Part shown: in pieces, positions 1 through 64,000 of the stretch
How the letters are laid out: every line of letters begins with the position of its first letter
Numbering within the stretch: the first letter of the stretch is position 1
Source: Candidatus Terrybacteria bacterium RIFCSPHIGHO2_01_FULL_43_35
GTDB lineage: Bacteria; Patescibacteriota; Minisyncoccia; Terrybacterales; GWB1-40-14
Direction: 5' to 3'
Length of the DNA: 64,000 bases
Assembly: GCA_001822815.1 (NCBI GenBank)
Contig: MHSR01000013.1
Span: 18,808-82,807 of the forward strand
Program-made: the position numbers and the translations under genes
The notes under the pieces: generated by a model
What the model was told of the DNA's origin: nothing
The model's input: the letters and a program-made list of their open reading frames with translations, nothing else
Database searches by the model: none

Positions 1-511
1 AGTTGATTTGAAATTCACCGCCACCATGGAAGAAGATTTGGATAAGATAGCCGGAGGCAAGATGGCCTGGGTGCCGGTAATCAAGGAATTTTACGACCCG
101 TTTTCAAAACACCTGGCTGAAAAATACGAGACGGTTGAGAAAAAAGAATTGGTTACGGAAACTACGGACGAAATATGTGAAAAATGCGGCAAGCCTATGA
201 TCATCCGTTTCGGCAGGTTCGGAAAATTCATGGCTTGCTCCGGTTTTCCTGAATGTCGCAATACCAAAACGCTTAAGAAAGGATTGGGCGTTTCGTGCCC
301 ATCATGTCTCAAAGGAGAAATTATTGAACGCAAAAGCAAGCGCGGAAGATTCTTTTATGGATGTTCCAGCTATCCAGACTGCACTTTTGCCTTGTGGGAA
401 AAACCAACCGGAGAAAAGTGTCCTACCTGCGGCTCGCTTTTGGTACAGAATAAATCGGGAAAAAGATGTTCCAATAAAGAGTGTCTGAATGCTAAAGGTT
501 TGGAGAAGTAA
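1..511 (+). CDS. topA: DNA topoisomerase I, C-terminal zinc-ribbon region. The 5' end is truncated by the window edge.
   Basis: Repeated C4 zinc-ribbon motifs (CEKCGKPMIIRFGRFGKFMACSGFPEC; CPSC..C; CPTC..C) typical of the TopA C-terminus. The ORF is open to the window start. Confidence 0.7.
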   Translation, partial: VDLKFTATMEEDLDKIAGGKMAWVPVIKEFYDPFSKHLAEKYETVEKKELVTETTDEICEKCGKPMIIRFGRFGKFMACSGFPECRNTKTLKKGLGVSCPSCLKGEIIERKSKRGRFFYGCSSYPDCTFALWEKPTGEKCPTCGSLLVQNKSGKRCSNKECLNAKGLEK

Positions 512-787
512 AGCAGGAATGGACCACACAAGCGCAGTCCGTACAAGTGGGATCCGTCCCCACTAAACATGTACTACGATAGTGGTTAGCTTTTAGTTAA
601 AAGAAAAGCCTCATCATAAGATGAGGATATTATTAATCATTCATTGCGGCTGAAATAAACGCCATAAAACGAATAAACACAGTAACAAGAGAATAACTGC
701 AACAGCAAGAAAGACGGTTGCAACCAATATCATTTCTATCTCCTTTAAAAGAGCTTGTCGAGTAGTAGGGCATAGCAAACTACCCGA

Positions 788-812
788 TTGCGGCGGATAG
801 CGTCTGCTATCC
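788..812 (+). promoter_or_regulatory. Perfect 9-bp-stem hairpin (GCGGATAGC gtct GCTATCCGC) in the relA leader
   Basis: Inverted repeat read directly, about 45 nt upstream of the relA ATG. Confidence 0.35.
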
Positions 813-854
813 GCCTTGTTTGTTGTCTTAGTGTATAGCATAATCCCATATATA

Positions 855-2558
855 ATGTCCAGAGCTGATTTAGAAAAATTAATAACAACCGTCCAACAAA
901 ATAACCCCAATGCCGATGTCGGGTTAATTGAACGCGCCTATACATTTGCCGAAACGGCGCATAGCGAACAGACGCGCTCTTCCGGCGATCCCTACATAAT
1001 CCATCCGGTGGCCGCGGCGCAAACATTGGCGGAAATGAAACTGGACGATTCAACTATTGCCGCAGCGCTCTTGCACGACGTGGTTGATGACACGCCTTTC
1101 ACTGTTGAAGACATCAAAAATGAATTCGGCGAAGAAATAGCTTTTTTGGTTGACGGCGTGACCAAACTGGGCAAAATAAAATACCGAGGTGAGGAACGGC
1201 ATGTTGAAAATCTACGCAAGATGTTTTTGGCCATGGCGCAAGATATAAGAGTGGTTTTGATAAAACTTGCTGATCGCATGCACAATATGGAGACCCTCTC
1301 GGCCCTGCCAGAACAAAAGCAATACCGCATAGCGCTTGAAACTTTGGAGGTTTACGCACCGCTGGCTTCGCGCCTTGGTATGGGCGAACTCAAAAGCCGC
1401 CTTGACGATCTAGCATTCCCTTATGTGTACCCCGAAGAATACAAACTCCTGCTCAGTAAGATAGGCGATCTTTATGAAAAACGCGAGGCTTATCTGGAAA
1501 AAGTGAAGCCTATTCTTTACGCCATACTTGATAAAGAAAATGTCCATCCCCTAGCCGTGCATGCCAGAGCCAAACATTACTATAGTCTGTGGCAAAAAAT
1601 GCATAGGCTGAATATGGAGATAGACAAAATATATGATTTGGTTGCCTTAAGGATAATAGTAAAAGATATCCCTGCCTGCTATGAAACCCTGGGCATAATC
1701 CACAAATATTGGAAGCCATTGCCTGGAAGAATTAAGGACTATATCGCTCTGCCCAAGCCAAACGGTTATCGCTCCCTGCACACCACGGTATTTTGTGAGG
1801 ATGGAGTAATAACCGAACTGCAAATACGAACACAGGAAATGCACCAAGAAGCGGAATACGGCATCGTCGCGCACTGGAATTATGAGGAAGAGGGCAAACC
1901 CGATCATGGTTCAATAACCTCAAGAAAACTGCGCTGGGTCAAACAGCTATCCGAATGGCAGCATGAAACGCAAGGAACGGATGAATTTCTGGACGCGTTA
2001 AAAATAGATTTTTTCCGCGAAAGGATTTTTGTCTTCACGCCCAAAGGCGATGTCATTGAACTACCCGAGGGCGCAACGCCCTTAGATTTTGCCTTTGCCA
2101 TACATTCACAGATCGGTGAGCAGGCTTCCGGCGCCAGAATTAACGATAAATTCGTGGGACTTGATACTCCGCTCCGCAACGGCGACGTAGTTGAAATCAT
2201 CGTCCAGAAAGGTAAAAAACCTTCGCAACAATTAATGGAGGTTGCCAAAACAACTGCGGCGCGCTCGCATTTGCGCAAATCTTTGCGTTCACAAGGTATT
2301 GAATTAGCGCCTAAAAAAGAGCCGGTGCGTGTAGAGATGATCTTGGGCGTAGAAAACCGCGTGGGCCTACTTAAAGACGTAACCGCAACCTTAGCTAAAT
2401 TCGGCGTAAATATAATAAAAATTGAAGGGTCGGAAAAGAAAAATTTAGCCGAAATAAATATTGTAGCCAATATATCCTCAAAACAAGACTTGCCGCGTAT
2501 AATCGTGCGGCTCAAGAAAATAAACGGCGTAGCTGATATTAAATCGCGATTCGTATAA
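855..2558 (+). CDS. relA: Bifunctional (p)ppGpp synthetase/hydrolase (RelA/SpoT family)
   Basis: HD hydrolase motif (HPVAAA...LHDVVDDT), RelA_SpoT synthetase region, and TGS and ACT-like C-terminal domains. ATG at 855. Confidence 0.85.
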   Translation: MSRADLEKLITTVQQNNPNADVGLIERAYTFAETAHSEQTRSSGDPYIIHPVAAAQTLAEMKLDDSTIAAALLHDVVDDTPFTVEDIKNEFGEEIAFLVDGVTKLGKIKYRGEERHVENLRKMFLAMAQDIRVVLIKLADRMHNMETLSALPEQKQYRIALETLEVYAPLASRLGMGELKSRLDDLAFPYVYPEEYKLLLSKIGDLYEKREAYLEKVKPILYAILDKENVHPLAVHARAKHYYSLWQKMHRLNMEIDKIYDLVALRIIVKDIPACYETLGIIHKYWKPLPGRIKDYIALPKPNGYRSLHTTVFCEDGVITELQIRTQEMHQEAEYGIVAHWNYEEEGKPDHGSITSRKLRWVKQLSEWQHETQGTDEFLDALKIDFFRERIFVFTPKGDVIELPEGATPLDFAFAIHSQIGEQASGARINDKFVGLDTPLRNGDVVEIIVQKGKKPSQQLMEVAKTTAARSHLRKSLRSQGIELAPKKEPVRVEMILGVENRVGLLKDVTATLAKFGVNIIKIEGSEKKNLAEINIVANISSKQDLPRIIVRLKKINGVADIKSRFV

Positions 2559-2614
2559 TCCAAAGCCAAGAAAAAACAGCCCTTTAAATCAGGACTGTTA
2601 TGCTTTATTGTATT

Positions 2615-3433
2615 CTAAGTCATTTCCCAGATCTTCTCTTCTGTTTTAGCAAGCGCTAGATTGAGTTGAGCAACATCAGTGGGATGAAAACCCTCCCTAA
2701 TCTCAGAGCCAGTAACCCATTTTGGATGATATTTGATAGCCACTCGTTCTTCGTAAACGATCTTACCTTTGCTGTTGTAGACTTGAATCAACCACTCCAG
2801 CGGTTCAAACCCGCTTATAGGTGAAAACACTTTAATTTTGAAATTGCTTACTTGCTTTTCGCTGTAAGGAAAAACTGGGTTCTTCCTATTACGGCGCGCG
2901 TCGTGGGGTATAAGAATTCCAGCCCATGAGGCTCCGGTGCCGGTGCCCGAAGCAAGTTTGCCTTCGCATTCAAGCATATTAACAGCGGTCCATACATGTT
3001 CCATATCTGCGCCAAATTCCATTGCGTTTTCTAGAATGGCGGATACAAGTGTGCCTGGAAGGTAGTTTGTATTACCGCCCAACCACTCATTGTTCTGTGA
3101 TCGCGTGAACAGTTCAAATACGGCATTCTTGAATGCATCGCTGATATAAGGAAACTTGCTTTCATGACTATCCAAATCGTGTTTTCCAGCAAGCTCTTGG
3201 CTGATTTCGTATCGCCGCAAAAACATTGCGGCGTTTATATATTTACAATCCCAACCATGCCAGGGATCAAATTCCCCGGATTGTTTATTTAGACCGCATT
3301 CGCACGCAACCATATATTCAACATAATCGATTTTTGCCGTCGTCTTAACCCAGACCACTTCGTGTCCATCAATAATAATCTTACTGATAACTTCAACTTT
3401 GTAATAGTCGTTTTCGTATGCATCCGGTAGCAT
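2615..3433 (-). CDS. Hypothetical protein (272 aa, cytoplasmic, no recognisable motif)
   Basis: Long ORF with good coding appearance, adjacent to parB. No family recognised. Confidence 0.5.
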   Translation of the reverse strand: MLPDAYENDYYKVEVISKIIIDGHEVVWVKTTAKIDYVEYMVACECGLNKQSGEFDPWHGWDCKYINAAMFLRRYEISQELAGKHDLDSHESKFPYISDAFKNAVFELFTRSQNNEWLGGNTNYLPGTLVSAILENAMEFGADMEHVWTAVNMLECEGKLASGTGTGASWAGILIPHDARRNRKNPVFPYSEKQVSNFKIKVFSPISGFEPLEWLIQVYNSKGKIVYEERVAIKYHPKWVTGSEIREGFHPTDVAQLNLALAKTEEKIWEMT

Positions 3434-3529
3434 ACAACAACTCCTTTTTGTAAAAGTTCTAATTTATAGCTTAAATGAATGGAGTTTGGATGTCAAAAAT
3501 GAAAAATCCCGCTTTCGCAGGATTAATTT

Positions 3530-4411
3530 TTATCCAAGAAGCGTTTTTAGCACCCTATCCATTTCTTCTTTACTGCTGAAACTTATTGATATAGAGCCAC
3601 GTTTGCCGTTTTTTAATATGCGCACCGGAACGCCAAGTTTAGCTTTAATTTTATCTTCCAACTCCCCTCTTTGCGCACTGGCTTCACGTTGCGGGATCCT
3701 GCGGATACGCGATATCAACAGTCGCGCTGTTTCTTCTGCGCCGCGCACAGATAATTTTTCTTTCTGGATTTTTGAGAAAAGAAGTCTTTGAGCCTTTTCG
3801 GTTTTCAATGCCAGAATAGCCCGTGCGTGCCCCTCGCTTATGGCACCGCGAGAAATACCTTCCTGAATAAGCGAAGGCAGGCTCAATAAACGCAAGGTGT
3901 TGGTGACAAATTCGCGGCTTTTGCCCACGCGCGCGGCGATTTCTTCATGCGTAAGTTTAAAATCTCCAAGGAGCCGCTTAAAGGCCATGGCCCGTTCAAG
4001 CGCATTTAAATTTTCTCGTTGAACATTCTCTATTAAAGATAAGAGTAGGTTGTGATGTTCGCTTTTTGTCTCTCTGATGATAACCGGCACGCGCGGCAGA
4101 CCGGCTATTTTTGCTGCGCGCCAGCGCCTTTCACCGGCAATAATCTCATACACAACATTGGCGCCTCTTTCTGAAGTTTTTTCCTTTTTATGGACAACCA
4201 AAGGCAGTAAAACGCCGTGTTCTCTTATTGATGAAGCCAGTTCGTACAAGGCATCTTTATCAAATTCACGTCTGGGCTGATTTGGATTTGGCTGAATGTC
4301 CTTAATATCCAGCAAATAAAGAATCTCTTGGTTTTTACCAGATTTTTTAGATACCTTTTTGTTTTCTTTTCTGGCCGGAATCAGCGATTCAAGGCCTTTA
4401 CCTGATTTCAT
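3530..4411 (-). CDS. parB: Chromosome partitioning protein ParB/Spo0J
   Basis: ParB N-terminal box (IIAGERRWRAAKIAGL) plus an HTH region. Immediately downstream of parA. Confidence 0.85.
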   Translation of the reverse strand: MKSGKGLESLIPARKENKKVSKKSGKNQEILYLLDIKDIQPNPNQPRREFDKDALYELASSIREHGVLLPLVVHKKEKTSERGANVVYEIIAGERRWRAAKIAGLPRVPVIIRETKSEHHNLLLSLIENVQRENLNALERAMAFKRLLGDFKLTHEEIAARVGKSREFVTNTLRLLSLPSLIQEGISRGAISEGHARAILALKTEKAQRLLFSKIQKEKLSVRGAEETARLLISRIRRIPQREASAQRGELEDKIKAKLGVPVRILKNGKRGSISISFSSKEEMDRVLKTLLG

Positions 4412-4418
4412 TTTGATT

Positions 4419-5237
4419 TTATTCTTCGCTAATATCCTCTTCCAAATCCTTTTCTTCGTTGTCGTTTAAAATGCCTCCATGAATGTTCAATATTTCCTGC
4501 GCAAGTTGTTTGTAGGCAGTCGCGCCTGGTGAGTCGGGGGCCGCGTGGTATATTGTTTGTCCTCGTCCTGGCGCATCTGCCAATGCCACGCTTCGTGGAA
4601 TCACGGTATCAAAAACTCTGCCTTCAAAAGAGCGCCGCAGATCCTTAGCGATATTTCGCGCCGAAACATTCCTCCTATCATACAATGTTATCAGCGCGCC
4701 CAGAATATCTAACTTTGTTCCGATGTTGTCACGTATAAGATTTATGGTGTCTTGAAGCTGATTTAAACCCTGTATGGAAAAGAATTCGCACTGAACTGGG
4801 ATCAAGACTTCATCTGCGGCTACCAAACCGTTTATAGTAAGCAAACCCAAACTCGGCGGACAGTCTATAATTATGTAATCGTAGTCGGCCGCAAGATTAT
4901 GAAGCAGGTTTTTAAGCTTAAATTCCCTCTCGGGCAAATCAACCAATTCAACGGTTGCGCCAGCGAGGTCAGGCGCGGCAGGAAGAAGGTCGTAACCGAA
5001 AAATCCTGCTGAGCGCATAACATCCCGGGCAGGAACCTTTTCAAAAAGGGCATGATATATATGAACGGCTAAATTTTCCGGTTTGATTCCCACCCCTCCG
5101 GTTGCGTTACCTTGCGGGTCAAGATCAGCAAGTAGAACTTTCTTGCCCAATACCGCAAGATAAATACCGAGATTCATCGCTGTTGTGGTCTTGCCGGTGC
5201 CGCCTTTTTGATTTGCTATAGCAATAATTTTAGCCAC
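4419..5237 (-). CDS. parA: Chromosome partitioning ATPase ParA/Soj
   Basis: Deviant Walker A (IANQKGGTGKTTTAMNLG). GTG start read at 5235-5237. Confidence 0.85.
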   Translation of the reverse strand: MAKIIAIANQKGGTGKTTTAMNLGIYLAVLGKKVLLADLDPQGNATGGVGIKPENLAVHIYHALFEKVPARDVMRSAGFFGYDLLPAAPDLAGATVELVDLPEREFKLKNLLHNLAADYDYIIIDCPPSLGLLTINGLVAADEVLIPVQCEFFSIQGLNQLQDTINLIRDNIGTKLDILGALITLYDRRNVSARNIAKDLRRSFEGRVFDTVIPRSVALADAPGRGQTIYHAAPDSPGATAYKQLAQEILNIHGGILNDNEEKDLEEDISEE

Positions 5238-5344
5238 AAATCCAAATTAACACGAGCGTTTGGGCTTGGCAACGAACAAAAAAGGCTATATTATTTTTGT
5301 GGGCATGCGGCAGAACAGTATATTTGCCCTCACTCATCAATTTT

Positions 5345-5425
5345 GCCGAAGTGGCGGAATGGCAGACGCGCACGACTCAAAATCGTGTGAGGAAACTCAT
5401 GAGGGTTCGACTCCCTCCTTCGGCA
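5345..5425 (+). tRNA. tRNA-Leu (anticodon CAA), long variable arm, no encoded CCA
   Basis: Manual cloverleaf: acceptor GCCGAAG/CTTCGGC, D-arm, anticodon stem CACGA/TCGTG with loop CTCAAAA, long variable arm, T-arm GAGGG-TTCGACT-CCCTC. Confidence 0.85.
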
Positions 5426-5480
5426 CAAACGCAAAATTTAGTGCTGGGGCGCGCACCGACTTCTAGCACCAGAATGAATT

Positions 5481-5543
5481 CGGTGCGGTACAGGCAAAAT
5501 CGTGTGGAGAAATCCATGAGAGTTTGACTCTCTCCTCGCTCAC
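5481..5543 (+). pseudogene. Degenerate partial copy of the 3' half of tRNA-Leu (anticodon-stem remnant, variable arm, T-arm, acceptor 3' strand). It cannot form an acceptor stem.
   Basis: CAAAATCGTGTGGAGAAATCCATGAGAGTTTGACTCTCTCCTCGCTCACA is about 80% identical to the 3' half of the upstream tRNA-Leu. No complementary 5' acceptor strand lies upstream. Confidence 0.6.
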
Positions 5544-5557
5544 ATAGCATAAAAAGC

Positions 5558-5585
5558 AAAAATCCCGCAAACTACGGGATTTTTG
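5558..5585. terminator. Bidirectional intrinsic terminator (AAAAATCCCG-loop-CGGGATTTTT)
   Basis: Perfect 10-bp stem flanked by an A-run and a T-run. It lies between the tRNA-Leu locus (+) and the hup 3' end (-). Confidence 0.7.
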
Positions 5586-5610
5586 ACTTGTTTCTAGAAA
5601 CAAAGGATAT

Positions 5611-5883
5611 CTATTTAACCGCGTCCTTCAAAGCTTTCCCGGCTGAAAATCGAGGCACTTTGGTAGCTGGGATCTGTACTGCGGCGCCAGTCTTTGGGTT
5701 GCGTCCGGTGCGGGCCTTTCTGTGCGCAACTTTGAATTTACCGAATCCAGAAACGGCTACATCCTCGCCGCTACTCAAAGATTTAGTGATGGTGTCAAAA
5801 ACGCCATCAACAACTCGTCCTGCTTCAGCACGAGAGCCGCCAAGCATTTTTTGTACTGCCTCAACGATTCCGTCTTTTGTCAT
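5611..5883 (-). CDS. hup: DNA-binding protein HU
   Basis: HU/IHF signature (GFGKFKVAHRKARTGRNPKTGAAVQIPA). About 90 aa from the internal Met at 5883. Confidence 0.85.
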   Translation of the reverse strand: MTKDGIVEAVQKMLGGSRAEAGRVVDGVFDTITKSLSSGEDVAVSGFGKFKVAHRKARTGRNPKTGAAVQIPATKVPRFSAGKALKDAVK

Positions 5884-6183
5884 ATATTTCACCTCCTTTG
5901 AAAAACCTTGGAAAAGGCTTATTTTTTCTTGTTCTATTGTACCAATTCGCTCCAAATGAGCCAAAAACGTTGTCCACAGGGCTATTTTTAAACTTTCTTT
6001 AAAAAATTAAGTGGGTTTTGGGGTTGGGCGACTTAGCGAAAGCATTTGTCTGCAAAACGTAATTAAGCGCACAAGTGAAAACGAGGAAAAGGCTTATATT
6101 TATTGGCCGTTACGTGTTTTCACGCAGTGCGAAATGCGTTTTGCCAAGTGCTGAAGCGTCAAGCGAAACCCAAAAATTCACTT

Positions 6184-7713
6184 CTACTTTGCGTACTCTA
6201 TCGCCCTGGTTTCCCGTATAACATTCACCTTTATTTCACCGGGGTACTTTAAGGTCGCTTCAATCTGATCGGCTATTGATCGCGCCAATTTCTGAGCCGC
6301 CCAATCATCAATATCTTTGGGCGTAACAAAAACGCGCAACTCTCTGCCAGCTTGAATGGCAAAAGATTTCTCAACTCCTGGGAATTCGTTGGCGATGCGT
6401 TCAAGATCCTCAAGGCGCTTGATATAATTCTCAACAGTGTCGCGGCGGGCTCCTGGTCGTGCGGCCGAAATACCTTCGGCAACTTTAACGATAATGGATT
6501 CTGGGTTTTCAAATGGATATTCTTCGTGATGCGACTGCATAGCTTTAATTACCTCTTCATCTACGCCGAACCGGGCCAATAGCTTACGACCTATTTCAAC
6601 ATGCGTGCCTTCTACTTCATGATCAATAGACTTACCGATGTCGTGAAACAGGGCTCCTTTTTTAGCCACGCCAACACTAGCACCGACTTCGGCGGCAATC
6701 ATGCCGGCAACATGCGCGGCTTCAATTGAATGCAAAAGGACGTTTTGACCGTAACTTGTCCTGAATTTCAAGCGGCCCAGTAAATAAATCAACCGCGGAT
6801 CAATGCCGATAATGCCCACGTCTGTTACTGCGGCTTCACCGGCACGTCTGATTTCAGCTTCAATCTGCGATTTGGCCTGTTCTACAACCTCTTCGATACG
6901 CGCAGGCTGAATACGGCCGTCGGAAATCAATTTTTCTAAAGCTATTTTTGCCACCTGACGCCTTATGGGATCAAACCCTGAAATAACGATTGCTCCGGGA
7001 GAATCGTCAACCAAAACCTCACAACCCGTGGCTCGCTCCAGAGCCTTGATATTCCTTCCTTCTTTGCCGATGATACGGCCTTTTAAATCTTCGTTTGGTA
7101 AAGCCACAACGCTTGTAGTCACATCGGAAGAATGCGACCCGGCATAGCGCTGAAGGGCCGTAACTATTATGTCGCGCGCGCGCTCGGCAAAACGTTCTTC
7201 GCCTTCAGCGATTATTTTCTGAGTTCTCCGTGCCAAATCATCACTGATACTGGTCTCAATGCGATTAAAAAGTTCGGCTCTTGCTTCATCAAGCGATAGA
7301 CCGGCAATTGTTGCAAGTCTTTTTATTTCTTCTTCTTTCAACTGTTCAAGTTCCGCGCGCAAGCCAGAAACGCGCTCGGCTTTTTGGGTCAAAGCTTCTT
7401 CCTCGTGGGCTAACTTTACCGCTCGCTCATCAAGCTTTTGTTCTATGCGCTGAATGCGCTCTTCGGCCGCACTTAAACTGCGTTCGCGCTCGCGCGCCTC
7501 GCTCTTAGCCTCGGAAATGAGCTTGACGGATTTATCTTGCGATTCGAGAAGCGACTTATTGGCCTCTTCCTTTGCTGCATTGATTATCCGCTTGGCTTCG
7601 GATTCAGCCGAAGACACTTGCTGAAGAGCCAAGTATCTACGGAGTATGAAGCCTATTGTGGCCCCAAGAATGATGAGTACTAAACCAAAAATCGTCTGTA
7701 CATAAGACGCCAT
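6184..7713 (-). CDS. rny: Ribonuclease Y
   Basis: N-terminal TM helix, long coiled coil, KH domain (GRIIGKEGRNIKALE), HD domain (HDIGK...). Confidence 0.85.
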   Translation of the reverse strand: MASYVQTIFGLVLIILGATIGFILRRYLALQQVSSAESEAKRIINAAKEEANKSLLESQDKSVKLISEAKSEARERERSLSAAEERIQRIEQKLDERAVKLAHEEEALTQKAERVSGLRAELEQLKEEEIKRLATIAGLSLDEARAELFNRIETSISDDLARRTQKIIAEGEERFAERARDIIVTALQRYAGSHSSDVTTSVVALPNEDLKGRIIGKEGRNIKALERATGCEVLVDDSPGAIVISGFDPIRRQVAKIALEKLISDGRIQPARIEEVVEQAKSQIEAEIRRAGEAAVTDVGIIGIDPRLIYLLGRLKFRTSYGQNVLLHSIEAAHVAGMIAAEVGASVGVAKKGALFHDIGKSIDHEVEGTHVEIGRKLLARFGVDEEVIKAMQSHHEEYPFENPESIIVKVAEGISAARPGARRDTVENYIKRLEDLERIANEFPGVEKSFAIQAGRELRVFVTPKDIDDWAAQKLARSIADQIEATLKYPGEIKVNVIRETRAIEYAK

Positions 7714-8047
7714 AAATTAATATTTGTGTATGCGTTCTCCCAACCATCGCTTTTAGACTTTAAGTGCGCGTTGGGCTAAACAAAAATGCGCAATATATTT
7801 TTGTTCAAACCCAGCTCCAGTTTCTTAGAACCCTTTGGCTTATTTTCTTACCGATAAACGTGGTTCTACTAAATAAATCACTAATTTAAAAACTGGGGCT
7901 GGGGAAAGATCAATAAATGGTATATTGCCGCACTCCCTTGGTTTAGCATAACGCGGCAGAAAGCAACACAAGTGCTAAAAAACAAAAACCAGAATACTCG
8001 ATATTCTGATTTTAAGGATACAACGTGTGGGCTTAGTAGTCAATATA

Positions 8048-9883
8048 TTATTCAACTGTCACCGACTTCGCTAAATTACGCGGTTTGTCTACATCGCACC
8101 CTCGCGCTACGGCGGTGTGATAGGCCAAAAGGTGCAGGGGAACGGTGGTCAAAATAGGCGAAAGTGGTTCCAAAACCTTCGGGATGAATATCGCGGTATC
8201 GGCGACTTTCAAAATATGCTCGTCCCCTTCGGTAGCAATGGCCAGAATAGGTCCGCCGCGGGCTTTTATCTCTTCTAGATTAGAAATGGTTTTCTCATAC
8301 ACGGAATCTTGCGGCACTATAGCTATTGTTGGGAAAGAAGAATCTATCAAGGCTATAGGCCCGTGCTTCATTTCCGCGGCGTTATACCCTTCGGCATGAA
8401 GATAGGATACTTCCTTAAGTTTCAAAGCCCCTTCTAAGGCGACTGGGAAATTGTATTTGCGGCCTAGGAAAAATATGTGCTCGGCGTCTTTGAGCCAGTT
8501 AGCCAATTGCGCGAAAAATTGCTCCTGCGCCAATATCTGGTTTATTTTTTCGGGTATGGTTATAAGTTCATTCAGTAGTTCTTTAGCGCGCGATACTTCA
8601 AGATTCCTCATGCGCCCCATGAAAACTGCGAGCATGTTCAAAACAATAAGCTGGGACAAAAAGGCTTTAGTTGAAGCTACGGCAATTTCTGGTCCAGCGT
8701 GGTTATATATTCCGGCATCAGTTTCGCGGGCCACCGATGAACCCACAACATTAACTATGCCCATGGTAAGTACGTTGCGTCTTTTGGCTTCGCGTACTGC
8801 GGCAAGCGTATCTGCGGTTTCGCCGGATTGCGAAACAGCGATTAGAACGGTGTGACTGCGGTCATTTAAAATGGGATTGCGGTATCTAAATTCAGCCGCG
8901 TATTCAACTTCGCATGGAACACCGGCCAACTCTTCAAAAAGATACTCGCCTATCAAAGCGGCGTGATAAGCCGTACCCATGCCGGTAAGAATTATTCGGT
9001 TGGTTTCGGAAAGACGCTTGGCGATATCTTCCAAGCCGCCTAATTTCACTAAGCCCTGATCCGCCATGACGCGTCCGCGCATGGTGTTTTGAATAACTTC
9101 GGGGCCTTCAAAAATTTCTTTGTGCATAAAATGCGGGTGACCTGATTTTTCCGCTTCTTCAAGCGTCCAGGGAATTTCCACCAGACGCTTAACCAAGTCT
9201 TCTCCGCCAAGATCTTTAATACGGAACCCTTCACTGGTTAATGTAGCCATTTCGCCGTCTTCAATAAAGATAACTTTTTTTGTAGCGGCAATAACCGCCG
9301 ATGGATCGGAAGCCAGCAAAGTTTCGCCATCGCCTATTCCTATAAGCAGGGGCGAAGAATTACGCGCGGCAACTATTTTTTGTGGGTCGCCTTCTGAAAT
9401 CACTGCCAGCGCGTATGTACCTCGAACGCGGGCCAAAGCTTGGGCAATAGCATCTTCAAGCGTACCTCGAAACAAACTTTCTATTAAATGCGCCAAAACT
9501 TCGGTATCGGTATCCGAAGAAAACTTATGACCTGAGGCCATAAGTTCATTTTTTATGGGGATATAATTTTCTATTATGCCGTTATGAACAATAAAAATTT
9601 TGCCGGTGCAATCGGTGTGAGGATGCGCATTAATATCATTTGGCACACCGTGCGTCGCCCACCTGGTATGCCCTATCGCTACGGTTCCCAATGGGACGCT
9701 TTTGTTAACTTCGCTTTCAAGTTTGGCTACGCGACCGGCGTTCTTCAGAAATTTTATCGGCTCGCCGATGTTGTGTACCGCGATGCCTGCGGAATCGTAG
9801 CCTCGATATTCGAGCCGTTTCAAACCATCCATTACAATGGGTGTAGCTTGTTTATTACCTATGTAACCAACAATTCCGCACAT
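8048..9883 (-). CDS. glmS: Glutamine--fructose-6-phosphate aminotransferase
   Basis: MCGIVGY N-terminal nucleophile, two SIS domains, C-terminal ...VTVE. Confidence 0.9.
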   Translation of the reverse strand: MCGIVGYIGNKQATPIVMDGLKRLEYRGYDSAGIAVHNIGEPIKFLKNAGRVAKLESEVNKSVPLGTVAIGHTRWATHGVPNDINAHPHTDCTGKIFIVHNGIIENYIPIKNELMASGHKFSSDTDTEVLAHLIESLFRGTLEDAIAQALARVRGTYALAVISEGDPQKIVAARNSSPLLIGIGDGETLLASDPSAVIAATKKVIFIEDGEMATLTSEGFRIKDLGGEDLVKRLVEIPWTLEEAEKSGHPHFMHKEIFEGPEVIQNTMRGRVMADQGLVKLGGLEDIAKRLSETNRIILTGMGTAYHAALIGEYLFEELAGVPCEVEYAAEFRYRNPILNDRSHTVLIAVSQSGETADTLAAVREAKRRNVLTMGIVNVVGSSVARETDAGIYNHAGPEIAVASTKAFLSQLIVLNMLAVFMGRMRNLEVSRAKELLNELITIPEKINQILAQEQFFAQLANWLKDAEHIFFLGRKYNFPVALEGALKLKEVSYLHAEGYNAAEMKHGPIALIDSSFPTIAIVPQDSVYEKTISNLEEIKARGGPILAIATEGDEHILKVADTAIFIPKVLEPLSPILTTVPLHLLAYHTAVARGCDVDKPRNLAKSVTVE

Positions 9884-10130
9884 GCTAGTTGTTGCTCCCG
9901 AACCTTGCGAGGGATTGCAACAACTGCATCCCGAGCGCAGCGAGGGAGTACCTTAATGACGCTTGCCCACGAGCCGCGCGAGTGTTCCGACGATACGTCG
10001 GGACTAAAGCGCAACCGATGGATTACCTGTTAATGTTGGTGTTGCCCACACCATGCGTGGATGCAATTTCGTGCATCCCGACGCACGGTAAGGACTACTC
10101 TAACAACTTATTACTTCTATCATATCACCT
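9884..10130. repeat. Dispersed intergenic repeat element (family A) directly abutting the glmS start codon
   Basis: A 49-nt block (TTGCCCACGAGCCGCGCGAGTGTTCCGACGATACGTCGGGACTAAAGCG) is 48/49 identical to the reverse complement of 38772-38820. It shares the CTAGTTGTTGC start-proximal box with copies at 34581, 38858 and 39694. Confidence 0.7.
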
Positions 10131-10178
10131 ATCATTTATTGCCCAAACATCTAAAAATCGCCTGTTTTGAAGGCGATT

Positions 10179-12641
10179 TTAAACCACTATATTCAACAGT
10201 TTATCCTGCACATAAACGATCCGGTGTATTTTCTTATCCTTGGTGTACTTGAAAACATTTTCAAGATTAAGTGCTTTGGCCACAACCACGTCTTCAGCCA
10301 AACCGCTTGGCACTTTAAAAGTAGCACGCATTTTACCGTTAATCTGAACAACAACCAAAACCTCGTTCTGTTCTAAGGCAACTGGATCATAAACGGGCCA
10401 TCTTTCTTGTTGCACAGAATTATTATGCCCCAATTTTTCTTGCCAAAGTTCTTCGGCTAAATGAGGCGCGAAAGGAGAAACTAAAAGCACCAAGGTTTTG
10501 GCATCTGCTAAACTAACATTTTGCCTGTCCGCGTCATGGAGCGCGTTTACATACTCCATCAGTGAGCTGATAGCGGTATTAAATGAAAAATTCTCTATAT
10601 CTTTAGTGACCACTTTTATGGCCATGTTGCGCGCAAAATGAGTAGCGGCACTTCTGGTATTATCTTCGTTTAGAATTTTGCCGTCGTTTATCAAATTATA
10701 TATACGGCTCAAGAAACGCCATAAACCTATAATACCGCGCGTATCCCATGGTTTCTGATCTTCAAACGGTCCCAGAAAAAGCTCGTACATTCTTAAAGAA
10801 TCCGCGCCGTATAAATCTACAAGTTCATCCGGGTTGATTATATTACCTCTGGATTTAGACATTTTTTGTCCGTCCTGGCCCAAGATCAGACCCTGATTGA
10901 TCAATTTAGTGAAAGGTTCTTTGGTTGAAACCAGGCCAAGATCAAAAAGGAATTTATGCCAAAATCTTGCATAAAGCAGATGCAAAACGGCGTGCTCGAC
11001 ACCGCCGACATACAAATCAACGCCCATCCAATATTTTTCTTTTCTCTCGTCAACAATAGCCTTGTTGTTTTCTGGATCAATGAAACGCAGATAATACCAG
11101 CAGGAACCAGCCCACTGCGGCATAGTATTTGTTTCGCGTTTGGCTTTTGTACCGCAACGCGGGCATTCGGTGTTGACCCAACTGTCGATTTTTGCCAATG
11201 GCGATTCTCCGGTTCCGGTAGGTTCGTAACTTAAAATTTCTGGCAGCGTGAGAGGCAATGCCTCTTCTGGCAATGGCACAGCTCCGCATTTTGGACAATG
11301 AACTATCGGGATTGGCTCACCCCAATATCGCTGGCGGGAAAAAATCCAGTCGCGTAATTTATAGTTGACCATACCTCTGGCCAAACCATGCGCCTGCAGC
11401 CAGACAATAATCCTTGCTCGGGCATCTTCATTCCAAAGACCGTTGAATTCTCCCGAGTCTACCATGATGCCCTCGTGCGTGTGGGCTTCTTTTAACAAAC
11501 GATGTTTTTTGTTGTCTGGAGTAATAACCTCATTTATAGGCAGGTCATATTTCTTGGCAAAATCAAAATCTCTCTGATCGTGAGCCGGAACGGCCATTAT
11601 GGCTCCAGTTCCGTAATGCTCAAGGACATAGTCGGCCACAAAAACAGGTATTTTCTTTTTATCGGCGGGATTTATAGCCACTACACCCTCTAATTTAACG
11701 CCGGTTTTTTCGCCCGCCCCCCCCTGCCGCTCGCGGTCGCTTTTCTTTTTAGCCGCCTCTATATACTTTTCAACTTCGGACTTATTAGCAATGTGGCCTT
11801 CAAGCTTGTGCATCAGGGCGTGTTCCGGAGCCATGACAACATAGGTGGCGCCGAAAACAGTATCTGCCCTGGTAGTAAATACGGGCAATTCTAATTTCAA
11901 AGCAGATTTTTTGCCGGTCTTTTCAAGTTTAAAAATTATTTCTGCGCCATCAGATCTCCCAATCCAATTGCGCTGCATTTCTTTTATGTTTTCTGGCCAA
12001 TCAAGTTCGTCCAGATTATTAAGCAAACGGTCGGCATAAGCAGTAATCTTAAGCAGCCATTGTCTTATATTTTTTTTGATCACTGGCGTGCCGCAACGTT
12101 CACACTTGCCATCCACAACCTCTTCATTGGCCAGACCAGTGCCATCTTTTGGACAGAAGTTTATAGGCGCTTCAGATTCATAGGCCAATCCTTTTTCAAA
12201 AAGCTTTAAAAATATCCATTGCGTCCAGCGATAATACTCTGGATCGGTGGTATTTATTTCACGCTGCCAATCGTAAGAAAAACCCAAACTTTTAAGCTGG
12301 CTTCGGAAGCGCGTAATATTTTCCCCAACAGATTTTGAGGGGTGAGTTTTGCTTTTTATGGCGTAATTCTCTGCTGGTAAGCCAAAAGCGTCCCAACCCA
12401 TGGGATGCAAAACGTTTTTGCCGCGCATGCGCCAGTAACGACTCAAAACATCTGTAGCCGTGTATCCCTCGACATGACCGACATGCAAACCTTCGCCGGA
12501 TGGGTACGGAAACATGTCCAGAACATAATACTTGGATTTTTCATATCCGACATCCGGCAGATCTTGCGCGGCAAAAAGTTCTGGATGTTCTTCCCAGTAT
12601 TTCTGCCATCGCGCTTCAATTTTTTTAGGATTGTAGGGCAC
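10179..12641 (-). CDS. leuS: Leucyl-tRNA synthetase
   Basis: HVGH and KMSKS motifs, CP1 editing domain, 820 aa. Confidence 0.9.
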   Translation of the reverse strand: MPYNPKKIEARWQKYWEEHPELFAAQDLPDVGYEKSKYYVLDMFPYPSGEGLHVGHVEGYTATDVLSRYWRMRGKNVLHPMGWDAFGLPAENYAIKSKTHPSKSVGENITRFRSQLKSLGFSYDWQREINTTDPEYYRWTQWIFLKLFEKGLAYESEAPINFCPKDGTGLANEEVVDGKCERCGTPVIKKNIRQWLLKITAYADRLLNNLDELDWPENIKEMQRNWIGRSDGAEIIFKLEKTGKKSALKLELPVFTTRADTVFGATYVVMAPEHALMHKLEGHIANKSEVEKYIEAAKKKSDRERQGGAGEKTGVKLEGVVAINPADKKKIPVFVADYVLEHYGTGAIMAVPAHDQRDFDFAKKYDLPINEVITPDNKKHRLLKEAHTHEGIMVDSGEFNGLWNEDARARIIVWLQAHGLARGMVNYKLRDWIFSRQRYWGEPIPIVHCPKCGAVPLPEEALPLTLPEILSYEPTGTGESPLAKIDSWVNTECPRCGTKAKRETNTMPQWAGSCWYYLRFIDPENNKAIVDERKEKYWMGVDLYVGGVEHAVLHLLYARFWHKFLFDLGLVSTKEPFTKLINQGLILGQDGQKMSKSRGNIINPDELVDLYGADSLRMYELFLGPFEDQKPWDTRGIIGLWRFLSRIYNLINDGKILNEDNTRSAATHFARNMAIKVVTKDIENFSFNTAISSLMEYVNALHDADRQNVSLADAKTLVLLVSPFAPHLAEELWQEKLGHNNSVQQERWPVYDPVALEQNEVLVVVQINGKMRATFKVPSGLAEDVVVAKALNLENVFKYTKDKKIHRIVYVQDKLLNIVV

Positions 12642-12677
12642 AGTAAAAGTTAAAAATTTAAAGCGAAAAATGTAAAA

Positions 12678-13115
12678 TTAATCCAAGATTTCTTGCATTT
12701 TAGATAATACTATAGATCGCGCGTTGTCTTCGCCAAGCATATTAATAAATTTACCAAAAACGCTATCCATATCTAAATCACGTCTAAAAATAGGTTTAAA
12801 ATTAGAATAGGCAACAAAGCCTATCCCGTTTGCTGTTTTATTGCATCGGCATTCTAAAACAACATCGGTGTCATCAATACCACTATCTTTATAAATCCCA
12901 GTGTGATTTGACGATAACCAAATATCGAAATTTTTAGTAACAGCTATTGCAATGGCCTTACCGTCTTCAAGATCTCTTTTTAAATAACTTAAAGAAGAAC
13001 CTTCTCCAATTTTTACGCGCAAAATGCTAGACAGCTCTTCTGCGGAATATCTTTCTTTGTCTTCATCTACCTCTTTAATTTCGGCATGTGAAGTTGGTTT
13101 TTCTCTGGGGCCCAT
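12678..13115 (-). CDS. Hypothetical protein (145 aa)
   Basis: ORF in an operon-like array downstream of tatD. No motif recognised. Confidence 0.45.
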   Translation of the reverse strand: MGPREKPTSHAEIKEVDEDKERYSAEELSSILRVKIGEGSSLSYLKRDLEDGKAIAIAVTKNFDIWLSSNHTGIYKDSGIDDTDVVLECRCNKTANGIGFVAYSNFKPIFRRDLDMDSVFGKFINMLGEDNARSIVLSKMQEILD

Positions 13116-13171
13116 GTTTCAAATTAAAAATTCAAAACTAAAAATGGAAAAACGCGGTGTAAAAATTAAAA

Positions 13172-13537
13172 TTATTTCAATGCTTCTTGAATTTTTTCTG
13201 TAACGATTTCAACAAATTTGTGCGGAAATATTGCTCCAAAATATTTTGAAATTCCGACTTCCATATCGCCGTTTAAATCTTCATCATATACAAATATCAT
13301 TCGGCCTTTGTCTTTTATAAATCTTCCCCTGAAAATAACTTCTTCGCCTATTTCTACCGTTGTTGTAGGCAAAAGCGTGATGCTGAAATCATTTTTTACC
13401 TCGGTTATAATGCCGGATTCGTTTTCCTCCAGTCCTCGCAAAATTTCCAGTTCTCCACGCACAAAAGATTTTTGCTTAAAATCTTCGAGGGTGTATATAT
13501 TCTCTGATGTAGAACTAAATTCTGATCTCTCGTGCAT
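13172..13537 (-). CDS. Hypothetical protein (121 aa)
   Basis: ORF 2 bp downstream of the tatD stop. No motif recognised. Confidence 0.45.
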   Translation of the reverse strand: MHERSEFSSTSENIYTLEDFKQKSFVRGELEILRGLEENESGIITEVKNDFSITLLPTTTVEIGEEVIFRGRFIKDKGRMIFVYDEDLNGDMEVGISKYFGAIFPHKFVEIVTEKIQEALK

Positions 13538-13538
13538 G

Positions 13539-14402
13539 CTATTGAATAGGTAAATTAAACATTTTTTTAGCGTTAAGAACAGTTTGCTCCGCTACTTCTT
13601 CAAATGATGTGTTTTTGACTCCCGCTATGTGCTCAACAACATATTTTACGTTGACGGGTTCGTTGCGTTCGTCCCTATGCGGAACCGGCGTTAAATACGG
13701 AGAGTCGGTTTCGGTAAAAAGCTTATAAAGCGGCGCATCTTTAATAATTCTATCCCACGCGCCGTTATAAGTAATCATACCCGTAAAAGATAATCCGAAG
13801 CCTAACTGCATATATTCCTGGGCCTGAGCTTTGTTGCCGGAAAAACAGTGGCTCACGCCGCGCAGGCCTCGAGGCACATATTCCTTTAGTATAGCAAGCA
13901 TATCTTGATGCGCATTACGCTTGAGACCATCAACCTGGCCATCGCGGCAATGCAATATAACCGGCTTGGTAACTTCAAGTGCAAGTTCAAGCTGCTGCCG
14001 CAGTATATTTTCCTGATGTTTTCTATCGTCTTCAGTAATTTCAAGGCGTTTTACATAATCAAGACCAGTTTCGCCTATGGCCACTACAAGCGGATGCTTG
14101 GCAAGTAGCAACCATTCATTCATTTCAAATGTCTCATTGCTGGTTCTGGAGGCGTGATCGCCCCCCGCTTCTTCTTCATCGGGATCAAAAATTGTTGGCT
14201 TTGTGTGTATAGGGTGCAAACCGATCGCCGGAAACACAAGACCGCGATATTTTTCGCCAAATTCAATTGCGCGGCGCGAGATAGCAAGTTTGGTTGATGG
14301 CGCAACCATAAAAACGCCCGCTTCTTGCGCGCGGCGTATAACCTCATCGGCATCATCCTTAAAAATATTGAAGTGAATATGGGCGTGTAAATCAACTAAC
14401 AT
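13539..14402 (-). CDS. tatD: TatD-family metal-dependent DNase/hydrolase
   Basis: N-terminal LVDLHAHI TIM-barrel metal site. Conserved metG-tatD synteny. Confidence 0.8.
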   Translation of the reverse strand: MLVDLHAHIHFNIFKDDADEVIRRAQEAGVFMVAPSTKLAISRRAIEFGEKYRGLVFPAIGLHPIHTKPTIFDPDEEEAGGDHASRTSNETFEMNEWLLLAKHPLVVAIGETGLDYVKRLEITEDDRKHQENILRQQLELALEVTKPVILHCRDGQVDGLKRNAHQDMLAILKEYVPRGLRGVSHCFSGNKAQAQEYMQLGFGLSFTGMITYNGAWDRIIKDAPLYKLFTETDSPYLTPVPHRDERNEPVNVKYVVEHIAGVKNTSFEEVAEQTVLNAKKMFNLPIQ

Positions 14403-14463
14403 GCGTTAGAATTTGACATTTTGAATTTGGGATCTAGAAATAGTAAAATCTAATTTCAACATT

Positions 14464-15936
14464 CTAAATTCTAGGGAACAACGGCTCGCCTTTGTGTGGT
14501 TTGAGCCCTTGCTCCTCCCATGAACCCTGGGCCGATTTATCCAAACCTATCTGCTTAAAAATCTTTTCGGCGGTTTGCGGCAAAAACGGCTCAAGCATCC
14601 AGCCCATATTGACAATTAAATAGAGAAGGTTTGGAATGGCTTTTTGCCAATTATCACCTTGCCACGGCTTTTCGCGGTCAATATAAAGATTGCCTTCACG
14701 CGCAAGCTCATAGATGCGACTTAATGCCTCGCTGAAGCGAAATCTGGCCATAGCCGAGCCGTAAAAATCCCAGGCGTCGTTAACCGAAATTTCGAAATCG
14801 GCTGAAGACATTTTTAATGGTTTGGGGGATTTCTCCGCCAAAGCGCATACTCGCGCAACTAAGTTACCCAGACCATTGGCCAGTTCTGCGGAATAAACAT
14901 CAGCCATGCGCTCAGGGGTCATGTCGCCGTCTTCCATGGCAGGAATTTCCTTAAGCAAAAAATAGCGCACGGCGTCAGCTCCGTATTTGGCTATGAGCCC
15001 AAATGGATCAATAACATTGCCCAAAGACTTAGACATTTTTTGGCCGCCGGATTGAATATGACCATGCACCAGAATAGTTTTGGGTAGAGGTAATTTAACG
15101 ACCATAAGCATGGCCGGCCAAATTATGGCGTGAAAACGCATAATGTCCTTCCCTATCACATGTGCATCTGCGGGCCAGAACTTTTTGAACAGTTCGTCTT
15201 CGCTGCGGCCGAAACCCAAAGCGCTAATATAATTGACCAGCGCGTCGGCCCAAACATAAATAGTATGTTTTTTATCGCCAGGAACAGGTATGCCCCATTT
15301 TAAATCCTTGCTTGGCCGCGAAAAACTAACGTCTTCCAAGCCCTGGTTTATAAAATTCAATACTTCTGTTCGGCGATGTTCCGGAATTATTTTAATAATT
15401 CCCTGTTCATAAATATTAGCCAGCTTTTCTTGGAAATCAGAAAGCTTAAAAAAATAATTCTCTTCTTTTATGATTTCTGGTTTCCTATTATGATCCGAGC
15501 ACAAACCATTTACCAAATCGCTTGGCACTTTGAAAGCCTCGCAACCAGAACAGTAAAGGCCTTCGTAATATTTTTTGTATAAAACCTCTGCCGCGTTTAA
15601 ATTTTGCCACATTTCCTGCGCCCCTGGCCAATGAACCTTCTTATCTGATGTGCGGATAAATGAATCATTGCTTATGTTTAAGTCTTTGGCTAAATCACGG
15701 AAACGCTGGCTTACCTCATCAGCGAAAACCTGTGGGTCTTTGTCCGCTTCTTGCGCGGCTTTAACAATTTTCTGCCCGTGTTCGTCCGTTCCCGTTAGAT
15801 AATAGACGTCGTCTCCCAAAAGCCTTCTGTATCTTGCGATAACATCGGCTTGGCACAATTCCAAAGCAAAACCAACGTGTGGCGGCGCGTTAACATAGGC
15901 AATTGCGGTTGTAATGTAAAATTTTGATTTATTCAT
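14464..15936 (-). CDS. metG: Methionyl-tRNA synthetase (short form)
   Basis: N-terminal class I motif region (PPHVGFALE) and KMSKSLGN motif. Start at 15936. Confidence 0.9.
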   Translation of the reverse strand: MNKSKFYITTAIAYVNAPPHVGFALELCQADVIARYRRLLGDDVYYLTGTDEHGQKIVKAAQEADKDPQVFADEVSQRFRDLAKDLNISNDSFIRTSDKKVHWPGAQEMWQNLNAAEVLYKKYYEGLYCSGCEAFKVPSDLVNGLCSDHNRKPEIIKEENYFFKLSDFQEKLANIYEQGIIKIIPEHRRTEVLNFINQGLEDVSFSRPSKDLKWGIPVPGDKKHTIYVWADALVNYISALGFGRSEDELFKKFWPADAHVIGKDIMRFHAIIWPAMLMVVKLPLPKTILVHGHIQSGGQKMSKSLGNVIDPFGLIAKYGADAVRYFLLKEIPAMEDGDMTPERMADVYSAELANGLGNLVARVCALAEKSPKPLKMSSADFEISVNDAWDFYGSAMARFRFSEALSRIYELAREGNLYIDREKPWQGDNWQKAIPNLLYLIVNMGWMLEPFLPQTAEKIFKQIGLDKSAQGSWEEQGLKPHKGEPLFPRI

Positions 15937-15944
15937 TATCTTTA

Positions 15945-16182
15945 GGACTTACGCGCTTGCCGTTTTTCTCGCTCATCGGTAAGTATGCACTAGTTGTTTT
16001 CGCTCCTATCTGCGGGGACGATTATTGGCACTGCCACAAATTGGTCATCTTCCGGCAAACTCGCTCGCTTTCGCTCGCTCAAACAGTGCCTCACTACGAC
16101 CAATTCGTGGCGCCAATGTACGTCTCCTCGAATGTCGCGAAAATCAACTAGTGCATACAAAAAGTCAAGCGCGTAAGGTCCT
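15945..16182. mobile_element. MITE-like element with terminal inverted repeats in the metG leader
   Basis: The 15945-15990 end (GGACTTACGCGCTTG...GTATGCACTAGTTG) pairs with the 16145-16182 end (CAACTAGTGCATAC...CAAGCGCGTAAGGTCC). The internal sequence is homologous to 18045-18245. The left TIR begins 9 nt from the metG start codon. Confidence 0.65.
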
Positions 16183-16244
16183 AATCATTGAAAAATCTTA
16201 GAAAAAGTGGGTTGGCGTTAATATTTAAATTATACCTTAAAATA

Positions 16245-16952
16245 TTAATAAAAGATTATCGTGTATTCGCCGCGCGGCTTTTCTTTATTGATGTTCTCTA
16301 TCGCCTGTTCAAGCGTGCCGCGGAAAATGGTTTCAAATTTTTTAGTTAGTTCTCTGCCCACAATCACTTTGGCGTTGTCACCCAAAACGGCTCTGGCTTC
16401 CATGAGTGTTTTGGCGACGCGGTAAGGAGATTCGTAAATAATTTTTGGCATATCTTTAAAGACGGCCAGGTTATTGAAAAAAGTCTTTCTGCCTTTTTTG
16501 GTCGGCGGATATCCCAAGAATACGAAATTCTGCATCGGCAAACCAGAAACCGAAGCAAGTGCCGTCAGGGCGCTTGGACCAGGTATTGGCACAACTCTAA
16601 GCTCCATGCCAAGTATGCCATAAAGTCTGGCTACCAGTTCATTGCCTGGATCGGAAATGCCGGGCGTGCCGGCATCGGTGACCAGCGCGCAATTTTTGCC
16701 TTCGCGCAGCAATTGAGCAATATGAAAAGTTGCTTTCTCGCTACTGTGCTGATGGTACGCCTCAAGAAACGTGTTAATGTTATAATGTTTCAAAAGCGTT
16801 TTGGTTACGCGCGTGTCTTCGGCAAATATAAAATCGGCTTCCTTTAATATGCGGAGCGCGCGCAAAGAAATGTCTTCCAAATTACCTATTGGAGTAGCTA
16901 CAATATAAAGGTTTCCATACATACCTTTTATTTGTACTCGCAATAAAGACAA
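16245..16952 (-). CDS. rsmI: 16S rRNA (cytidine1402-2'-O)-methyltransferase
   Basis: Tetrapyrrole-methylase fold N-terminus (LYIVATPIGNLEDISLRALRIL...FAEDTR). Confidence 0.8.
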   Translation of the reverse strand: MSLLRVQIKGMYGNLYIVATPIGNLEDISLRALRILKEADFIFAEDTRVTKTLLKHYNINTFLEAYHQHSSEKATFHIAQLLREGKNCALVTDAGTPGISDPGNELVARLYGILGMELRVVPIPGPSALTALASVSGLPMQNFVFLGYPPTKKGRKTFFNNLAVFKDMPKIIYESPYRVAKTLMEARAVLGDNAKVIVGRELTKKFETIFRGTLEQAIENINKEKPRGEYTIIFY

Positions 16953-16974
16953 AAAGCAAAACCGTTATGATAGC

Positions 16975-17040
16975 TGGTAGTTAGTAGATGGTAGATAGAG
17001 ACGACTTTTCCTAACTACTAACTACAATCTACTATCTTCT
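16975..17040. promoter_or_regulatory. Imperfect palindrome in the rsmI / membrane-protein divergent intergenic region. A candidate operator.
   Basis: GGTAGTTAGTAGATGGTAGATAG...CTAACTACTAACTACAATCTACTATC arranged around a central gacgactttt. Confidence 0.35.
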
Positions 17041-17044
17041 AATT

Positions 17045-17530
17045 ATGATTTTAGCCGTCCACATCCTTTTTGGCGCCGCTGTCGGCAATGCTGTTGGTAA
17101 TCCCGCACTCGGGCTGCCAACTGCTTTCGTGAGCCACTATTTACTCGATTCGCTCCCCCACCGCGAGTATGATATTGACCGCGTAGAAAATCTCTCACGC
17201 ACCGGATGGCGCCGCGCCGCAATAGATTTTATAAAAATATTCATTGATTTTTTCGGCGGGATGGCAATACTCGTATTCATCGCGCCAGCCTCTATTCCGC
17301 TCCCATGGCTTCTTTTGTGGGGCTTTTTTGCCGCGCTGCCAGACGGTATATCTTTCTTGCATTATTTATGGCCAGATAATAAACCGCTTGCAGCTCAACA
17401 ACGCTTCCACAAACTTATCCATATAAAACAGGATAAAAAAGAAACTCCATGGCGTCTCGGGATTCCTTTTCAAATTGCCGTTGCCCTTGCGGCTATAGTA
17501 CTTTTGAACAGCCATTCGCTCGTGCACTAA
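17045..17530 (+). CDS. Membrane-bound metal-dependent hydrolase-like protein (YdjM/DUF457-like)
   Basis: Multi-TM protein with an HxxLD...PH motif. Assignment is tentative. Confidence 0.45.
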   Translation: MILAVHILFGAAVGNAVGNPALGLPTAFVSHYLLDSLPHREYDIDRVENLSRTGWRRAAIDFIKIFIDFFGGMAILVFIAPASIPLPWLLLWGFFAALPDGISFLHYLWPDNKPLAAQQRFHKLIHIKQDKKETPWRLGIPFQIAVALAAIVLLNSHSLVH

Positions 17531-17608
17531 ACAAAAAGTGTCCGTAAAGGACGCCGAACTCAATTTATTATTGATCGCGAGAACGAGAATCTCCCCCGCT
17601 GGAGTTGT

Positions 17609-17902
17609 TTATTGATTTTTTTCAGTCGAATCTTTTTCGGTCGAATCTGGCGATGGATCAGGATCTGCTATGCTAGACAAACCAATCATAACCGCGCTCA
17701 CAGAAATCACAGAGAGGCCCATTGTAATTGCTAAGATTGCAAACGGGTCCGCGTCCGCGTAGAGGGTAGCGTAGAGGATAGGTAGAACAAGATTACTGAT
17801 CGCTGAAACGACTTGCACCATAAAAAAGGCAATCACGACCATCACAAAGAAACTAACTGCAGTAACGATGCCAAATCTAGCGAGCTTAACGAGATACCGC
17901 AT
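17609..17902 (-). CDS. Small hydrophobic membrane protein (97 aa), hypothetical
   Basis: Two to three predicted TM helices. No motif recognised. Confidence 0.4.
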   Translation of the reverse strand: MRYLVKLARFGIVTAVSFFVMVVIAFFMVQVVSAISNLVLPILYATLYADADPFAILAITMGLSVISVSAVMIGLSSIADPDPSPDSTEKDSTEKNQ

Positions 17903-18044
17903 TTTCTTGTCCCCTTTCTCGGGTTTTCAAAGGGATTCTTTGTGAATCCCGTACTATGTATGTTTATACACTGTTATTGTATTTCTGTCAAGCTCTTCGG
18001 CTAAAACTAAAAGGTCGCCGCAGGCGACCTTCATTATCTTCTTT

Positions 18045-18245
18045 TTTAGTTCTAGAAAAACGTGTCCGCCTGAACGATTTCCGAGGAAACGTAAATTGGC
18101 GCCACGAATCGGACGCCATGAGGCACTGTTTGACCCAGCCCCAGTTTTGCATTAACAAATCTATTTTTATCAAACGGACTGTTAGACAAAACTGGGGCTG
18201 AGGAGTTTGCCGGAAGGTGTCTGATTCGCAGCAATGCCAATAATC
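18045..18245. mobile_element. Second copy (opposite orientation) of the 15945-16182 element, with a nested hairpin element inserted
   Basis: The reverse complement matches blocks of the metG-leader element (ctgcggggacgattattggca, cttccggcaaactc, tcaaacagtgcctca, cgtggcgccaat). The CCCAGCCCCAGTTTT/AAAACTGGGGCTG hairpin at 18134-18203 is present only in this copy. Confidence 0.6.
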
Positions 18246-18281
18246 GTCCCCGCAGACGTGAGCGAAAGCATGACTGCGCTT

Positions 18282-19322
18282 TTACACCTTTACTTTCCCT
18301 TGGCTAAAATCGCTGAAAAATTCTATAAGCACGGCCGCAACTGGAACGGCCAGCAAAATTCCGGGAATGCCGCCGAGGCGGGCGCCTATTAACAACGAAA
18401 AGATGACGATGATAGGATGCAAACCTAATACCCTTTTGAATATTATAGGCACAAGTACATTGCCCTCAAGCTGCTGCAAAACAAAGAAAAACAAACCAAT
18501 CAAGATTGCCATGGCCGGATTCTGGAAAAATGCGATGGAAATCGCGATTATGGCTGTTGCAATAGGACCGACTATGGGAACAATCTCTAAAATACCGGCG
18601 ATTATGGCTATTATAAGAGCGTAATGGATCTGCTCACCCAAAAACAACCCTATCGCAATAAGACCAACATATGTAGCAACGCCGATAAGCACGGCCAATA
18701 CGACCTGCCCCTGGAACCATTGGCCTATTTTTTTCTGCGCGCGCTTCCAGAGATCAACCACATAAGGCTCTTCCGATTGACTAAGCATCCGCAAGAATTT
18801 CTCTTCGCCATCCCTCTGTAAGGCCAGATAGAACGACGCCAAGAATACCGTGATTATTTGAAGGCTCCTGCCGACTACTCCCGTAAAAATACCCGGAAGC
18901 GTGGGTATAAACTGAGCAATATGCGTGTTGATCTCTTCAAAATAAACCTCAAAACCTCCGAATGCTGGGTTGCTCGGATTTATGCCGTATCTGGAGAGAG
19001 AATTTAATATGCCGGTGGCGTAAAATGAAAAATTGGTTGCAAAATCCGTAAGTTCACTGGCTAAAGGAGGCAGGATGGTCCACAAGAAAATAGCCAAGCC
19101 AATGATCGCGGTGAAGTAAACAGTCAAAAGAGCCACGATGCGCGGAATGTGCTTATTTTCCATGCGCGTAGCTAAAGGATCGATAGCCGCAGCTATGACT
19201 ATAGCGAAAAGCAAAAGTATTATTATATCGCGTAAGATAAAAATGGATAAAACAATAACTATAGCCAGCATCACTCTGACGATAGTTGAAGAAGGTATGT
19301 GTATGTAAACGTTATTGTTCAT
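18282..19322 (-). CDS. AI-2E family transporter (UPF0118/PerM-like permease)
   Basis: Eight predicted TM segments and the AI-2E-like topology. Family assignment from overall pattern. Confidence 0.55.
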   Translation of the reverse strand: MNNNVYIHIPSSTIVRVMLAIVIVLSIFILRDIIILLLFAIVIAAAIDPLATRMENKHIPRIVALLTVYFTAIIGLAIFLWTILPPLASELTDFATNFSFYATGILNSLSRYGINPSNPAFGGFEVYFEEINTHIAQFIPTLPGIFTGVVGRSLQIITVFLASFYLALQRDGEEKFLRMLSQSEEPYVVDLWKRAQKKIGQWFQGQVVLAVLIGVATYVGLIAIGLFLGEQIHYALIIAIIAGILEIVPIVGPIATAIIAISIAFFQNPAMAILIGLFFFVLQQLEGNVLVPIIFKRVLGLHPIIVIFSLLIGARLGGIPGILLAVPVAAVLIEFFSDFSQGKVKV

Positions 19323-19452
19323 CCCGTTAGAAGCAGATCGCGATCAATGATCTCAATCTGCAAAATTATTTGTATGGATACTATAATATGACATAGGTAT
19401 TTTTACTGCTAATCTATTGCGATCGCGGCTTCTAACGGGATTCATGATTGGT

Positions 19453-20727
19453 TTATCGTGAAAGTATTCTCATTATACCATCTTTATTCTTATGCGGGCC
19501 AATCAAGGCTAGATTAAAGCGCGATGGTTTAAAAACGTCCTGGGCTACGGAAATTACATCACTGGAAGAAACTTCGCGTATTTTTTCAATGTAGTGTTCC
19601 GGTTTCTCAATAACATTCTTCAATAGCTCCTGCGTAGCAAGATAAGAGGCTACTTCATCCGTTTCCTCAAGACCAAGAAGAAAGCGACCAACTAGATAAT
19701 CCTTGGCTTTCAACAATTCTTTATGGTTGACTGGTTTTTTGGCTATCAAATCATATTCCCGGCGTATGGCCTCCAAGGCCCTAAGAACTTCGGAGTTCTT
19801 AATGCCGGCGTGCGACATGATGTATCCAGAATCGGTATCAAGAGAGGGCGAGGTGCCTATATAATAGGCCAATCCCAAATGATCGCGCACGTTCAAAAAC
19901 AGACGCGAACTCATGTTGCCGCCCAAAATTGTGGCAAGCACCAACAATGCGAACCTTCGCGGATCACGATGATTAAAAGCTCTGGCCCCGAAAGCGATGT
20001 GCGTCTGGTCGGTCGGCTTGAAAGAAAGCGTTACTTTCGGTTTGGTTTGATCTTCGTAAACCGGCGGTTTAACCGAAGATTCTCTTTTGGGTAAGGTGGA
20101 AAAGCGCCTGCTTATTTCGCGCGTAGTGTGTTTTGGGTCAATATTCCCCGCTACGCAAACAACCGTCCCTAGTGTACCGTAATATTTCTTAAAATAAGCG
20201 AGAATGTCTTTGCGGGTTATATGACTCACGGATTCTTTGGTGCCGCCCACGTACCATCCTGCCGGCTGATCGCCCCAGACAGTCTCTTCAAAAAGATCTT
20301 CGACGAAACGCGTTGGCGTATCAAAATAGAGATTGAGTTCTTCAAAGATTACTCGTCTTTCTTTTTCTATCTCTTTGCCTTCAAAAAGCGGGCTGGTGAG
20401 CATATCTGAAACTATATCCAGAGCCAAGTCGGTGTGTTGAGCTGAGGCTTTAACCCAATAGCCGGTATACTCTTTGGAAGTGAAGGCGTTATGTTCTGCG
20501 CCCACCCCATCCAAAACAGCAGCCACGGCTTCTGTTGTTGGCCGGTGACGTGTACCTTTAAAAAAGAGGTGTTCTAAAAAATGAGAAATGCCGTTTATTC
20601 TTTTCTGTTCGTATTTTGATCCGGCGGCCACGAGAACAAGCACTGTTACGGCTTGAGTTTGCTTCATAGGCGCCAAAATAACACGTAAGCCACTGGGCAA
20701 TTTAGTAAACTTGTATGGCAACATCAT
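19453..20727 (-). CDS. M16-family zinc peptidase (insulinase-like)
   Basis: Inverted zinc motif HxxEH (ISHFLEHLFFKGT) near the N-terminus. 424 aa. Confidence 0.75.
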   Translation of the reverse strand: MMLPYKFTKLPSGLRVILAPMKQTQAVTVLVLVAAGSKYEQKRINGISHFLEHLFFKGTRHRPTTEAVAAVLDGVGAEHNAFTSKEYTGYWVKASAQHTDLALDIVSDMLTSPLFEGKEIEKERRVIFEELNLYFDTPTRFVEDLFEETVWGDQPAGWYVGGTKESVSHITRKDILAYFKKYYGTLGTVVCVAGNIDPKHTTREISRRFSTLPKRESSVKPPVYEDQTKPKVTLSFKPTDQTHIAFGARAFNHRDPRRFALLVLATILGGNMSSRLFLNVRDHLGLAYYIGTSPSLDTDSGYIMSHAGIKNSEVLRALEAIRREYDLIAKKPVNHKELLKAKDYLVGRFLLGLEETDEVASYLATQELLKNVIEKPEHYIEKIREVSSSDVISVAQDVFKPSRFNLALIGPHKNKDGIMRILSR

Positions 20728-20799
20728 AACAAATTTTAAATTTCTAATTTCAAATTAATCATCCGCTTTAATAAACGCCCCAGTGCTATATCGGTGTAT

Positions 20800-21183
20800 T
20801 TAAACATAAGATGGTTTGGGTATAATTTCAAAATATTGGGCCAGCAGAATAAGCACAACAATAATTACAAAAATTATGAAATTAACTATTACAGCTACCC
20901 GAAAAGCCTTGAGCCAAAGACGGGGGTTTTTAAAAATGACTTTAAGATATGCCCCCAAAATAACTGCAAGAATAACTAAGGACGCGGCCAAATTCAGGGC
21001 TTTCTGTAAATCATTATGAACCGTGCCTTGCTTATCGGTGAAATCAAAAAGGAACTTGTGTTCTATAAGAAAACCTCTATTGAGATAAAAAAGTGAAGTA
21101 AGAACAAGGGCAAATATTATAAGCTTGTTTTTAATGACGACTTTTTTAAAATAGTCAACAATTTGCTGTAATAATCTAACCAT
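20800..21183 (-). CDS. Small membrane protein (127 aa), hypothetical
   Basis: Three predicted TM helices. Start overlaps the glyQS stop. Confidence 0.4.
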   Translation of the reverse strand: MVRLLQQIVDYFKKVVIKNKLIIFALVLTSLFYLNRGFLIEHKFLFDFTDKQGTVHNDLQKALNLAASLVILAVILGAYLKVIFKNPRLWLKAFRVAVIVNFIIFVIIVVLILLAQYFEIIPKPSYV

Positions 21184-22478
21184 TAAAATTGTTCGGAAAA
21201 ATAACTTATTAGCTCAGAAATAGGTTTCCGTATCTGCTCCATTGTATCACGCATGCGTATGGTTACGGCATTATCTTGCAAGGTGTCAAAGTCTATCGTT
21301 ACGCAGAAAGGCGTACCTATCTCGTCCTGACGACGGTACCTGCGGCCCACGGTTCCGGCCTCATCATATTGTATTAACCAACGACCGCGTAAACTTTCAG
21401 CCACGCCACGGGCTTTTGCAACCACGTCTTCTTTATTTTTAACCAGCGGCAAGATCGCTATTTTTACCGGCGCCACCTTAGGGTTGAAGGAAAAGAAAAC
21501 GCGCTCCTCTCCCTTCACCTCTTCTTTGCGATAAGCGTCTATGAGCGCCACCAACGAGCAACGGTCCACTCCGCCCGAAGTTTCAATAACGTGAGGCATT
21601 GTACTTTCTTTTGTTTCTTCATCAAAAATGCGCATGTCTTGGCCGCTATATTTTGCGTGATTGCTTAAATCCCAATCCCCGCGATTGTGGATACCTTCAA
21701 GCTCTCCCCAACCCCAAGGATATTCATATTCAATATCTGCTGCAGATTTTGCGTAATGTGCTAGCTCGTCTTTTGCGTGGGGATGAAATTTTAACTTATC
21801 TATGCTTATGCCGATCGTCTCATACCAACTCATGCGTTGTTTTTTCCAATATTCAAACCATTCCGTGTCATCTTTGGGATCGTAAAACCACTGCATTTCC
21901 ATTTGCTCAAATTCCCTCATGCGAAAAGTGAACGGCCCAGGGGTTATTTCATTCCGGAAAGCCTTCCCTATCTGAGCGATACCAAACGGTAATTTTTTAC
22001 GACTTGATTGGGCAACAGAAGAAAAATTAACGAAAATGCCTTGCGCGGTTTCGGGACGCAGATACGCTAAACTTGAATCATCTTCAACTGGCCCCAAGTG
22101 AGTGCTGACCAATAAGTTGAATTTCTTGGCTTCGCCAAGCTGGCCGCCACAATCGGGACAAGCCTCACCGGCATGGTCTTTACGCCAACGCTTGTGACAA
22201 GATTTGCATTCGGCAAGCAAATCGGCAAATCCGGCCGAGGTATGACCGGAAGCTTCCCACACTTTTGAGGACATCATTATGGCGGCATCCAACCCAACAA
22301 CATCGTCGCGTTTATAGACCATTTCGCGCCACCATAAACGCTTAATATTGTTCTTCAATTCAACGCCCAGCGGTCCATAATCATAAGAAGACTTAAAGCC
22401 GCCGTAGATTTCCGAAGATGGAAAAATAAAACCACGGTGTTTAGCCAAAGAAATTATTGTTTCTAAATTCATATCCAT
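21183..22478 (-). CDS. glyQS: Glycyl-tRNA synthetase (class II, alpha2 type)
   Basis: The N-terminus LAKHRGFIFPSSEIYGG...YDYGPLG is diagnostic of GlyQS. Confidence 0.8.
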   Translation of the reverse strand: MDMNLETIISLAKHRGFIFPSSEIYGGFKSSYDYGPLGVELKNNIKRLWWREMVYKRDDVVGLDAAIMMSSKVWEASGHTSAGFADLLAECKSCHKRWRKDHAGEACPDCGGQLGEAKKFNLLVSTHLGPVEDDSSLAYLRPETAQGIFVNFSSVAQSSRKKLPFGIAQIGKAFRNEITPGPFTFRMREFEQMEMQWFYDPKDDTEWFEYWKKQRMSWYETIGISIDKLKFHPHAKDELAHYAKSAADIEYEYPWGWGELEGIHNRGDWDLSNHAKYSGQDMRIFDEETKESTMPHVIETSGGVDRCSLVALIDAYRKEEVKGEERVFFSFNPKVAPVKIAILPLVKNKEDVVAKARGVAESLRGRWLIQYDEAGTVGRRYRRQDEIGTPFCVTIDFDTLQDNAVTIRMRDTMEQIRKPISELISYFSEQF

Positions 22479-22561
22479 GTGTGACTTGAATCTATGATTG
22501 TATCTTGCTTAACAAAAATAGCGTCTTAATAATAAAAAGGTGCTCGAGGGCAATGTAATAA

Positions 22562-24262
22562 TTACGGCTGAACCTTGCCGCCTGAAGATGTATCGTCTGG
22601 AAGTTGCGTGGTTACCTCATCTACTTCAAATTCGCGCATTACACTCGTGAAAACATCCCGTCCGGTAACCTTGGCGCTCAAAACCAGCGGCACAAATTTA
22701 TCTATATCTTGAAAGCTGGGTATAAAACTTATCCTGAAGGAGAGTTCTCGTGGTTCACTTTTAATACCGATTCCCGCAGGCAGATCCCCGATGTTCCAGC
22801 GCAACTCGCGAGTGTTTTGATCCCAGATGATGGGTTCGTCTTCCGGGAAAAGTACGGCCACAAAATTTACTTCAGGAGCCAAAACTCCTCGCACGGTAAC
22901 ATTCTGCATGCCATTGGTGCCGCCGATAACATCCCAAACAACCGTATAGGTTGTGGTTTGTCCGACTCGCGGAGGCACGGGACCAGAATTTTGTCCGCCC
23001 GGAGCGTTGTTATACAGCACGCCCTGATTCAATATAAGCTTGCCGTTTATCCTGACCTCGTTGTTGGTGTCACCTAATTTTAATCCTCCGCTTTCGGCGT
23101 AAGAGCGGACGATAAACTTAGGGTTACGATCGTCTAAGGTGTTGAAGGGCGGGTTATTCAATATTCTACCTTGGAATATGAACTCTTTTTGCGCACCGGG
23201 ATTTATTGATCTCAAATCTAAAACCGTCGTTCCGTCAAAAATCCATTTTTCGCTGTCTTGCGATACCGATGTTTCTGTGGCGCGCAAACTGTTTATCTGA
23301 AAATATTTATCTGGTAAGAAGACGGTTAAAACCGTATTTTTAATAACTGTATTCGTGGTGTTGGTAATAAGCACCTTAAGATCAAAAGTCTCGCCAGGGT
23401 CAATTGCGGTGACTGCCGGATTGATAGCGCCCTGGAGGCGCTGGGATATTAAAAGCGATGAAATTGTCGGCCTTATTGTCTGGTTTTCTTCTTTGAAGGT
23501 TTGTATCAATCTTGAATGATCTTCACTTAATTGTCCCACCTTGAGTACGAAATCTCCGCCGGGCGCGCCGGGAGTAAATTTGCCCGTTATTGATATTTCT
23601 CCGGTGCTTACGGGATCAATAGTACCTAAATCCCAAAGACGGTAATTTTCGGAGGTTGTTTCTGGGGTACTGGAAACAAATTCAAACCCTTCTGGCTCAT
23701 CAAGCTGAAGGCCGATATTGGAGATAGGAATCTGCGCTTTGGATTCCCATGAAACTCTAAGGGTAAATTCTTTTCCTGGTGAAGGAACTTCGGGTATAGA
23801 AAGAGCTATATCAATCGGCAAAGACACGATTTTTATAGTTCTAGTTGCCTCTTTGCTGAATCTAAGCGACACAGCTTGCGTGCGGAAAGATAGTTCCGCT
23901 TTGGGCGTTATATCCCCACCGGGCAAAGTCGTGATCACCATACTAAAAGCAAAGGTTTTCTTTTCTCCAGGTGCCAATGCCGCAACACCGTCATTTTTTA
24001 CCCGTATGTTTGGGTCATCAGGGGCTTCGGTGCCGCTTGGATAAATAAAGGCCACGCGTACGTCTTGGAGCGCGGTGTCGGAGTTATTGATAACCACGGC
24101 ATAAATATCATGCTTCTCGCTGGAATCCACCGCCTGCTCGCTGACAATACTGAAGTCTATGCGATCTGTGCTAAAAAAAAGAAGCTGCGAGGCCGTAAAG
24201 GCGCCGCCGATAAACAATGAAACTATGCCTATAATTAATAAGGTTTTTGTCCGAGAGAACAT
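22562..24262 (-). CDS. Large secreted or cell-surface protein, hypothetical (signal peptide, beta-rich)
   Basis: N-terminal signal/anchor (MFSRTKTLLIIGIVSLFIGGAFTASQ). An alternative upstream start exists at 24289. Confidence 0.5.
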   Translation of the reverse strand: MFSRTKTLLIIGIVSLFIGGAFTASQLLFFSTDRIDFSIVSEQAVDSSEKHDIYAVVINNSDTALQDVRVAFIYPSGTEAPDDPNIRVKNDGVAALAPGEKKTFAFSMVITTLPGGDITPKAELSFRTQAVSLRFSKEATRTIKIVSLPIDIALSIPEVPSPGKEFTLRVSWESKAQIPISNIGLQLDEPEGFEFVSSTPETTSENYRLWDLGTIDPVSTGEISITGKFTPGAPGGDFVLKVGQLSEDHSRLIQTFKEENQTIRPTISSLLISQRLQGAINPAVTAIDPGETFDLKVLITNTTNTVIKNTVLTVFLPDKYFQINSLRATETSVSQDSEKWIFDGTTVLDLRSINPGAQKEFIFQGRILNNPPFNTLDDRNPKFIVRSYAESGGLKLGDTNNEVRINGKLILNQGVLYNNAPGGQNSGPVPPRVGQTTTYTVVWDVIGGTNGMQNVTVRGVLAPEVNFVAVLFPEDEPIIWDQNTRELRWNIGDLPAGIGIKSEPRELSFRISFIPSFQDIDKFVPLVLSAKVTGRDVFTSVMREFEVDEVTTQLPDDTSSGGKVQP

Positions 24263-24387
24263 GATGGAAGCTAAAAACGTAAAGTGCAAAACGAAAAATA
24301 ACTAAACGCGCGAAACGCTTTTGGCTATGCTTTAATTTTTTCGATATTCTTTTGCGCTTTTCGCTTTAAGCTTTACGCTATTGTAGA

Positions 24388-25149
24388 TTATACCACACGC
24401 TCTAAAAACCATGACACCGCAACTGGATTTGCTTCAACAAAGAAATCTTCTTTAAAAAGAAAGGTTATTAAGACTTTGTCCAAATGCTCGTAAACATGCT
24501 CCGGGATCTGGCCCGATATCCCTTCGTCCATAATGCGTTGAAGCGCGTATAGATCCTCTTTATCCAGTAAACATGAAGACGATTTCTCGCAGGAGCGACA
24601 TAAAATCTCGCCTGAAAAGTTAAAAACCGCACCGTCTTCAAATGATTGTTGGCACTGCGGGCATTTTTCAGATAAAACAAAGACCCCGGACATTTTAAGC
24701 ATTGACCAGAAAAACCTCTGCACGATTACCCAACATTTACGATCGCCTTGCCCGGCTTCAGTTCCAGAAAAAAACTGGGGCTGGGTGATCGCCCGAAAAG
24801 AAGCCAAAATGGTCAAAAACATGCGCTCGTCTTTTTCCGGCTGGACAACCAAAACGTCAATGATAAATGTTAAAAGTGTTGCGGCAAAAATATCTTTATA
24901 GCCAGACTCGCGCGTTATGAATGTCTCGATAGTTTTGGCGCCAGTAAGCAAAAGGTTGTTTTTGCCGCGCACAAAAGATAGTTCAACCAAAGAATAGGGC
25001 TGAAGGTCGGGGCGCAATTTCGCTTCCATCTTGCGTGCGCCTTTAGCCATAAAAGTCATTTTACCGAAAAGTTCAGTGTAGACGGTGGCCAAAATATCCG
25101 CTTCGCCGGATGTTTCGATTTTAATTATTATTGCGCGCGTTGAATCCAT
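24388..25149 (-). CDS. recO: DNA repair protein RecO
   Basis: N-terminal OB-fold-like region and a C-terminal CxxC...CxxC zinc finger (CPQCQQ...CRSC). Start taken at the internal Met (MDSTRAIIIKIE). Confidence 0.6.
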   Translation of the reverse strand: MDSTRAIIIKIETSGEADILATVYTELFGKMTFMAKGARKMEAKLRPDLQPYSLVELSFVRGKNNLLLTGAKTIETFITRESGYKDIFAATLLTFIIDVLVVQPEKDERMFLTILASFRAITQPQFFSGTEAGQGDRKCWVIVQRFFWSMLKMSGVFVLSEKCPQCQQSFEDGAVFNFSGEILCRSCEKSSSCLLDKEDLYALQRIMDEGISGQIPEHVYEHLDKVLITFLFKEDFFVEANPVAVSWFLERVV

Positions 25150-25468
25150 AAGAAAAGCGTAAAGTGTAAAACGAAAAGCGCAAAACAACAATGCAAAACT
25201 CAAAATAGATTAGTAAATCTACCGTTACCACTAATTTTCTTATATTTCTATACAAATTGAAAGGCCTCGCGTAGAAGAATTCTGTTTTGGTTGAGCGCTG
25301 TAATGGAAGCCGGTTAGCTGGCGGGCGAGTTCGTGAGCGTCATTAAGGCGAAGACCGAATTGGCCGGAACGGCTGTATAAATGGAGGGATCCCTTGCAGA
25401 CGCGAACGAATACGCCCGCCTGATAATTTATTTTCCTTAATACGTGAGCGTTAAGCGAAACCAAAATC

Positions 25469-28400
25469 TTATTTCGTCTTTCTAATCCCAATCCATATTT
25501 TACTGTCGCCAAGTGAAAACTCCCGTTCAATGATAAATGTTTCGTTCTTGCGCTTCTCCCCCGTCTCCACCCGTTTGGCATAAACATCTTCTTTTATTTC
25601 CTGCGCGCGCTCCATAATATCGCGTCCAAAGTTTTCACTGGCCCAAATGCGTAAAGTTATCCTCTCTTTTGGTTTCAAACCGGCATCTTTGCGAGTGTTT
25701 TGTATCTGCCGTACAAGCTCGCGCATGGCGCCAAGCAACATGAGGGTAGGCGTTATGTGTATATTCAGAGCCATACCTTGTTCGGTATCACGAAGCCATT
25801 CTTGCCCATCTGGCAAAGAAGAAAGTATAGCCACGCTGCCAACGTTCATTTCTTCACAAAGAACTCTAAAAAGACCCTTATCTAATTTTTCTTTATTGGC
25901 GACTTTGGCCGTAAGAACCAGGGACGAAAGCGGCTGGCGCACTTTATGTCCGCTTTGAGCCCTTAGTTTAAGCGCAATCTGAATTTTGGCGCGCAAAGCC
26001 TCCATACTTTTTTCAAGTTTGGAATTTTGGGTTTTTTTATTTATTTGAGGCATGCGCTCAAGATGCACCGAAGCCTTAAGCCCCAAGCCCAGCCATAACT
26101 GCTCGGCAACAAACGGAGCAAACGGGGCGGCCAGCAAAGCGGTTTGTTTCAAAACAAAACTAAGAACTTCTGTCACCTGGACAAGCTCTTTTTTATTTTT
26201 GGGATGCTGAAATCTTTCGCGCGAGCGTCTAATATACCAGTTGGACAGGTCATCAATCACAAAAGCGCTTAAAGCACGTGTGGCGGCGGTGATATCATAA
26301 TTATCCATGCGCTTAATAATCTGTTCGCTTGCGGTGGCAAGACGCGATAATATCCATTTATCAAGAATATCGGTTGACGCTGGCGCTTTCGTATTTTTTA
26401 GCGCGCTAGCGGCGTAAAGCTTAAAAAAGGATAGAGAATTCCAGAGCGTACCCAAAAATTTCTGCTGCGCGTCTTTAAGTTCTTCTTCGTTGAAGCGCTT
26501 AGTGTCTGACGGGTGATTCATGGTGTAGAAATACCAACGTACGGCATCGGCCCCGTAAAGATCGGTCATATCCCACGGGCTTATCGCATTGCCCAGAGAC
26601 TTGGACATTTTTTTGCCATTTTTATCTACCACGTGACCGGTCACAACAACATTCTTATACGGCGTGCTTTTGCCGAGCAAAACAGAAACAGCCATGAGGG
26701 TATAAAACCATCCGCGCGTTTGATCTACGGCCTCGCAGATGAAATCAGCCGGGAAAGAAAGAGCTTTTTTATTTCCGCTCTTCTCAACGCGGTTTTTATT
26801 TTCAAAAGGATAATGCCACTGGGCAAAAGGCATGGCACCGGAATCAAACCAGACATCAATTACTTCACTCACCCGTTTCATAGGATGCGCGCACTTTTTA
26901 CACGCAAAAGTCAGGTCATCAACAAAAGGACGGTGCAGATCCAAACGGCCAGTATCGTCTGAAGGCGGCATTGAAGAAAGGATTTTTTCTTCTTTAGCAA
27001 AATCGGGATATGTCAGTTTGGGCGTACCGGCTTTTTTTGTCTTGAGATACGGCTCAACATATTCTTTATCCTCCGCGCCAAGCAAAATACCCTTAAGCAG
27101 CAGTAAGGGATCGCCGTGCCCAACCAACACAATGGTTTTATCGTTATAGATTTTCTCGAGATTCTGTATAAAATAATACATGCGGTTTCTAAGATCGAAC
27201 CAATTTTCGCCATTTAATGGCTTTTTGTGCCAGCGTTCGCCTGGCTTGTGTTCCAGGAAATCGTGATATTCTTTTATCGGCATGCTGTTGAATGCTCCCA
27301 AATCAAACTCGCGCAGTTCTGTTTCTTTTTTGGGCTTGATACCGCACGCTTTCCCCATAATTTCCGCCGTATCATTTGCCCTTTGAAGTGGTGAGGTGAA
27401 AATAATATCTGGTTTGATCCGCGCAATTCTTTTTGCGGCAGCGCGAGCCTGTTTTATACCGCGAGCGGTCAATGGATTACGTTTGTTTTCGGGCCAAGAA
27501 GAAACCCAACCCTGTACATTAGCCCTGGCTTGGGCATGACGAACCAAAATATATTTATTTTTTGTCTGTGAACGGGACAAAAGCTCTTTTATTGAGCCGA
27601 TGACTTCAGTTTGACCACATTGTTCGCATTTCCAAACAGGCAGTGGTATGCCCCAGTAGCGCTCGCGCGATATTGCCCAATCCTTAACTTCGTTCAGCCA
27701 CTCTCCGAATCTACCTCTTTTTATGTGTTCCGGTACCCAATTTACTTTTTCATTAGCTTCGCGGAGCTGTTTGCGCAATGCCGACATGCGTATGAACCAA
27801 CTTTGGCGGGCGTAATAAAGTAGTGGAGTTTTGCATCGCCAACAGAAAGGATAATCGTGAGTATAAAGTTCTTCCTTTAAAATAAGGTTGCGCTGATGTA
27901 AATATGAATTTATCACTATTTCTGCTTCTTTTGATTTGACCGGCAAGCCCGCCAGACCAGCATTAACCGTGTTCAAAAATCTTCCGTCCTCGCCTACTGT
28001 ATGGACTTTCGGCAAGCCAATCTTTGAGCCCAAATTATAATCGTCCTCGCCATACATGACCGCGGTATGAACTACGCCGGTGCCGTCTTCAGTGGTCACG
28101 AAATCGGCGGCATAAACTTTATGACTTTTTTCGTTTTTGGTTTCTGGGATATCAAAAAGGGGTTCATATTCAAGCCCCACTAACCTTGAACCCTTAATTT
28201 CGGCTAAAATATTTAACGGCTCTTTAAATAAACGCGCTGCGGCATCTTTAGCCAAAATATAAACTTCACCGCTGCCAACCTGCGCTTGTACGTAATCTAT
28301 GTCGTTGTTTACAGCCAAAGCCACGTTACCCGGCAAGGTCCAAGGAGTTGTAGTCCAACTTAATATGTAAGTATGTTTTTTGTCTTTTATTCTAAATTTA

Positions 28401-28999
28401 ATATAAACCGAATTTTCGGTGACCGATTCATATCCTTGAGCAACTTCGTGCGAAGCCAAAGCCGTACCACAGCGCGTACAATAAGGCACGACCTTAAAAT
28501 CCTGCTCCAATAATTTTTTATTCCATATCTCTTTTATTATTCGCCAAACGCTTTCTATGTAAGAATTATCGTAAGTAACGTATGGATCTGTAAGATCCAA
28601 CCATAAGCCTATACGCTCGGTTAAGCGCTGCCATTCATCTTTATAGCGCCATACGGATGCTTTGGCTTTCGCGTTAAACTCGGCAATGCCATAATCTTCA
28701 ATTTCTTGCTTGGTTTTGAAGCCCAATTCTTTCTCAACTCCAATTTCAACCGGCAAGCCATGTGTATCCCAACCGGCTTTACGCTCAACCAAAAAACCTT
28801 GCATGGTTTTGTAACGCAAAAAAGCATCTTTGATTGCGCGAACCAAAACATGATGTATACCTGGCTGGCCGTTGGCTGTGGGCGGACCTTCAAAAAAAAC
28901 AAAACGCGGTGCGCGGGCGCGCCTCTTTAAACTTTTGGCAAAGATTTTATTATCTTCCCAATATCTAAGTATTTCTTTTTCTTGTTCGGCAAAGTTCAT
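25469..28999 (-). CDS. ileS: Isoleucyl-tRNA synthetase with an inserted histidine-phosphatase-like domain
   Basis: The N-terminal class I signature region reads ...GIHHV..., and WAISRERYWG, KMSKSLGN and the anticodon-binding domain are all present. Total length is 1176 aa, including an extra domain at aa 482-660. Confidence 0.9.
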   Translation of the reverse strand: MNFAEQEKEILRYWEDNKIFAKSLKRRARAPRFVFFEGPPTANGQPGIHHVLVRAIKDAFLRYKTMQGFLVERKAGWDTHGLPVEIGVEKELGFKTKQEIEDYGIAEFNAKAKASVWRYKDEWQRLTERIGLWLDLTDPYVTYDNSYIESVWRIIKEIWNKKLLEQDFKVVPYCTRCGTALASHEVAQGYESVTENSVYIKFRIKDKKHTYILSWTTTPWTLPGNVALAVNNDIDYVQAQVGSGEVYILAKDAAARLFKEPLNILAEIKGSRLVGLEYEPLFDIPETKNEKSHKVYAADFVTTEDGTGVVHTAVMYGEDDYNLGSKIGLPKVHTVGEDGRFLNTVNAGLAGLPVKSKEAEIVINSYLHQRNLILKEELYTHDYPFCWRCKTPLLYYARQSWFIRMSALRKQLREANEKVNWVPEHIKRGRFGEWLNEVKDWAISRERYWGIPLPVWKCEQCGQTEVIGSIKELLSRSQTKNKYILVRHAQARANVQGWVSSWPENKRNPLTARGIKQARAAAKRIARIKPDIIFTSPLQRANDTAEIMGKACGIKPKKETELREFDLGAFNSMPIKEYHDFLEHKPGERWHKKPLNGENWFDLRNRMYYFIQNLEKIYNDKTIVLVGHGDPLLLLKGILLGAEDKEYVEPYLKTKKAGTPKLTYPDFAKEEKILSSMPPSDDTGRLDLHRPFVDDLTFACKKCAHPMKRVSEVIDVWFDSGAMPFAQWHYPFENKNRVEKSGNKKALSFPADFICEAVDQTRGWFYTLMAVSVLLGKSTPYKNVVVTGHVVDKNGKKMSKSLGNAISPWDMTDLYGADAVRWYFYTMNHPSDTKRFNEEELKDAQQKFLGTLWNSLSFFKLYAASALKNTKAPASTDILDKWILSRLATASEQIIKRMDNYDITAATRALSAFVIDDLSNWYIRRSRERFQHPKNKKELVQVTEVLSFVLKQTALLAAPFAPFVAEQLWLGLGLKASVHLERMPQINKKTQNSKLEKSMEALRAKIQIALKLRAQSGHKVRQPLSSLVLTAKVANKEKLDKGLFRVLCEEMNVGSVAILSSLPDGQEWLRDTEQGMALNIHITPTLMLLGAMRELVRQIQNTRKDAGLKPKERITLRIWASENFGRDIMERAQEIKEDVYAKRVETGEKRKNETFIIEREFSLGDSKIWIGIRKTK

Positions 29000-29192
29000 A
29001 TCAGACCTATTATTGTAATAATTTTACCATACTAGGTAGTAGAAGTTCGACTAAAAATTAGTGGGGTTAAAGAATTGATCAATAAGAGCGTTGGTTTTTA
29101 TCTTTACTGTTAACAGTGAATTATAGCTCAATAACGCGCTGTTCGCACTTGGCGAACGGTCGAACTTTCACTACCTGGCACAGAAAGCAAAA

Positions 29193-29215
29193 AGCCTGGT
29201 ATTGTCAGGCTTTAT
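29193..29215. terminator. Intrinsic terminator downstream of the lipoprotein gene (minus strand)
   Basis: AAGCCTG-loop-CAGGCTT followed by a T-run on the minus strand. Confidence 0.55.
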
Positions 29216-29233
29216 TATTAATAGGCTAAATTA

Positions 29234-29824
29234 TTAGTTTCTCCACCCGCTTTTTGGACGAGATTCAATGGTTATAAGATCATCTGGCGCCACAAGATAG
29301 TATGTGGAATAACGCTGAAGATTTGCATTGAAGCTGTATATCGAAACAGAAGTCATCTCTAAAACAGAATCGCTAAAAGAGGTGTTGGCCCAAATAGAAC
29401 GCGGTTGGTGGTGAGTGTAAAAAACTGTTTTGGTTCCGTCTTCATGGATCCAGGTTACGCGCCATTCAAAATCATTTGGATCGCTGGCATCGCCAGAAGC
29501 TGGCTGCTTATTGATCTCAACGCTGTGGGTGGGATCTACATTAATAGTAAGGGTATTGTAAATATTATTTGTAAGCACTACGCCGTTGGCTTCGCGCGCG
29601 TTGGCCAGAACAACTTGCGGGTCTCTACCCTGCACAAAAACCGGTTCGCTATCGGTATAGTAATCAAATGCCTGAACGTTGCCTTGATTGTAATAAACGT
29701 GCCAAGTATATTCTTGGGCGCTAGAATGCTGACCGTCACCTAACTCAATATCTCCTACGCCAGAGGCACATGAAGCCACCAGAAAAGTTAGCGGTATAAC
29801 TAACAAGGCCGCAATCCGTTTCAT
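29234..29824 (-). CDS. Lipoprotein, hypothetical
   Basis: Lipobox LVASC after a signal peptide (MKRIAALLVIPLTFLVASCASG). Confidence 0.55.
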   Translation of the reverse strand: MKRIAALLVIPLTFLVASCASGVGDIELGDGQHSSAQEYTWHVYYNQGNVQAFDYYTDSEPVFVQGRDPQVVLANAREANGVVLTNNIYNTLTINVDPTHSVEINKQPASGDASDPNDFEWRVTWIHEDGTKTVFYTHHQPRSIWANTSFSDSVLEMTSVSIYSFNANLQRYSTYYLVAPDDLITIESRPKSGWRN

Positions 29825-29826
29825 TA

Positions 29827-30081
29827 TTACCTTCCTCCTTGCGTTGCGTGCGCCAAATATCTAGGCGCGATTTCGTGGGCAAAAACGACTTCGGGCAATG
29901 CCCTATACTTCTTAATTATTTCTGCAATAAACGCGTCGGGTACAAGGCTTAGCAAATAAAGGTCAGTCGCAATGACAAATTCAAAGGTGGCACCTAAATT
30001 CTTATTAATATCGGTGATGCGATCTAAAGAAGCGGACCGGAGAAACTTAACGGCTATAAACTTATGAGCGCGCAAAGCCAT
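29827..30081 (-). CDS. Hypothetical small protein (84 aa)
   Basis: ORF sits 2 bp upstream of the lipoprotein gene. No motif recognised. Confidence 0.35.
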   Translation of the reverse strand: MALRAHKFIAVKFLRSASLDRITDINKNLGATFEFVIATDLYLLSLVPDAFIAEIIKKYRALPEVVFAHEIAPRYLAHATQGGR

Positions 30082-30256
30082 ACTCCTTAGCTCTTTGAAA
30101 CCATTGGATTATTGACAAAAAGCTTTAACTAAAATTTAACCCCGCTAGAAGTCGCTGTCAAATGTATAAAAAAATTGCCCAAATTTTTTATACCGAAGAC
30201 TTCTAAGGGGGTCAATGATTAAAAATGACGAGTATTTATTGATTAACAAAACTGCC

Positions 30257-31285
30257 TTATTTATTTTCGGTACCACCAGTATCGGCGGTTTCTTCGCCAA
30301 GCCGCCGGAAAGAACCTTTGCCAAAAATACTCTCTATTAGACGCGCCAACGGAATTAAATTGCCGCTGAAATTTGCTCGCGCAAATATATCAAAAACCTC
30401 TTGCCTATTCTCAAATCGGCCGTGACTTTTTTCTATAATTTCATCTATCAATCTCCAAAGTTTATCACGTTCATTCTTGCGCCCAACAAATACATCTCTT
30501 CCTTTAGTTTTCGGTGGAAATTCAGCAACTATAGTAGCGATGGTTTCTTTGTCTGGTTCTATTTTCTCAAAAATCGTGAGTATTTCTCTGGCAGAAGGTA
30601 TAGAATATACTTCTTCCATGGCTTCCCGCTCATTCTGCTCTTGTGTTGGATTAAAGCGGTGAACAATATGCAATAATGATTCTTTCAATTTGTTTGTGGC
30701 TTCTATCTCTTCACTATATAATGGATTATTTTGCATTTCCTCGTCGTAAAATTTCTTGGCCAATATTTCGGCAATAGCCTCTTCTATATCTGAAAAGTGT
30801 TTTATGCGACTCTCTCGATCTGATACGATAATGCCGCTTCTATACATACGGTGCTTCTTTTGCGCATCTATTTGCGCAGCTTTGTAGGACAATTGGTGGA
30901 ACATTTCATGCACAAGCGTTGTGGCTACATCTACATTCGACTCCAGATCGCGATCCACTACTATCTCTTGTGCCAAAGACCTGTGTATACCGCCGTAGAA
31001 TTCCCCGTTGGTGAGTTCGGATGCTCCTCCTGATCTTACAAAATGTATTTTATGTGGCGGTATTGGCTTAGGGTCTCCGCCGTAAAACTTTGCCATTCTA
31101 TATGCAAATTCTTCTGCGTTTTGAATAATCGTCTTGTCCTGTTCAGTAAGCCGTATTTCGTACTTGGCAATATCTTGATCGCCAATTTGCAGAAGTTCCT
31201 CTTGTAATTCGTGCTTAAGTCTAGCTCGCTCTCCCTCTGTTCCGCCCACCACTCTTTCAAATTGTGTTTCAAAATTTTCTAGCAT
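30257..31285 (-). CDS. Hypothetical cytoplasmic protein with an HExxH zinc-metallopeptidase-like motif
   Basis: A single HEMFH motif in a 342-aa acidic protein. No signal peptide. Confidence 0.45.
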   Translation of the reverse strand: MLENFETQFERVVGGTEGERARLKHELQEELLQIGDQDIAKYEIRLTEQDKTIIQNAEEFAYRMAKFYGGDPKPIPPHKIHFVRSGGASELTNGEFYGGIHRSLAQEIVVDRDLESNVDVATTLVHEMFHQLSYKAAQIDAQKKHRMYRSGIIVSDRESRIKHFSDIEEAIAEILAKKFYDEEMQNNPLYSEEIEATNKLKESLLHIVHRFNPTQEQNEREAMEEVYSIPSAREILTIFEKIEPDKETIATIVAEFPPKTKGRDVFVGRKNERDKLWRLIDEIIEKSHGRFENRQEVFDIFARANFSGNLIPLARLIESIFGKGSFRRLGEETADTGGTENK

Positions 31286-31519
31286 GATTCCATAAAACCA
31301 TGGATTTATTGCTTGCGCAAACCTTTCGATTTACTCGGGTCTTCGACTCCCGCGGGACTGAGTCCTCGGGACGAACGTCTGAGAGTCTCAGACTCGTTGA
31401 GGTAAACAAAAACAGCTCTATCTAAAACAGAACTGCTTTTGCGCCAAATATCTTTAACAAAAAGTATTTGAGCGTGGAACGAATTTACTTATCTTTTCTT
31501 ATTTTCAAAGTTGGTGTTG

Positions 31520-31750
31520 GTGGTGGAACTAGCCTTGACCTGGCCTAGGCTGGCTCGCGAGACGAACGGGGTTGGGCTTTCAGCCTGGTTGGGAACAGCT
31601 CTCGTTGTATCCCGTACCTATTTCTACCACCCGCTTTTATCCCTCTAGGGGATCCGATCTTCCGGTATCAGACAAACCGTCGTATTAAGGAAATCGGATG
31701 AGCTGTCAATCCGAAACCTTTTTCCACCACCAACCAAAAACGAATTTTTA
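31520..31750. repeat. Copy 1 of a roughly 230-nt structured repeat in a GC-rich islet
   Basis: Shares ordered blocks with 32595-32830: GGGCTTTC(A/G)GCCTG, TACCACCC, GATCTT(C/G)CGGTATCAG(A/G)AAACCGTC, CCACCACCAACCAAAA. Confidence 0.6.
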
Positions 31751-31866
31751 TAAACGCGCTTTTGGCTAATGACGAGATTTATACATGTTTGAAAATATTT
31801 TTGAGATTAACCAGCCCTAATTTCAGATTTGCTAAAATCAGGGCTGGACTGACTTTTGTCGAGGTT

Positions 31867-32073
31867 TCACTTCTCCGCCTCGACCTTCGGATCTTCCAGC
31901 TCGACACCGAGCTCACGCGCCGCGCCTTCGGCCAGCTCGCGCTTCTCCGCGGGCGAGAGCTTGTCGATCTCGACCTTGAACCCGGCCATGTCCTGGCCAG
32001 AGAGCTTGCCGAAGTACTTCCAGAGCACCACGAGCTCGGTCGCCTTGGCGGCTTTGGCGCCAGAGGTGTCCAT
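31867..32073 (-). CDS. Small GC-rich protein (68 aa) with a strong Shine-Dalgarno, hypothetical
   Basis: About 62% GC with high GC3. GAAGGAG lies 8 nt upstream of the ATG. A hairpin overlaps the stop codon. Confidence 0.55.
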   Translation of the reverse strand: MDTSGAKAAKATELVVLWKYFGKLSGQDMAGFKVEIDKLSPAEKRELAEGAARELGVELEDPKVEAEK

Positions 32074-32274
32074 CTTTGGACTCCTTCATTGCTTGATACG
32101 GCTTAAACAATCTCTACTAATTGCAAGAGTTGTTGCCGCGCCTCAACAAACTTCCTGTATTAGAAATTTGCTCAAGTGCGGAACTACTGGTTTTTTCTTT
32201 AAATATGGTGAAGCGAGGGGAAATTCTTACTTGAGTTCCCCTCGCTTACTTAACGATCCTTGTGGATCTGGTGA

Positions 32275-32544
32275 CTAGAGCAGTGCGAGGCGGACGCGTT
32301 CAAGTTTCGCGTGCCAAGCCCCTGAACCACCAGAGATGCGTGTCTCGCGCGTCGCAAGATCAGCCATCTCACGATCCCGCACCACAGCCACGCTGACGGT
32401 GGGCGCCTGATTGCTCGATCCGTGGTTGTAGGCGAAACCTTTCTGGCGTGCCACCTTGCGGATGTAGGTAAGCTTCCTGCTGCGCAGGAAGGAATTTGGG
32501 TCTGCCTTGACCTGGTTCTTCTTGGTGTGGCCTTCTGAGCTCAC
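32275..32544 (-). CDS. Small GC-rich basic protein (89 aa), GTG start with a strong Shine-Dalgarno, hypothetical
   Basis: TAAGGAGGAGAC-GTG start context. GC-rich stem terminator (AGCGAGGGGAA/TTCCCCTCGCT) downstream. Confidence 0.55.
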   Translation of the reverse strand: MSSEGHTKKNQVKADPNSFLRSRKLTYIRKVARQKGFAYNHGSSNQAPTVSVAVVRDREMADLATRETRISGGSGAWHAKLERVRLALL

Positions 32545-32594
32545 GTCTCCTCCTTACTTGGCTTTTGCCTGCCCGCTTCTTTGGTTTTAGTTAT

Positions 32595-32830
32595 TTAAAG
32601 GTGCGGATGGTGATGGGACTGGTATAGCGTAAGACGCCGAACGGCGTCACGTGCTTAACCGATGAATGGGACTGGGCTTTCGGCCTGCTCGTTTCAGAGT
32701 AGCTCTACTCCAGTAGCTTTCAGTACCACCCATATTTATCAACACGCTCTTTTTGCCTGAGGCATGGCCTGATCTTGCGGTATCAGGAAACCGTCATCTT
32801 CCCCATCACCACCAACCAAAACAAACATGT
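32595..32830. repeat. Copy 2 of the roughly 230-nt structured repeat
   Basis: See copy 1. Located immediately 5' (minus-strand sense) of the 89-aa gene. Confidence 0.6.
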
Positions 32831-33397
32831 TGTTGATGCAAACTTGCTTTGGTTGATGGCAATCAATGATTTAGTTTTTAAAAAACATTCTCATACAAGA
32901 CGAGACCCTCGGGCATGATCTTTTAGAAGATCACACCAGGGAGTCTCCTCTCGGAGTCTTACCTTCACCGCATCACGCTTAGCCCGCCAAAATTTTAAAA
33001 TAAAATTTGTATGTTTGCGGGGGTTGATGCGTTTTGACAGATGCTACACGCCAAACCGACGCTTCGGTTAAATCGCGGATGCCTCTGACACTGCAAATCA
33101 TTATACAAACCTATTGCATCCGCTCACGAAAGAATCAGTAAGGCGGTGACGACACCAAGCCTCCCAAGCTACTTGATGTCCTGCCTATGCATAGAAACTG
33201 TCAATGCATACTGTCAATAACTAAAGTATATCATATAAGTTTTAACTTGTCAAGAGCAAGAGGGTTGCTTTAGGCTTGTTTTGGATATTTTCTTTATTCT
33301 AAAAGGGTTATATTAAATTGTGATTTGTCAGAATATGCTGACATGTATGGGTTGAGTATGGTACTTCTAATTCAAACTTCGATATCGCCAGGCACTA

Positions 33398-33426
33398 TTG
33401 ACATTTATACCACATAATGATATAAT
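33398..33426 (+). promoter_or_regulatory. Consensus sigma70 promoter (TTGACA-17-TATAAT)
   Basis: TTGACA at 33398-33403, a 17-nt spacer, and TATAAT at 33421-33426, read directly. Confidence 0.7.
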
Positions 33427-33432
33427 TTTATT

Positions 33433-33797
33433 GTGCGGCATAAATGACCGCATGAAAACAAGCTCTCTTGAAGGAAGAGAGCAAGGAGTAGCGTTATGGG
33501 CAACGGGTAGGTAGCGTCTGAAGCAAAAGAATGTGGTATGCAAAACAAAGGCGCAAGGTAACTATTTACTAGACGCGCCCAAGATGAAAGCGGTACCAAT
33601 GGCTCTAGATCAAGCGCTGCCTTAACCCTCGGTTGTCAAACAGAGGATCGCAGAGCGATAAGAGCCCTAAAGACAAGCTTCAACGTTAACCCCTGGAAAA
33701 GGCCGCGCCTATCCAGACAAAAAACCCAAATCAAGCTCTCTTTGTTCTTTCTTCACCAAGGCCGCCACTCTACTCGAGAGGCGGCCTAAACTTTTAT
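33433..33797 (+). ncRNA. Candidate roughly 365-nt non-coding RNA of unknown class
   Basis: Bounded by the consensus promoter and an intrinsic terminator (GGCCGCC-13-GGCGGCC followed by TAAACTTTTAT, 33757-33797). No ORF longer than 20 codons. Internal hairpins are present, e.g. CTCTCTTgaaggAAGAGAG. Confidence 0.5.
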
Positions 33798-33851
33798 ACA
33801 AAAACTGCTTTTTATGCAGAGTTTAAAAGACGGAGCACTGCTTTCTGTTAT

Positions 33852-34580
33852 TTATTTCCAAGCCAGAGAAAACAAGGCTCTCAACGTTTCAGCAATTTCC
33901 TTACTTTCAATAATGATGCCCATGGGTTTCCCGCGAAAGACGGCCATGGCTACTTTGTTACCATAAATAATCAAGTCGCTAGCAATACCCGCTTTGAGAG
34001 GCAAATATTTTGTTTCAACTCCCTGCGCATATTTCGCAATCGGTCCGGCTTTATGCGTATAGAATGTCTGTCCGCGAACATGTTTCTTGGAGCGACGCAA
34101 ACGGTAAACTTCACGCTCACTTTCAGAAAATAGCTCTTCATATTCGTCTCGTGGGAATATTTCCACTATAGAACTAGTCTTGGTGCGCAGAAAATCTTCC
34201 TGCATGGCCTTCAGGCCTTCCTTGCCCTCGAAAAAACGCACGCGCGGATGTTCCCTGGCCTGATCATAAAGGGCTTTAAGACGAGGAAGAATTTTTTCGG
34301 TTTCGGTTCGTTTAATTTTTAATTCCTGCTCGTTGCGATCTAGAAGTCGCATCAGCCTTTCGGGAAATTCTGCTGAAAGCAATCTCTTGCTTCCCTGTTC
34401 GTGCCAACTAACCAAACCAAGCTTAGCTAATTCTTCAAGAGCCAAATATGCCGTGGGTCTTCGTATGCCAGATTTCTTGGCGATATCTTGTACAGTTGCC
34501 TGACCCAGTTCCAAAACCGCCAAATAAACTCTGGCTTCCTTATCCGAAAGTCCTATGCTTTTTAGTTCTGGCTCGAACAT
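33852..34580 (-). CDS. TrmB-family transcriptional regulator
   Basis: N-terminal winged-helix TrmB signature (LSDKEARVYLAVLELGQATVQDIAKKSGIRRPTAYLALEELAKLGLV). Confidence 0.55.
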   Translation of the reverse strand: MFEPELKSIGLSDKEARVYLAVLELGQATVQDIAKKSGIRRPTAYLALEELAKLGLVSWHEQGSKRLLSAEFPERLMRLLDRNEQELKIKRTETEKILPRLKALYDQAREHPRVRFFEGKEGLKAMQEDFLRTKTSSIVEIFPRDEYEELFSESEREVYRLRRSKKHVRGQTFYTHKAGPIAKYAQGVETKYLPLKAGIASDLIIYGNKVAMAVFRGKPMGIIIESKEIAETLRALFSLAWK

Positions 34581-34900
34581 GTGCTAGTTGTTGCCCACGA
34601 CCCAGCTCTAATTTCTGAGCGTTTGGGCATTTCTAAAATTATAATGTATAATTTTATCTTGGTTTAAAACTTTTATCGAATTGTTTTTGGTAAATTAGGG
34701 CTGGATCGCGGTTGCAACGACGTGCATCTCTTCGAGTTCATCGAATCTGAGATTCTCTGAATCGAATGATCTGAAGACTCATCAGACGTTCGTCTCTTCG
34801 AGCCTGAGGGCTCCGCAGAGCCTGAACGGCCCGAGGACTCAGTCCCGAGGGAGTCTGAACGACCTAAGGAGCAAAGCGACGAGGGATTACTTTTCATTTA
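34581..34900. repeat. Composite repeat region (family A start-box plus degenerate serine-codon-like tandem units) abutting the TrmB-like gene start
   Basis: GTGCTAGTTGTTGCCCACGA lies directly after the start codon on the + strand. The 34700-34890 stretch resembles 39720-39800 and 31330-31400 (gcatctcttcgag..ctgaagactc..cgagggattac). Confidence 0.6.
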
Positions 34901-34977
34901 TTATAGCATTAAAAAGATTGAGCCCGGCCCGAGTTTTATCTAAAACTGGAGCTGGGCTCTTTGTTTTGGCTTAGCGG

Positions 34978-35151
34978 TTAAAACCAGATGACGGCCTGCG
35001 TTCTACCAGACGAACCTGCACCGGAACAGGAACCAGAATCAGGCGCGGCGCTGGTCTAGGTGACACGCGATCCAGAACGCTTGCGCCGAAATTCTTGGCT
35101 ATCCGCGAGAGCTTGGCTCCGCGGGATGAACGATTCACCATGGAATGTATC
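34978..35151 (-). CDS. Small GC-rich ORF (57 aa) with a perfect Shine-Dalgarno, hypothetical
   Basis: AAGGAGGATACATTCC-ATG context and about 58% GC. Below the ORF-track length cutoff. Confidence 0.4.
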
Positions 35152-35315
35152 CTCCTTACGGCTTGCTGATATGAAAAGTTCTGTTGGGGATAACGAGAAC
35201 TACTAAATACTATAAGTTTAAGGACTAAGTTTAAGAGTCTCGTTACCCCACTAATTACATTATAACACTAAAATAATGTTTGTCAAGAATTCGCCTCGCC
35301 TCCGTTTATCTGTTT

Positions 35316-37058
35316 TTACATTCTTTCCGGAGCATGAATTCCCATTAGGCGCATGGTGTTGGCCAAAACTATTTTTGTGGCGCGCACCAATGCTAAACGC
35401 GCAAGAGTTAAATCCTTATCCTCGCCTATAACTTGGCAATCGCGATAAAAAGCCGAAAAAACCGTGGCCACATCCGTGGCATAAACTGGCAGACGGCTGA
35501 CTTCATATTTGGAGGCAATATCTTCTACTAATTCCGGCAGAATAATTAACTTCTTTATCAACTGCGTTTCTGAAGGGTGCGCCAATTTTAAAAGCAAGTT
35601 ATTTCTTGCCGACCCCTCAACAATCCCCTCTTGTTTGGCTTGCCCTGAGCCAGCCGAACTGGCTTTGGCCAGAATGCTTGCACATCTCGCATGAGCATAC
35701 TGCACATAATAGACCGGGTTTTTGTCGGATTGTTCGCGTGCCAAAGTCATATCAAAATCCATATGGCTATTTGGTTCGCGCATCAAAAAGAAGAAGCGCG
35801 CAGCATCCAAGCCTACAGTATCAACTAATTCTTCAAGGGTTATGAATGTTCCGGTACGCTTGGACATGCGCACTTCTTGCCCGTTTTCCATCAAACGCAC
35901 AAGCTGAACCAAAATAAAATCGAATTTTCTTGAGCTCGAAACAAGCCCCAAGGATGCAAAAACTCTGTTCAACGTAAACATATGGGCATGGTGGTCGGCG
36001 CCGACAATATCTATGACTTTATCAAAACGGCGCCGCTTAAATTTATCCCAGTGATAAGCTATATCCGGAAGCAAATATGTGGGCTCGCCGTTTGATTTAA
36101 TCAGAACTCTTTCGTTAATATTGTCGTTTTCTTTAAGTCGCAACCATTGGGCTCCTTCCTTTTTTTCGATCAAATGTTTTTTCTGAAGAGCTTCATAAGC
36201 CTCCTTAATAAGCCCCTGGCGATGTAGGCTTTTCTCCGAAAACCACACGTCGAAACGTATTTTAAGTTTTTTTGTTATTCTTTTTATATCTTCCAATATC
36301 ATCTTTGAAGCCGTGCGGCTTATTGCTTCCGGGTTCAATTCCTCCGGCTTAAACTTGGAAATTTGCAGTTTATAAGCCAGTTCCTGTACGTATCCTCCGG
36401 GATAAAGCTCTTCGGGCGGATAAGGAATTTTGTAATCCCCGCCCGAAACCTTACCGGCTGCAATTACCGACCAGCCCAATTTTTTTATCTGCTCCCCGGC
36501 ATCATTTACATAATATTCACGAGTAATTTTGTATCCGGCAAAATCTAAAACGTTAGACAGAGCATCACCCAAAAACCCTCCACGTCCGTTTCCCAAAGTA
36601 GGCGGACCGGTAGGATTTGCTGATATAAATTCTACCTGCACATTTTGCTTATGTCCGATATCTATACGGCCATAATTGTTTTTAGCGCTTAAAATATTCT
36701 TAATTTGTTTGGCTAGATATTCAGGAGAGAGTGAAAAATTTATAAACCCCGGTCCGGCAACTTTTACGCTTTTTACTACGGCATTAAAGCGCTTATTTGT
36801 TTCAAGTCCGGTAATAATATTTTCGGCTACGGCATGAGGAGATTTTTTGCCTATTGCGGCCAAAACCATGGCGATATTTGAAGCGTAATCGCCGTATTGG
36901 ATATTGCTGGCTGGTTCAACGGTAAAATTTATTTTTTCCATGTGAAAGCCGGCATTTTGAGACGCCGCAATAATACTCTTTATCAAAAATTGCTTGGTTG
37001 TGGCTACCTCGCCGGATCCTTTAGTAAATATCTTGTCCTTGGGTGATTTTGTGGCCAT
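35316..37058 (-). CDS. argS: Arginyl-tRNA synthetase
   Basis: SANPTGP signature region, DALS-type anticodon-binding C-terminus. 580 aa. Confidence 0.85.
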   Translation of the reverse strand: MATKSPKDKIFTKGSGEVATTKQFLIKSIIAASQNAGFHMEKINFTVEPASNIQYGDYASNIAMVLAAIGKKSPHAVAENIITGLETNKRFNAVVKSVKVAGPGFINFSLSPEYLAKQIKNILSAKNNYGRIDIGHKQNVQVEFISANPTGPPTLGNGRGGFLGDALSNVLDFAGYKITREYYVNDAGEQIKKLGWSVIAAGKVSGGDYKIPYPPEELYPGGYVQELAYKLQISKFKPEELNPEAISRTASKMILEDIKRITKKLKIRFDVWFSEKSLHRQGLIKEAYEALQKKHLIEKKEGAQWLRLKENDNINERVLIKSNGEPTYLLPDIAYHWDKFKRRRFDKVIDIVGADHHAHMFTLNRVFASLGLVSSSRKFDFILVQLVRLMENGQEVRMSKRTGTFITLEELVDTVGLDAARFFFLMREPNSHMDFDMTLAREQSDKNPVYYVQYAHARCASILAKASSAGSGQAKQEGIVEGSARNNLLLKLAHPSETQLIKKLIILPELVEDIASKYEVSRLPVYATDVATVFSAFYRDCQVIGEDKDLTLARLALVRATKIVLANTMRLMGIHAPERM

Positions 37059-37104
37059 AACTGTATATTTATTATAATACCATGCTAAATTGGGATTAGA
37101 GATT

Positions 37105-37548
37105 ATGACAACCCTTGCCGAAAATAAACGGGCTGGATTCGATTATGAAATCCTCGAAAAAATGGAGGCTGGTATTGTGTTAAACGGACAGGAAACCAAG
37201 TCTATAAGAGCTGGGCAAGCGTCTCTGGGCGGAGCGTTTGTAACGGTTAAAAACAATGAACTCTGGCTGACTAATATGAATGTAGCCCCGTGGCAACCCA
37301 AGAATATATCGCACAATTACGATGAAGCCCGTCCAAGAAAACTATTGATGCATAAAAATGAGATCGCATCGCTCATAGGCAAAATCAAAACCCGCGGCTT
37401 GACGGCCCTGCCCTTGCGATTATATACTCACCACGGTAAGATTAAAGTCGAAATAGGCGTTGTTAAATATAGGAAAAAGCACGACAAAAGAGAATTGATA
37501 AAGAAACGCGACGCCCAACGGGATATTGCCAGAACCTTAGCAGAATAA
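37105..37548 (+). CDS. smpB: SsrA-binding protein SmpB
   Basis: KRAGFDYEILEKMEAGIVLNGQETKSIRAG matches the SmpB N-terminus. tmRNA gene follows directly. Confidence 0.85.
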   Translation: MTTLAENKRAGFDYEILEKMEAGIVLNGQETKSIRAGQASLGGAFVTVKNNELWLTNMNVAPWQPKNISHNYDEARPRKLLMHKNEIASLIGKIKTRGLTALPLRLYTHHGKIKVEIGVVKYRKKHDKRELIKKRDAQRDIARTLAE

Positions 37549-37552
37549 AAAT

Positions 37553-37935
37553 GGGGATGCCGGGCTTCGAAAAGGAAAAGTGTAGCGCGCGCAGGACGAG
37601 GCCGATCAACAACCTCGAAAAAAGTTGATCACTTACAAGTGCAAACTTGTTCGCAAAAGTGCAGAACGCTTTCCGCGTTCCAGCATTTGCTCTTGCTTAA
37701 ATTAGCTTGAGCCATCCGGCCCTGATGCTCGATAAGGAAACGCCGGGTGCCATACATCGAGCTTGACTAGCATAAGGACCTCGCTTGCGCTACGCGACTC
37801 AAACAGGGGTAGGAATATCTGAAATTCTGCCGTTCTTTGACCGGATATTCTGACAAAACATTACAGAATGGCTAATCCTGTAGAAGCGTGCCGCATAATT
37901 TTTCTTTGACGTGGGTTCAACTCCCACCATCTCCA
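37553..37935 (+). ncRNA. ssrA: tmRNA (SsrA)
   Basis: 5' GGGGATGCCGGGCTTCGA... pairs with 3' ...GACGTGGGTTCAACTCCCACCATCTCCA (tRNA-like domain). An internal tag frame at 37640-37699 ends ...AFALA-TAA. Located immediately after smpB. Confidence 0.8.
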
Positions 37936-38026
37936 CAAACCATGCCGACAATTTATAAATAGTTTTAACTATCTGCAAAAGTTTAATTATTATCAGCGCC
38001 GTCCGCAGTTTCAACGAGGACCGCGC

Positions 38027-38518
38027 ATGAACAATCAAATCAAGGCTTCGCCTGTGCGCGTTATAGATGAACAGGGTAAAAACCTAGGCGAAATGGATAC
38101 CCAAGAAGCTATTCGCTTGGCCTCCAGCCGTGCCTTAGATTTAATAGAGGTTTCTCCAGATGCTATACCGCCCGTGTGCCGAATAGTTAACCTTGGGAAA
38201 TGGAAATACGAACAGGCCAAAAAACAGCGGGCCCAAAAGGCGCACCAAAAACAGGTTGAGTTAAAAGGCATACGGATAACGATGCGTTCTTCCCTTCATG
38301 ATCTTGGAACTAGGGCGCGGCAAGCTGAAAAATTTTTAAACGAAGGCAACAAAGTGCGCGTGGAAATGCTGCTCAAGGGACGGGAGAGAGCAAACGAAAC
38401 ATTCGCCAGAGGCAAATTTGCGGAGTTCACTTCCCTCCTTTCTGTATCTTATAAAATGGAGCAGGATATAAAACGCGAGCCCAGGGGCTTGTCATTAATC
38501 ATAGTCAAGGGCAAATAA
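38027..38518 (+). CDS. infC: Translation initiation factor IF-3
   Basis: The IF-3 N- and C-domain sequence, followed by rpmI-rplT. Confidence 0.85.
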   Translation: MNNQIKASPVRVIDEQGKNLGEMDTQEAIRLASSRALDLIEVSPDAIPPVCRIVNLGKWKYEQAKKQRAQKAHQKQVELKGIRITMRSSLHDLGTRARQAEKFLNEGNKVRVEMLLKGRERANETFARGKFAEFTSLLSVSYKMEQDIKREPRGLSLIIVKGK

Positions 38519-38521
38519 TTC

Positions 38522-38734
38522 ATGAGTAAACTTAAAACAAGAAAGGCCGTGTCTTCGCGCTTCAAATTTACCAAAAGCGGCAAAATACTCTATAGACCAA
38601 TGCGCCAAGGGCACTTTCATGCCAAGGCAACCGGAAAGGCGCGCAGAAAGAAAACTAAGCTTATGGTACTATCCAAAAGCGATGCGCGGGCATTGAAAAA
38701 ATACGCGCGTTATGCGAGAAAGTGGGGGCACTAA
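38522..38734 (+). CDS. rpmI: 50S ribosomal protein L35
   Basis: MSKLKTRKAVSSRFKFTKSGKI... matches L35. Confidence 0.85.
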   Translation: MSKLKTRKAVSSRFKFTKSGKILYRPMRQGHFHAKATGKARRKKTKLMVLSKSDARALKKYARYARKWGH

Positions 38735-38741
38735 TTACCTT

Positions 38742-38871
38742 AAATTAAAATAATGTAATCCTTCGACTACGCTTTAGTCCCGACGTATCGTCGGGACACT
38801 CGCGCGGCTCGTGGGCAATCCTTCGATAAACTCAGGATTGTCCTGAGCAAAGTCGAAGGACAACAACTAGC
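38742..38871. repeat. Family A repeat element inserted between rpmI and rplT
   Basis: Contains the 49-nt block that is the reverse complement of 9962-10010 (1 mismatch). It ends in CAACAACTAGC immediately before the rplT ATG. Confidence 0.7.
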
Positions 38872-39219
38872 ATGTCTAGAGTAAAACGCGGAAAAACAAG
38901 AAACGCCAAGCGAGGGCGACTACTTAAACAGACCAAGGGTTTCCGTTGGGGGCGCAAATCCAAAAAACTTGCAGCAAAACAGGCCTTAATGAAGGCGTGG
39001 TCTTACAGCACGCGCGACCGCAAACGTAGAAAGGGCGAATTTAGAAAACTTTGGCAGATAAGAATAAACGCCGCGTCGCGCCAAAATGGATTAAGTTATA
39101 GCCAATTAATGAATCTGATACACAAAAAAAACGTGGCTCTGGATCGTAAAATCCTATCCGAAATCGCAGAAAAATATCCTGATGTTTTCAAATCCATAGT
39201 TGAAGAAATAAGAAAGTAG
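38872..39219 (+). CDS. rplT: 50S ribosomal protein L20
   Basis: MSRVKRGKTRNAKRGRLLKQTKGF... matches L20. Confidence 0.9.
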   Translation: MSRVKRGKTRNAKRGRLLKQTKGFRWGRKSKKLAAKQALMKAWSYSTRDRKRRKGEFRKLWQIRINAASRQNGLSYSQLMNLIHKKNVALDRKILSEIAEKYPDVFKSIVEEIRK

Positions 39220-39227
39220 TGTTTCAA

Positions 39228-39258
39228 AAAACCCCGCTTCAAAGCGGAGTTTTTATTA
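39228..39258. terminator. Bidirectional intrinsic terminator (AAAACCCCGCTT-caa-AGCGGAGTTTTT)
   Basis: Stem-loop flanked by an A-run and a T-run, between the rplT (+) end and the NUDIX (-) end. Confidence 0.7.
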
Positions 39259-39693
39259 GTGTTTAGCAAGAAACGCCTCGGCTTTCTTTATCAGATCTTT
39301 AGCGTTCTTGTATGTAGCAAGTTTAACGGCTTCATTATACGGCAACCATACATAACCGGTATGTTCGTGCGATAAACGGACATTACCGCCATAAGCTTCA
39401 CCCAAGAAAAATGTTACTGTTTTTAAGGTTCGGGTAGGCCGGCCACGTTTTTTTTGAGCATAAGACCACATCCAATATTGCATAACCTCTCTAAAATTAT
39501 TAAAGAGTTTAATGTTTTTTAAGCCAGTTTCTTCAAATATTTCTCGGCGCGCGGCTTGTTCTGCCTTCTCCCCCGCCTCAAGATGGCCTTTGGCAAAATC
39601 CCAGTGTCCGGCTTCGTAATGCAGAAGCAGATACTGCCTTATTTTTTTATAGCGCCGGAAGATAATCGCACCGGCTGAAATTTCTGGTCTCAT
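39256..39693 (-). CDS. NUDIX hydrolase
   Basis: Nudix box GHLEAGEKAEQAARREIFEETGL. Confidence 0.8.
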   Translation of the reverse strand: MRPEISAGAIIFRRYKKIRQYLLLHYEAGHWDFAKGHLEAGEKAEQAARREIFEETGLKNIKLFNNFREVMQYWMWSYAQKKRGRPTRTLKTVTFFLGEAYGGNVRLSHEHTGYVWLPYNEAVKLATYKNAKDLIKKAEAFLAKH

Positions 39694-39880
39694 GTGTTAG
39701 TTGTTGCCCGCGAGTTTGCTCGCGGATGCAACATGCATCTCTTCGAGTCTGAAGACTCTTCAGAGTCTGAACGACCCGAGCGAAGTCGAGGGATTACCTG
39801 CCAATTTTGCCCTCGCGGCAGCGGGGTGCAAAATTGTGCATCCTGAGCGGAGCGAAGGATTACCTAAAATTATACCATCA
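39694..39880. repeat. Family A repeat element abutting the NUDIX start codon
   Basis: GTGTTAGTTGTTGCCCGCGAG start-box. Internal units gcatctcttcgagtctgaagactcttcagagtctgaacgac, and CGAGGGATTACCT / CGAAGGATTACCT ends. Confidence 0.65.
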
Positions 39881-39955
39881 ATTGACTGCAGATAAATTGT
39901 TTGATATTTTACCACTGCCTCTTGAGAAGGAAGTCCGCGCCTGTCCCAAGAGAAG

Positions 39956-40480
39956 ATGGCCAGTAATTGGCCCAAAGGAGACACAATGAGCAGTACATCG
40001 ACAAAACCGTATCGCGAAACCCTCCCCGCCAATAGGAAACTTGCTCTGCATATGCTAGAACAGCTTCATGAATTAAAGTTAATCCCGCGTTCAACCTATG
40101 ATGCGGCAGAGTGGGGTCCCATCTCCGTCCTATACACAGACCCTGGTTATTTGGACGACAAAATTACCAGAGAGAGAGAAGTAACCTTTACCTTCGAACC
40201 TGCTCGCAAGGACACAAGCCGAGGTACCAAAGTAACCTTGCGTTTGGTTGGCGAGCATGGCGCCTACAAAGACGACAAAAATCGTCGCGATCTTGCTACT
40301 CGTGTTATTTCTGATGATGAAGACATTTACAATATGCACGATCCCAAGCGCTTATACATCAACTGGTGGGTTAAACGTATTCAAATAGTCTGGGCTAACT
40401 ATACTGTCACGTTTGAAGATACTAGTTCTTCGTTCCGAGGAAATGTTGGACCGTTAATTAATCATTTTGCTGAACGTTAA
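39956..40480 (+). CDS. Hypothetical protein (174 aa)
   Basis: ORF with plausible coding composition. No motif recognised. Confidence 0.4.
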   Translation: MASNWPKGDTMSSTSTKPYRETLPANRKLALHMLEQLHELKLIPRSTYDAAEWGPISVLYTDPGYLDDKITREREVTFTFEPARKDTSRGTKVTLRLVGEHGAYKDDKNRRDLATRVISDDEDIYNMHDPKRLYINWWVKRIQIVWANYTVTFEDTSSSFRGNVGPLINHFAER

Positions 40481-40595
40481 TAACGTTTAAGCGCTAATCA
40501 TCCGTTGCGGACCGGGTGATTTTTATTTGACATTATTAACAATTTGTTGTATTATTTATATAATTGCGATCCCGCAATCACTACAGGAGACAATA

Positions 40596-41510
40596 ATGAA
40601 TCGTCGTATTTGGCTCCTAGGACTGCTCTTTGTCATTCTCGTGTTTGTTATAAGCGGTAACCTATTCCCCTTTTTGGTATTCGCGTCAATTATCTTTGCT
40701 TTAGCGATCCATGAAGCGGGTCATGCAGTAAAACTCATAAAATACGGTATCACCATAAGAGAGTTCGGGCTTGGAATCGACGTGATAAGTCTAATTAAAA
40801 AGCGTCCTGCAGGCCCCGGCATCCTAACTATCGGCCCACATTCCCTTGCCCTGGGAACTCGGCGCATAAGGATTCCGCGTCTTGTCCTCCATCCCTTGCT
40901 CATCGGAGCATATGTTGACCATCCTGAAAGCGAACGCGAAAAACTTGATGCCCTGCCTACGGCTGCAAAATTAGAGATTTATAGCTCTGGAGCATACACA
41001 AATCTCTTGATGGCGGCCATCTTATTCCTTATGATCTTCTGGCTTCTTTTTACGCTATATATTGCCCATGGCATCTATCCTTCAAAGTTCCTCCTGCTTC
41101 ATTTACTGGCAGGCACCGTTACGTTTGCTATACTGGTCGCCTGGCGCGCATTCTTTATGCGCATAATGGCCAGTCTCACCGCTGTAATAGGAACTATTGC
41201 GCTTCCCGCAATTTTCATTCTACTAGGGCCGGCTGTACTTACTGGAATAATTGGCATTGTGGTATTGGCGTTCAATGCCAAAAATATTTTTGACGTGCTC
41301 ATGATTGCTTTTGCCATTAACCTATCAATGGGAATTATAAATCTCATACCGCTAGGTATTACTGACGGCCAACAGATTTTGCACACGCTATCTGAACGAG
41401 TCGGCGCTCCGCCGCGAATAAACCTATTGATGCGCCGCATGGGTCTGATAATGCTCGTAGTCGTGCTTGCTGTTTCTATTGCCAACGATCTTGCGACGTA
41501 TATATTCTAA
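40596..41510 (+). CDS. M50-family (site-2 protease-like) membrane metalloprotease
   Basis: HEAGH motif inside a TM helix (ALAIHEAGHAV), multiple TM segments. AGGAGA SD 6 nt upstream of the ATG at 40596. Confidence 0.65.
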   Translation: MNRRIWLLGLLFVILVFVISGNLFPFLVFASIIFALAIHEAGHAVKLIKYGITIREFGLGIDVISLIKKRPAGPGILTIGPHSLALGTRRIRIPRLVLHPLLIGAYVDHPESEREKLDALPTAAKLEIYSSGAYTNLLMAAILFLMIFWLLFTLYIAHGIYPSKFLLLHLLAGTVTFAILVAWRAFFMRIMASLTAVIGTIALPAIFILLGPAVLTGIIGIVVLAFNAKNIFDVLMIAFAINLSMGIINLIPLGITDGQQILHTLSERVGAPPRINLLMRRMGLIMLVVVLAVSIANDLATYIF

Positions 41511-41655
41511 AAAACAAAGCGCCTTGCCTTACGCAAAGCGCTTATTTCTTTAAAAAGAATTTTATCTTACCCAACGGCCAGGCGTTAATAACGTCGTTTT
41601 TCAATGCCCAACTGCGCCTTGTCCTTCGGCGAGCTCAGGACGCGCCGCGGCTGCA

Positions 41656-43440
41656 TTATTTATCTTTTAATGCTTTTAGCATCTGTTTAAGGGGATAAGT
41701 ATTGATTACGCTCCTCTTTTCAGTCCAACCTCGTCGTGCCTGCGCAATGCCGTAATGCAAAACATTAAGACCGGCTATTGAATGCGCATCTGAATCTATG
41801 GCTATTTTTACTCCGGCGGAAACGGCTTTGCGTATATATTCGTCTTTAAGATCAAGACGCTGCCAATAGGCGTTGGCCTCCAAAACCGTGCCGGTTCTCT
41901 TTGCGGCGGCAATAACTTCATCCATATCAACCTCATAAGGGGCGCGTTTATTTATTATTCTGCCGGTGGGATGGAAAAATATATCAACGTGCGGATTTGA
42001 TATGGCTTTTATGATACGTTTGGTCATATCGTGTCTGGACATATTGAAATAAGAATGTACTGACACGCCAACCACATCTAATTTAGCCAAAATTTTATTA
42101 GGCAAATCCAATGAACCGTCTTTCAAAATATCACATTCTGTTCCTTTAAGTATGCTGATGTCTTTGAACTTTGTGTTAATACGATCAATTTCAGCCATTT
42201 GCTTTAAGAGACGCCGCTCATCGAGCCCATGAGTCATGGCCAGGCGTTTGGTGTGATCAGTAATGGCAATATATTTGTGGCCGAGCTTAAGCGCTGCGCG
42301 AGCCAAATCTTCAATTGAATCTTCGCCGTCAGTCCAGTTGGATTGAACTTGCAAATCTCCCATCAAATCATCGTAGCCTACAAGCTTTGGCAATTTGGCT
42401 TGCCGCGCTGCTTCAATTTCGCCGGTGCTTTCTCGTAATTCAGGTTCTATATACTCAAGATCCAATATCTTATAGATTTCTTCCTCGGTTCTGCCGCAAA
42501 TATATTTATCTCCTTTTTTGCCTCCAAAAACCCCGTATTCGCTTAGCTTTAACCCCCTTTTTATAGCCAATTGCCTCAAAGTCACATTGTGGTCTTTATT
42601 GCCTGTAAAATAGTTAAGTGCTGCGCCAAAGGACTCGCGCGGCACGACACGCAAATCCAGATCGAGGCCATTTTTTAAACGAACCATAGTTTTTGTTCCG
42701 CCTTTGGCGTAAACATGGATGACCTCGGGCATGCTGACAAAATAATCCATGACCTTATCTGGAGAAGAAGAGACAACCAAAAAGTCTCCGTCCCCTACTG
42801 TTTCTTTTCTGCGCCTGATAGAGCCGACTATCTCAATCAATTCAACTTGGGATAATTTTCTTAGGCGATCTCTTATACTTAAAGCTAAGGGTAAAACTTC
42901 GCCCAACAAAAACCTTCCGCCGTGCTTTTTGTGGAATTCTATGCCCTTAACTATTTTTTGCTCGGTTTTTTCACCGAAGTGCTCCAATTTTCTTATCTTT
43001 CCGGTCTTAGCTGCTTTTTCAAGATCGGCAACATTTCTGATCCCGAGTTTTTTGTATAAAGTAATAATCATTTTAGGACCCACGCCTTCAATGGCCGACA
43101 ACGCCTCTACATCAACCGGTATTTCTTTCTTTAATTCCTGGTAATATTTCAGGTGGCCAGTTTTTACTAACTCCACCACTTTTGAGGCAATAGAAATGCC
43201 CACCCCCGGTATTTCTTCAAGGCCTTTTAATCCTGACTTTTTATATATTTCTTCAACCGGTTCCTCTAATGATTCAACGACCCGTGCGGATTTTTCATAA
43301 GCACGGGGCTTAAATGGCACGTTCTTCATCTCAAGGAATTCGGCTATCTGGTAAAGGATGCGAGCAATTTCTTGGTTAGTAACCATGCTCGATATATTAT
43401 TTATGGTCTTGGTTATTTCCGTTAACGCCTCTCCAGGCAT
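41656..43440 (-). CDS. polX: DNA polymerase X family protein with C-terminal PHP domain (PolX)
   Basis: N-terminal Pol-beta-like HhH region, C-terminal PHP histidines (ITDHTKRL..., HSYF..., DSDAH). Confidence 0.75.
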   Translation of the reverse strand: MPGEALTEITKTINNISSMVTNQEIARILYQIAEFLEMKNVPFKPRAYEKSARVVESLEEPVEEIYKKSGLKGLEEIPGVGISIASKVVELVKTGHLKYYQELKKEIPVDVEALSAIEGVGPKMIITLYKKLGIRNVADLEKAAKTGKIRKLEHFGEKTEQKIVKGIEFHKKHGGRFLLGEVLPLALSIRDRLRKLSQVELIEIVGSIRRRKETVGDGDFLVVSSSPDKVMDYFVSMPEVIHVYAKGGTKTMVRLKNGLDLDLRVVPRESFGAALNYFTGNKDHNVTLRQLAIKRGLKLSEYGVFGGKKGDKYICGRTEEEIYKILDLEYIEPELRESTGEIEAARQAKLPKLVGYDDLMGDLQVQSNWTDGEDSIEDLARAALKLGHKYIAITDHTKRLAMTHGLDERRLLKQMAEIDRINTKFKDISILKGTECDILKDGSLDLPNKILAKLDVVGVSVHSYFNMSRHDMTKRIIKAISNPHVDIFFHPTGRIINKRAPYEVDMDEVIAAAKRTGTVLEANAYWQRLDLKDEYIRKAVSAGVKIAIDSDAHSIAGLNVLHYGIAQARRGWTEKRSVINTYPLKQMLKALKDK

Positions 43441-43897
43441 TAAGCGCTTTTGAAAATTCGGTGAAGAGGAAATAAGCTAGTGTTTCGTAACAAAGCGCGG
43501 TCATACTTTCGGGAACATTCCAGCGTGGAGTCAAATAGCTAGCAATAAACATAATCAATAATGTGCCCCACCAGATATAAACGAATATTTCTCCGCGTCT
43601 TACGCGCGGAGCAACGCCGGTCCAACGCAATGTTTCCTTATGAACTATATAAGCGCCCAACAAAACAATATAACCTGCTTGTATTGTATGCGGCGTGGCC
43701 ATGTCAAAGAAAAACTCGGTCCACTCCATAAGCAGGATGACAAACGTCCATAGCATCAAAAACCAAAACATCCAGTCCTTAACCTGGACTAATTCTTTTT
43801 CATAACGAAGACATATCTGAGCCAGTTTATTTGGGGGTATAGATAAATATTCCTTATCAGGATCAGATGAATTTTGATTATTGCTCGTGTTTTCCAT
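43397..43897 (-). CDS. Membrane protein, hypothetical (166 aa)
   Basis: Three to four predicted TM helices. 3' end overlaps the polX start by about 44 bp. Confidence 0.4.
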   Translation of the reverse strand: MENTSNNQNSSDPDKEYLSIPPNKLAQICLRYEKELVQVKDWMFWFLMLWTFVILLMEWTEFFFDMATPHTIQAGYIVLLGAYIVHKETLRWTGVAPRVRRGEIFVYIWWGTLLIMFIASYLTPRWNVPESMTALCYETLAYFLFTEFSKALNAWRGVNGNNQDHK

Positions 43898-44099
43898 ATA
43901 TTTATTATACCTTGGCCAAACGCATACCCCAACTTTATTGGATTTTTATATTGTTGTTAACGAAAAGGTTATTTTTCTAGATGGCTCTTAGAGTTATCGG
44001 GGTTCACAAAAATATTTAAATCTGCTTGAGCCAACATTTGGGATACTGAACCAAAAACACCCCTTGAGGGGTGTTTTGTCGAGTGATACCGCGCTGAAT

Positions 44100-44951
44100 T
44101 TAATTCGCCCAGATAACAAAGGTAAACAGCTTATTCCCATTACCTAAGTCACGTTCAAACAAAGACGGCTTGCCATCCGAAGAGGCGCGAATAGCCTTGC
44201 CCCATTCCGCAGAATTCTCAAGATCGTCGTTGTTTCTGCCATGCGCTGCTCCAGAAATTGATTGGGAGATGGTGATACCCGAATCGAGATGGGTGTAGAT
44301 TGCTTTAAGCTGATCGTAGTCATGCTGATTTGGATGCTCGTTTGAAGGATCGTTGTCAACCGCTCCACCCACGCCGCCATCCGGGTCATTGGTGTAATCC
44401 ATACAGCTGCCTAAATTGGCATTGTTAAAAGTTTCGTCCTGATGAGCGAGACCGAAATCATGAGCAACTTCCTGACACATAACGAGCCTTCGCCAGGCAG
44501 GAGTGTTATAAGGAATGGTATTAAAATACGTATCGTTCACCTTGGCTGTGCCCGCAACTATATGGTCTCCGCTAGCCCAAATTTGGGCTAAGCCAAGCCA
44601 GCCGTTACGCCCATATTTAGCACTACAAACCTCAACGCGACCGCTCGTGGGTACGCAGTTCTTGGGTGTAAGTCTGCCCTTGGTATTATTGGTGCCGCCA
44701 GCGACAATAGTTGTATCAAGTACGGACGACACGTTCCAGTCAGATGAGGCTCCAGTAAGGTAAGCGTCCCAAGTGTTTGAAACGTTATCACCGAGCTTCA
44801 GAGTAACGGTGTTGCTTGTGCGCGACCAGTGATAGGCGCCCCAAGAATGATCTGCGTATGCAACGGCCGCAAACGCGCCGACTAGCGACACAAACGCAAC
44901 GGCCAAGAGGACGCGGTAACGAGAACAAAAGATGTGAAGAATCTTATTCAT
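44100..44951 (-). CDS. Secreted protein, hypothetical (signal peptide, His-rich putative metal site AHDFGLAHQDE)
   Basis: N-terminal signal peptide. The HDFGLAH motif is noted but is not a canonical HExxH. Confidence 0.45.
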   Translation of the reverse strand: MNKILHIFCSRYRVLLAVAFVSLVGAFAAVAYADHSWGAYHWSRTSNTVTLKLGDNVSNTWDAYLTGASSDWNVSSVLDTTIVAGGTNNTKGRLTPKNCVPTSGRVEVCSAKYGRNGWLGLAQIWASGDHIVAGTAKVNDTYFNTIPYNTPAWRRLVMCQEVAHDFGLAHQDETFNNANLGSCMDYTNDPDGGVGGAVDNDPSNEHPNQHDYDQLKAIYTHLDSGITISQSISGAAHGRNNDDLENSAEWGKAIRASSDGKPSLFERDLGNGNKLFTFVIWAN

Positions 44952-45068
44952 AATATTCGATGTTTTGAATTAATTGTGCTTAATATCTATGCCCATCTTA
45001 CCACTTACTGCTGAAAATTGCAAGTCCACTGTGAGTGCGTTGATTAGTTGCAAAAAATCATATGCTGG

Positions 45069-45581
45069 TTAAAAGCGGGTGACGCCAGGTGTCTCCGCAT
45101 TCGCCGAAATAGTAAAAATCGTGTACATGATATTTCCGGCCGCGTCTCTCAAGGGATGATCGTCTGCCATATGAAACACTCCGTCCCCGTTATCGTTGTG
45201 AAGCATGGCGATCAACTCTTCTCCATCTTGAGTAGGACGCGTAAGCGTAATCTGAATTTTTTCTGTTGCGCCCGGGGCTAACATATTACTGTTGCCAATT
45301 ATTGCTCCGGCTGTTTCACCAACGCTTTCGTGTATCACCACAAACCCGCCCCCAGAAACGTCAACAAAATCTACTACGACAATATCAGATGGCTTTTGCT
45401 CGGAAACGTAAATCGCGTTTTCGCCGATGCGGAATCCGGTATTTGTATCGGTATTTTTTAAAACGTTTTTATTTGCCGCCCGTTCAAATCCGCTATCGTA
45501 ACCAAAGTAATACCCGAGCATAACGCCTAAAACAAACGCAATAATTATAAAAGGTACGGTTATTTTCATTTGGTATATCAT
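45069..45581 (-). CDS. Membrane-anchored or secreted protein, hypothetical (170 aa)
   Basis: N-terminal TM/signal anchor. No motif recognised. Confidence 0.4.
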   Translation of the reverse strand: MIYQMKITVPFIIIAFVLGVMLGYYFGYDSGFERAANKNVLKNTDTNTGFRIGENAIYVSEQKPSDIVVVDFVDVSGGGFVVIHESVGETAGAIIGNSNMLAPGATEKIQITLTRPTQDGEELIAMLHNDNGDGVFHMADDHPLRDAAGNIMYTIFTISANAETPGVTRF

Positions 45582-45599
45582 AAAGTGTATTAAGGATTT

Positions 45600-46913
45600 T
45601 CAGAATAATTTGTCCTGGACAGCACTTCCTTGATTGCCGCTCAAAAAAATCTTACGTTCATCTTCAGAAAAAATCTCTACTTTACCGAACTCGCCGTCAT
45701 ATCCCGGTTCAATATGCAATTTGCCTTCGCGTATTCTTTTCAATCCCTCCCCTATTATAGGCAAGCTCTCCTGTGCCACTTCTGTAGTATCGGTATTAAG
45801 CAGAATTTCAAACTCATTGCCAAAAGATTTCAATAATTTTTCATACAGTTCGCTTACTTTTTTTGAAGCCGTGCCAACGCCAAAACATGAGGCTATTATT
45901 TCTTCAAGCGGCACAAATGACTTGAATTCTGGCGCGCCTGCCGGCTTGGCACCATCTTCCCTATTTGATAGATCGTTAACCCTAGACACCACCCCGACCG
46001 TAACTCTACGGCCGCAAACACTGCATATACCGCTATGTTCTTTGGTCTCTTTGGGATGCCATGATACTTTACAAAGCCTATGCCCGTCGTAATGATATTT
46101 TCCTTCTTGAGGGAAAAACTCTATTGTTCCGACTAACTTTGTTTTATTTCCTTCTCGCAAAGCGGCTTTTGAGGGCGCGCCATTTTTTATTGCTTCATGC
46201 ATGGCGGCGTACCCCATTTCGCCCTCAAAAATATTGGCTTCGCGGCCGATTTTTCGGCCGGAATGGCTATCGGAGTTTGAAATCAAGGTCACGGAATCAA
46301 GTTTAGAAACGCGCCAGTTCATCAACGGGTCGGAGGACAGACCGGTTTCTATGGCATATATTTTGGGCGTCATTTCATCAAAACATTCTTCTAGGGAATC
46401 AAAGCCTGACATGGAGCCAAAAACTGAAAACCAAGGCGTCCAAGCGTGCGCCGGAATGACCATACATTGATCGGAAACGGAAAAAACTATTTTAGCCAGC
46501 TCCTTAACATCCAAACCCAAAATTGGCCGGCCATCGGAATGAAGATTGCCCCGCCACCCTAATTGCTTATTTATTCCCTCTGCCGCTTCAAACGAAGGAG
46601 CAAAAATAAGGGTGTGGATTTTTCTGACTTTTGCGTTTTTGGAATAAATACTGGATACCTCAACTGTAAGCAAAAAACGTGTGGCGGTTTTTATATCTGC
46701 TGTGTTTTTTAAAACAAACAACCCATCTTCAGGCGCTGGCTCAAGCTGCTGTTTTAACTCTGAAATCCACTCTGGATGCGTAAAATCCCCCGTGCCCATA
46801 ACGGCAATCCCCTTTTTGACAGCCCATTTATCCAACTCGGCAATATTCATATCCTTGGAAACGGCGCGCGAGTAGTGGGAATGTATATGAAAATCAGCTA
46901 TAAATTTAGACAT
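45600..46913 (-). CDS. PHP-domain protein with CxxC zinc finger, endonuclease Q-like (TIGR00375-like)
   Basis: N-terminal DFHIHSHYS PHP motif, later GICSVCGRRVTVG zinc-finger-like motif. About 437 aa, as for EndoQ homologues. Confidence 0.5.
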   Translation of the reverse strand: MSKFIADFHIHSHYSRAVSKDMNIAELDKWAVKKGIAVMGTGDFTHPEWISELKQQLEPAPEDGLFVLKNTADIKTATRFLLTVEVSSIYSKNAKVRKIHTLIFAPSFEAAEGINKQLGWRGNLHSDGRPILGLDVKELAKIVFSVSDQCMVIPAHAWTPWFSVFGSMSGFDSLEECFDEMTPKIYAIETGLSSDPLMNWRVSKLDSVTLISNSDSHSGRKIGREANIFEGEMGYAAMHEAIKNGAPSKAALREGNKTKLVGTIEFFPQEGKYHYDGHRLCKVSWHPKETKEHSGICSVCGRRVTVGVVSRVNDLSNREDGAKPAGAPEFKSFVPLEEIIASCFGVGTASKKVSELYEKLLKSFGNEFEILLNTDTTEVAQESLPIIGEGLKRIREGKLHIEPGYDGEFGKVEIFSEDERKIFLSGNQGSAVQDKLF

Positions 46914-47050
46914 AATCTGCAGAATTATCTTTTATAAGCGTATCGCAACGTGTCAACGCATGCAAATAATATTGACGTAATAAATTTTTTGTGCCATGAT
47001 ATAAATAATGCGTTGCTTGATGTACGGACAACGCAAAAAGGAGGCAGAGG

Positions 47051-47338
47051 ATGCGAGAAGACCGGAAGATTAGCGAGCAAGAGGCTGATCGCCTTATCGC
47101 TGAAGGAGCAGGCACGATGTTTGATGTGCGTGATCCGGATGCGCAGATACCACCCTCCTACTTCGAGCCGAAAAACGGCAACCCGCACATCGTCGTCATA
47201 GCTGACGATACCTACTATGTGCGGAGCATCGAGGATCTAGAAAGCGGTCCCGATGGGGTCATTGTTCGCTTTCTAGATGAAAGCGACGGCAGGCCCCTGC
47301 CTTCGGCAGATGAAGTGTTCAAGTTTAGACAGCTGTAA
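47051..47338 (+). CDS. Small acidic protein (95 aa) with a perfect Shine-Dalgarno, hypothetical
   Basis: AAAGGAGGCAGAGG-ATG start context. Moderately GC-rich. Confidence 0.5.
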   Translation: MREDRKISEQEADRLIAEGAGTMFDVRDPDAQIPPSYFEPKNGNPHIVVIADDTYYVRSIEDLESGPDGVIVRFLDESDGRPLPSADEVFKFRQL

Positions 47339-47585
47339 TCAAACAGCAGTTTAAACCAACAACGGCTCGATCTTCGATCGGGCTGTTTTTCTACGTACTA
47401 ACATTACGATATACTATTGCCAAATTAGTTAATATATAGCTCTTCGCAGCAATACTATTTGGCGGGCGGCCTTGTGAGCAACATGAGGGCCAAGGACCCT
47501 TTGTCGGTACGACTTTATAAATGGAAAGGTCCCCTACAGTTGCGAACAAGGGCGCGCGCCAATAACTTAATACGACCCCGCTGTA

Positions 47586-47614
47586 TTGACAATACAAAAA
47601 TTATGTGCTAATAT
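47586..47614 (+). promoter_or_regulatory. Near-consensus sigma70 promoter (TTGACA-17-TAATAT)
   Basis: TTGACA at 47586-47591, a 17-nt spacer, and TAATAT at 47609-47614, read directly. Confidence 0.65.
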
Positions 47615-47620
47615 ATACAC

Positions 47621-48030
47621 ACTGAAGCTGATCTCCCCCTATACCATGAAGGTCAAGGGAGCTCTCAGCCAAACCGAACCTTGAGCCGGGCTGAAAGGCT
47701 TTACGGCTCAAAGCTAAGGCAGGAATAGGTGGCGCTGACAATAAAACAAGGATGTGTACATACTCCTTGCTTTACCCAGCACCACCGGGGTCAATGTTAC
47801 CGGCATGCGGAACATCCTGTCCGGGGGTCCGAGCCATGATCAGCTTGGATTGCAACCAGGAAAAGACCTCCAAAAAGCTCTTTCGTAACCGCCCCACGTT
47901 CTCTGACGCCTGGTCCGGGCTACTGGACCTTCTGTTTACTAACTGTCAGGGGCGGCAAATAAGGTGCGGGGAGGATCCATTCGGATCCTCCCCAAACCCC
48001 GACATCGTTTGTCGGGGTCGTTATTTTTTA
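47621..48030 (+). ncRNA. Candidate roughly 410-nt non-coding RNA of unknown class
   Basis: Strong promoter upstream. Two 3' hairpins (GGGGAGGATCC-attc-GGATCCTCCCC, then CCCCGACA-tcgttt-GTCGGGG followed by a T-run). The only overlapping ORF (93 aa) is low-complexity and runs through the terminator hairpins. No same-strand gene lies downstream. Confidence 0.5.
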
Positions 48031-48038
48031 TAGAAACA

Positions 48039-49499
48039 CTATGACGGTTCACCGAACCGTTTATCTTTTAATCCATGACTGGCCAGAATTCCAAGCAACA
48101 ACCAAAACAGTAAACGTCCTTGCTGCAAAGTCCAGGAGAAATGGTCAAAAAAACCGACAAATAAAATTAGCCCCAAAGAAATCCCGGCGGCTAAAACAAA
48201 ATTGTTGTTTTGCCAAGATAAATTCTTAATCTTTGAGGCTGTGCGATAAAAAACAGAAAGCACAAGACATATAAATATAAAAAGAGATATTAAACCGTTC
48301 TCCGCGGCTATTAAAAGATAGATATTGTGCGCCGGCTGGTAAACCCAGTCCTTTAATTTAAATCTAGGGGTGGGTTGACCGATATTTTCAACAAAGTCTC
48401 CTGGCCCAACCCCAACAAGCGGTTTGGCTTCAATCAATTCAATGGCGGTTTGATTATAAAAAAGCCTGAAGCCAACGGCCTGCTCTTCTCTCGCCACGGA
48501 AACTCTGGGCACAATAAAAGGAAAAAGGGCCAATAATACCAATACAGCTGCAACCGCATTAACAGATATGGTGAAAATAATCATACGCAAAACATCAGAA
48601 CGCGGTCTTATAGTTATTTTAGCCTTTTCCACTATGCCGGCGTGAAAATATTTTGCGATAAGGAACCCAAAAAAGATGGTTTCTCCAGCCAGTAATCCGA
48701 CCCATACAGCTCGGGAACCGCTAAGCGCTAAAGCAAAAAAAGATAGCAGCAGAAAAGAGCCAAATATTATTTTAATTAAAATTGCTCTTTTATTATCCCG
48801 ATTGTCTTTCAAGTAATTTAACAAAAGGGCGTTAATAATGAGAACGGCTACGGCCAAATATGCCGCCAAAACGTTGGGGTGAGGCGTTGTGCCATAAACA
48901 CGTATTACTGTCGCTCCCGCAACGTGCATTTTTGCAACTCCGTTTATCAACATACCCAATGGCGATTCGCCAAGCAACCGCAAGCCTAGATCACTTTGGA
49001 ATTTGAACTGTAAAAGAGCTATTAAAGATTGCGCGATCGCTCCAAGACCCATGCCCACTGCAAGAACCTTAAATAAGACATCGGGCTTAAGAAATCGCGG
49101 GATAAAAAATAGAATAAACAATTCAAGAAATTTAATAAAGGTCCAGGCGGCAATGTGCTTATTGGCCGCAAAAGCTAAAGAGGTAACGATAGTTATCAAA
49201 AATCCCAACAGAAATATTTCAACAATTACTTCTGAAAGACTCTTTTTGAATTCCTGGGTTACCTCTGCAGGATAAAATGATTGTCTCGCGATGATCAGAA
49301 AAGCGACCGCCGCAAGCAATATATCCGTTCCCCACAACCAGGCGCTTGAATATTCGTTGCCTTCAAGGCCGTGACCTAAATCGGCAAGAAAAATCCGCGT
49401 TTGAAAAGGTATGGCTAAAATAAAAAACGTAAACGCGATGGCCAAAAGGCTATCGTATTTTTTTTGTTTGCCGATAATTTTAGTTGTGCGGTCTGCCAT
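48039..49499 (-). CDS. O-antigen ligase/polymerase-like (Wzy/WaaL family) membrane protein
   Basis: About 12 TM helices with a large periplasmic loop. Family assigned by topology only. Confidence 0.45.
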   Translation of the reverse strand: MADRTTKIIGKQKKYDSLLAIAFTFFILAIPFQTRIFLADLGHGLEGNEYSSAWLWGTDILLAAVAFLIIARQSFYPAEVTQEFKKSLSEVIVEIFLLGFLITIVTSLAFAANKHIAAWTFIKFLELFILFFIPRFLKPDVLFKVLAVGMGLGAIAQSLIALLQFKFQSDLGLRLLGESPLGMLINGVAKMHVAGATVIRVYGTTPHPNVLAAYLAVAVLIINALLLNYLKDNRDNKRAILIKIIFGSFLLLSFFALALSGSRAVWVGLLAGETIFFGFLIAKYFHAGIVEKAKITIRPRSDVLRMIIFTISVNAVAAVLVLLALFPFIVPRVSVAREEQAVGFRLFYNQTAIELIEAKPLVGVGPGDFVENIGQPTPRFKLKDWVYQPAHNIYLLIAAENGLISLFIFICLVLSVFYRTASKIKNLSWQNNNFVLAAGISLGLILFVGFFDHFSWTLQQGRLLFWLLLGILASHGLKDKRFGEPS

Positions 49500-49500
49500 A

Positions 49501-50643
49501 TCAATGTGTTAGAAATACTATAGCCTCTCCTGCGATGCCGAATAAAAAAATGGTTATTAAAATCAACGGAGCAAGCTTGTTGACCCTTATAAGCGATTCA
49601 AATTCGCTCCGCTTACTAAGTTTCAAGAAAATCGCTGCTATCAATATACCGTCGACTCCGCCCAATAACGAACCAACGAAACCGATAACTGTGTTAAAAC
49701 TGCGTATACCTATCAAAAAAAGCAGCAGCGGAATAAATACCGCCGTAAATCCAGCACTGATCTTTTGGAATTTCAAATCATAATTTAGAGTATCAGCAAG
49801 ATACAGGCCGATGCTAACGAACGATGTTGCTATGGCCAAAAAACCTATTGCAAGGGCTAATTTTATAACCCACGGGTTAAGTAACAAAATGAGGCCCGTT
49901 ATGGCCTCAGTAGATGTATTTTCTCCGCTCAAGCTCAAAACAGCAAAAGTGAATAAAATATAGCTTATAAGCGGTAATGTAGAACCCAATAATATAGCTT
50001 GGCGCAGTTTATTCTTTTTGGACGTAAGTATTTCTGCCGCCTTCGGAATTGCATTTGCTCCGTAAAGTGAAAATAAAATGACTCCATATGGCAAGAAGGA
50101 ATTTTCTGGCGAACCTTGCGGAATATGCGCCAAGGCACCTTTATCCAAGAGAGCGGCTACCAAAACGCCAAGACCCAAAAACATAGCAATACTGGCTAAA
50201 ATTTCAAAACTGGCAACGGACCTTATGCCCAAAAGCACCATTGTGGAAAGTATGGCCCAAATTATAATTGCGGCTTTTTCAGGAGAAATATCTATTATGC
50301 CTTCAAGAAAAAGTGAGGTGAATTTCCCGCCGACTATCAAATAAACCAATAGTGCTCCGGAAGTTCCAATGATGGTACTGATAAAAGGAATAAATTTGAA
50401 TTTTTCGCCTAAATTATTTTCTACCAAACCGATAAGTCGTCTATGGCTGTTGCCGTTAATTTGGATGGAACCGTATAAAAGATGCAGAAACAATATAGCA
50501 CTACCCAAAATAACAAACCAAAAAAGCCCCGCCGCGGGGCCCGAACGTGCAATGGTATGAGGTAGAGCAAAAACTCCTACCCCGAATATGGTACCGGCTA
50601 TTGTGGCCGTAGCGCCCCAAAAACGCCGTTGTTCCTCGGTCAT
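49501..50643 (-). CDS. Amino acid permease-like transporter
   Basis: About 11 TM helices. The N-terminal GATATIAGTIFGVGVFALP resembles the aromatic/APC-type amino acid transporter signature. Confidence 0.5.
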   Translation of the reverse strand: MTEEQRRFWGATATIAGTIFGVGVFALPHTIARSGPAAGLFWFVILGSAILFLHLLYGSIQINGNSHRRLIGLVENNLGEKFKFIPFISTIIGTSGALLVYLIVGGKFTSLFLEGIIDISPEKAAIIIWAILSTMVLLGIRSVASFEILASIAMFLGLGVLVAALLDKGALAHIPQGSPENSFLPYGVILFSLYGANAIPKAAEILTSKKNKLRQAILLGSTLPLISYILFTFAVLSLSGENTSTEAITGLILLLNPWVIKLALAIGFLAIATSFVSIGLYLADTLNYDLKFQKISAGFTAVFIPLLLFLIGIRSFNTVIGFVGSLLGGVDGILIAAIFLKLSKRSEFESLIRVNKLAPLILITIFLFGIAGEAIVFLTH

Positions 50644-51149
50644 AACGACTCGTGGTGATCTGGTGGTTTATTATGAACAACCCAGTGTTCCGGCTCAACA
50701 CGTTTCAGAAAAAAGAAGATTAGAACGACCAAAACTGCGGTTACAACGCCTATTAAATACATACCGAAACCTATAGCCGTGCCTATGGCGGCAACAACCC
50801 AAAGTCCGGCCGACGTAGTTAAACCCTCAACACGGAAGCCTCTAAAAACTATTAATCCCGCGCCCAAAAAACCTATGCCAACAACTATCTGCGAAACTAT
50901 GCGGGTTGGATCATAATTATAACGGAAAGTGGGATCTGCTGTTTCGCTTAATGGAACCAGGTGGTTAATTCCGAGCAACGACACTATGGTAAAAAGGCAT
51001 GCGCCAAGCGAAACAAAAGAAAATGTTCTCAAGCCTGCGGATTTGCCGACAATTTCACGTTCTATACCAACGATTGCTCCGAGGCCTGCGGCAAGCAACA
51101 GACGGAAAACCGATTCTACTTCAGGAACATTATGGAAAATATCAATCAT
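50640..51149 (-). CDS. MgtC/SapB family membrane protein
   Basis: RLLLAAGLGAIVGIEREIVGKSAGLRTF matches the MgtC signature. Confidence 0.7.
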   Translation of the reverse strand: MIDIFHNVPEVESVFRLLLAAGLGAIVGIEREIVGKSAGLRTFSFVSLGACLFTIVSLLGINHLVPLSETADPTFRYNYDPTRIVSQIVVGIGFLGAGLIVFRGFRVEGLTTSAGLWVVAAIGTAIGFGMYLIGVVTAVLVVLIFFFLKRVEPEHWVVHNKPPDHHESL

Positions 51150-51169
51150 GGATAAAAATTATATTGCGT

Positions 51170-51421
51170 CTAATTAGCTAAAAATACCTTGTCTCCGGCT
51201 TTTGTTTTCTGGTCAAGTTTCATGCCTATTTCATCTCCGGTGCTAGCGCTTGCTATTGCCTTATGATCGACTTCCATAGAGGAAACTTGTTGGATGAAAT
51301 CGGCACTTGCGCCTTTAACGTGTATACTATCCCCTATTTTAAGTGGTCCTGAGAGCTTAAGTACGGCAACTCCGATATTGCCGTAAAAGTGTGTTATGGT
51401 AGCAATTTGTTTCTCTTCCAT
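51170..51421 (-). CDS. Small beta-barrel protein (83 aa), EF-Tu domain-2-like, hypothetical
   Basis: Short ORF preceding the LOG-family gene. Assignment is tentative. Confidence 0.35.
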   Translation of the reverse strand: MEEKQIATITHFYGNIGVAVLKLSGPLKIGDSIHVKGASADFIQQVSSMEVDHKAIASASTGDEIGMKLDQKTKAGDKVFLAN

Positions 51422-51425
51422 ATAT

Positions 51426-52034
51426 TTATTTTATGCGTCTTCTATTTTTTTGCGAAGACGTATTACTTCTAATATTCTTGGTTTGACTTTCTTCTAGCAA
51501 TTTTATAACTTTGGCAACTAGGCGCTTGGGATTGCTATCGTAACATATGGCTCCCGTGCCGCGATGGGCTCTGGCTACCAAGCTTTTAATAATTTCGGTT
51601 ACTCCGCCAGAACCCACCAAAACACCTATAGGTTTTTTATCCTCAAATGCAATAGTGAATTCATTGAGAGTTCCCATCCTACCGCAAATCAAAATTACGG
51701 CATCGGCGGCGCGCGTAAGCAAGAGATTGCGCCCGGAATAATCAAAACCCGTATAGACTATTATATCAAAATAATCTGTAGGTAGCCTATAAGTTTTCAC
51801 ATGAGCTTCTTCAGAGGCTGCTGGCGATAAGCCTATGGAAAGACCTCCGGCTTCTTTTGCGCCTATAGCTGCCCAATAAGGAATGCCGTTGGTCGCACCA
51901 GTAACCAAAACCCCTCCTTGCAATATTATTTCTCGTCCAACTTCTTTGGCAAATTCTGTCGCCTTAGGTGAACACCAATCTGTCTCGGCGGCTCCGGAAA
52001 CGCAAATCTTATATTTTTGATACTTATTAGACAT
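51426..52034 (-). CDS. LOG-family protein (TIGR00725-like Rossmann-fold nucleotide-binding protein)
   Basis: GGVLVTGATNGIPYWAAIGAKEAGGLSIGL...PIGVLVGSGGV motifs. ATG taken at the internal Met; the ORF track begins at an upstream TTG. Confidence 0.6.
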   Translation of the reverse strand: MSNKYQKYKICVSGAAETDWCSPKATEFAKEVGREIILQGGVLVTGATNGIPYWAAIGAKEAGGLSIGLSPAASEEAHVKTYRLPTDYFDIIVYTGFDYSGRNLLLTRAADAVILICGRMGTLNEFTIAFEDKKPIGVLVGSGGVTEIIKSLVARAHRGTGAICYDSNPKRLVAKVIKLLEESQTKNIRSNTSSQKNRRRIK

Positions 52035-52279
52035 AAAGAAGTGCAAAACGTAAAACTAAAGGCGCAAAACAAAAACCCAAGCCCTTAATATACTTTAACT
52101 CTGGATTGCTTTTACTTTTTCGCTTTGCACTTTACGCTTTTATTATACCTCGCTAGATAAATTGTGTGAAATTATTATAGAAATAAGATTAGATTAAATC
52201 ACCAAACAGCCCCGGCAACCAAAAAGTCTTGATGGACTTTTTGGTTCTCGGCTTTATCGTAATTTTCTAACGGGACAGG

Positions 52280-53644
52280 CTACAACTCGTGCTTATCGTC
52301 CATAAACGGCGCCTGCGCATCAAGATTCAAAAATTCTTTTATATGGCTGACTAAAGCCAAGGAAGCGGCTTCTTCGCCGTGGGTAACAAAAATATTTTTG
52401 GGTGGGTTTTTTATTTTGTCTAGCCAGGCTACCAAGCCTTCTTGATCGGCATGCGAAGAATAGGCTCCCAAACCCTTCACTAGGGCATTAACTCTGACGG
52501 ATTGGCCCAAAATGCGCACCGAACGCGCGCCGTCAAAAAGTCTACGGCCCAAAGAGCCGGCTGCCTGATAGCCCATAAAAAGAAGTACGGAGTTGGAGTC
52601 GGAAAGATATCGAACGGCGTGGTGCAAAATGCGCCCACCTATCATCATGCCCGAACCAGCAATGATGATTTTGGGCGGCGGTACGCCATTGATTTGTTTT
52701 GATTCGGCAACCGTCGGAGTCATAACCATACCAGGGAAGCTGAATAATTTGTCTCCTGAAGCGATCAGCTTCTTGGCTTCAACGTTATAATAATCAGGAT
52801 ATCTTTCATAAATTTTTGTAGCGTGAATGGCCAAAGGACTATCAATAAATACCGGGATGGGCGTAATTTGTTTTTGTTCAACAAATTTATCTATCTCAAA
52901 TAAAATTTCTTGTTCTTTTTCAAAAGCGAATACAGGCATCATCAATACGCCTTTGTTAGCTATAACTTTTTCTATTATCGTTTCCAGTTTTTTATTACGC
53001 TCATCTCTTACTTCGTGTATTTTATTTCCATAAGTAGACTCGATTATCACGTAATCGGCTTGTTCAACTGCTTCCGTGGGTTTCAGTAGAGGCGTAGGCG
53101 GATTACCTAAATCCCCGGAAAAAACTATTGTCTTCCCTTCTATCTTTAATTCTATTATTGATGAGCCCAGGACGTGCCCCGCATCAAGTAACCTGAAGGA
53201 TATATCGGGGGCCAGCTTAGTCTCTTCTCTATAATTGACGGTTTTGAATTGCCTAATGGTCTCAGTAACATCGGCGTCAAAATACAACGGTTTTCCGCCG
53301 ATATCCTGGGATTCTTGGAGCATCAGCTCGGCTGCGTCGCGCAAAAGTATCTCGGCAAAATCTTTTGTCGGAGGCGTAGAATAAATAGATCCGCGATAAC
53401 CTTCCTTTACCAACTTTGGTAATTTGCCCGTATGATCCATGTGGGCATGAGTTATCAGCACTGCGTCCAGTTCACTTGGCTCAAAAACAAATGGCTTAAT
53501 GTTTGCGCCCTCATAGAAACGACAATCTTGGGACATTCCACAATCGACCAAAATCTTTTGGCCTTCGGTTTCAATTAAATACTGTGAGCCGGTAACCTTG
53601 CGCGCCGCTCCCAAAAAAGAAAGGGTCACTGACATATGACCCAT
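52280..53644 (-). CDS. Beta-CASP MBL-fold RNA-metabolising hydrolase (RNase J/CPSF-like)
   Basis: HAHMDHTG metallo-beta-lactamase motif plus beta-CASP-like and RNA-specificity regions. 454 aa. Confidence 0.65.
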   Translation of the reverse strand: MGHMSVTLSFLGAARKVTGSQYLIETEGQKILVDCGMSQDCRFYEGANIKPFVFEPSELDAVLITHAHMDHTGKLPKLVKEGYRGSIYSTPPTKDFAEILLRDAAELMLQESQDIGGKPLYFDADVTETIRQFKTVNYREETKLAPDISFRLLDAGHVLGSSIIELKIEGKTIVFSGDLGNPPTPLLKPTEAVEQADYVIIESTYGNKIHEVRDERNKKLETIIEKVIANKGVLMMPVFAFEKEQEILFEIDKFVEQKQITPIPVFIDSPLAIHATKIYERYPDYYNVEAKKLIASGDKLFSFPGMVMTPTVAESKQINGVPPPKIIIAGSGMMIGGRILHHAVRYLSDSNSVLLFMGYQAAGSLGRRLFDGARSVRILGQSVRVNALVKGLGAYSSHADQEGLVAWLDKIKNPPKNIFVTHGEEAASLALVSHIKEFLNLDAQAPFMDDKHEL

Positions 53645-53676
53645 TATACATTGAAATTCTGTTTTTAAACTAACTG

Positions 53677-53916
53677 CTAAGTCTTGATCTTACGGGCTTT
53701 AAGTCTTCGGTAAAAAAGGCTTAAAAAAATCATGGCCGATAAACTAAAAAACACAAAACTGCCGGCGTTGGCAAGCGCCGGATCCACGTAAGGCAGGGTC
53801 CAATGCCAAAAATTGACCCACAGAGCCTTGTCTCCCTGAGCCTGAAGAAAATCCCTTACTGCATGGTAAAAGGATAGTACCGCGGCTGTAAGATACACGA
53901 AATTTATACTGTCCAT
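53677..53916 (-). CDS. Small membrane protein (79 aa), hypothetical
   Basis: Two predicted TM helices. Confidence 0.35.
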   Translation of the reverse strand: MDSINFVYLTAAVLSFYHAVRDFLQAQGDKALWVNFWHWTLPYVDPALANAGSFVFFSLSAMIFLSLFYRRLKARKIKT

Positions 53917-53967
53917 ATAGAATGTATAAGTTATATAATAAGATTTACTTTTAAAATAATCAATGCT

Positions 53968-54020
53968 GTGCCCCCGCGAGGAATTGAACCCCGATTTCAG
54001 CCTCCGGCTTGCCCCGCGCT
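53968..54020 (-). pseudogene. Degenerate partial copy of the 3' half of tRNA-Arg (T-arm plus acceptor 3' strand). It cannot form a complete cloverleaf.
   Basis: The minus-strand sequence CCGGAGGCTGAAATCGGGGTTCAATTCCTCGCGGGGGCACA parallels the tRNA-Arg 3' half (CCGGAGGAGGAGACTGGGGGTTCGATTCCTCTCGAGGACA). No matching 5' acceptor strand. Confidence 0.55.
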
Positions 54021-54040
54021 AAATTTGTATTACCTGTGCG

Positions 54041-54113
54041 TGTCCTCGAGAGGAATCGAACCCCCAGTCTCCTCCTCCGGAGGGAGGCGTTTTATCCATT
54101 AAACTACGAGGAC
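54041..54113 (-). tRNA. tRNA-Arg (anticodon CCG), no encoded CCA
   Basis: Manual cloverleaf on the minus strand: acceptor GTCCTCG/CGAGGAC, D-stem GTTT/AAAC, anticodon stem CCTCC/GGAGG with loop CTCCGGA, T-loop TTCGATT. Confidence 0.8.
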
Positions 54114-54481
54114 AAATTTTAGTGCGAGGGCGTTGTCAGCCACCTTATGATAAAGTCGCGTGCGATTTTTGCCACGCCGTAGCGTGATCCCACCTTCTTA
54201 AAAAATTAAATAACTGTGACAGAAAAATGCGAATCCGCCTGTGGCGGAAACTATAAGCGCATTATACATCTATAACTACCTTTGAAAAGTTTATTTGTTC
54301 AACGATAGTACCCGCCGCATGCGCTTTTCTTTGATTGTTTTTGACATAGATATAGCCATTTCTCATTGTGGAGAAAACCGCCATATGTGTCTGCACATTA
54401 CCACTATGTATTGACTTTTTCTATAATAAGTATATACTATATTTACTCAGTTCTCACCAGCATACCAAAAAGGAGCTCTCC

Positions 54482-54712
54482 ATGTTTCGGCTATTCGCCT
54501 GGCTCCAATCACACAACTCCTTTAAGACAAGTGATAGACAATGTCGGCTTTGTCGTCTCAATCCCGGACGATGCCCCGTGTGTAGGGGGTCCCGCATCGT
54601 ACCAGGCCTCCTTTTGGGCTACCCGTGTTTGTTATGTAAAAACTCCTCGGGAATCTGTCCGGACTGCGACGGCAACGGCGTCCGCGAAGAGGCGCCTGCA
54701 AACGGTGGCTAA
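54482..54712 (+). CDS. Small cysteine-rich protein (76 aa) with four CxxC repeats resembling a DnaJ-type zinc-finger (CxxCxGxG) domain
   Basis: CRLC, CPVCRGSR, CLLC and CPDCDGNG motifs. AAAGGAG SD 7 nt upstream of the ATG. GC-rich relative to its flanks. Terminator hairpin at 54925-54955. Confidence 0.55.
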   Translation: MFRLFAWLQSHNSFKTSDRQCRLCRLNPGRCPVCRGSRIVPGLLLGYPCLLCKNSSGICPDCDGNGVREEAPANGG

Positions 54713-55139
54713 AAAGCTTCATTGCTTCAAAATCTCCGGTTCGATAGAAACCCCTCGTGCGCATATCCCAGACGAGTACACGACCGCCCATTCTGCGGCA
54801 CGGGCAATGCGAAATGTTGCGAGGCGCTTAGAGGAACGGTATGGACTCGCCGAAGGCGCTCTTTATACTGGAAACCTCAGGGCGGTCCCGTGCAACGAGG
54901 ACCAACCCAACGATAAAAAAATCCCGTAGCAATACGGGATATTATTACGCCAGCGAAACGTGGCGTTCGTTGAATGTTTCCGGCCCCATGTTGGCTTCGC
55001 TACATCTTTATCCGCCCGTTCTGCGCGTTGCGAAGCCGGCGCTGAAACAAAAACTTTTCCCGCACGAAACGCCCGCGAAACGCGCTGGGTGTTCTATACG
55101 CAACTTTGTCACGTTTTGCCGCTTTCATTGAGTATTTTT

Positions 55140-55379
55140 TCATAATCTTAAACTCGGCAATATGGCCCCTCGTTGTTCAATCCATCCACGGTGATATATT
55201 TCTATACCATCCTGCAATATGAGCAAAAACCAGAATATGGCAATTAACAACGCGATCTTGAACCAATTTTCTTTCGCGAAGTTTACTATTTTTTTTGAGT
55301 AGTGTTGATTTTCCCATATAAAGTTAATAAAAAATATAAGACTTACGCGCTTACCTTTTTGAGCGGATTCCGAGGCCAT
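55140..55379 (-). CDS. Small membrane protein (79 aa), hypothetical
   Basis: Central hydrophobic helix (IALLIAIFWFLLIL). Confidence 0.35.
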   Translation of the reverse strand: MASESAQKGKRVSLIFFINFIWENQHYSKKIVNFAKENWFKIALLIAIFWFLLILQDGIEIYHRGWIEQRGAILPSLRL

Positions 55380-55481
55380 TTTGGCATGGTTCCCGAGCGC
55401 GAGCGAGGGACAAAATGGCCAAGGCCTCGGAGCCCCGCGCTGGCGGGGCGAGAATGAGTGAGAAAAGAGTAAGCGTGTAAG

Positions 55482-56003
55482 TCAAATATACCTATCCGCC
55501 ACTACTGACGCGGCTATAGACTCTGGCTTCCATTTAATATTTTCCAAAGGAAAACCGTAACCCAAAAGCATGCCAATTATTTCACGCATAATAACCGAGG
55601 TGCGGCCCGACTCCCCCACATCGGCATGCACTTCAATATTATTAGATATGTCTTCACCTAAAATCTGCTTGAGTCGCGATCTTAATTCTACCGTCAAGGT
55701 TCCGGTCAAAATAACCTCTTGATAAATCCTTTTGGGGTGGAAACCGCCGCTTTTATATTCTTTACCCTTGCCCCAGGTTATAGTTCTCCAGGCTCGCGCG
55801 CCGTGGCCAACTCGCCAAAGAACAATCGCGGAGACAAATTTGACTTCGCCGTTTATTTCTTCTGAATCCGTGCCGACCGAAACTTTAAAATTATCTCCTG
55901 GCATTGAGCTGTATGAGGCGACAATAAAATCAACTACTTCCAAGAAGGAGCAGGATCCGCTGGTTATGCTCAAAAATGGCTGTTCGGATAAATTATTATC
56001 CAT
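55482..56003 (-). CDS. Hypothetical protein (DUF458/YkuK-like, possible RNase H-like fold), last gene of the Bat-like operon
   Basis: ORF immediately downstream of the batA-like gene. Family assignment is tentative. An alternative start exists at 56039. Confidence 0.4.
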   Translation of the reverse strand: MDNNLSEQPFLSITSGSCSFLEVVDFIVASYSSMPGDNFKVSVGTDSEEINGEVKFVSAIVLWRVGHGARAWRTITWGKGKEYKSGGFHPKRIYQEVILTGTLTVELRSRLKQILGEDISNNIEVHADVGESGRTSVIMREIIGMLLGYGFPLENIKWKPESIAASVVADRYI

Positions 56004-56051
56004 GTTGGGCACTTTAACAAAAGAATAACCTCCATGCAAACGCGTGGAGGT

Positions 56052-57101
56052 TTATTTAACTTTACTTGGTTTTTGTGAAATTCTTTTGCCGATTAATCGA
56101 AACGGGTTAAAAACATCTATTCTTTCGATATAAAGAGTGAAATATGCCAGCAGAGCCAGTATCGCTATCAGGAAAAATGGCGCAGATATGTTCTCATAAA
56201 CCTTGACAACAATCATGGCGTCAACAGGACCTTGACCAATGACGTCTTTCAATGCCCCGGCTAAATTCTCGGCATTATTCTCGGTAAAGAATTGTCCGCC
56301 TGTTTCTGAAGCCAAATAGCGAAGTTCCGTGTCATAGACCAGCAGAGGTTTCGGATCATATCCTGTTACCTGTCTGGTTTTTTTGTCGCGCAACCAGATA
56401 TGCTCTGAATTGTCGCCGATATTTACGGCAAAAACCTTGATGCTTTGGTTCTTTAAGTAACGGATGGAATCCGGGGTGTGGGGCTCGACGATGTCGCCAT
56501 CGCTAATCACAACAATGATCTTCTTTTGGGTTTTAGGTGTAAACTCGGTCGGCAATCTATACATGGCTTGCCAGACTTCGCTACAGTTATCTCTGTTGGT
56601 GCATGCCTTCTGCAAAGAGCCGGCAACGAGATTCACATTCAACATGTCATCCAAAGTCGAAAAGGATGTGGTGAACGGCACTTGCGGCACTGTTATGTTC
56701 GTAAAAGCATAAACTGCTATCGGAATGCCGGGTAATTCACCAGCAACTTCTCTGATTAGATCCTTGGCTCTGTCTATACGAAGTAGTGAATCGGCCTGTT
56801 TGGATCCGGCCATGCTGGCTGAAAGATCAACCGCAAACATGATTTGCACGTCAGATCTGGCAGGCACGGACTTTACGGTCTTTTCGGTATTGATTTGCGG
56901 CTGAGCCAAACCCGTCGCCATGGCAGATATAAATACCAGGCCCAAGATTAGTTGTCCGCGTATAGAAAGACTCTTGGGTTCTTGGCTGAAGCCAATTTTC
57001 TTGCCCAAACTAATCTTAAACGCACGGTCTTTGACTAACACGACAACGAAAGGGATTAACAACAGTATGAGCAGAAAGGCATGAGGCTCCAATAGAGTCA
57101 T
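56052..57101 (-). CDS. VWA domain protein, BatA-like (N-terminal TM anchor)
   Basis: MTLLEPHAFLLILLLIPFVV N-terminus. vWA MIDAS region (FAVDLSASM). Confidence 0.65.
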   Translation of the reverse strand: MTLLEPHAFLLILLLIPFVVVLVKDRAFKISLGKKIGFSQEPKSLSIRGQLILGLVFISAMATGLAQPQINTEKTVKSVPARSDVQIMFAVDLSASMAGSKQADSLLRIDRAKDLIREVAGELPGIPIAVYAFTNITVPQVPFTTSFSTLDDMLNVNLVAGSLQKACTNRDNCSEVWQAMYRLPTEFTPKTQKKIIVVISDGDIVEPHTPDSIRYLKNQSIKVFAVNIGDNSEHIWLRDKKTRQVTGYDPKPLLVYDTELRYLASETGGQFFTENNAENLAGALKDVIGQGPVDAMIVVKVYENISAPFFLIAILALLAYFTLYIERIDVFNPFRLIGKRISQKPSKVK

Positions 57102-57102
57102 C

Positions 57103-57720
57103 TTAATACCCTCCTTGCCCAGGATCTATGCCGCCTGGCCCTTCATCCTGCCCTCCTCCAGGATCGACTCCAGAAGGCGCGGACGACATTCCGTTGTCGG
57201 TATAGAACCTGCGCAGTAATTCCAAATTCCATTTGGCATCAACATTATTAGGATCTATATCAAGAACTTCTTCATAGAATTGTTCAGCGGCTTCTAGGGC
57301 TTGAGCGTTCTTATACAACATGCCCTGTTCAAGCAAAATTGTAGCTATGGCGAATGCTGAACGGCTAAGAACGTAATCATTACCCTCCTTTTTGGCTTCA
57401 TCATAGGCTGCAGCAAACCCATCCAACGCGTCACCCAACCAAAATGAATATTTATTGAGCGTAAAGTAAAGATGGTATTTACTCAAAGCGTCGTTATAAA
57501 GGGACGTCTCTTTGTTCTGTTGGCTGACAATCGGGGATAGAGATTTCCAAGCAATAGCTTTGGTTTGGCCTGCAGAAAATGCTATCGCGTCGCGCCTAGC
57601 CTGTATTTCATCATGCGACATGGTGAGGCTCCAAAAAATGAGTATGACACCGAGTATAGCCGCCAAAAGTATAGGCGGAACAGCCATCCCTTTCTTGAAT
57701 ACCAGAACTGGTCTGTTCAT
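57103..57720 (-). CDS. TPR-repeat membrane protein, BatC-like
   Basis: N-terminal TM helix, TPR-like helical repeats, Gly/Pro-rich C-terminus. Confidence 0.5.
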   Translation of the reverse strand: MNRPVLVFKKGMAVPPILLAAILGVILIFWSLTMSHDEIQARRDAIAFSAGQTKAIAWKSLSPIVSQQNKETSLYNDALSKYHLYFTLNKYSFWLGDALDGFAAAYDEAKKEGNDYVLSRSAFAIATILLEQGMLYKNAQALEAAEQFYEEVLDIDPNNVDAKWNLELLRRFYTDNGMSSAPSGVDPGGGQDEGPGGIDPGQGGY

Positions 57721-58685
57721 TTGCTTCTCCTGAAGATCAGCGGTCGGCGGATGTAGATATTAAACGCAATGACAGCAATAGTTACAATCAAAGCAAGCAA
57801 TGCCGCGTATATCTTATCCTGCGTCATGACCGAAGATAAAGATAATTCATCATAGGAGTAAAGCTGTTCTGGTAATGGTCCGATCACCTCTGTGTCATTT
57901 TGATTATTAACCGAAATGAATTTTATGTTATTAATGACCGCAAAGGCTAACACTTTAGCAGAAGACCATCTACCACCTTTTATAGCGATCAATTCTATAG
58001 CAATACCCTTATCGTGGGCTTTCTGCAGAGAATCCAGAAATCTTGTTTCGGAATTATCTTCCATATCGCCTATGAAGACGATACGTTTGGCCTTAGAGTT
58101 AGTATGAACGAGGGTTCTTGTTGCGTATTCAACACCGTTGGCGCCGTCTGTTCCTCCGGTTAGGGGGCCCATAAGTGGGGTTGTAAGAAAACCGTATTTC
58201 AGAAACGGAGCAAAAAGTGCGTGGCTATCTGTGGGTACGGATATTGGTGAGAAGGCATAGGTGGCAAAAAATACCAGACCTATGTTTTCGTTTGGATTCG
58301 CCCCCAGAGTCCGCAATATAGCCTGCTGAGCTAACTGGTATTTATCACCCGTAGTCATGCTTCCGGAAATATCAACAACAATCATGGTGTCGCGACGATC
58401 GCTCGTCTGCGGATTAGAGCTATTAGATGCAGAATATCTAGGGTTGCCGGATGCGGCATAACTTAGCAATGCCGTTACCGCAAAAACCGCAGCAACCATC
58501 ATCAAACGGATGCGCTCGGCTCTTTTAGCATGTGGCCTTAACTCTTCAAGGGTTGCGTATTTCATTCCGGAAAGATTCTTCTTACGCAAGAAAAGTAAAA
58601 TAAGAACCGCGCCGACAAAGAAAAATACTCCTAGCGTCACCTCTAAAGAAGAGAGGACGCGTAAAAGATCGTAATCGTAGATCAT
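57717..58685 (-). CDS. VWA domain protein, BatB-like
   Basis: Two N-terminal TM helices. vWA MIDAS (MIVVDISGSM). Start/stop overlaps with its neighbours. Confidence 0.65.
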   Translation of the reverse strand: MIYDYDLLRVLSSLEVTLGVFFFVGAVLILLFLRKKNLSGMKYATLEELRPHAKRAERIRLMMVAAVFAVTALLSYAASGNPRYSASNSSNPQTSDRRDTMIVVDISGSMTTGDKYQLAQQAILRTLGANPNENIGLVFFATYAFSPISVPTDSHALFAPFLKYGFLTTPLMGPLTGGTDGANGVEYATRTLVHTNSKAKRIVFIGDMEDNSETRFLDSLQKAHDKGIAIELIAIKGGRWSSAKVLAFAVINNIKFISVNNQNDTEVIGPLPEQLYSYDELSLSSVMTQDKIYAALLALIVTIAVIAFNIYIRRPLIFRRSK

Positions 58686-59593
58686 TTAACGTCCTCCTTT
58701 CCATTATCGTGGTTTATGATGCGACAGAACTCATCAAGAATAGCCAAGACATCGCCCTTTTGCGGCAATGTTTCCTGAAAGGCGACTCTTTCGGCTCGCC
58801 ATCTTAGTTTGTTCAAAAGGCTACGTTGCTCATGGTCGTACTCTGCTTTGCGGCTTTCGTCTTCAAGTAAACCGGCGCAAGCCGCGAGGATCTTTCGGTG
58901 ATTAACACCTGGCGCAGAAAGTTTGCTACGCAACAGGTCAAGTTTTCTTAGAAGTTCGTTTTCGTAAACAAGCGGCTCCGCCGTTTGTTTGACGTCGCTG
59001 GTTTGCTCACCGCGCCACATGCGCCTGAGAGCAAAAACTCCCGTGCCAATAAGAAGAAGACCCAACAAAAGTATGCCGGCCCAAAACTCAAGACGAGAGA
59101 GCACTATAGGTTCATTCGGCCTGCGCATAACAACGTCTTCAGTTTTGACTTTGGGATCTATTTGCTGAGAAACAAAGATCGGTTCCTGTTTAACAACTAA
59201 ATCCTTGTCCGCGCCTAATTCCTTATAGGGAACGTGTATGTCGGGCAAAGAATAGCTGTTGCCCGGGAAACACGAAACGCACTGCACGCGCCAATAGATG
59301 GTAATTTCTCCGGGACGAGTCTCTATTCTGGGCTCGCCGCGCGCAAAGAATGGGTCGAATGAAGCAATTACTTTTTGCGGGTCAATGCTGATGGCATTTC
59401 TTGGATAACGCACATTAAGTTTAATTTGCAATTCATCGCCTAGGAAATTACCTCTTGGTGAAGTTTGTACTTGAGCGATTATGGAATCTGGATCTTGATT
59501 TTCCACTATTGGTCCAAAGAAAGCGATCAACCCAACAGTTGCTGTCAGGAGGATCGCCGGGATTGAGATCTTGAATAGGTTTCGCTTTCCCAT
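58682..59593 (-). CDS. Membrane protein of the Bat/DUF58 operon, hypothetical (possibly BatD/DUF4381-like)
   Basis: Signal/TM at the N-terminus and one central TM helix. Translationally coupled within the operon. Confidence 0.45.
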   Translation of the reverse strand: MGKRNLFKISIPAILLTATVGLIAFFGPIVENQDPDSIIAQVQTSPRGNFLGDELQIKLNVRYPRNAISIDPQKVIASFDPFFARGEPRIETRPGEITIYWRVQCVSCFPGNSYSLPDIHVPYKELGADKDLVVKQEPIFVSQQIDPKVKTEDVVMRRPNEPIVLSRLEFWAGILLLGLLLIGTGVFALRRMWRGEQTSDVKQTAEPLVYENELLRKLDLLRSKLSAPGVNHRKILAACAGLLEDESRKAEYDHEQRSLLNKLRWRAERVAFQETLPQKGDVLAILDEFCRIINHDNGKEDVK

Positions 59594-59622
59594 TTCATCC
59601 TCCTTTTTTTGTTGTTTGTTAG

Positions 59623-60537
59623 TTATCTGTTACCTTTACGCAAACGGGAGTCTGCCCATTCCAGAAAAACTTCTTCGCAGTATTCTTCATCGCTAGAAAC
59701 GAAGGTCAAGGGATCAACGCCTAAAGATCTAAAGAACGCAACGGCGTCTTGATAGTTATGCTCATGCTGATTGTGCAGACGCCTGGCTTCACTTTTGGTG
59801 ATAAATATTTCTCTCACGACACCGTTAGTTGCATCACGTAAGGGGATGGTAATACTATCTTGCGGAAAGGTCATTTCCCACTGCGGATGACGAATTATTA
59901 CTGGTTGTAGATTAAAACGGTCAATGGCGTCACCCAACAAATCTTCTGATGGTAACACGAAGAAATCCGAGAGGATAAAAACCAAACTACCGCGGGGTAA
60001 ATTGTGCTTAAGAGTAAAAAGTCTTTCTAGACATTCGCTTACATTATCCTCGTCTCCAAGAAAATTTTCGTTGCTAGAGGAGCGTCGTATACGCGCGATG
60101 CCCTCGTCGCCTTCTTCGGGCTTTCGGAAGTGTTCTTCGCCTTTGGCAAAATCGATGTAACCAATGGTCAGATGATTCTTAACGGCTCCATTAATTATGG
60201 CACCTGAAACCACTTTCATAATCTTGTGCTTATAAGATTCCCACTTTTCTGTTTCTGGGTTAAAAACATCACAAGCGCCCATTTTTGGCGAGCGGTCAAA
60301 AACCAAAAATACCGTTGGGTTGCGCTCGGCGTAATTCACTCGCACCATTACTTCTCCATGATGCGCGCTGGCCTTACGAGCTATTTTGCGAGCATCATCA
60401 CCGTGTTGATAAGGCCTGATGCCCTCAAGATCATATCCCTCTCCACGGAAAACGCTTCCCCAGGTACCAAGATGCGAACTGTGCACTCTTTCCAGCGGCG
60501 AAAGATCAACGTAGAAATCAGGAATGATTATTTCCAT
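59623..60537 (-). CDS. DUF58 family protein (vWA-like; usually partnered with a MoxR ATPase)
   Basis: DUF58 hallmark IRPYQHGDDARKIARKAS (the R-x-Y-x-x-GDD-x-R-x-I motif). Confidence 0.65.
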   Translation of the reverse strand: MEIIIPDFYVDLSPLERVHSSHLGTWGSVFRGEGYDLEGIRPYQHGDDARKIARKASAHHGEVMVRVNYAERNPTVFLVFDRSPKMGACDVFNPETEKWESYKHKIMKVVSGAIINGAVKNHLTIGYIDFAKGEEHFRKPEEGDEGIARIRRSSSNENFLGDEDNVSECLERLFTLKHNLPRGSLVFILSDFFVLPSEDLLGDAIDRFNLQPVIIRHPQWEMTFPQDSITIPLRDATNGVVREIFITKSEARRLHNQHEHNYQDAVAFFRSLGVDPLTFVSSDEEYCEEVFLEWADSRLRKGNR

Positions 60538-60795
60538 GGCTTAGCTCCTTTGATTTTCAAGGCGCTATCCTTGTAAAGGCAATAGTGATGCCTTTCTGTT
60601 AGGTATCGCTATATAACATTAATCCTTATGTGTCAAGCCAGTTCGAGAATTACGGAAAAAATTAACGGCTAAAGAAGTTTTGTGTCTTTAGCCGATGTAT
60701 ATGTTTATTTGCTTGAAAAATGGCGGCGATCCTCTAATAATATTTCTTGGTTTGTGGTATGACTGTTGATTTTTAAAATAAATCGATTGGAGACG

Positions 60796-60984
60796 TTAAT
60801 CGTGGTGCGCCATGGTTAAATCTTCCTTGTTTTTATTAGCAAATGTCGAGACAAATTCACGGATTTTTTTATCCGTTTCTTCCTGCGATAAGCCGTCCCT
60901 TCTTATCCGTGCTTTTTGGCCGCGTATATATTTTCTTAGGCCTGCTGGTAATCTCTTTTTCATAGCAGGAGAAGGATAGCTCAA
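60796..60984 (-). CDS. Small basic protein (62 aa), hypothetical
   Basis: Lys/Arg-rich ORF upstream of the DUF58 operon. Confidence 0.35.
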   Translation of the reverse strand: MSYPSPAMKKRLPAGLRKYIRGQKARIRRDGLSQEETDKKIREFVSTFANKNKEDLTMAHHD

Positions 60985-61029
60985 AAAAATACTCTTGGCA
61001 ACTGGGCCATTAAATCATCGAGGGATAAA

Positions 61030-62334
61030 TCATTTATCTGCTTCTCTGAGGGCCTTAACTGCTATTTGCCGGTCATCCCATGAAATTTTTTTGCCTGCGG
61101 CCACAGCCATTAAAGATTCGGAACCCTTACCGGTAATAATTACGGTTTCCCCGCTCCGAGCGATAGAAATAGCTTTTACGATGGCCGCTTTACGATCGAT
61201 CATTATTTCATAATTCTCTTTTTTGAAATTACTCTCCTTTAAGCCGGCTTCGATCTCGGCAATAATTTTAACGGGGTCTTCGTCATAAGGATCTTCGTTA
61301 GTCAAAATAATTTTTTGACAATAACGCACGGCAATCTTACCCATCTCTGGCCTTTTCCATTTATCCCGGCCGCCGCCAGCCGCTCCCAAAACGCATATTA
61401 AAACCGAGTTGGCGCCTAGCGCTTGGTAGACCGATTCAAGCGCTGCAGGCGTATGAGCATAATCAACAAAGACATTAATGCCTTTTTTATTTGGTATTTG
61501 TTCAAGCCTGCCTGGTATTTCTTTTATTTCCTGCAAGATTTTAGCCATGCTGTCCAACGACAAACCCTCGCTTATGCCGGCCGAAATAACAGCCAGCATA
61601 TTTTCGATATTTAAATCACCTCGTAGAGAAGATTGATATTTGGTGGTCGCAATATTAAAATCAATGCCGCTAGCATTTACTTGCTCATTTTGAGAAATAA
61701 CCTCTTGAGCCGCTTGGGGGATAGCCGCTCTTGGTTCTTGATCGTGTTTTCTGTAGACAAAAATTCTGTCGGCTCCAAACGACAAAAAGTATTGGGCTTT
61801 AGGATCAGCTAAATTAATGATTGATGTTTTTATTTTTTTATTGCTTTTAGCTAGCGCTCTAAACAAAACGCCTTTGGCTTCACGATACTTAACATATCCG
61901 CCGTGACGCTCAATGTGCTCTGGAGACAGATTGGTAAAAATTGCTGTATCAAAATCTACAAAGGCGTGGCGGTTTTGTACCAGACCTTCGCTCGTAACTT
62001 CAATTACGACGTGGGTGCAGCCGGCTTTAACTGCTTTGGCTAAAAAACTCTGCAGAAAAGCACGGCCCGGCATAGTCATTTTAAATTCATTCGGCCATAC
62101 TTTATCTCCTATTTGGAATTCTATGGAAGAGGAACTGGCAACTTTATAACCCGCCGCGGTAAGCATTTTAGCTAAAAGATAAACAACCGTAGATTTGCCG
62201 TTCGTGCCGGTCACGCCGATTACCTTCAATTTTCTTGATGGAAATCTAAAAAAAATGGCTCCGCTCATGGCCAGTAAATAATGGTACTTATTAATTACTA
62301 TTTCTGGAATTAACTTTCTTAGTACACCTCTCAT
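61030..62334 (-). CDS. murE: Mur ligase family protein (MurE-like UDP-N-acetylmuramoyl-tripeptide synthetase)
   Basis: ATP-binding P-loop VIGVTGTNGKSTV, then the Mur ligase middle and C-terminal domains. Specificity is not resolvable by eye. Confidence 0.6.
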   Translation of the reverse strand: MRGVLRKLIPEIVINKYHYLLAMSGAIFFRFPSRKLKVIGVTGTNGKSTVVYLLAKMLTAAGYKVASSSSIEFQIGDKVWPNEFKMTMPGRAFLQSFLAKAVKAGCTHVVIEVTSEGLVQNRHAFVDFDTAIFTNLSPEHIERHGGYVKYREAKGVLFRALAKSNKKIKTSIINLADPKAQYFLSFGADRIFVYRKHDQEPRAAIPQAAQEVISQNEQVNASGIDFNIATTKYQSSLRGDLNIENMLAVISAGISEGLSLDSMAKILQEIKEIPGRLEQIPNKKGINVFVDYAHTPAALESVYQALGANSVLICVLGAAGGGRDKWKRPEMGKIAVRYCQKIILTNEDPYDEDPVKIIAEIEAGLKESNFKKENYEIMIDRKAAIVKAISIARSGETVIITGKGSESLMAVAAGKKISWDDRQIAVKALREADK

Positions 62335-63368
62335 GAACGTAAAATTTTCCTTATGTTCTGATATAAGACATAACCAAAACGAGCAAGCGGCAAATCAAAA
62401 GCGTTTTCGTATTCTTCCTCATACCCACCGAAGCCTTTTTTAAAACGCGTTATACCTTGCCACTTAATATTATCTATCCCCCCCAAATCGTAAAGCAAGA
62501 AACCGTTCTCCTTTGCACTAGATAATATACGCCAATGCAGCAAATACGGAGCCATGACATCCCTGTGGTCCAAAACAGTTCCGCCGTGAATATAAACGGC
62601 TCTTGCGCCAAAATAGATGACAAGAGCCGCAGCCAGTGCGGTATTGTTATATTCGGCAAAATACAGTTCGCCAAAAGCTTTTTGCTTGAGGTGTTTTATG
62701 CCCGAATCAGTGCAAAAATAATCTATTAACTTATCGTAATATCCTTGGGCATAGCCCTTAATACCTTGACGCTTGGCGGTTGAAAATATTAATTTAGAGA
62801 AAATCTTTTTGTCTGAATCGCGAGAGGCGGCTTCTGATCTTCTTATTATAACGCCTCTCTTTAGGGCGATGCGTATATTATATCTTGTTTTTGGATGCAT
62901 TTTTGTCTGCAATTCTTGCTCGCTTAGGCTTAAATCCACAACCAAATTCTTGGCTGGCTGCAACGCCCTACCGATATTAATAAATCCCATACTGCCCAGA
63001 AAAGACATTTGGTTTTTTTGCTGCCCTTTTAAAAAAGACGGCTCCAGACGCAGAAAAGTTGATTTTTGCTGTTTGCCTATATTTACGGCCTGGTCCAAAA
63101 AATCCTTCCACAAATATAAAATATCGCCGGCAAAAATCGGTCCGCGAGGCACATAAATATAATTCTTGCCGAAGGGAAGATTATGTTTTATTAATGAGGC
63201 CCGAAATCCGCTGGGTGGCGAGGAATTACCTCTGTTATCGCATATGGCCCAGGTCTTTCTTCCGCATAATTCTTGAAATTTCGCCCATTCCAGTGATTGC
63301 AAAAAGGAGCCGCCACGGGCGGACACAAAAGCGTTCCAGTCTTTTTTGCATAAATCCTGTTCAGACAT
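62331..63368 (-). CDS. FemAB-family peptidoglycan interpeptide-bridge transferase
   Basis: FemAB/GNAT-like N-terminus (SFLQSLEWAKFQ...). Adjacent to and overlapping the Mur ligase gene. Confidence 0.6.
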   Translation of the reverse strand: MSEQDLCKKDWNAFVSARGGSFLQSLEWAKFQELCGRKTWAICDNRGNSSPPSGFRASLIKHNLPFGKNYIYVPRGPIFAGDILYLWKDFLDQAVNIGKQQKSTFLRLEPSFLKGQQKNQMSFLGSMGFINIGRALQPAKNLVVDLSLSEQELQTKMHPKTRYNIRIALKRGVIIRRSEAASRDSDKKIFSKLIFSTAKRQGIKGYAQGYYDKLIDYFCTDSGIKHLKQKAFGELYFAEYNNTALAAALVIYFGARAVYIHGGTVLDHRDVMAPYLLHWRILSSAKENGFLLYDLGGIDNIKWQGITRFKKGFGGYEEEYENAFDLPLARFGYVLYQNIRKILRS

Positions 63369-63376
63369 AGCCTGTC

Positions 63377-63958
63377 TTATTTTCCGCCTAGAATTTTTAA
63401 TGCCGCCTTGACCTTTTCTTCAAGATTCATATCGGTACCTAGCGGAATGTTTCTTAGGGCATCACGAGATTCTTTTTCCGAATAACCCAGCTTTTTTAAA
63501 ACATCCAGAACATCGGCCGAGATCTGCGGAAACTCTCCCATGACCAAAGCCAAGCCTTCATATTTTTCTTTTAGTTCTATAAGTATTTTTAGGGCTTTCT
63601 TCTTACCGATACCGGCAACTTTGGTCAAAACCTCATCGTCACCTGAGGCAATAGCTCGCTCTATATCTTCGACTGAAGCTTCGCCCAAAATAGCCAAAGC
63701 GCTTTTGGGGCCCACGCCAGGCACTTCAATGAGAAGATCAAAGAAAGCGAGTTCTTTGGCGCTTAAAAACCCATATAGTTCCACTGTCTTATTTTCGCGA
63801 AGAAAGAGGTGGGTAAAAATTTCCGTATCCGAGTTATCGACTGGTAAGCGCAGTAGGGTTTCTTTGGAAAGAAATGTTTTGTAGCCTACGCCTTGTACGT
63901 CTAAAACAATATATTTGTCTGTTTTTAAAATAATTTTGCCGTTTAACCAAGAAATCAT
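63377..63958 (-). CDS. ruvA: Holliday junction DNA helicase RuvA
   Basis: MISWLNGKI...LDVQGVGYKTFLS N-terminal OB domain. HhH motifs (PGVGPKSALAIL). C-terminal RuvB-interaction domain. Confidence 0.85.
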   Translation of the reverse strand: MISWLNGKIILKTDKYIVLDVQGVGYKTFLSKETLLRLPVDNSDTEIFTHLFLRENKTVELYGFLSAKELAFFDLLIEVPGVGPKSALAILGEASVEDIERAIASGDDEVLTKVAGIGKKKALKILIELKEKYEGLALVMGEFPQISADVLDVLKKLGYSEKESRDALRNIPLGTDMNLEEKVKAALKILGGK

Positions 63959-64000
63959 AAATTAGAAATTAGACATTAGAAATTAGTCATTATAAGTATA

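Follow-up and report, generated by a model that had tools for sequence, protein, structure and literature searches.

Nested tRNA genes in a Patescibacteria genome: two resident tRNA genes probably split by small, palindrome-ended cassettes that carry a tRNA of the same anticodon

Introduction

Phages, ICEs and islands that insert into tRNA genes by means of tyrosine integrases introduce foreign DNA, keep a working tRNA and leave a partial copy alongside. The tRNA loci described here – two in the window (the whole 64-kb stretch of DNA analysed) together with their counterparts in relatives – share these features, but differ in anatomy. A whole tRNA gene appears to have been brought in rather than a 3′ segment alone; the resident gene is interrupted at a single point and nothing is duplicated; the inserts measure ~130–200 bp, end in inverted repeats and hold no integrase; and the points of insertion include the D loop and the anticodon stem.

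A second set of comparable systems comprises MITEs, REP sequences and REPINs (moved by RAYT Y1 transposases) and the Rickettsia palindromic elements, whose insertion sites lie in genes. These, like the inserts described below, are short, hairpin-forming, multi-copy sequences without open reading frames, which occur in both orientations, vary among relatives and would need to be mobilised in trans. The present inserts differ from MITEs and REPs in having no target-site duplication and in lying, at the loci examined, only inside tRNA genes; moreover, one form carries as cargo a complete tRNA whose anticodon matches that of the interrupted gene. No transposase is known to go with these inserts.

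Disrupted tRNA genes are also described from Archaea, where they include genes with several non-canonical bulge-helix-bulge introns, split and tri-split tRNAs, and a tRNA-Thr disrupted by a mobile element in Caldiarchaeum (PMC3293823). Here too there are parallels – several non-canonical positions, short structured inserts, 5′ fragments beside intact genes, and a proposed link to mobile DNA – but the present host is bacterial (the window encodes tmRNA, HU, RNase Y and ParAB), neither a bulge-helix-bulge nor a splicing endonuclease is evident, the insert holds a full tRNA and the outer genes decay. Finally, group I introns interrupt tRNA genes of Patescibacteria (Nakagawa et al. 2026, PMC13011429), a study that mentions neither nested tRNAs nor inverted repeats. 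The phylum, the location in tRNA genes and an insertion in tRNA-Ile at the unusual position 35/36 are held in common; the inserts described here, by contrast, are far too short for a ribozyme, match no Rfam intron and have a tRNA inside.

Results

Two working tRNA genes, each followed by part of another allele. ARAGORN calls a tRNA-Leu(CAA), a tRNA-Arg(CCG) and one tmRNA in the window, and nothing else (Table 1); each of the two tRNAs is the working gene at its locus. The flanking 10 kb to the left and right, which bring the DNA covered to about 84 kb of this genome, add no tRNA. The initial annotation had noticed that tRNA-Leu is followed by a tRNA-like segment lacking a 5′ acceptor strand, and that the arrangement recurs at tRNA-Arg, observations that our analysis bears out. 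In a local alignment against the downstream 133 nt, nucleotides 34–75 of tRNA-Leu match positions 5495–5536 at 35 of 42 sites (83%), with a score of 49 against 14.0 ± 2.2 (maximum 27) in 2000 shuffles; nucleotides 34–74 of tRNA-Arg align to about 54007–53968 with a score of 35 against 13.7 ± 2.2 (maximum 26). The similarity is thus far above chance for Leu. No 5′ acceptor strand precedes either segment and, as had been supposed, the second copies do not fold as tRNAs: neither receives an ARAGORN call or an Rfam tRNA match, even at E ≤ 10. The Leu arrangement is unchanged across seven independently assembled contigs of the same organism.

The extent and the origin of the Leu segment nonetheless differ from what had been claimed. 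The segment had been placed at 5481–5543. The similarity itself stands, but the part from nt 34 onward starts at 5495, the 33 nt before it form a palindromic insert (5462–5494), and a further piece, nt 22–33, had been overlooked at 5450–5461 (CGCGCACCGACT in the window, CGCGCACGACT in the relatives L131, L103 and L112). The predicted fold shows the hairpin of the insert, whose homologues occupy the identical position in L112 (CCCCGCACCAGAGTAAAGCTCGGTGCGGGGCAGG) and L103. Nor is the segment a degenerate copy of the tRNA that it follows. Positions 5495–5542 are identical at 46 of 48 sites to the intact GGGCGAG-type tRNA-Leu(CAA) of L123, L126 and L131, the differences being C56→T and one acceptor C→T; and six of the seven mismatches to its own intact tRNA amount to three compensatory pairs. 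Judged by these alignments, the segment is the 3′ part (nt 22–76) of another allele. We refer to this interrupted, resident gene as the outer tRNA and to the intact one as the inner tRNA; the inner tRNA-Leu of the window differs at two positions from the outer tRNA of L093. At the second locus, the Arg relic is identical at 36 of 40 sites to the uninterrupted tRNA-Arg(CCG) found at the syntenic site of L256, with a score of 60 (shuffles 13 ± 2, maximum 22), against 35 for the window's own inner tRNA. Apart from the palindrome, the stretch between gene and relic is no longer than 23 nt at Leu and 32 nt at Arg.

Table 1. Features of the two tRNA loci in the window, named according to the nested reading that we consider probable
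Feature	Coordinates	Strand	Basis or sequence
Promoter-like site TTGGCA-17-TATTAT	5266..5294	+	Consensus scan, upstream of tRNA-Leu locus
Possible outer tRNA-Leu 5′ exon remnant, strongly degenerate	5299..5314	+	GTGGGCATGCGGCAGA vs GGGCGAGTGGCGGAATGGCAGA; weak
Left inverted repeat and leader of Leu cassette, degenerate	5323..5344	+	TTTGCCCTCACTCATCAATTTT
Inner intact tRNA-Leu(CAA)	5345..5426	+	Acceptor GCCGAAG/CTTCGGC; ARAGORN; Rfam tRNA 59.2 bits
Right inverted repeat of Leu cassette	5433..5449	+	AAAATTTAGTGCTGGGG
Relic of outer tRNA-Leu nt 22–33	5450..5461	+	D-stem 3′ strand, nt 26, anticodon-stem 5′ strand, C32, U33; one extra C
33-nt palindromic insertion, outer tRNA-Leu nt 33/34	5462..5494	+	TCTAGCACCAGAATGAATTCGGTGCGGTACAGG
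Relic of outer tRNA-Leu(CAA) nt 34–73	5495..5542	+	Anticodon, anticodon-stem 3′ strand, variable arm, T arm, acceptor 3′ strand CTCGCTC, discriminator A
Bidirectional intrinsic terminator, common to convergent HU gene	5557..5585	.	Terminator scan, both strands
Relic of outer (resident) tRNA-Arg(CCG) nt 34–73	53969..54007	-	Match to L256 gene
Right inverted repeat of Arg cassette	54008..54026	-	AAATTTAGCGCGGGGC, then AAG
Inner intact tRNA-Arg(CCG)	54040..54113	-	ARAGORN; Rfam tRNA 65.7 bits
Left inverted repeat and leader of Arg cassette	54114..54131	-	GCCCTCGCACTAAAATTT
Degenerate outer tRNA-Arg 5′ fragment, then hairpin insert TCCGCC-ACA-GGCGGA	54230..54260	-	GCGCTTATAGTTT
Promoter-like site	54288-54261	-	Directly upstream of Arg 5′ fragment

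The integrase reading. A partial copy behind a tRNA gene had been read as the footprint of a tyrosine integrase: on entering the tRNA gene an element would have substituted a 3′ part of its own and displaced that of the host, and its later loss would have left attL and attR almost adjacent. The copies do reach the 3′ end of the tRNA, and the part from nt 34 onward starts in the anticodon loop, reportedly one of the sublocations that integrases use. Moreover, relatives do have small elements bounded by true att-like direct repeats of a tRNA 3′ end: the repeat is 19 nt long in L258, and there are similar cases in L101, L093 and L096. After an integrase event the intact gene keeps the 5′ half of the host gene, which must pair with the displaced host 3′ fragment. 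At the Leu locus only three of seven pairs can form between GCCGAAG, the 5′ acceptor strand of the inner gene, and CTCGCTC, the 3′ strand of the relic, and at the Arg locus the inner anticodon-stem 5′ strand CCTCC finds no partner in the relic 3′ strand GGCTG. Since the inner 5′ halves are thus unable to pair with the relic 3′ halves, the whole of the intact gene is foreign to the relic. The Leu relic also reaches back to nt 22 and bears a palindromic insert, and relatives have outer pieces that meet without overlapping, an upstream 5′ exon among them.

The surroundings of the two loci point the same way. Flanking genes are core genes (ParAB, HU, RNase Y, GlmS, LeuRS); Pfam scans of the flanking and most of the window's ORFs, together with the gene tables of same-species contigs, gave no integrase or transposase; and blastn-short found no third copy of either tRNA or relic in the window, the sole oddity of that search being a 14-mer inside the ArgRS gene. 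With no integrase among the ORFs scanned, no island or third repeat copy in the window, and outer pieces that abut in relatives, the proposal of an excision scar or collapsed island is not supported. What survives of the original claim is that partial copies here mark foreign DNA in tRNA genes; the attL/attR mechanism we regard as highly improbable. We also considered a phage origin, and rejected it as a candidate: the exact tRNA-Leu pattern has 0 matches in viral contigs. The hairpin pattern retrieves only generic GC-rich hairpins from viral contigs, which are uninformative.

Inverted repeats around the inner genes. Each inner gene in the window is flanked by sequences that can pair: at the Leu locus the left repeat and leader pair with 5433–5449 (RNAduplex −12.7 kcal/mol, z −1.9), and at the Arg locus they pair with 54026–54011 (−22.7 kcal/mol, z −2.5). 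Such pairing is no general leader-trailer processing stem of CPR tRNAs, for which RNAduplex gave no general signal in ~40 tRNAs of relatives. An exact 11-mer, AAATTTAGYGC, follows both tRNAs and has no other occurrence in the 64 kb. The Leu left repeat aligns with TTTACCCCGCACTAATC of L103 and L112 and resembles the Arg leader GCCCTCGCACTAAAATTT, which is itself related to the left inverted repeats of Leu cassettes; the Arg right repeat resembles the right repeats of the window Leu cassette, L103 and L112 (z 6–9). The Leu right repeat and the adjoining exon at 5450–5461 are together identical to L103 at 24 of 25 sites (z 16), and conserved in L112 (z 12), near-identity that holds despite ParA proteins being only ~50% identical between the window and L103.

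Upstream of the Leu cassette, the possible 5′ exon remnant is collinear in the alignment with its outer-gene counterparts in L103 and L112, and not significant alone; we grade it as weak because MAFFT alternatively aligned 5299–5330 to the L131 promoter. The region of the promoter-like site at 5266..5294 shares homology with the sequence upstream of the loci in L093, L102 and L131; the site likely marks the start of the transcript bearing inner tRNA and relic. At the Arg locus, positions 54251–54230 are identical to L254 at 20 of 22 sites; the L254 hairpin follows a perfect 12-nt copy of the 5′ end of that genome's tRNA-Arg (score 34, shuffle maximum 28). A complete Arg nest was not found in any relative: L254 has the 5′ relic only, and the window the 3′ relic with the hairpin.

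Complete nests and empty sites in relatives. The initial annotation had suggested looking in closely related genomes for an island or prophage at this site. The relatives described here have uninterrupted genes or nests. L131 and L126, whose ParA and HU are 80% and 88% identical to those of the window, have an uninterrupted, relic-type tRNA-Leu at the syntenic parA|tRNA|HU site, and L256, as noted, is empty at the Arg site. In other Patescibacteria contigs the missing outer 5′ piece is present upstream of the intact gene. Complete nests, in which an intact tRNA between inverted repeats lies within a broken tRNA that has the same anticodon (Leu-CAA or Ile-GAU), were found in L103/L114 (Leu and Ile), L093 (Leu), L112-type genomes (Leu), L117 (Ile) and L101 (Ile). 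The window is collinear with these nests, and its second insert is homologous and at the same position. Because the left repeat and the 5′ exon are not significant alone, the nest in the window is established by homology with relatives and not from the window by itself. The '3′ half' after tRNA-Leu is absent from at least 15 relatives with ParA 52–55% identical, and therefore is not a universal structural feature. Small GIY-YIG proteins adjoin some of the nested loci.

The outer 5′ and 3′ pieces of L103, L093, L112 and L117 abut at one nucleotide position with no overlap, which indicates simple insertion and not duplication. A further explanation is that two same-anticodon genes once stood in tandem, and that the downstream one lost its 5′ part and gained an insertion. 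What the window shows clearly would suit such a history, for only downstream pieces are evident (Leu from nt 22, Arg from nt 34), as also in L120. In the closest relatives, however, the single gene at the site is the allele of the relic and not that of the intact gene; L103, L112, L093 and L117 have a 5′ exon upstream of the intact gene, with the same repeats and insert positions; and one inverted-repeat motif flanks two unrelated tRNAs in the window genome. A decayed tandem duplicate is, on balance, unlikely.

Outer genes: reconstruction and decay. When the inserts are deleted in silico, ARAGORN-valid cloverleafs result in five of six relatives (L103 Leu, L103 Ile, L093 Leu, L112 Leu, L117 Ile), with outer exon junctions of the L103/L093 type reading ...AAUGGCAGA|CGCGCAC... 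and ...CGACU|CAAAAUCG...; with introns allowed, ARAGORN spans the outer genes unaided. Joining the candidate exons of the window's two outer genes yields no ARAGORN-valid tRNA. These reconstructions raise the possibility that the inserts are removed from RNA while the inverted repeats keep the exons in contact; the outer tRNA would then be functional too, in the manner of archaeal multi-intron or split tRNAs, with one tRNA lying in an intron of another. In L103, L093 and L112 the acceptor strands of the rebuilt outer cloverleafs lie ~250 nt apart and are perfectly complementary, yet their sequences are lineage-specific. This counts against the nested reading in so far as it calls for separate insertion events at identical sites, or else for selection that still acts on the outer gene. 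The inverted repeats likewise stay complementary though those of L101 and L103 differ in sequence; in L103, CCA is encoded by the outer tRNAs and by stand-alone ones, and not by the inner ones; and the places at which the inserts lie (D loop, 29/30, 33/34, 35/36, T loop) are reminiscent of non-canonical introns in Archaea. Group I introns of Patescibacteria, too, use position 35/36 (PMC13011429).

Against removal from RNA stand several findings. For the window it is impossible, given that the outer Leu gene has no 5′ acceptor strand, C56→T in the T loop and an extra anticodon-stem base. Outer genes of other lineages also bear disabling changes: at universally conserved T-arm positions, outer Leu has C56→T in the window, G53→A in L103 and T54→C in L112, and the outer T stem of L117 is broken by conversion from the inner gene. 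Rfam searches with E-value thresholds, run on the window loci and on L093, L101, L103, L112 and L120, return tRNAs and no group I or II signal; inspection of the junctions showed no bulge-helix-bulge, the inverted-repeat helix beginning right at the junction with no 3-nt bulges spaced by 4 bp; and the window ORFs scanned include no tRNA-splicing endonuclease or RNA ligase. The hairpin, moreover, is found in both orientations – genomes of the L112/L117 type have the same 34-nt hairpin in the Leu gene and, reverse-complemented, in tRNA-Ile – which indicates an element at the level of DNA. We consider it very unlikely that the inserts are introns of functional outer tRNAs.

Anatomy of the inserts. 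The cassettes are about 130–200 bp in size, have no open reading frame and carry a complete tRNA gene. Their ends combine a GC-rich clamp (CCCCGCAC...GTGCGGGG, for instance) with an inner part of the AAATTT type, and inverted-repeat pairs are present in all nests (for example CCCCGCACTAA/TTAGTGCGGGG and CCCCGTAGTAAAATTT/AAATTTACTACGGGG). Palindromes without cargo measure 30–34 nt; among 133 loci examined the hairpin pattern is confined to outer tRNAs. In L117 a doubled 5′ fragment and left repeat give the locus the structure of a 'Russian doll', nested twice. As in MITE- or REP-like elements, the inserts have terminal repeats or a hairpin, are small and ORF-less, and occur in several copies, in both orientations and with presence varying among relatives. 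No target-site duplication was found at the junctions (for example GGCAGA|TTTACCCC...GCGGGG|CGCG), a result compatible with HUH-type elements, and not with DDE-type MITEs. Our searches revealed neither an enzyme that would mobilise the cassettes nor a target-site duplication or shared target sequence, so that their mobility is deduced solely from distribution.

Discussion

Our data make a nested pair the probable structure of both tRNA loci in the window: an outer, resident tRNA gene that has been split by a cassette carrying a complete inner tRNA. The outer gene would have been interrupted by a small cassette bearing an inner tRNA of the same anticodon between inverted repeats, at Leu within the D loop (nt 21/22); at Arg the relic starts with nt 34. 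The outer Leu gene would have been split further, at nt 33/34, by a related palindrome (30–34 nt) without cargo. The inner gene is the functional one; it would be read from the promoter of the locus and freed by RNase P and RNase Z, with transcription ending at the terminator beyond the relic. The outer pieces are non-functional relics, already decayed in the window genome: of the outer Leu gene the 5′ exon is nearly gone, and the remainder has an extra anticodon-stem base, C56→T in the T loop and no 5′ acceptor partner, whilst the 5′ exon of the outer Arg gene is unrecognisable save for a hairpin-bearing remnant.

The anatomy of the nests, their recurrence and the empty sites in relatives, and the decay of the outer genes are observed; how the nests arise is inferred. 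Cassettes and hairpins may together form a family of miniature palindromic elements, mobile and homing to tRNA genes, with the cargo tRNA rendering the disruption harmless. Movement could be effected in trans by a candidate hairpin-recognising transposase of the HUH/Y1 type; alternatively, the inserts may arise through break repair after the action of a tRNA-gene-specific nuclease, for example the small GIY-YIG proteins.

A search of the literature found no description of nested tRNAs or of palindromic cassettes carrying tRNAs. We propose, tentatively and with rather less confidence than we attach to the nested pairs themselves, that Patescibacteria may hold previously undescribed, palindrome-ended cassettes that insert into tRNA genes, carry a tRNA of the same anticodon, spread among distant genomes, renest and leave decaying outer genes behind.

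The nested reading replaces that of a prophage scar with a picture in which selfish DNA would occupy an essential gene by bringing a full spare copy whilst breaking the resident one. If the phenomenon is general, then tRNA counts, genome-completeness scores and island finders based on tRNA fragments misread these genomes. With inserts of less than 200 bp and clear empty and filled sites, the loci offer a tractable system for seeking an enzyme that recognises tRNA genes or hairpins in very small genomes, and they may provide a bacterial counterpart to the long-debated origin of archaeal disrupted tRNA genes. Relatives with intact outer genes make bacterial splicing of such tRNAs testable. Were the radical variant true – the outer tRNA of some lineages still being expressed by removal of tRNA-containing inserts – it would constitute the first protein-dependent (non-ribozyme) tRNA splicing, or the first split tRNA, in Bacteria.

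Resident genes and newcomers

According to ARAGORN the window holds three RNA genes – tRNA-Leu(CAA), tmRNA and tRNA-Arg(CCG) – and each of the two tRNA genes is followed by a tRNA-like segment. At the Leu locus 5495-5536 aligns locally with tRNA-Leu nt 34-75 at 35/42 positions (score 49; 2000 shuffles 14.0 ± 2.2, maximum 27), and at the Arg locus ~54007-53968 aligns with tRNA-Arg nt 34-74 (score 35; shuffles 13.7 ± 2.2, maximum 26); neither segment gives an Rfam tRNA match, even at E ≤ 10. The initial annotation, which described one intact tRNA-Leu(CAA) with a non-folding tRNA-like segment on its 3′ side and the same arrangement at tRNA-Arg, was right on these points. Seven contigs of this organism, each assembled independently, have an identical Leu arrangement. 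The organism belongs to the Patescibacteria (CPR), and its ParA is 100% identical to a protein assigned by NCBI to Candidatus Terrybacteria bacterium RIFCSPLOWO2_01_FULL. Contigs L008-L010, L091, L092, L094 and L095, from this species and relatives, end in or adjoining the tRNA-Leu locus, where there could be strain heterogeneity or repeats. Reading of 37500-38300 revealed no relic or inverted repeats 3′ of the tmRNA gene. The T arm of the tRNA-Arg relic has an exact match, probably by chance (E ~0.01), in the 14-mer GGGGTTCAATTCCT inside the ArgRS gene (36331-36344, +).

The claim that the Leu segment is a degenerate copy of its own neighbour fails on the pattern of mismatches, six of seven of which fall into three compensatory pairs: UGAG/CUCA in the variable arm of tRNA-Leu reads UGGA/UCCA in the segment, and GAGGG/CCCUC in the T stem reads GAGAG/CUCUC. 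Moreover, the segment's 3′ acceptor strand (CTCGCTC) cannot pair with the 5′ strand of the intact gene (GCCGAAG), and the segment matches at 46/48 positions the 3′ part of another intact tRNA-Leu(CAA) allele, carried by L123, L126 and L131 (acceptor GGGCGAG/CTCGCCC). The closest relatives found – L131 and L126, with ParA 79.7% and HU 88% identical to the window's – carry this relic-type allele uninterrupted at the same position (parA, tRNA-Leu ... HU), and other relatives carry nests, in which a complete inner tRNA gene lies within an interrupted outer one. Likewise, the Arg segment is much closer to the uninterrupted tRNA-Arg(CCG) that L256 carries at the syntenic site, upstream of the beta-CASP gene, than to the window's own tRNA-Arg: it matches nt 34-73 of the L256 gene at 36/40 positions, with a score of 60 against a shuffle maximum of 22. 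Since at both loci the fragment is closer to the relatives' uninterrupted allele than to the adjoining intact gene, the fragment is what is left of the original resident, and the intact gene came in later.

Two side observations concern the neighbourhoods. In L131 (2337-3643, between tRNA-Leu and HU) two paralogous secreted-protein genes of 186 and 174 aa, absent from the window, share VTCSGYGCD...ELRYSS.C.T.WSR. Directly downstream of the window's tRNA-Arg(CCG) lies the beta-CASP/RMMBL metallo-beta-lactamase gene (RNase J/CPSF-like; 52280-53644, −), a synteny conserved across Terrybacteria-like contigs.

Nested tRNA genes in relatives

Nests were collected by scanning metagenomes for the shared tRNA-Leu pattern and from contigs reached via ParA and beta-CASP homologues. 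In L103/L114 the D loop of the outer tRNA-Leu(CAA) is split by a complete inner tRNA-Leu(CAA) with flanking inverted repeats, and a second break, at 33/34, holds a short palindrome: GCCCGGG UG GCGG AAUGGCAGA runs into TTTA-CCCCGCACTAA... and the inner gene, followed by ...TTAGTGCGGGG, CGC G CACGA CU, a 30-nt hairpin, CAAAA UCGUG, the variable arm, the T arm and CCCGGGC A CCA. The tRNA-Leu genes of L093 (ParA 71% identical) and of the L112 family (five identical contigs) share this design, and tRNA-Ile(GAU) nests occur in L103/L114 (insert at 35/36), L101/L107 and L117 (one insert in the D loop and a 34-nt hairpin at 29/30). ARAGORN spans the outer genes on its own once introns are allowed; with the inserts deleted in silico it returns complete cloverleafs, each bearing the expected anticodon, for the Leu genes of L103, L093 and L112 and the Ile genes of L103 and L117, and none for L101 Ile or either window locus.

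The window Leu locus is collinear with these nests (see table). Its right repeat and middle exon match L103 at 24/25 positions (z 16), ParA being only ~50% identical. The inner tRNA-Arg is flanked by the Leu-locus inverted-repeat motif (GCCCTCGCACTAAAATTT ... AAATTTAGCGCGGGGC), its relic begins at nt 34, and the 11-mer AAATTTAGYGC occurs exactly twice in the 64 kb, once 3′ of each tRNA. The hairpin upstream of tRNA-Arg matches at 20/22 positions a hairpin of L254, which lies directly 3′ of 12 nt that exactly repeat the 5′ end of tRNA-Arg in that genome.

Features of the window and of contigs from relatives
Feature	Contig	Position	Strand	Remark
Promoter-like site	window	5266-5294		Leu locus
Outer 5′ exon remnant	window	5299-5314		Leu locus; possible, weak
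Left inverted repeat	window	5323-5344		Leu locus; degenerate
tRNA-Leu(CAA), inner	window	5345-5426	+	ARAGORN; Rfam 59 bits
Right inverted repeat	window	5433-5449		Leu locus; AAAATTTAGTGCTGGGG
Outer tRNA-Leu nt 22-33	window	5450-5461		Leu locus; one extra C
33-nt palindrome	window	5462-5494		Leu locus; homologous to L112 and L103 inserts, same position
Outer tRNA-Leu nt 34-73	window	5495-5542		Leu locus
Bidirectional terminator	window	5557-5585		Leu locus
tmRNA	window	37553-37936	+	ARAGORN; tag peptide ANLFAKVQNAFRVPAFALA
tRNA-Arg(CCG), inner	window	54040-54113	−	ARAGORN; Rfam 66 bits
Hairpin	window	54251-54230		GTTTCCGCCACAGGCGGATTCG; ~120-150 nt upstream of inner tRNA-Arg
GIY-YIG ORF	L093	1287-1565	+
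GIY-YIG ORF	L011	3659-3892
GIY-YIG ORF	L120	4455-4652
~110-185-nt element	L258	9786-9990
~110-185-nt element	L259
~110-185-nt element	L254	9862-9975
~110-185-nt element	L093	about 750-640	−
~130-nt element	L101	2090-2310	−
~130-nt element	L107
~130-nt element	L093	740-910	−
~130-nt element	L098	1-70	−
~130-nt element	L096	3998-4175

Origin and fate of the interrupted genes

Of the initial reading as an insertion footprint, the insertion of DNA into tRNA genes stands. The proposed tyrosine-integrase (attL/attR-type) scar fails its defining tests: the partner strands are incompatible, the outer pieces abut rather than being duplicated, and the window ORFs scanned include neither integrase nor transposase, the neighbours being core genes (ParAB, HU, RNase Y, GlmS, LeuRS, MetRS, RecO, ArgRS, IF3, PolX, RuvA). 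Decay of a tandem duplicate does not explain the key features either, leaving unaccounted for the upstream 5′ exons at homologous loci, the single-gene empty sites with the relic's allele and the shared repeats.

Two conserved elements were seen in relatives. One (GACTAGAAAAT...GTTCCGAAAG.TTGGAGGAACTT.AGCC...GGGCGAGGCGGGAATAT; ~110-185 nt), absent from the window, lies 3′ of tRNA-Arg in three relatives and of the tRNA-Leu cluster in L093; a 19-nt direct repeat of the tRNA 3′ end (GATTCCTCTCGAGGGCACC) forms its boundaries in L258. Here a miniature element lies within a classical att-like duplication, of the scar type first proposed for the window. The other (GGAGKCGAACASGAAAGGGG...TTTYCCCGTGTAGGAAA...AAACCG.GGTTTT.AAGRAGTGAG...; ~130 nt, no Rfam match) lies downstream of tRNA-Leu(CAA) and terminates in an 18-24-nt copy of the tRNA T-loop-to-3′ end.

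That the outer pieces belong to an intron-containing or split tRNA is excluded for the window, whose outer genes are relics: both are without a usable 5′ acceptor strand, and the Leu relic has an extra base in the anticodon stem, C56->T in the T loop and no trace of the CCA encoded in L131. For relatives with intact outers this explanation has a low probability; there the widely separated acceptor strands are complementary but differ between lineages, and CCA is encoded in L103 by the outer and stand-alone genes only. Outer genes stand at differing stages of decay: L103 Leu carries G53->A; L112 Leu has T54->C, a mismatch in its anticodon stem and, within the D arm, a third palindrome; in L117 Ile conversion to the inner gene's sequence has changed the 3′ part as far as halfway through the T stem and has broken that stem; and L101 Ile has a T-loop insert and no longer folds. 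The pattern suggests that function was lost once the inserts had arrived.

Several observations suggest that the inserts are mobile DNA. Empty sites are present in close relatives; repeat sequences are near-identical between only distantly related genomes; and within the window one inverted-repeat family surrounds different cargo tRNAs, Leu and Arg. The pattern CCGCAC-N3-30-GTGCGG lies inside outer tRNAs only (133 loci examined), and the 34-nt hairpins of the L112-type tRNA-Leu (33/34) and of the tRNA-Ile (29/30) in the same genome type are reverse complements of each other. In L117 the 5′ fragment and left repeat are present twice, which indicates that one D-loop site received insertions more than once. 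Two positions separate the window's inner tRNA-Leu from the resident (outer) gene of L093; one lineage's resident allele is thus cargo in another. The inserts showed neither target-site duplications nor a shared target sequence, and no protein encoded in cis was found. An ~80-nt palindrome (ACCCAGTAGTGAGAGTTTGGC...GCCAAACTTCTACTACTGGGT) lies between parA and the outer tRNA-Leu of L112 (about 1440-1530, −), a locus at which palindromic inserts seem to cluster.

Our data show single-point insertion into a resident gene of a cassette with a complete same-anticodon tRNA, together with further short palindromic inserts and decay of the outer gene. The inner gene would then supply the tRNA, and the relic would be co-transcribed as a 3′ trailer as far as the terminator. 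The cassettes may be non-autonomous elements moved in trans: hairpin ends without target duplications would be compatible with HUH/Y1-type chemistry or with site-specific breakage and subsequent repair, and arrival at a same-anticodon gene could involve homology-assisted repair or structure recognition. As a lead only, a GIY-YIG nuclease-domain ORF of ~93 aa directly beside tRNA-Leu(CAA), between the tRNA and parA, in three lineages (none adjoins tRNA-Leu in the window) could encode a free-standing homing-type nuclease tied to instability of the locus. We regard the nested relics as the likely reading of the window loci, and give a mobile-element mechanism even chances.

In the literature (full text, of incomplete coverage, so that novelty is not proven) we found no tRNA nested in a tRNA gene and no tRNA-carrying palindromic inserts in bacteria. 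Closest are the group I introns of Patescibacteria tRNAs, the 35/36 site included (PMC13011429), and the mobile-element model of archaeal tRNA disruption (PMC3293823). The feature is best placed, as a variant form, among the mobile DNA that targets tRNA genes, and the window holds two decayed examples of it.

Follow-up and report, generated by a model that had tools for sequence, protein, structure and literature searches.

A long non-coding palindromic repeat in the metG leader of an uncultured Candidatus Terrybacteria bacterium

Organization of the metG locus

The DNA described here is a window of 64 000 nucleotides, numbered from its first letter, from the genome of a Candidatus Terrybacteria (Parcubacteria), an uncultured groundwater bacterium whose sequence was obtained from metagenomes. 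The gene for methionine–tRNA ligase (metG, 490 amino acids; 14464–15936, minus strand) was assigned from its Pfam families and homologues. Its start codon lies at 15934–15936 and is separated by a spacer of 308 nt from a TP_methylase gene on the same strand (16245–16952). Within this spacer residues 15942–16184, which we call copy 1, form one long imperfect palindrome, a near-perfect hairpin of 243 nt that ends 5–8 nt upstream of the metG start codon. Copy 1 folds as a single rod, with energies of -106 kcal/mol on the plus strand and -118 kcal/mol on the minus strand (z = -11.3 and -12.6, respectively), and none of 200 shuffled sequences was as stable.

The initial annotation described 15945–16182 as a 238 bp MITE-like element bearing two pairs of inverted repeats. 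Both pairs were found again: an outer pair at 15948–15966/16159–16177 (19 nt, 89% complementary) and an inner pair at 15983–16000/16141–16158 (18 nt, 94% complementary). The exact 14-mer GTATGCACTAGTTG occurs only at the two inner-repeat sites, with 0.17 occurrences expected when up to two mismatches are allowed. The left repeat had been placed 9 nt from the metG start, which agrees with a GGAC beginning at 15945 and the codon at 15934–15936; with the outer repeat lengthened to TTAGGAC/GTCCTAA, 5 nt remain before the start codon.

From the outside inwards, copy 1 consists of several distinct parts. The metG-proximal outer arm (TTAGGACTTACGCGCTTGCCGTTTT, 15942–15966) pairs with the distal arm (AAAAAGTCAAGCGCGTAAGGTCCTAA, 16159–16184) and is found again, 88% identical, at 55337–55360. 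The two arms belong to what we term the shell, which also includes an unpaired asymmetric segment at 15967–15982 (minus strand TTACCGATGAGCGAGA), where ATGAGCGAGAAAA matches ATGAGTGAGAAAA of a second shell copy discussed below. The left arm of the inner repeat (GTATGCACTAGTTGTTTT) contains AACAACTAG on the minus strand, the signature of a family of sequences that abut start codons. Further inside is the core (15995–16137, plus strand), the only part of copy 1 held in common with a second copy near 18 kb, to the reverse complement of which (18075–18270) it is 82–84% identical. The tip of the hairpin is at 16060–16080 (CTCGCTCGCTTTCGCTCGCTC).

Several overlapping open reading frames cross copy 1 and copy 2 in different frames, and none has a real homologue in a database search; the frame 1 product matched the same locus only and the frame 2 product only eukaryotic tandem-repeat noise. 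Two peptides quoted earlier as confirmation of homology between the copies were reproduced exactly; the core itself is 82–84% identical at the DNA level. The region across copy 1 is without coding capacity, as a MITE would be, and the open reading frames called in it are spurious.

A second core copy and the hairpin at its tip

The interior of copy 1 had been reported to recur in reverse complement, and it does: 15995–16062 corresponds to 18203–18270 and 16073–16137 to 18075–18139, each at 82% identity, with blastn reporting 82% over 68 nt and 84% over 58 nt (E values of 1e-14 and 1e-13). Copy 2 comprises this core and a closing stem of its own, rich in G-U pairs, and spans 18045–18283 on the minus strand, where it folds with -99 kcal/mol (z = -7.0). 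The earlier right-hand limit of 18245 was some 25–38 nt too short, as copy 2 reaches approximately 18270–18283. Neither inverted-repeat pair of copy 1, that is the shell arms or the inner arms of 14–18 nt, is present around copy 2.

Copy 2 begins at the TAA stop codon of a gene for an AI-2E family transporter (18282–19322, minus strand; Pfam PF01594) and lies in its 3' UTR. The GTAA that opens the core of copy 2 includes this stop codon (18282–18284). On its 3' side is an intrinsic terminator (18005–18032, minus strand) with a 10-pair stem followed by TAGTTTTAGC.

An extra hairpin of roughly 70 bp had been described as inserted in copy 2. The hairpin, here called hairpin C, is present at 18133–18203 (71 nt), with perfect 14-nt arms at 18136–18149/18187–18200 and an energy of -37 kcal/mol, but it takes the place of the 21-nt tip of copy 1 and is not a clean insertion. 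Its stems are found twice more, in the rny leader (7810–7903, loop of 66 nt) and in a terminator-like hairpin (34925–34960, loop of about 4 nt), so that the same stems enclose loops of about 4, 37 and 66 nt.

The search for further copies covered 81 kb, comprising the window and 17 kb of flanking sequence. Self-comparison, which had been recommended for finding them, gave two copies of the core, two of the shell and three of hairpin C. A two-sequence nhmmer profile of the core recovered only copies 1 and 2, which are 1.9 kb apart and both contained within 2.3 kb.

A second copy of the shell

The other shell copy, E55, is found at 55339–55484 on the plus strand, 39 kb from copy 1, and has the same arms and asymmetric segment. 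Shared with copy 1 are the left arm GACTTACGCGCTTRCCTTTTT, the right arm AAAAG.GTAAGCGYGTAAGTC and the unpaired segment ATGAGYGAGAAAA. The shell has an orientation, since the unpaired segment aligns only when the minus strand of copy 1 is compared with the plus strand of E55. Between its arms E55 carries nothing related to the core, only two other hairpins (-85 kcal/mol, z = -9.9). The outer arms thus appear, on the sequences of the two copies on which the family rests, to form a separate, oriented shell family. The shell arms, which are 19–25 nt long and 89% complementary and recur at a second site, qualify as terminal inverted repeats such as MITEs have.

As judged from these comparisons copy 1 itself looks like a nest of two or three layers, because its outer arms belong elsewhere and its inner arms are not conserved in copy 2. 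Thus, much of the original description of the 238 bp survives, namely that the sequence is non-coding, palindromic, repeated and nested, but the core alone recurs at 18 kb and the outer arms appear to be another family, so that a single MITE is not an adequate description.

The shell and core elements sit flush with the ends of open reading frames. The end of the E55 shell (55482–55484) contributes part of the TGA stop codon of an RNaseH-like (DUF458) gene, and at copy 2 the corresponding position is 18282–18284.

Comparison with other assemblies and with relatives

The exact MetG protein was found on at least 22 contigs, from JGI, NCBI (GCA_001822905.1, contig MHSX01000014.1), ENA and Logan. 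Ten contigs, assembled independently (JGI, NCBI, ENA with two assemblers, and Logan), were fetched. Copy 1 is present in all ten and copy 2 in all eight that reach its site, in every case with 100% identity, and no empty-site allele occurs among these ten same-species contigs.

The nearest relative with a long contig, L125, is a different species with a MetG that is 69% identical. Its gene order is as in the window: ileS, recO, a gene with no family match, proS, an M16 peptidase gene, the AI-2E gene, a gene for a 159-residue protein, TP_methylase, metG and tatD, and further on leuS, glmS, rny and HU. Spacers within the syntenic block are 2–50 nt in L125 and 60–330 nt in the window. In L125 the spacer before metG is 7 nt and the preceding gene is an extra ydjC, while the AI-2E gene and its neighbour overlap by 4 nt. 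In L127, a further species whose MetG is 58% identical, metG overlaps the methylase gene. Neither L125 nor L127 has the elements at either site. The AI-2E protein of L125 terminates at the same residue as its counterpart in the window (...GK(V/I)KV*), from which it follows that copy 2 starts right at the native stop codon.

No repeat signature was found in the 21.5 kb of L125 apart from one chance TTACGCGCTT without an inverted partner, and the matches of intergenic blastn against L125 were confined to a tRNA and a portion of the rny leader. The short spacers of L125, free of the elements, indicate that the elements were most likely gained in this lineage after its split from the nearest sequenced relative. 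With the ydjC difference at the metG site and its distance, L125 provides no exact empty site. We considered whether the copy 1 spacer might be a remnant of ydjC and rejected this, the spacer being a repeat with no similarity to L125.

Two other stretches near the AI-2E gene also differ from L125. Approximately 750 nt at 17531–18281 are missing from the relative; they hold copy 2 and the terminator, together with a good TTGACA-17-TATAAA promoter and an open reading frame of 97 codons (17609–17902) that has internal direct repeats and no family match. At 19323–19452 there is a 130-nt hairpin (z = -6.1) with perfect 14-nt arms (CCCGTTAGAAGC.../...GCTTCTAACGGG), the 3' arm of which stops exactly at the ATG of the AI-2E gene, where the spacer of the relative is 19 nt.

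Evidence for and against mobility

The cognate transposase that the initial annotation proposed to look for was not found: the called genes of the 81 kb include no transposase, integrase or HUH family. Among the unannotated proteins of the same region there was no NCBIfam match and one weak PHROG match, to a family of unknown function. A search for target-site duplications gave an ambiguous result. AAATATA is present on both sides of E55, although an AT-rich continuation of the inverted repeat would account for these bases equally well; the flanks of copy 1 do not match one another. Removal of E55 and one AAATATA in silico restores the RNaseH-like open reading frame with two additional codons and a TAA stop; the protein predicted for this empty site was not found in a collection of 15 billion proteins.

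Copies were also sought in outside collections. A metagenome scan with the conserved 18-mer GCGGGGACGATTATTGGC, in a collection that does not include the source genome, returned 34 matches, all of them chance matches of 18–27 nt. Scans of viral contigs with the core, shell and start-codon-junction patterns gave chance matches only, none with an inverted partner, and blastn against phages and plasmids gave no match.

With only two core copies in 81 kb, both within 2.3 kb, and with no clear target-site duplication, no transposase and no copy in the outside collections, one might suppose that the core was copied once to a site about 2 kb away by an accident of replication or repair, and that the shell and hairpin C are unrelated neighbours. 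We consider such a local inverted duplication unlikely. The palindrome alone was duplicated and its flanks were not; the copies have diverged by 18% and their pairing has nevertheless been kept; and the two families nested with the core are dispersed over 7.8–55 kb. Repeated palindromes, plausibly mobile, remain the reading that we prefer.

Other types of element were rejected. A template/variable repeat pair of a diversity-generating retroelement does not fit, as no reverse transcriptase family was found among the called genes of the 81 kb and both copies are outside real genes. Integron attC sites, retrons and 6S RNA were rejected on account of the housekeeping neighbours, the lack of associated genes and the lack of an Rfam match.

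Two regions remote from metG may be mentioned here. The tRNA-Leu(CAA) gene (5345–5426) is followed after 70 nt by a second version of its 3' half (5495–5536, 83% identical), an arrangement that resembles the scar left by integration at a tRNA gene. The region 29200–34600 contains small open reading frames without family matches and unusually long spacers (570 and 1307 nt), and may be an island; no integrase or transposase was recognised there.

Transcription and RNA structure

A -10-like box, GGTATAAT, is located upstream of copy 1 at 16229–16236 on the minus strand. It occurs seven times in the window, against 1.9 expected, and is also found 7 and 25 nt upstream of the ATG codons of the genes at 43397–43897 and 39256–39693. 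If functional, this box would put copy 1 in the 5' UTR of metG. The positions of copy 1, after the box, and copy 2, between the AI-2E stop codon and the terminator, suggest that both are transcribed. The two copies are oppositely oriented relative to local transcription.

At the gathering threshold Rfam recognised only a tmRNA and two tRNAs in the whole window, and between 15900 and 18320 with E values up to 10 only miRNA-type hairpin noise well below threshold. The tmRNA gene (37553–37938, 122 bits, tag ANLFAKVQNAFRVPAFALA) adjoins smpB. A T-box leader was rejected, there being no match to RF00230 at E up to 10. Like copy 1, a T-box is a long structured leader before a synthetase gene; unlike a T-box, copy 1 is absent from related metG genes and its sequence recurs in a 3' UTR. 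A terminator scan of the metG-sense (minus) strand from the element to the start codon found no terminator-like hairpin, and the metG leader contains no terminator/antiterminator pair.

The pairing has been conserved between the two core copies. On the minimum-energy structure of copy 1, 90.8% of cells are paired, compared with 37–43% with slid partners, and six pairs have changed on both sides. In the consensus fold of 41 pairs five changes are compensatory, eight are one-sided and tolerated through G-U pairing, and no pair is broken. The covariation score was equalled by 35 of 500 shuffles and, coming from two sequences, is weak evidence; correction of one arm by the other in a DNA palindrome would yield the same pattern as selection on an RNA.

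These observations bear on the possibility that the structure functions as RNA, either as a cis element of the metG leader that affects translation or stability or as the source of a small RNA derived from the AI-2E 3' UTR. The RNA of copy 2 would be about 82% complementary to the copy in the metG leader, and its location between a stop codon and a terminator would suit such a source. The five or six two-sided changes could reflect selection on RNA and not a selfish DNA. Copy 2 has 13 G-U pairs on the transcribed strand and five on the other, and folding of the leader predicts that two bases of the metG AUG, the U and the G, take part in the stem at the base of the rod (probabilities of being unpaired 0.08 and 0.01). 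The strand bias is not general, however, as copy 1 has two such pairs against four and E55 is more stable when folded as the strand antisense to the gene that it abuts. In addition, the same genes in the nearest relatives lack the element, the copies are opposed with respect to transcription, and neither Rfam nor the T-box model gave a match. We therefore regard a dedicated functional RNA as quite unlikely. Copy 1 does not appear to be a methionine-sensing leader or a conserved regulator of metG, and whatever influence it has on metG expression would most likely be incidental to the presence of a double-stranded rod of 243 nt situated 5 nt from the start codon.

Comparison with known repeat families

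Among bacterial MITEs a close parallel is CREE/NEMIS (Correia repeat enclosed elements) of Neisseria, for which promoter creation, IHF binding and RNase III binding or cleavage have been reported (PMC2649163). The elements share a length of 100–250 bp, absence of coding sequence, terminal inverted repeats of about 20–26 bp, and location in transcribed spacers near start codons with long hairpins in the mRNA, the last of these deduced in the present case from position and fold. CREE differs in having hundreds of copies, a TA target duplication and documented presence or absence between strains. The present families have two copies each (core and shell) in 81 kb, no clear duplication, no strain polymorphism and no sequence similarity to CREE.

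The ERIC (IRU) elements of enterobacteria are imperfect palindromes of about 127 bp, known only from intergenic regions that are transcribed; insertions at fixed internal sites give rise to longer variants, and the pairing is conserved across copies. The core is likewise an imperfect palindrome in a spacer that, from its position, is probably transcribed, with conserved pairing, size variants and a variable tip. This is a functional analogy and not a class of homology: ERIC belongs to a different phylum, has far more copies and shows no sequence similarity. The comparison is silent on the mode of spreading, since to our knowledge no transposase is known for ERIC either.

The tagged REP architecture, in which GTAG precedes the palindrome, has been described (PMC3733652). 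REP, BIME and REPIN elements resemble those reported here in their palindromic stems with an unpaired 5' tetranucleotide, in the opposed arrangement of nearby units into larger structures, and in their placement after coding regions, where they are plausibly active as RNA hairpins. A GTAA stands just before the stem in both core copies, on the same element strand (invariant columns G43–A46), and might act as such a tag; six of the start-codon-abutting modules described below begin with GTAATCC (one with a mismatch further on) and a seventh with GTACTCC. Combined with conserved stems, free loops and no clear target-site duplication, as expected for Y1 enzymes, this makes attractive a mechanism in which a Y1 HUH transposase of the RAYT or IS200/IS605 type, in place of a DDE enzyme, would have moved the elements in the form of single-stranded hairpins. 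REPs, however, are very abundant palindromes of 20–40 bp with a GTAG or CGTC tag, and the present units, at 145–245 nt, are four to six times as long. No RAYT or other Y1 transposase gene was found in the 81 kb, the shell lacks a 5' GTAA, and the GTAA of copy 2 overlaps a native stop codon and may be there by chance. We judge this mode of movement to be very unlikely.

BOX, RUP and SPRITE are small interspersed repeats of pneumococci (PMC3049150). The present elements are similarly small and interspersed in a compact genome. BOX is modular, and co-transcription with adjacent genes and stable RNA structures are features of the pneumococcal repeats. The modules of BOX stand in a row, without the nesting at hairpin tips seen here, and RUP has an identified IS relative, while none is known for the present elements.

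An assembly artefact or chance similarity, considered since metagenome assemblies can generate inverted chimeras, is practically excluded by the identical sequence in JGI, NCBI, ENA (two assemblers) and Logan contigs, by fold z scores of -7 to -13 and by repeat E values of 1e-13 to 1e-14.

Interpretation of the region

In our view the region is probably a stack of nested palindromic repeats that are non-coding, specific to this lineage and of the MITE/REP/ERIC kind; the repeat family is new but the kind of element is ordinary. On this interpretation copy 1 would comprise an oriented shell with arms of about 21–25 nt, an inner stem of 18 nt and a rod-like core of 143 nt, and copy 2 would be the same core reversed, closed by a different stem and tipped by a member of a third family, hairpin C. 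Each of the three families has kept its stems, while variable or foreign sequence occupies the loop or tip. Because the stems are conserved and the tips are free, we infer that the machinery that spreads or maintains the elements may recognise them as folded hairpins, and the same pattern suggests that hairpin tips are tolerated or targeted sites of further insertion. Within transcribed spacers, namely the 5' UTR of metG and the 3' UTR of the AI-2E gene, the elements would fold into long rods of double-stranded RNA. The consequence of these rods is likely to be incidental; by analogy with other co-transcribed palindromic repeats, it could be an effect on the processing, stability or translation of the mRNA. 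The sequences themselves show the anatomy of the elements, their repetition and nesting, their absence from the relative, their lack of coding capacity and the kept pairing, and from these we infer transposition, transcription and any effect on the RNA.

Sequences at start-codon junctions

Several long hairpins in the window stop 0–6 nt before start codons that have no Shine–Dalgarno sequence. In addition, four genes, encoding glmS, a TrmB-like regulator, rplT and a NUDIX hydrolase, have AACAACTAR followed by C or CAC directly before the ATG and again no Shine–Dalgarno sequence (9884–9893, 34581–34592, 38862–38871 and 39694–39702; 1–3 nt to the ATG). In L125 glmS has a normal promoter and an AAGGAA box upstream. 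The signature AACAACTAG occurs four times, against 0.44 expected, the fourth occurrence being the inner repeat of copy 1. Modules of the form GTAATCCYTCG...GGATGCA are stacked in the leaders of the same four genes (9908–10026, 34880–34890, 38755–38825 and 39787–39863), always in the sense orientation, and 64 nt of the glmS leader (9963–10026) are 92% identical to the rpmI–rplT spacer (38755–38818).

At other genes a -10-like box ends about 7–13 nt before the ATG (43897–43911, 51421–51440 and 37058–37085; for example GGTATAATAAATAT-ATG). The sequence of these starts suggests that leaderless mRNAs, or mRNAs with a very short leader, are common in this genome.

A more far-reaching idea, which we hold to be improbable, is that a system of hairpin-recognising elements inserts in hairpin tips and directly against the boundaries of open reading frames. 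If this were true, the elements would supply a start region independent of a Shine–Dalgarno sequence or, alternatively, would be cut from the mRNA to give leaderless or short-leader messages, with the metG element as one instance.

Implications

Returning to the interpretation as nested palindromic repeats, no major open question is altered by the elements. For annotation, the metG 'leader' should not be labelled a regulatory RNA, and the open reading frames across copy 1, such as the 58-residue JGI call, should be regarded as spurious. The usual picture of genomes of the candidate phyla radiation is one of great compactness and few repeats. Here, spacers of 100–300 nt stand where those of a relative are 2–50 nt, and nested palindromes make up much of the extra DNA, which makes this genome a useful case for studying how a small genome tolerates such DNA. 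It also raises the question of how translation starts where a 240-nt hairpin stands in place of the usual ribosome-binding region.

Follow-up and report, generated by a model that had tools for sequence, protein, structure and literature searches.

The window analysed here is a 64,000-nt stretch of DNA from Candidatus Terrybacteria of the Rifle aquifer. It contains three minus-strand genes that are immediately preceded by related pyrimidine-rich boxes: the gene for a 566-aa secreted or anchored protein (start codon at 24262), recO (25149) and a gene of the LOG family (52034). The original prediction, made from the letters of the window, described these boxes as near-identical copies of a U-rich leader that lacks a Shine-Dalgarno (SD) sequence and is shared by unrelated genes. 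Plus-strand arms indeed adjoin all three start codons, and none of the three genes has an SD sequence, which other genes in the window do have. Precomputed Pfam matches agree with the proposed identities of recO (RecO_N) and of the gene at 52034 (LDcluster4, LOG-like); for the product at 24262 there is a hydrophobic stretch at the N-terminus, and its only match is a faint one to CLIPPER. The features of the loci, here called A, B, C and the leuS spacer, are as follows.

12652 to 12680, plus strand: weak sixth arm before leuS, U-rich on the minus strand
24260 to 24262, minus strand: ATG of the gene for the 566-aa secreted/anchored protein
24268 to 24380, minus strand: locus A hairpin, 113 nt, ORF-less, with the recO stop codon / -10 box on one side and the next gene's start on the other
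24269 to 24311, plus strand: locus A 3' arm, U-rich on the minus-strand RNA, ending 5-6 nt before the ATG at 24262
24326 to 24380, minus strand: locus A 5' arm, purine-rich on the minus-strand RNA (AGCGTAAAGCTTAAAGCGAAAAGCGCAAAAG...)
24387 to 24397, minus strand: locus A extended -10 box TGTGGTATAAT; shares bases with the recO stop codon (24388-24390) and precedes the 5' arm by 7 nt
25147 to 25149, minus strand: ATG of recO
25155 to 25211, plus strand: locus B solo arm with the decayed first codons of a four-helix-bundle ORF, 57 nt
52032 to 52034, minus strand: ATG of the LOG-family (LDcluster4) gene
52035 to 52082, plus strand: locus C 3' arm, running into the ATG at 52034 on the minus-strand RNA
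52035 to 52139, minus strand: locus C hairpin, ORF-less, between promoter and LOG-family gene
52100 to 52139, minus strand: locus C 5' arm (AGCGTAAAGTGCAAAGCGAAAAAGTAAAAGC...)
52142 to 52170, minus strand: locus C promoter-like site TTCACA-17-TATAAT, 11/12 consensus matches, 3 nt before the 5' arm

Along the minus-strand RNA of locus A, TGTGGTATAAT is followed after 7 nt by the purine-rich arm AGCGUAAAG..., a loop separates this arm from the U-rich one, and 5 nt further on lies the AUG. Locus B has only the U-rich arm on this strand, ending 6 nt before the recO ATG. The leuS arm fills a 36-nt spacer between the stop codon of the gene at 12678-13115 and the leuS GTG (12641-12639); this GTG is most likely the start of leuS, because the conserved LeuRS N-terminus (PYNPKKIEARWQKYW) is encoded upstream of the first in-frame ATG at 12515. 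In all, the window holds hairpins at loci A and C, one half copy at B whose ORF start is dead, and a short arm before leuS. The genome is compact, and the window has many leaderless-type promoters of the form TATAAT-N6-9-ATG.

Inverted partner copies had been proposed at 24335-24380 and 52105-52140. Both are present, and with their boxes they are predicted to form hairpins. The folding z-scores of these hairpins are modest: locus A folds at -30 kcal/mol with a z-score of -1.0, sense and antisense strands folding equally well, and locus C at -32.4 kcal/mol with a z-score of -2.4, the sense strand reaching -30.0 and the antisense strand -21.0 kcal/mol. A role as terminator was considered for these structures and rejected, as the window has ordinary GC-rich terminators at other places and termination directly ahead of an ATG that lacks a promoter would abolish its expression. 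The string GCGUAAAG resembles positions 567-575 of 16S rRNA, and a complementarity to 16S rRNA is probably coincidental.

Copies of the arm in the window

The 19-mer GTAAAGTGCAAAACGAAAA occurs exactly at 24279-24297 (+) and with one mismatch each at 25159-25177 (+) and 52117-52135 (-). These three matches compare with 0.05 expected from shuffled sequence, and none of 100 shuffles reached three. The claimed near-identity of the boxes applies to this 19-nt core only, as the three plus-strand boxes are 64-79% identical to each other over 42 nt; the second copy, placed at 25160-25178 in the original prediction, does match the first with a single mismatch and lies one base from that position. The locus A arm A1 is 93% identical to the locus C arm C2 over 27 nt, and only ~70% identical to its own partner.

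Two nhmmer profiles were used, the first made from the window copies and the second from foreign ORF-bearing cassettes only (described below). The first profile finds five arms, with E values of 3e-9 to 6e-7, at 24263-24311 (+), 24340-24385 (-), 25151-25197 (+), 52035-52082 (+) and 52100-52143 (-), and nothing else convincing in the window; the sixth arm, before leuS, is marginal with this profile (E 0.15 at 12646-12678). The second profile places the arms as follows.

25155-25211, plus strand: arm B1, E 6.5e-13, model positions 2-58, that is 57 of ~60 positions
24380-24326, minus strand: locus A 5' arm, E 2e-9, model positions 2-56
52139-52116, minus strand: locus C 5' arm, E 2.4e-4
24269-24301, plus strand: locus A 3' arm, E 0.0037
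12652-12680, plus strand: leuS arm, E 0.0098
52040-52079, plus strand: locus C 3' arm, E 0.01

A further partial copy, which had been placed at 33520-33545, is not borne out (E = 19 with the first profile, absent with the second).

Distribution of the arm beyond this genome

When one genome per species was scanned with the pattern CGTAAAGNKYAAARCGAAAA, at least 119 loci were obtained. About half of those listed are chance matches inside coding sequence; the remaining ones show extra conserved bases on both sides of the pattern, which leads to the consensus AGCGTAAAGYGYAAAGCGAAAAGCGYAAAAC. The arm can thus be described as a purine-rich consensus of ~30-55 nt that occurs in inverted pairs in many metagenome-assembled genomes (MAGs). 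Among the matches listed, family-like copies lie in spacers, the inverted partner is usually 20-150 nt away, and many MAGs have several copies. The hosts among these matches include many Omnitrophota MAGs, Brocadiia, Phycisphaerae and Anaerolineae and, within the Patescibacteria, Paceibacterota, Nealson-, Doudna-, Giovannoni- and Saccharibacteria, although taxon labels of MAGs may be imperfect. One Caldilineaceae MAG contains at least nine copies of a short subfamily of ~80 nt.

The surroundings of the copies are varied. In tandem gene contexts the hairpin often starts 0-4 nt after the upstream stop codon. Other copies are found in spacers that separate tRNA genes or 7-8 nt downstream of a tRNA, and one abuts a cobalamin riboswitch, starting at its 3' end. 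A normal SD sequence and ATG come after some of the copies. The distance from the outer end of the arm to the start codon peaks at 5-6 nt, a value seen for 8 arms (recO included) out of the 39 that have an ORF nearby; the positional relationship to start codons is thus found across phyla for this fraction of the arms and not for the remainder. The rule that a promoter always precedes the 5' arm is true in the window and was abandoned across phyla, where no enrichment of -10-like hexamers is seen immediately before the arm (6/49 arms, against 2-4/49 in shifted controls).

The comparison with Rfam suggested in the original prediction yielded no family for the box: nothing reached the gathering score, and the only matches at E values up to 10 were chance-level hits to microRNA precursors. 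The literature on repeats and leaders in CPR bacteria and Omnitrophota contained nothing relevant in our searches, the sequence strings remained unmatched, and we found no published description of the arm consensus or of its link to four-helix-bundle genes outside rRNA, within an incomplete coverage of the literature.

The arms frame a four-helix-bundle gene

Three of the loci selected by the motif, L033 and L067 (Omnitrophota) and L102 (Doudnabacteria), have an ORF of 116-124 aa between the arms; more broadly, the gene that such arm pairs flank in MAGs encodes 124-126 aa. The ORF matches TIGR02436 (E 2e-25), PF05635 (23S_rRNA_IVP, E 3e-22) and PDB 2RLD (E 7e-17), and the family carries the name "23S rRNA intervening sequence protein". 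Its start codon is located inside the purine-rich 5' arm (...GCGAAAA-(A/G)TG-CAAAAYAACAAC.CAAAA...), and the pyrimidine-rich 3' arm begins right at or after its stop codon. The association was also examined in the reverse direction, by picking homologues through protein similarity only and then searching their contigs for arms. All five homologues obtained in this way, P0124, P0140 (Parcubacteria GW2011_GWA2_40_8), P0165, P0186 (Yanofskybacteria) and P0238 (Azambacteria), are flanked by arms at either end (nhmmer E 7e-10 to 0.12). A PF05635 / TIGR02436 protein is encoded in the loop of the full-length relatives L033, L067, L102, L151, L154, L156 and L158.

The arm is built as a string of 7-8-nt modules (GYGNAAAR) in a fixed order, and the outer ends of the element, AGCGTAAAG ... 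CTTTACGCT, are conserved. The U-rich boxes of the window align with the 3' trailers of the cassettes. The alignment of B1 with the 5' ends of the cassettes extends over the first 11 ORF codons; the decayed codons at 25179-25214 read GCG CAA AAC AAC AAT GCA AAA CTC AAA ATA GAT TAG, with the start codon mutated to GCG and a stop thereafter (...ATA GAT TAG), and a weak tblastn match connects locus B to the N-terminus of the four-helix-bundle protein. Neither tblastn nor hmmsearch detected an intact four-helix-bundle gene in the 64-kb window, so the window copies are ORF-less derivatives and one half copy. Their tie to the cassette consists of the arms and the 11 decayed codons. On these alignments, family membership and the arm-ORF-arm architecture can be considered established.

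In seven of seven distinct ORF-bearing cassettes the upstream host gene is co-directional. The cassettes often start at or within a few bases of the upstream stop codon, and no promoter of their own is evident in these seven. Such a placement fits a life inside host transcripts.

The register of arm and start codon bears on one alternative, in which each arm is an outward-facing promoter of the sigma-70 type (TTGCGC-16-TACGCT) and the ATG of a leaderless mRNA follows 6 nt further on; the element would then be a portable bidirectional promoter and the hairpin would not be transcribed. This geometry fits recO (TTGCGC-16-TACGCT-tttctt-ATG) as well as the 5-6-nt peak across phyla, promoters of the TATAAT-N6-9-ATG type are used in the window, and an element that displaces a native -10 box would have to bring a new one. 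However, each hexamer has only ~3/6 consensus positions, which is below the scan threshold, and none was listed by the promoter scan. The TTG is not conserved, as the module GCGYAAAA has C or T about equally. Moreover, locus C lacks a -10-like hexamer near the ATG and has a strong promoter upstream of the entire hairpin, and in ORF-bearing cassettes the arm contains the start codon instead of ending 6 nt before it. We therefore consider a promoter function of the arms improbable.

Conservation and folding of the arms

Between cassettes, the four-helix-bundle ORF shows a pN of 0.11-0.30 and a pS of 0.7-1.0 (pN/pS 0.10-0.42). The ORF is under purifying selection, and its synonymous sites are saturated. 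In these cassettes the non-coding arms have kept 76% identity across 45 columns, where chance identity for such an A-rich composition is estimated at ~37%. Conservation of this degree despite saturated synonymous sites indicates that the arms are constrained at the level of their sequence.

The pairing of the arms is a different matter. Pairing energies of the cassette arms are -23 to -43 kcal/mol and those with shuffled partners -14 to -17, but this is explained by both arms obeying one consensus and finds no support in compensatory change: identity of the purine-rich arm is 0.76 to the reverse complement of its own partner and 0.75 to that of the arms of other cassettes, and no compensatory co-evolution of partner arms is seen. 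Selection at the RNA level, sought in an asymmetry of G-U pairs, was dismissed, as the sense strand folded better in 11 and the antisense strand in 11 of 22 tandem contexts from other genomes. The sense strand does fold better at locus C and at one locus in L129, a relative of the window. No signature motif of RNase III was found within the 64-kb window. Conservation of the arms by itself is no proof of a selected RNA helix, and its pattern resembles that of terminal inverted repeats that are read by a sequence-specific factor.

The absence of a strand bias in folding across phyla, and of any greater complementarity between partner arms than between non-partner arms, would suit an ordinary selfish palindrome of the REP or MITE type that exists at the DNA level only and has no role as RNA, its link to four-helix-bundle genes reflecting a shared accumulation in spacers. 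Its multi-copy, extragenic nature and insertion polymorphism, together with the Caldilineaceae MAG and its subfamily, fit as well. We regard this explanation as very unlikely. Both arms accompany all five of the protein-picked four-helix-bundle genes, in a fixed register to start and stop codons, the cassettes are uniformly co-directional with the upstream host gene, and the GTAG motif, a target-site duplication and a transposase are all absent.

Gain and loss at orthologous junctions

Gene order is kept in other Terrybacteria, both for IleRS, RecO, the secreted protein and ProRS and for the beta-CASP nuclease and the LOG-family gene. A metagenome scan with RecO returned four loci, among them L141, which supplied the decisive empty sites. 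RecO of L129 is 56% identical to that of the window, and L141 has 80% nucleotide identity to L129. At the RecO/secreted-protein junction, L129 contains a different hairpin of ~173 nt with the same outer ends as in the window, while L141 reads TGTGATATAAT-AGAAAGCG-ATG, a leaderless-type arrangement with no hairpin. The -10 box of locus A is kept in both L129 and L141, in the latter at a distance of 8 nt from the ATG. At the IleRS/RecO junction, L141 has TAA-ATG; the L129 spacer is 147 nt long there and that of the window 319 nt. Overall, the spacers at the two junctions that are empty in L141 measure 125-319 nt in the window and L129.

At the nuclease/LOG-family junction, 11-30 nt are present in L143, L145, L147 and L149, compared to 245 nt in the window. 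In these four relatives a -10 box lies at or just past the stop codon and 9-10 nt from the ATG; the 245-nt spacer of the window holds its own promoter and the hairpin. As four relatives have only 11-30 nt at this position, the locus C copy is a derived gain. The locus A copy may either be ancestral and lost in L141, whose empty site keeps AAAGCG, or have been gained twice. The empty sites in relatives show that the elements are gained and lost and are dispensable for expression of the neighbouring genes. They also offer a reason why the elements abut start codons: the junctions are minimal, and no DNA in them is dispensable except the stretch from the -10 box or stop codon to the ATG. For the GW2011_GWA2_40_8 relative there are two assemblies, one of which has an additional cassette copy together with the gene between two copies, which points to recombination between cassette copies as the likely cause. 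No target-site duplication was found at any filled site, and comparison of filled and empty sites shows no direct repeat.

These junctions also bear on the reading of the original prediction, extended here to a dedicated, SD-independent leader (e.g. a landing site for ribosomal protein S1) with the purine-rich partner as a masking arm. Parts of it stand: the box is common to unrelated genes, it occupies the position of an SD-less leader, and at two loci a hairpin spans that leader. All four boxed genes of the window lack an SD sequence, the distance between box and start codon is 0-6 nt, and L129 has differently worded, similarly U-tract-rich boxes before recO and an M16 peptidase gene. The peak at 5-6 nt across phyla and the better folding of the sense strand at locus C and at one L129 locus could be explained in the same way. 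The dedicated leader, or regulon signal, does not stand. In many phyla the same sequence constitutes the 5' flank, the start region and the 3' trailer of a small gene unrelated to the boxed ones. Copies are also located after stop codons, between tRNA genes, beside a riboswitch and upstream of ordinary SD sequences. In close relatives these genes are expressed without the U-rich box, from the -10 box that the window shares with them, and Rfam has no such family. A specialised leader thus appears a decidedly improbable explanation. The box family is a real repeat, and the positional description given originally is correct; its meaning is a different one.

Discussion

We consider it likely that the boxes are the arms of an inverted-repeat cassette built around a four-helix-bundle gene, and that the window copies are ORF-less derivatives located in minimal gene junctions. 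From the sequence comparisons, the element would be a degenerate, gene-less form of a cassette that resembles an intervening sequence (IVS) and is widespread in uncultured phyla. The cassette is probably mobile.

In this interpretation, the cassette would sit co-directionally inside host transcription units of many Patescibacteria, Omnitrophota and other uncultured lineages. With moderate confidence, we infer that transcription from the upstream -10 boxes includes the hairpins of loci A and C, which would make up the entire 5' leader there, and that the recO and leuS copies are transcribed as intercistronic spacer. Once transcribed, the window hairpins would fold on themselves, and the long stem would thereby be tolerated. 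With lower confidence, and by analogy with IVS that bear an S23p gene, RNase III might cut the stem and separate the downstream message from the insert, which could explain how a formerly leaderless gene tolerates it. The arms themselves may serve as recognition sites in the spread or maintenance of the cassette. The sole element-encoded candidate for reading the arm sequence is its own pentameric four-helix-bundle protein.

A bolder version of this model, which we think rather unlikely as a whole, would regard the arms as five to seven modules of 7-8 nt that are bound, with sequence specificity, by the element's own pentameric S23p / Avd-like protein. The arm-ORF-arm unit would then be a new kind of mobile element, spread between phyla, that may reside in transcribed spacers of any kind (the mRNA leaders of leaderless genes, the spacers of tRNA operons, or rRNA, as an IVS) and that would be rendered harmless through removal from the RNA by RNase III. 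If this reading of arm binding is true, it would provide a function for the orphan PF05635 family and explain the origin of rRNA intervening sequences.

Genes for four-helix-bundle proteins ("23S rRNA IVS protein") rank among the most frequent small genes of bacteria that lack an explanation, and the origin of the rRNA IVS is unsettled. In our analysis, family members outside rRNA have a conserved inverted-repeat frame common to several phyla, and they leave gene-less hairpins in front of housekeeping genes, in their leaders. Taken together, these results connect three things for which annotation is as a rule separate or missing altogether. For the genomes of CPR bacteria and Omnitrophota this has practical consequences. 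Such hairpins inflate spacers, can supply stop codons to upstream genes and mislead the calling of start codons (recO was called 14-18 codons too long), and they may turn leaderless genes into genes with long structured leaders. They also raise the question how an SD-less AUG is translated at the foot of a helix of ~35-40 bp with mismatches.

Comparison with known systems

The protein of the cassette shares the four-helix-bundle fold family with PDB 2RLD and with the Avd proteins of diversity-generating retroelements, and PF05635 has been treated together with Avd (PMC10053308). In contrast to these retroelements, no reverse transcriptase and no template or variable repeats were found next to the cassettes examined.

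Like the REP/BIME sequences of enterobacteria and pseudomonads, the present elements are short, multi-copy imperfect palindromes that lie in spacers, often just after stop codons, and whose presence varies between relatives. REP/BIME sequences are defined by a palindrome of 20-40 nt whose 5' end carries a conserved GTAG, and by an associated RAYT gene. In contrast, the head of the present arm is AGCGTAAAG without GTAG, and no RAYT or other transposase-like gene was found next to the cassettes examined. The arms also differ in their length of 30-55 nt, their modules of 7-8 nt, the purine/pyrimidine asymmetry of their strands and the existence of a protein-coding full-length form.

With MITEs such as the Correia elements of Neisseria, the present elements share inverted-repeat ends and short non-autonomous derivatives, as well as insertion between promoters and genes and, as we infer here, co-transcription with their neighbours. 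Correia elements are also substrates of RNase III. Terminal inverted repeats are found in the form of the ends AGCGTAAAG...CTTTACGCT and of arms that are conserved across cassettes. Unlike MITEs, the elements lack a target-site duplication, and the parent element encodes a four-helix-bundle protein and no known transposase.

The closest described relatives are the 23S rRNA intervening sequences that carry an S23p gene. The site that defines an IVS is helix 25 or 45 of the 23S rRNA gene, and in this respect the present elements differ, being located, in the window and at most loci, in mRNA leaders, intercistronic spacers and tRNA-operon spacers and not in rRNA: the window contains no rRNA, loci A, B and C lie between protein genes, and other copies lie between tRNA or protein genes. 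They differ further in that their arms follow a specific consensus common to several phyla, and cutting by RNase III is proposed here by analogy. The IVS of Coxiella has been described as a selfish element of 428 nt with a decaying S23p ORF and a poor SD sequence, with terminal inverted repeats that form a 28-bp stem cut by RNase III, and with purine-rich tandem heptamers directly before the ATG (PMC4990558). The rRNA genes of CPR bacteria also hold 23S_rRNA_IVP ORFs and short intervening sequences (PMC11270868). With the S23p-bearing IVS of Coxiella, Leptospira and others (PMC4990558), the present elements share a PF05635 ORF, encoded in the full-length cassettes, between stem-forming terminal inverted repeats (hairpins of -30 and -32 kcal/mol in the window, and arms that pair at -23 to -43 kcal/mol in the cassettes), purine-rich repeats of 7 nt before the ATG, the lack of a good SD sequence and the occurrence of ORF-less or decaying versions. 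Both can be regarded as selfish and horizontally spread elements that reside inside a host transcript, a location that for the present elements would follow from their putative transcription.

Family-B arms at gene, tRNA and riboswitch ends

Family-B arms, the inverted-repeat boxes of the four-helix-bundle gene cassette, are found in other genomes close to the ends of several kinds of element. In L058 (4588-5033) they occupy the spacers separating consecutive tRNA genes, in L002 (1282-1393) and L011 (264-375) they lie 7-8 nt 3' of a tRNA, and a cobalamin riboswitch aptamer in L035 (3972-4202) has an arm at its 3' end. An arm can also form the terminus of the gene that precedes it: in the Doudnabacteria locus L102 the TAA within the arm's CGTAAAG (4864-4870) is the parB stop codon, and in L129, a locus of a Terrybacteria relative, the arm (3838-3853) remodels the final IleRS codons (LRKIKN* in place of IRKTK*).

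Two assemblies of the GW2011_GWA2_40_8 relative (Parcubacteria) differ at the cassette. In L151 (212-1575) a 154-aa gene lies between two identical cassette copies, whereas L152 (1201-1575) has one cassette copy and lacks this gene. This difference is as expected if recombination had occurred between the cassette copies.

Start codons and gene models

In many genes of the window a TATAAT-like box is located just 6-12 nt from the ATG, with no SD (e.g., 43898-43930, 51150-51180, 51422-51450, 37059-37090), and GGAGG is present in only about 9 of the approximately 60 window genes. The proximity of the box to the ATG, together with the lack of an SD, suggests that many of the window mRNAs may be leaderless or near-leaderless.

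For recO, the public gene call (P0001; window 24388-25203) gives a protein of 267 aa that starts at an upstream TTG within the family-B arm. Aligning it with relatives supports the ATG at 25149 as the start, for a protein of 253 aa. The isoleucyl-tRNA synthetase (25469-28999, 1176 aa) carries a His_Phos_1 (histidine-phosphatase) domain inserted within the synthetase core, and this insertion is also kept in a relative.

A second, GC-rich leader family

A second family of leaders is structured and GC-rich, at approximately 130 nt, with four copies in the window. Their 3' end reads ...GGGCAACAACTAGC(AC) and is immediately 5' of a start codon:

9884-10030, leader copy; start codon at 9883, minus strand
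34581-34860, leader copy; start codon at 34580, minus strand
38740-38871, leader copy; start codon at 38872, plus strand
39694-39830, leader copy; start codon at 39693, minus strand

Within the family, 9963-10026 and 38755-38818 form a 92% repeat, and 34786-34835 and 39731-39780 an 80% repeat. No Rfam match was obtained for these leaders at the gathering score.

Other elements and hairpins

The region 32545-33851 comprises 1.3 kb without a long ORF, and no Rfam family matched it at E up to 1; on the minus strand, TGTGGTATAAA stands before this stretch, at about 33405-33415. The 3' half of tRNA-Leu(CAA) (5345-5426) is copied 117 nt further on, at 5495-5536 (83%), a copy that is not called as a tRNA by ARAGORN or Rfam.

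A third hairpin type, CCCGTTAGAAG...CTTCTAACGGG, has an ATG adjoining its 3' arm:

19323-19460, window
about 30090-30250, window
5190-5332, L141 (Terrybacteria relative)

In L141 the copy belongs to an insert of approximately 390 nt that separates ProRS from the secreted-protein gene; in L129 the spacing there is 6 nt.

The IleRS-recO spacer holds a GC-rich element (25320-25420) with closing ends GGCGGGCG...CGCCCGCC, for which an Rfam search gave no match. A second copy, with 72% identity, is located in another spacer (47500-47560). L129 also has GC-rich hairpins at the IleRS-recO spacer, but different ones.

Between divergent genes, at 16923-17044, a purine/pyrimidine hairpin is built from other modules (TAGTAG type), and similar wording is present beside a family-B arm in L031 (Omnitrophota). 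In seven loci (L026, L051, L074, L081, L112, L113, and L114) the arms or loops of family-B elements enclose a GC-rich mini-hairpin with the sequence CCTGCCTACCGGCAGGCAGG or the reverse complement of it; the MAGs concerned are labelled Omnitrophota in some cases and Paceibacterota in others.
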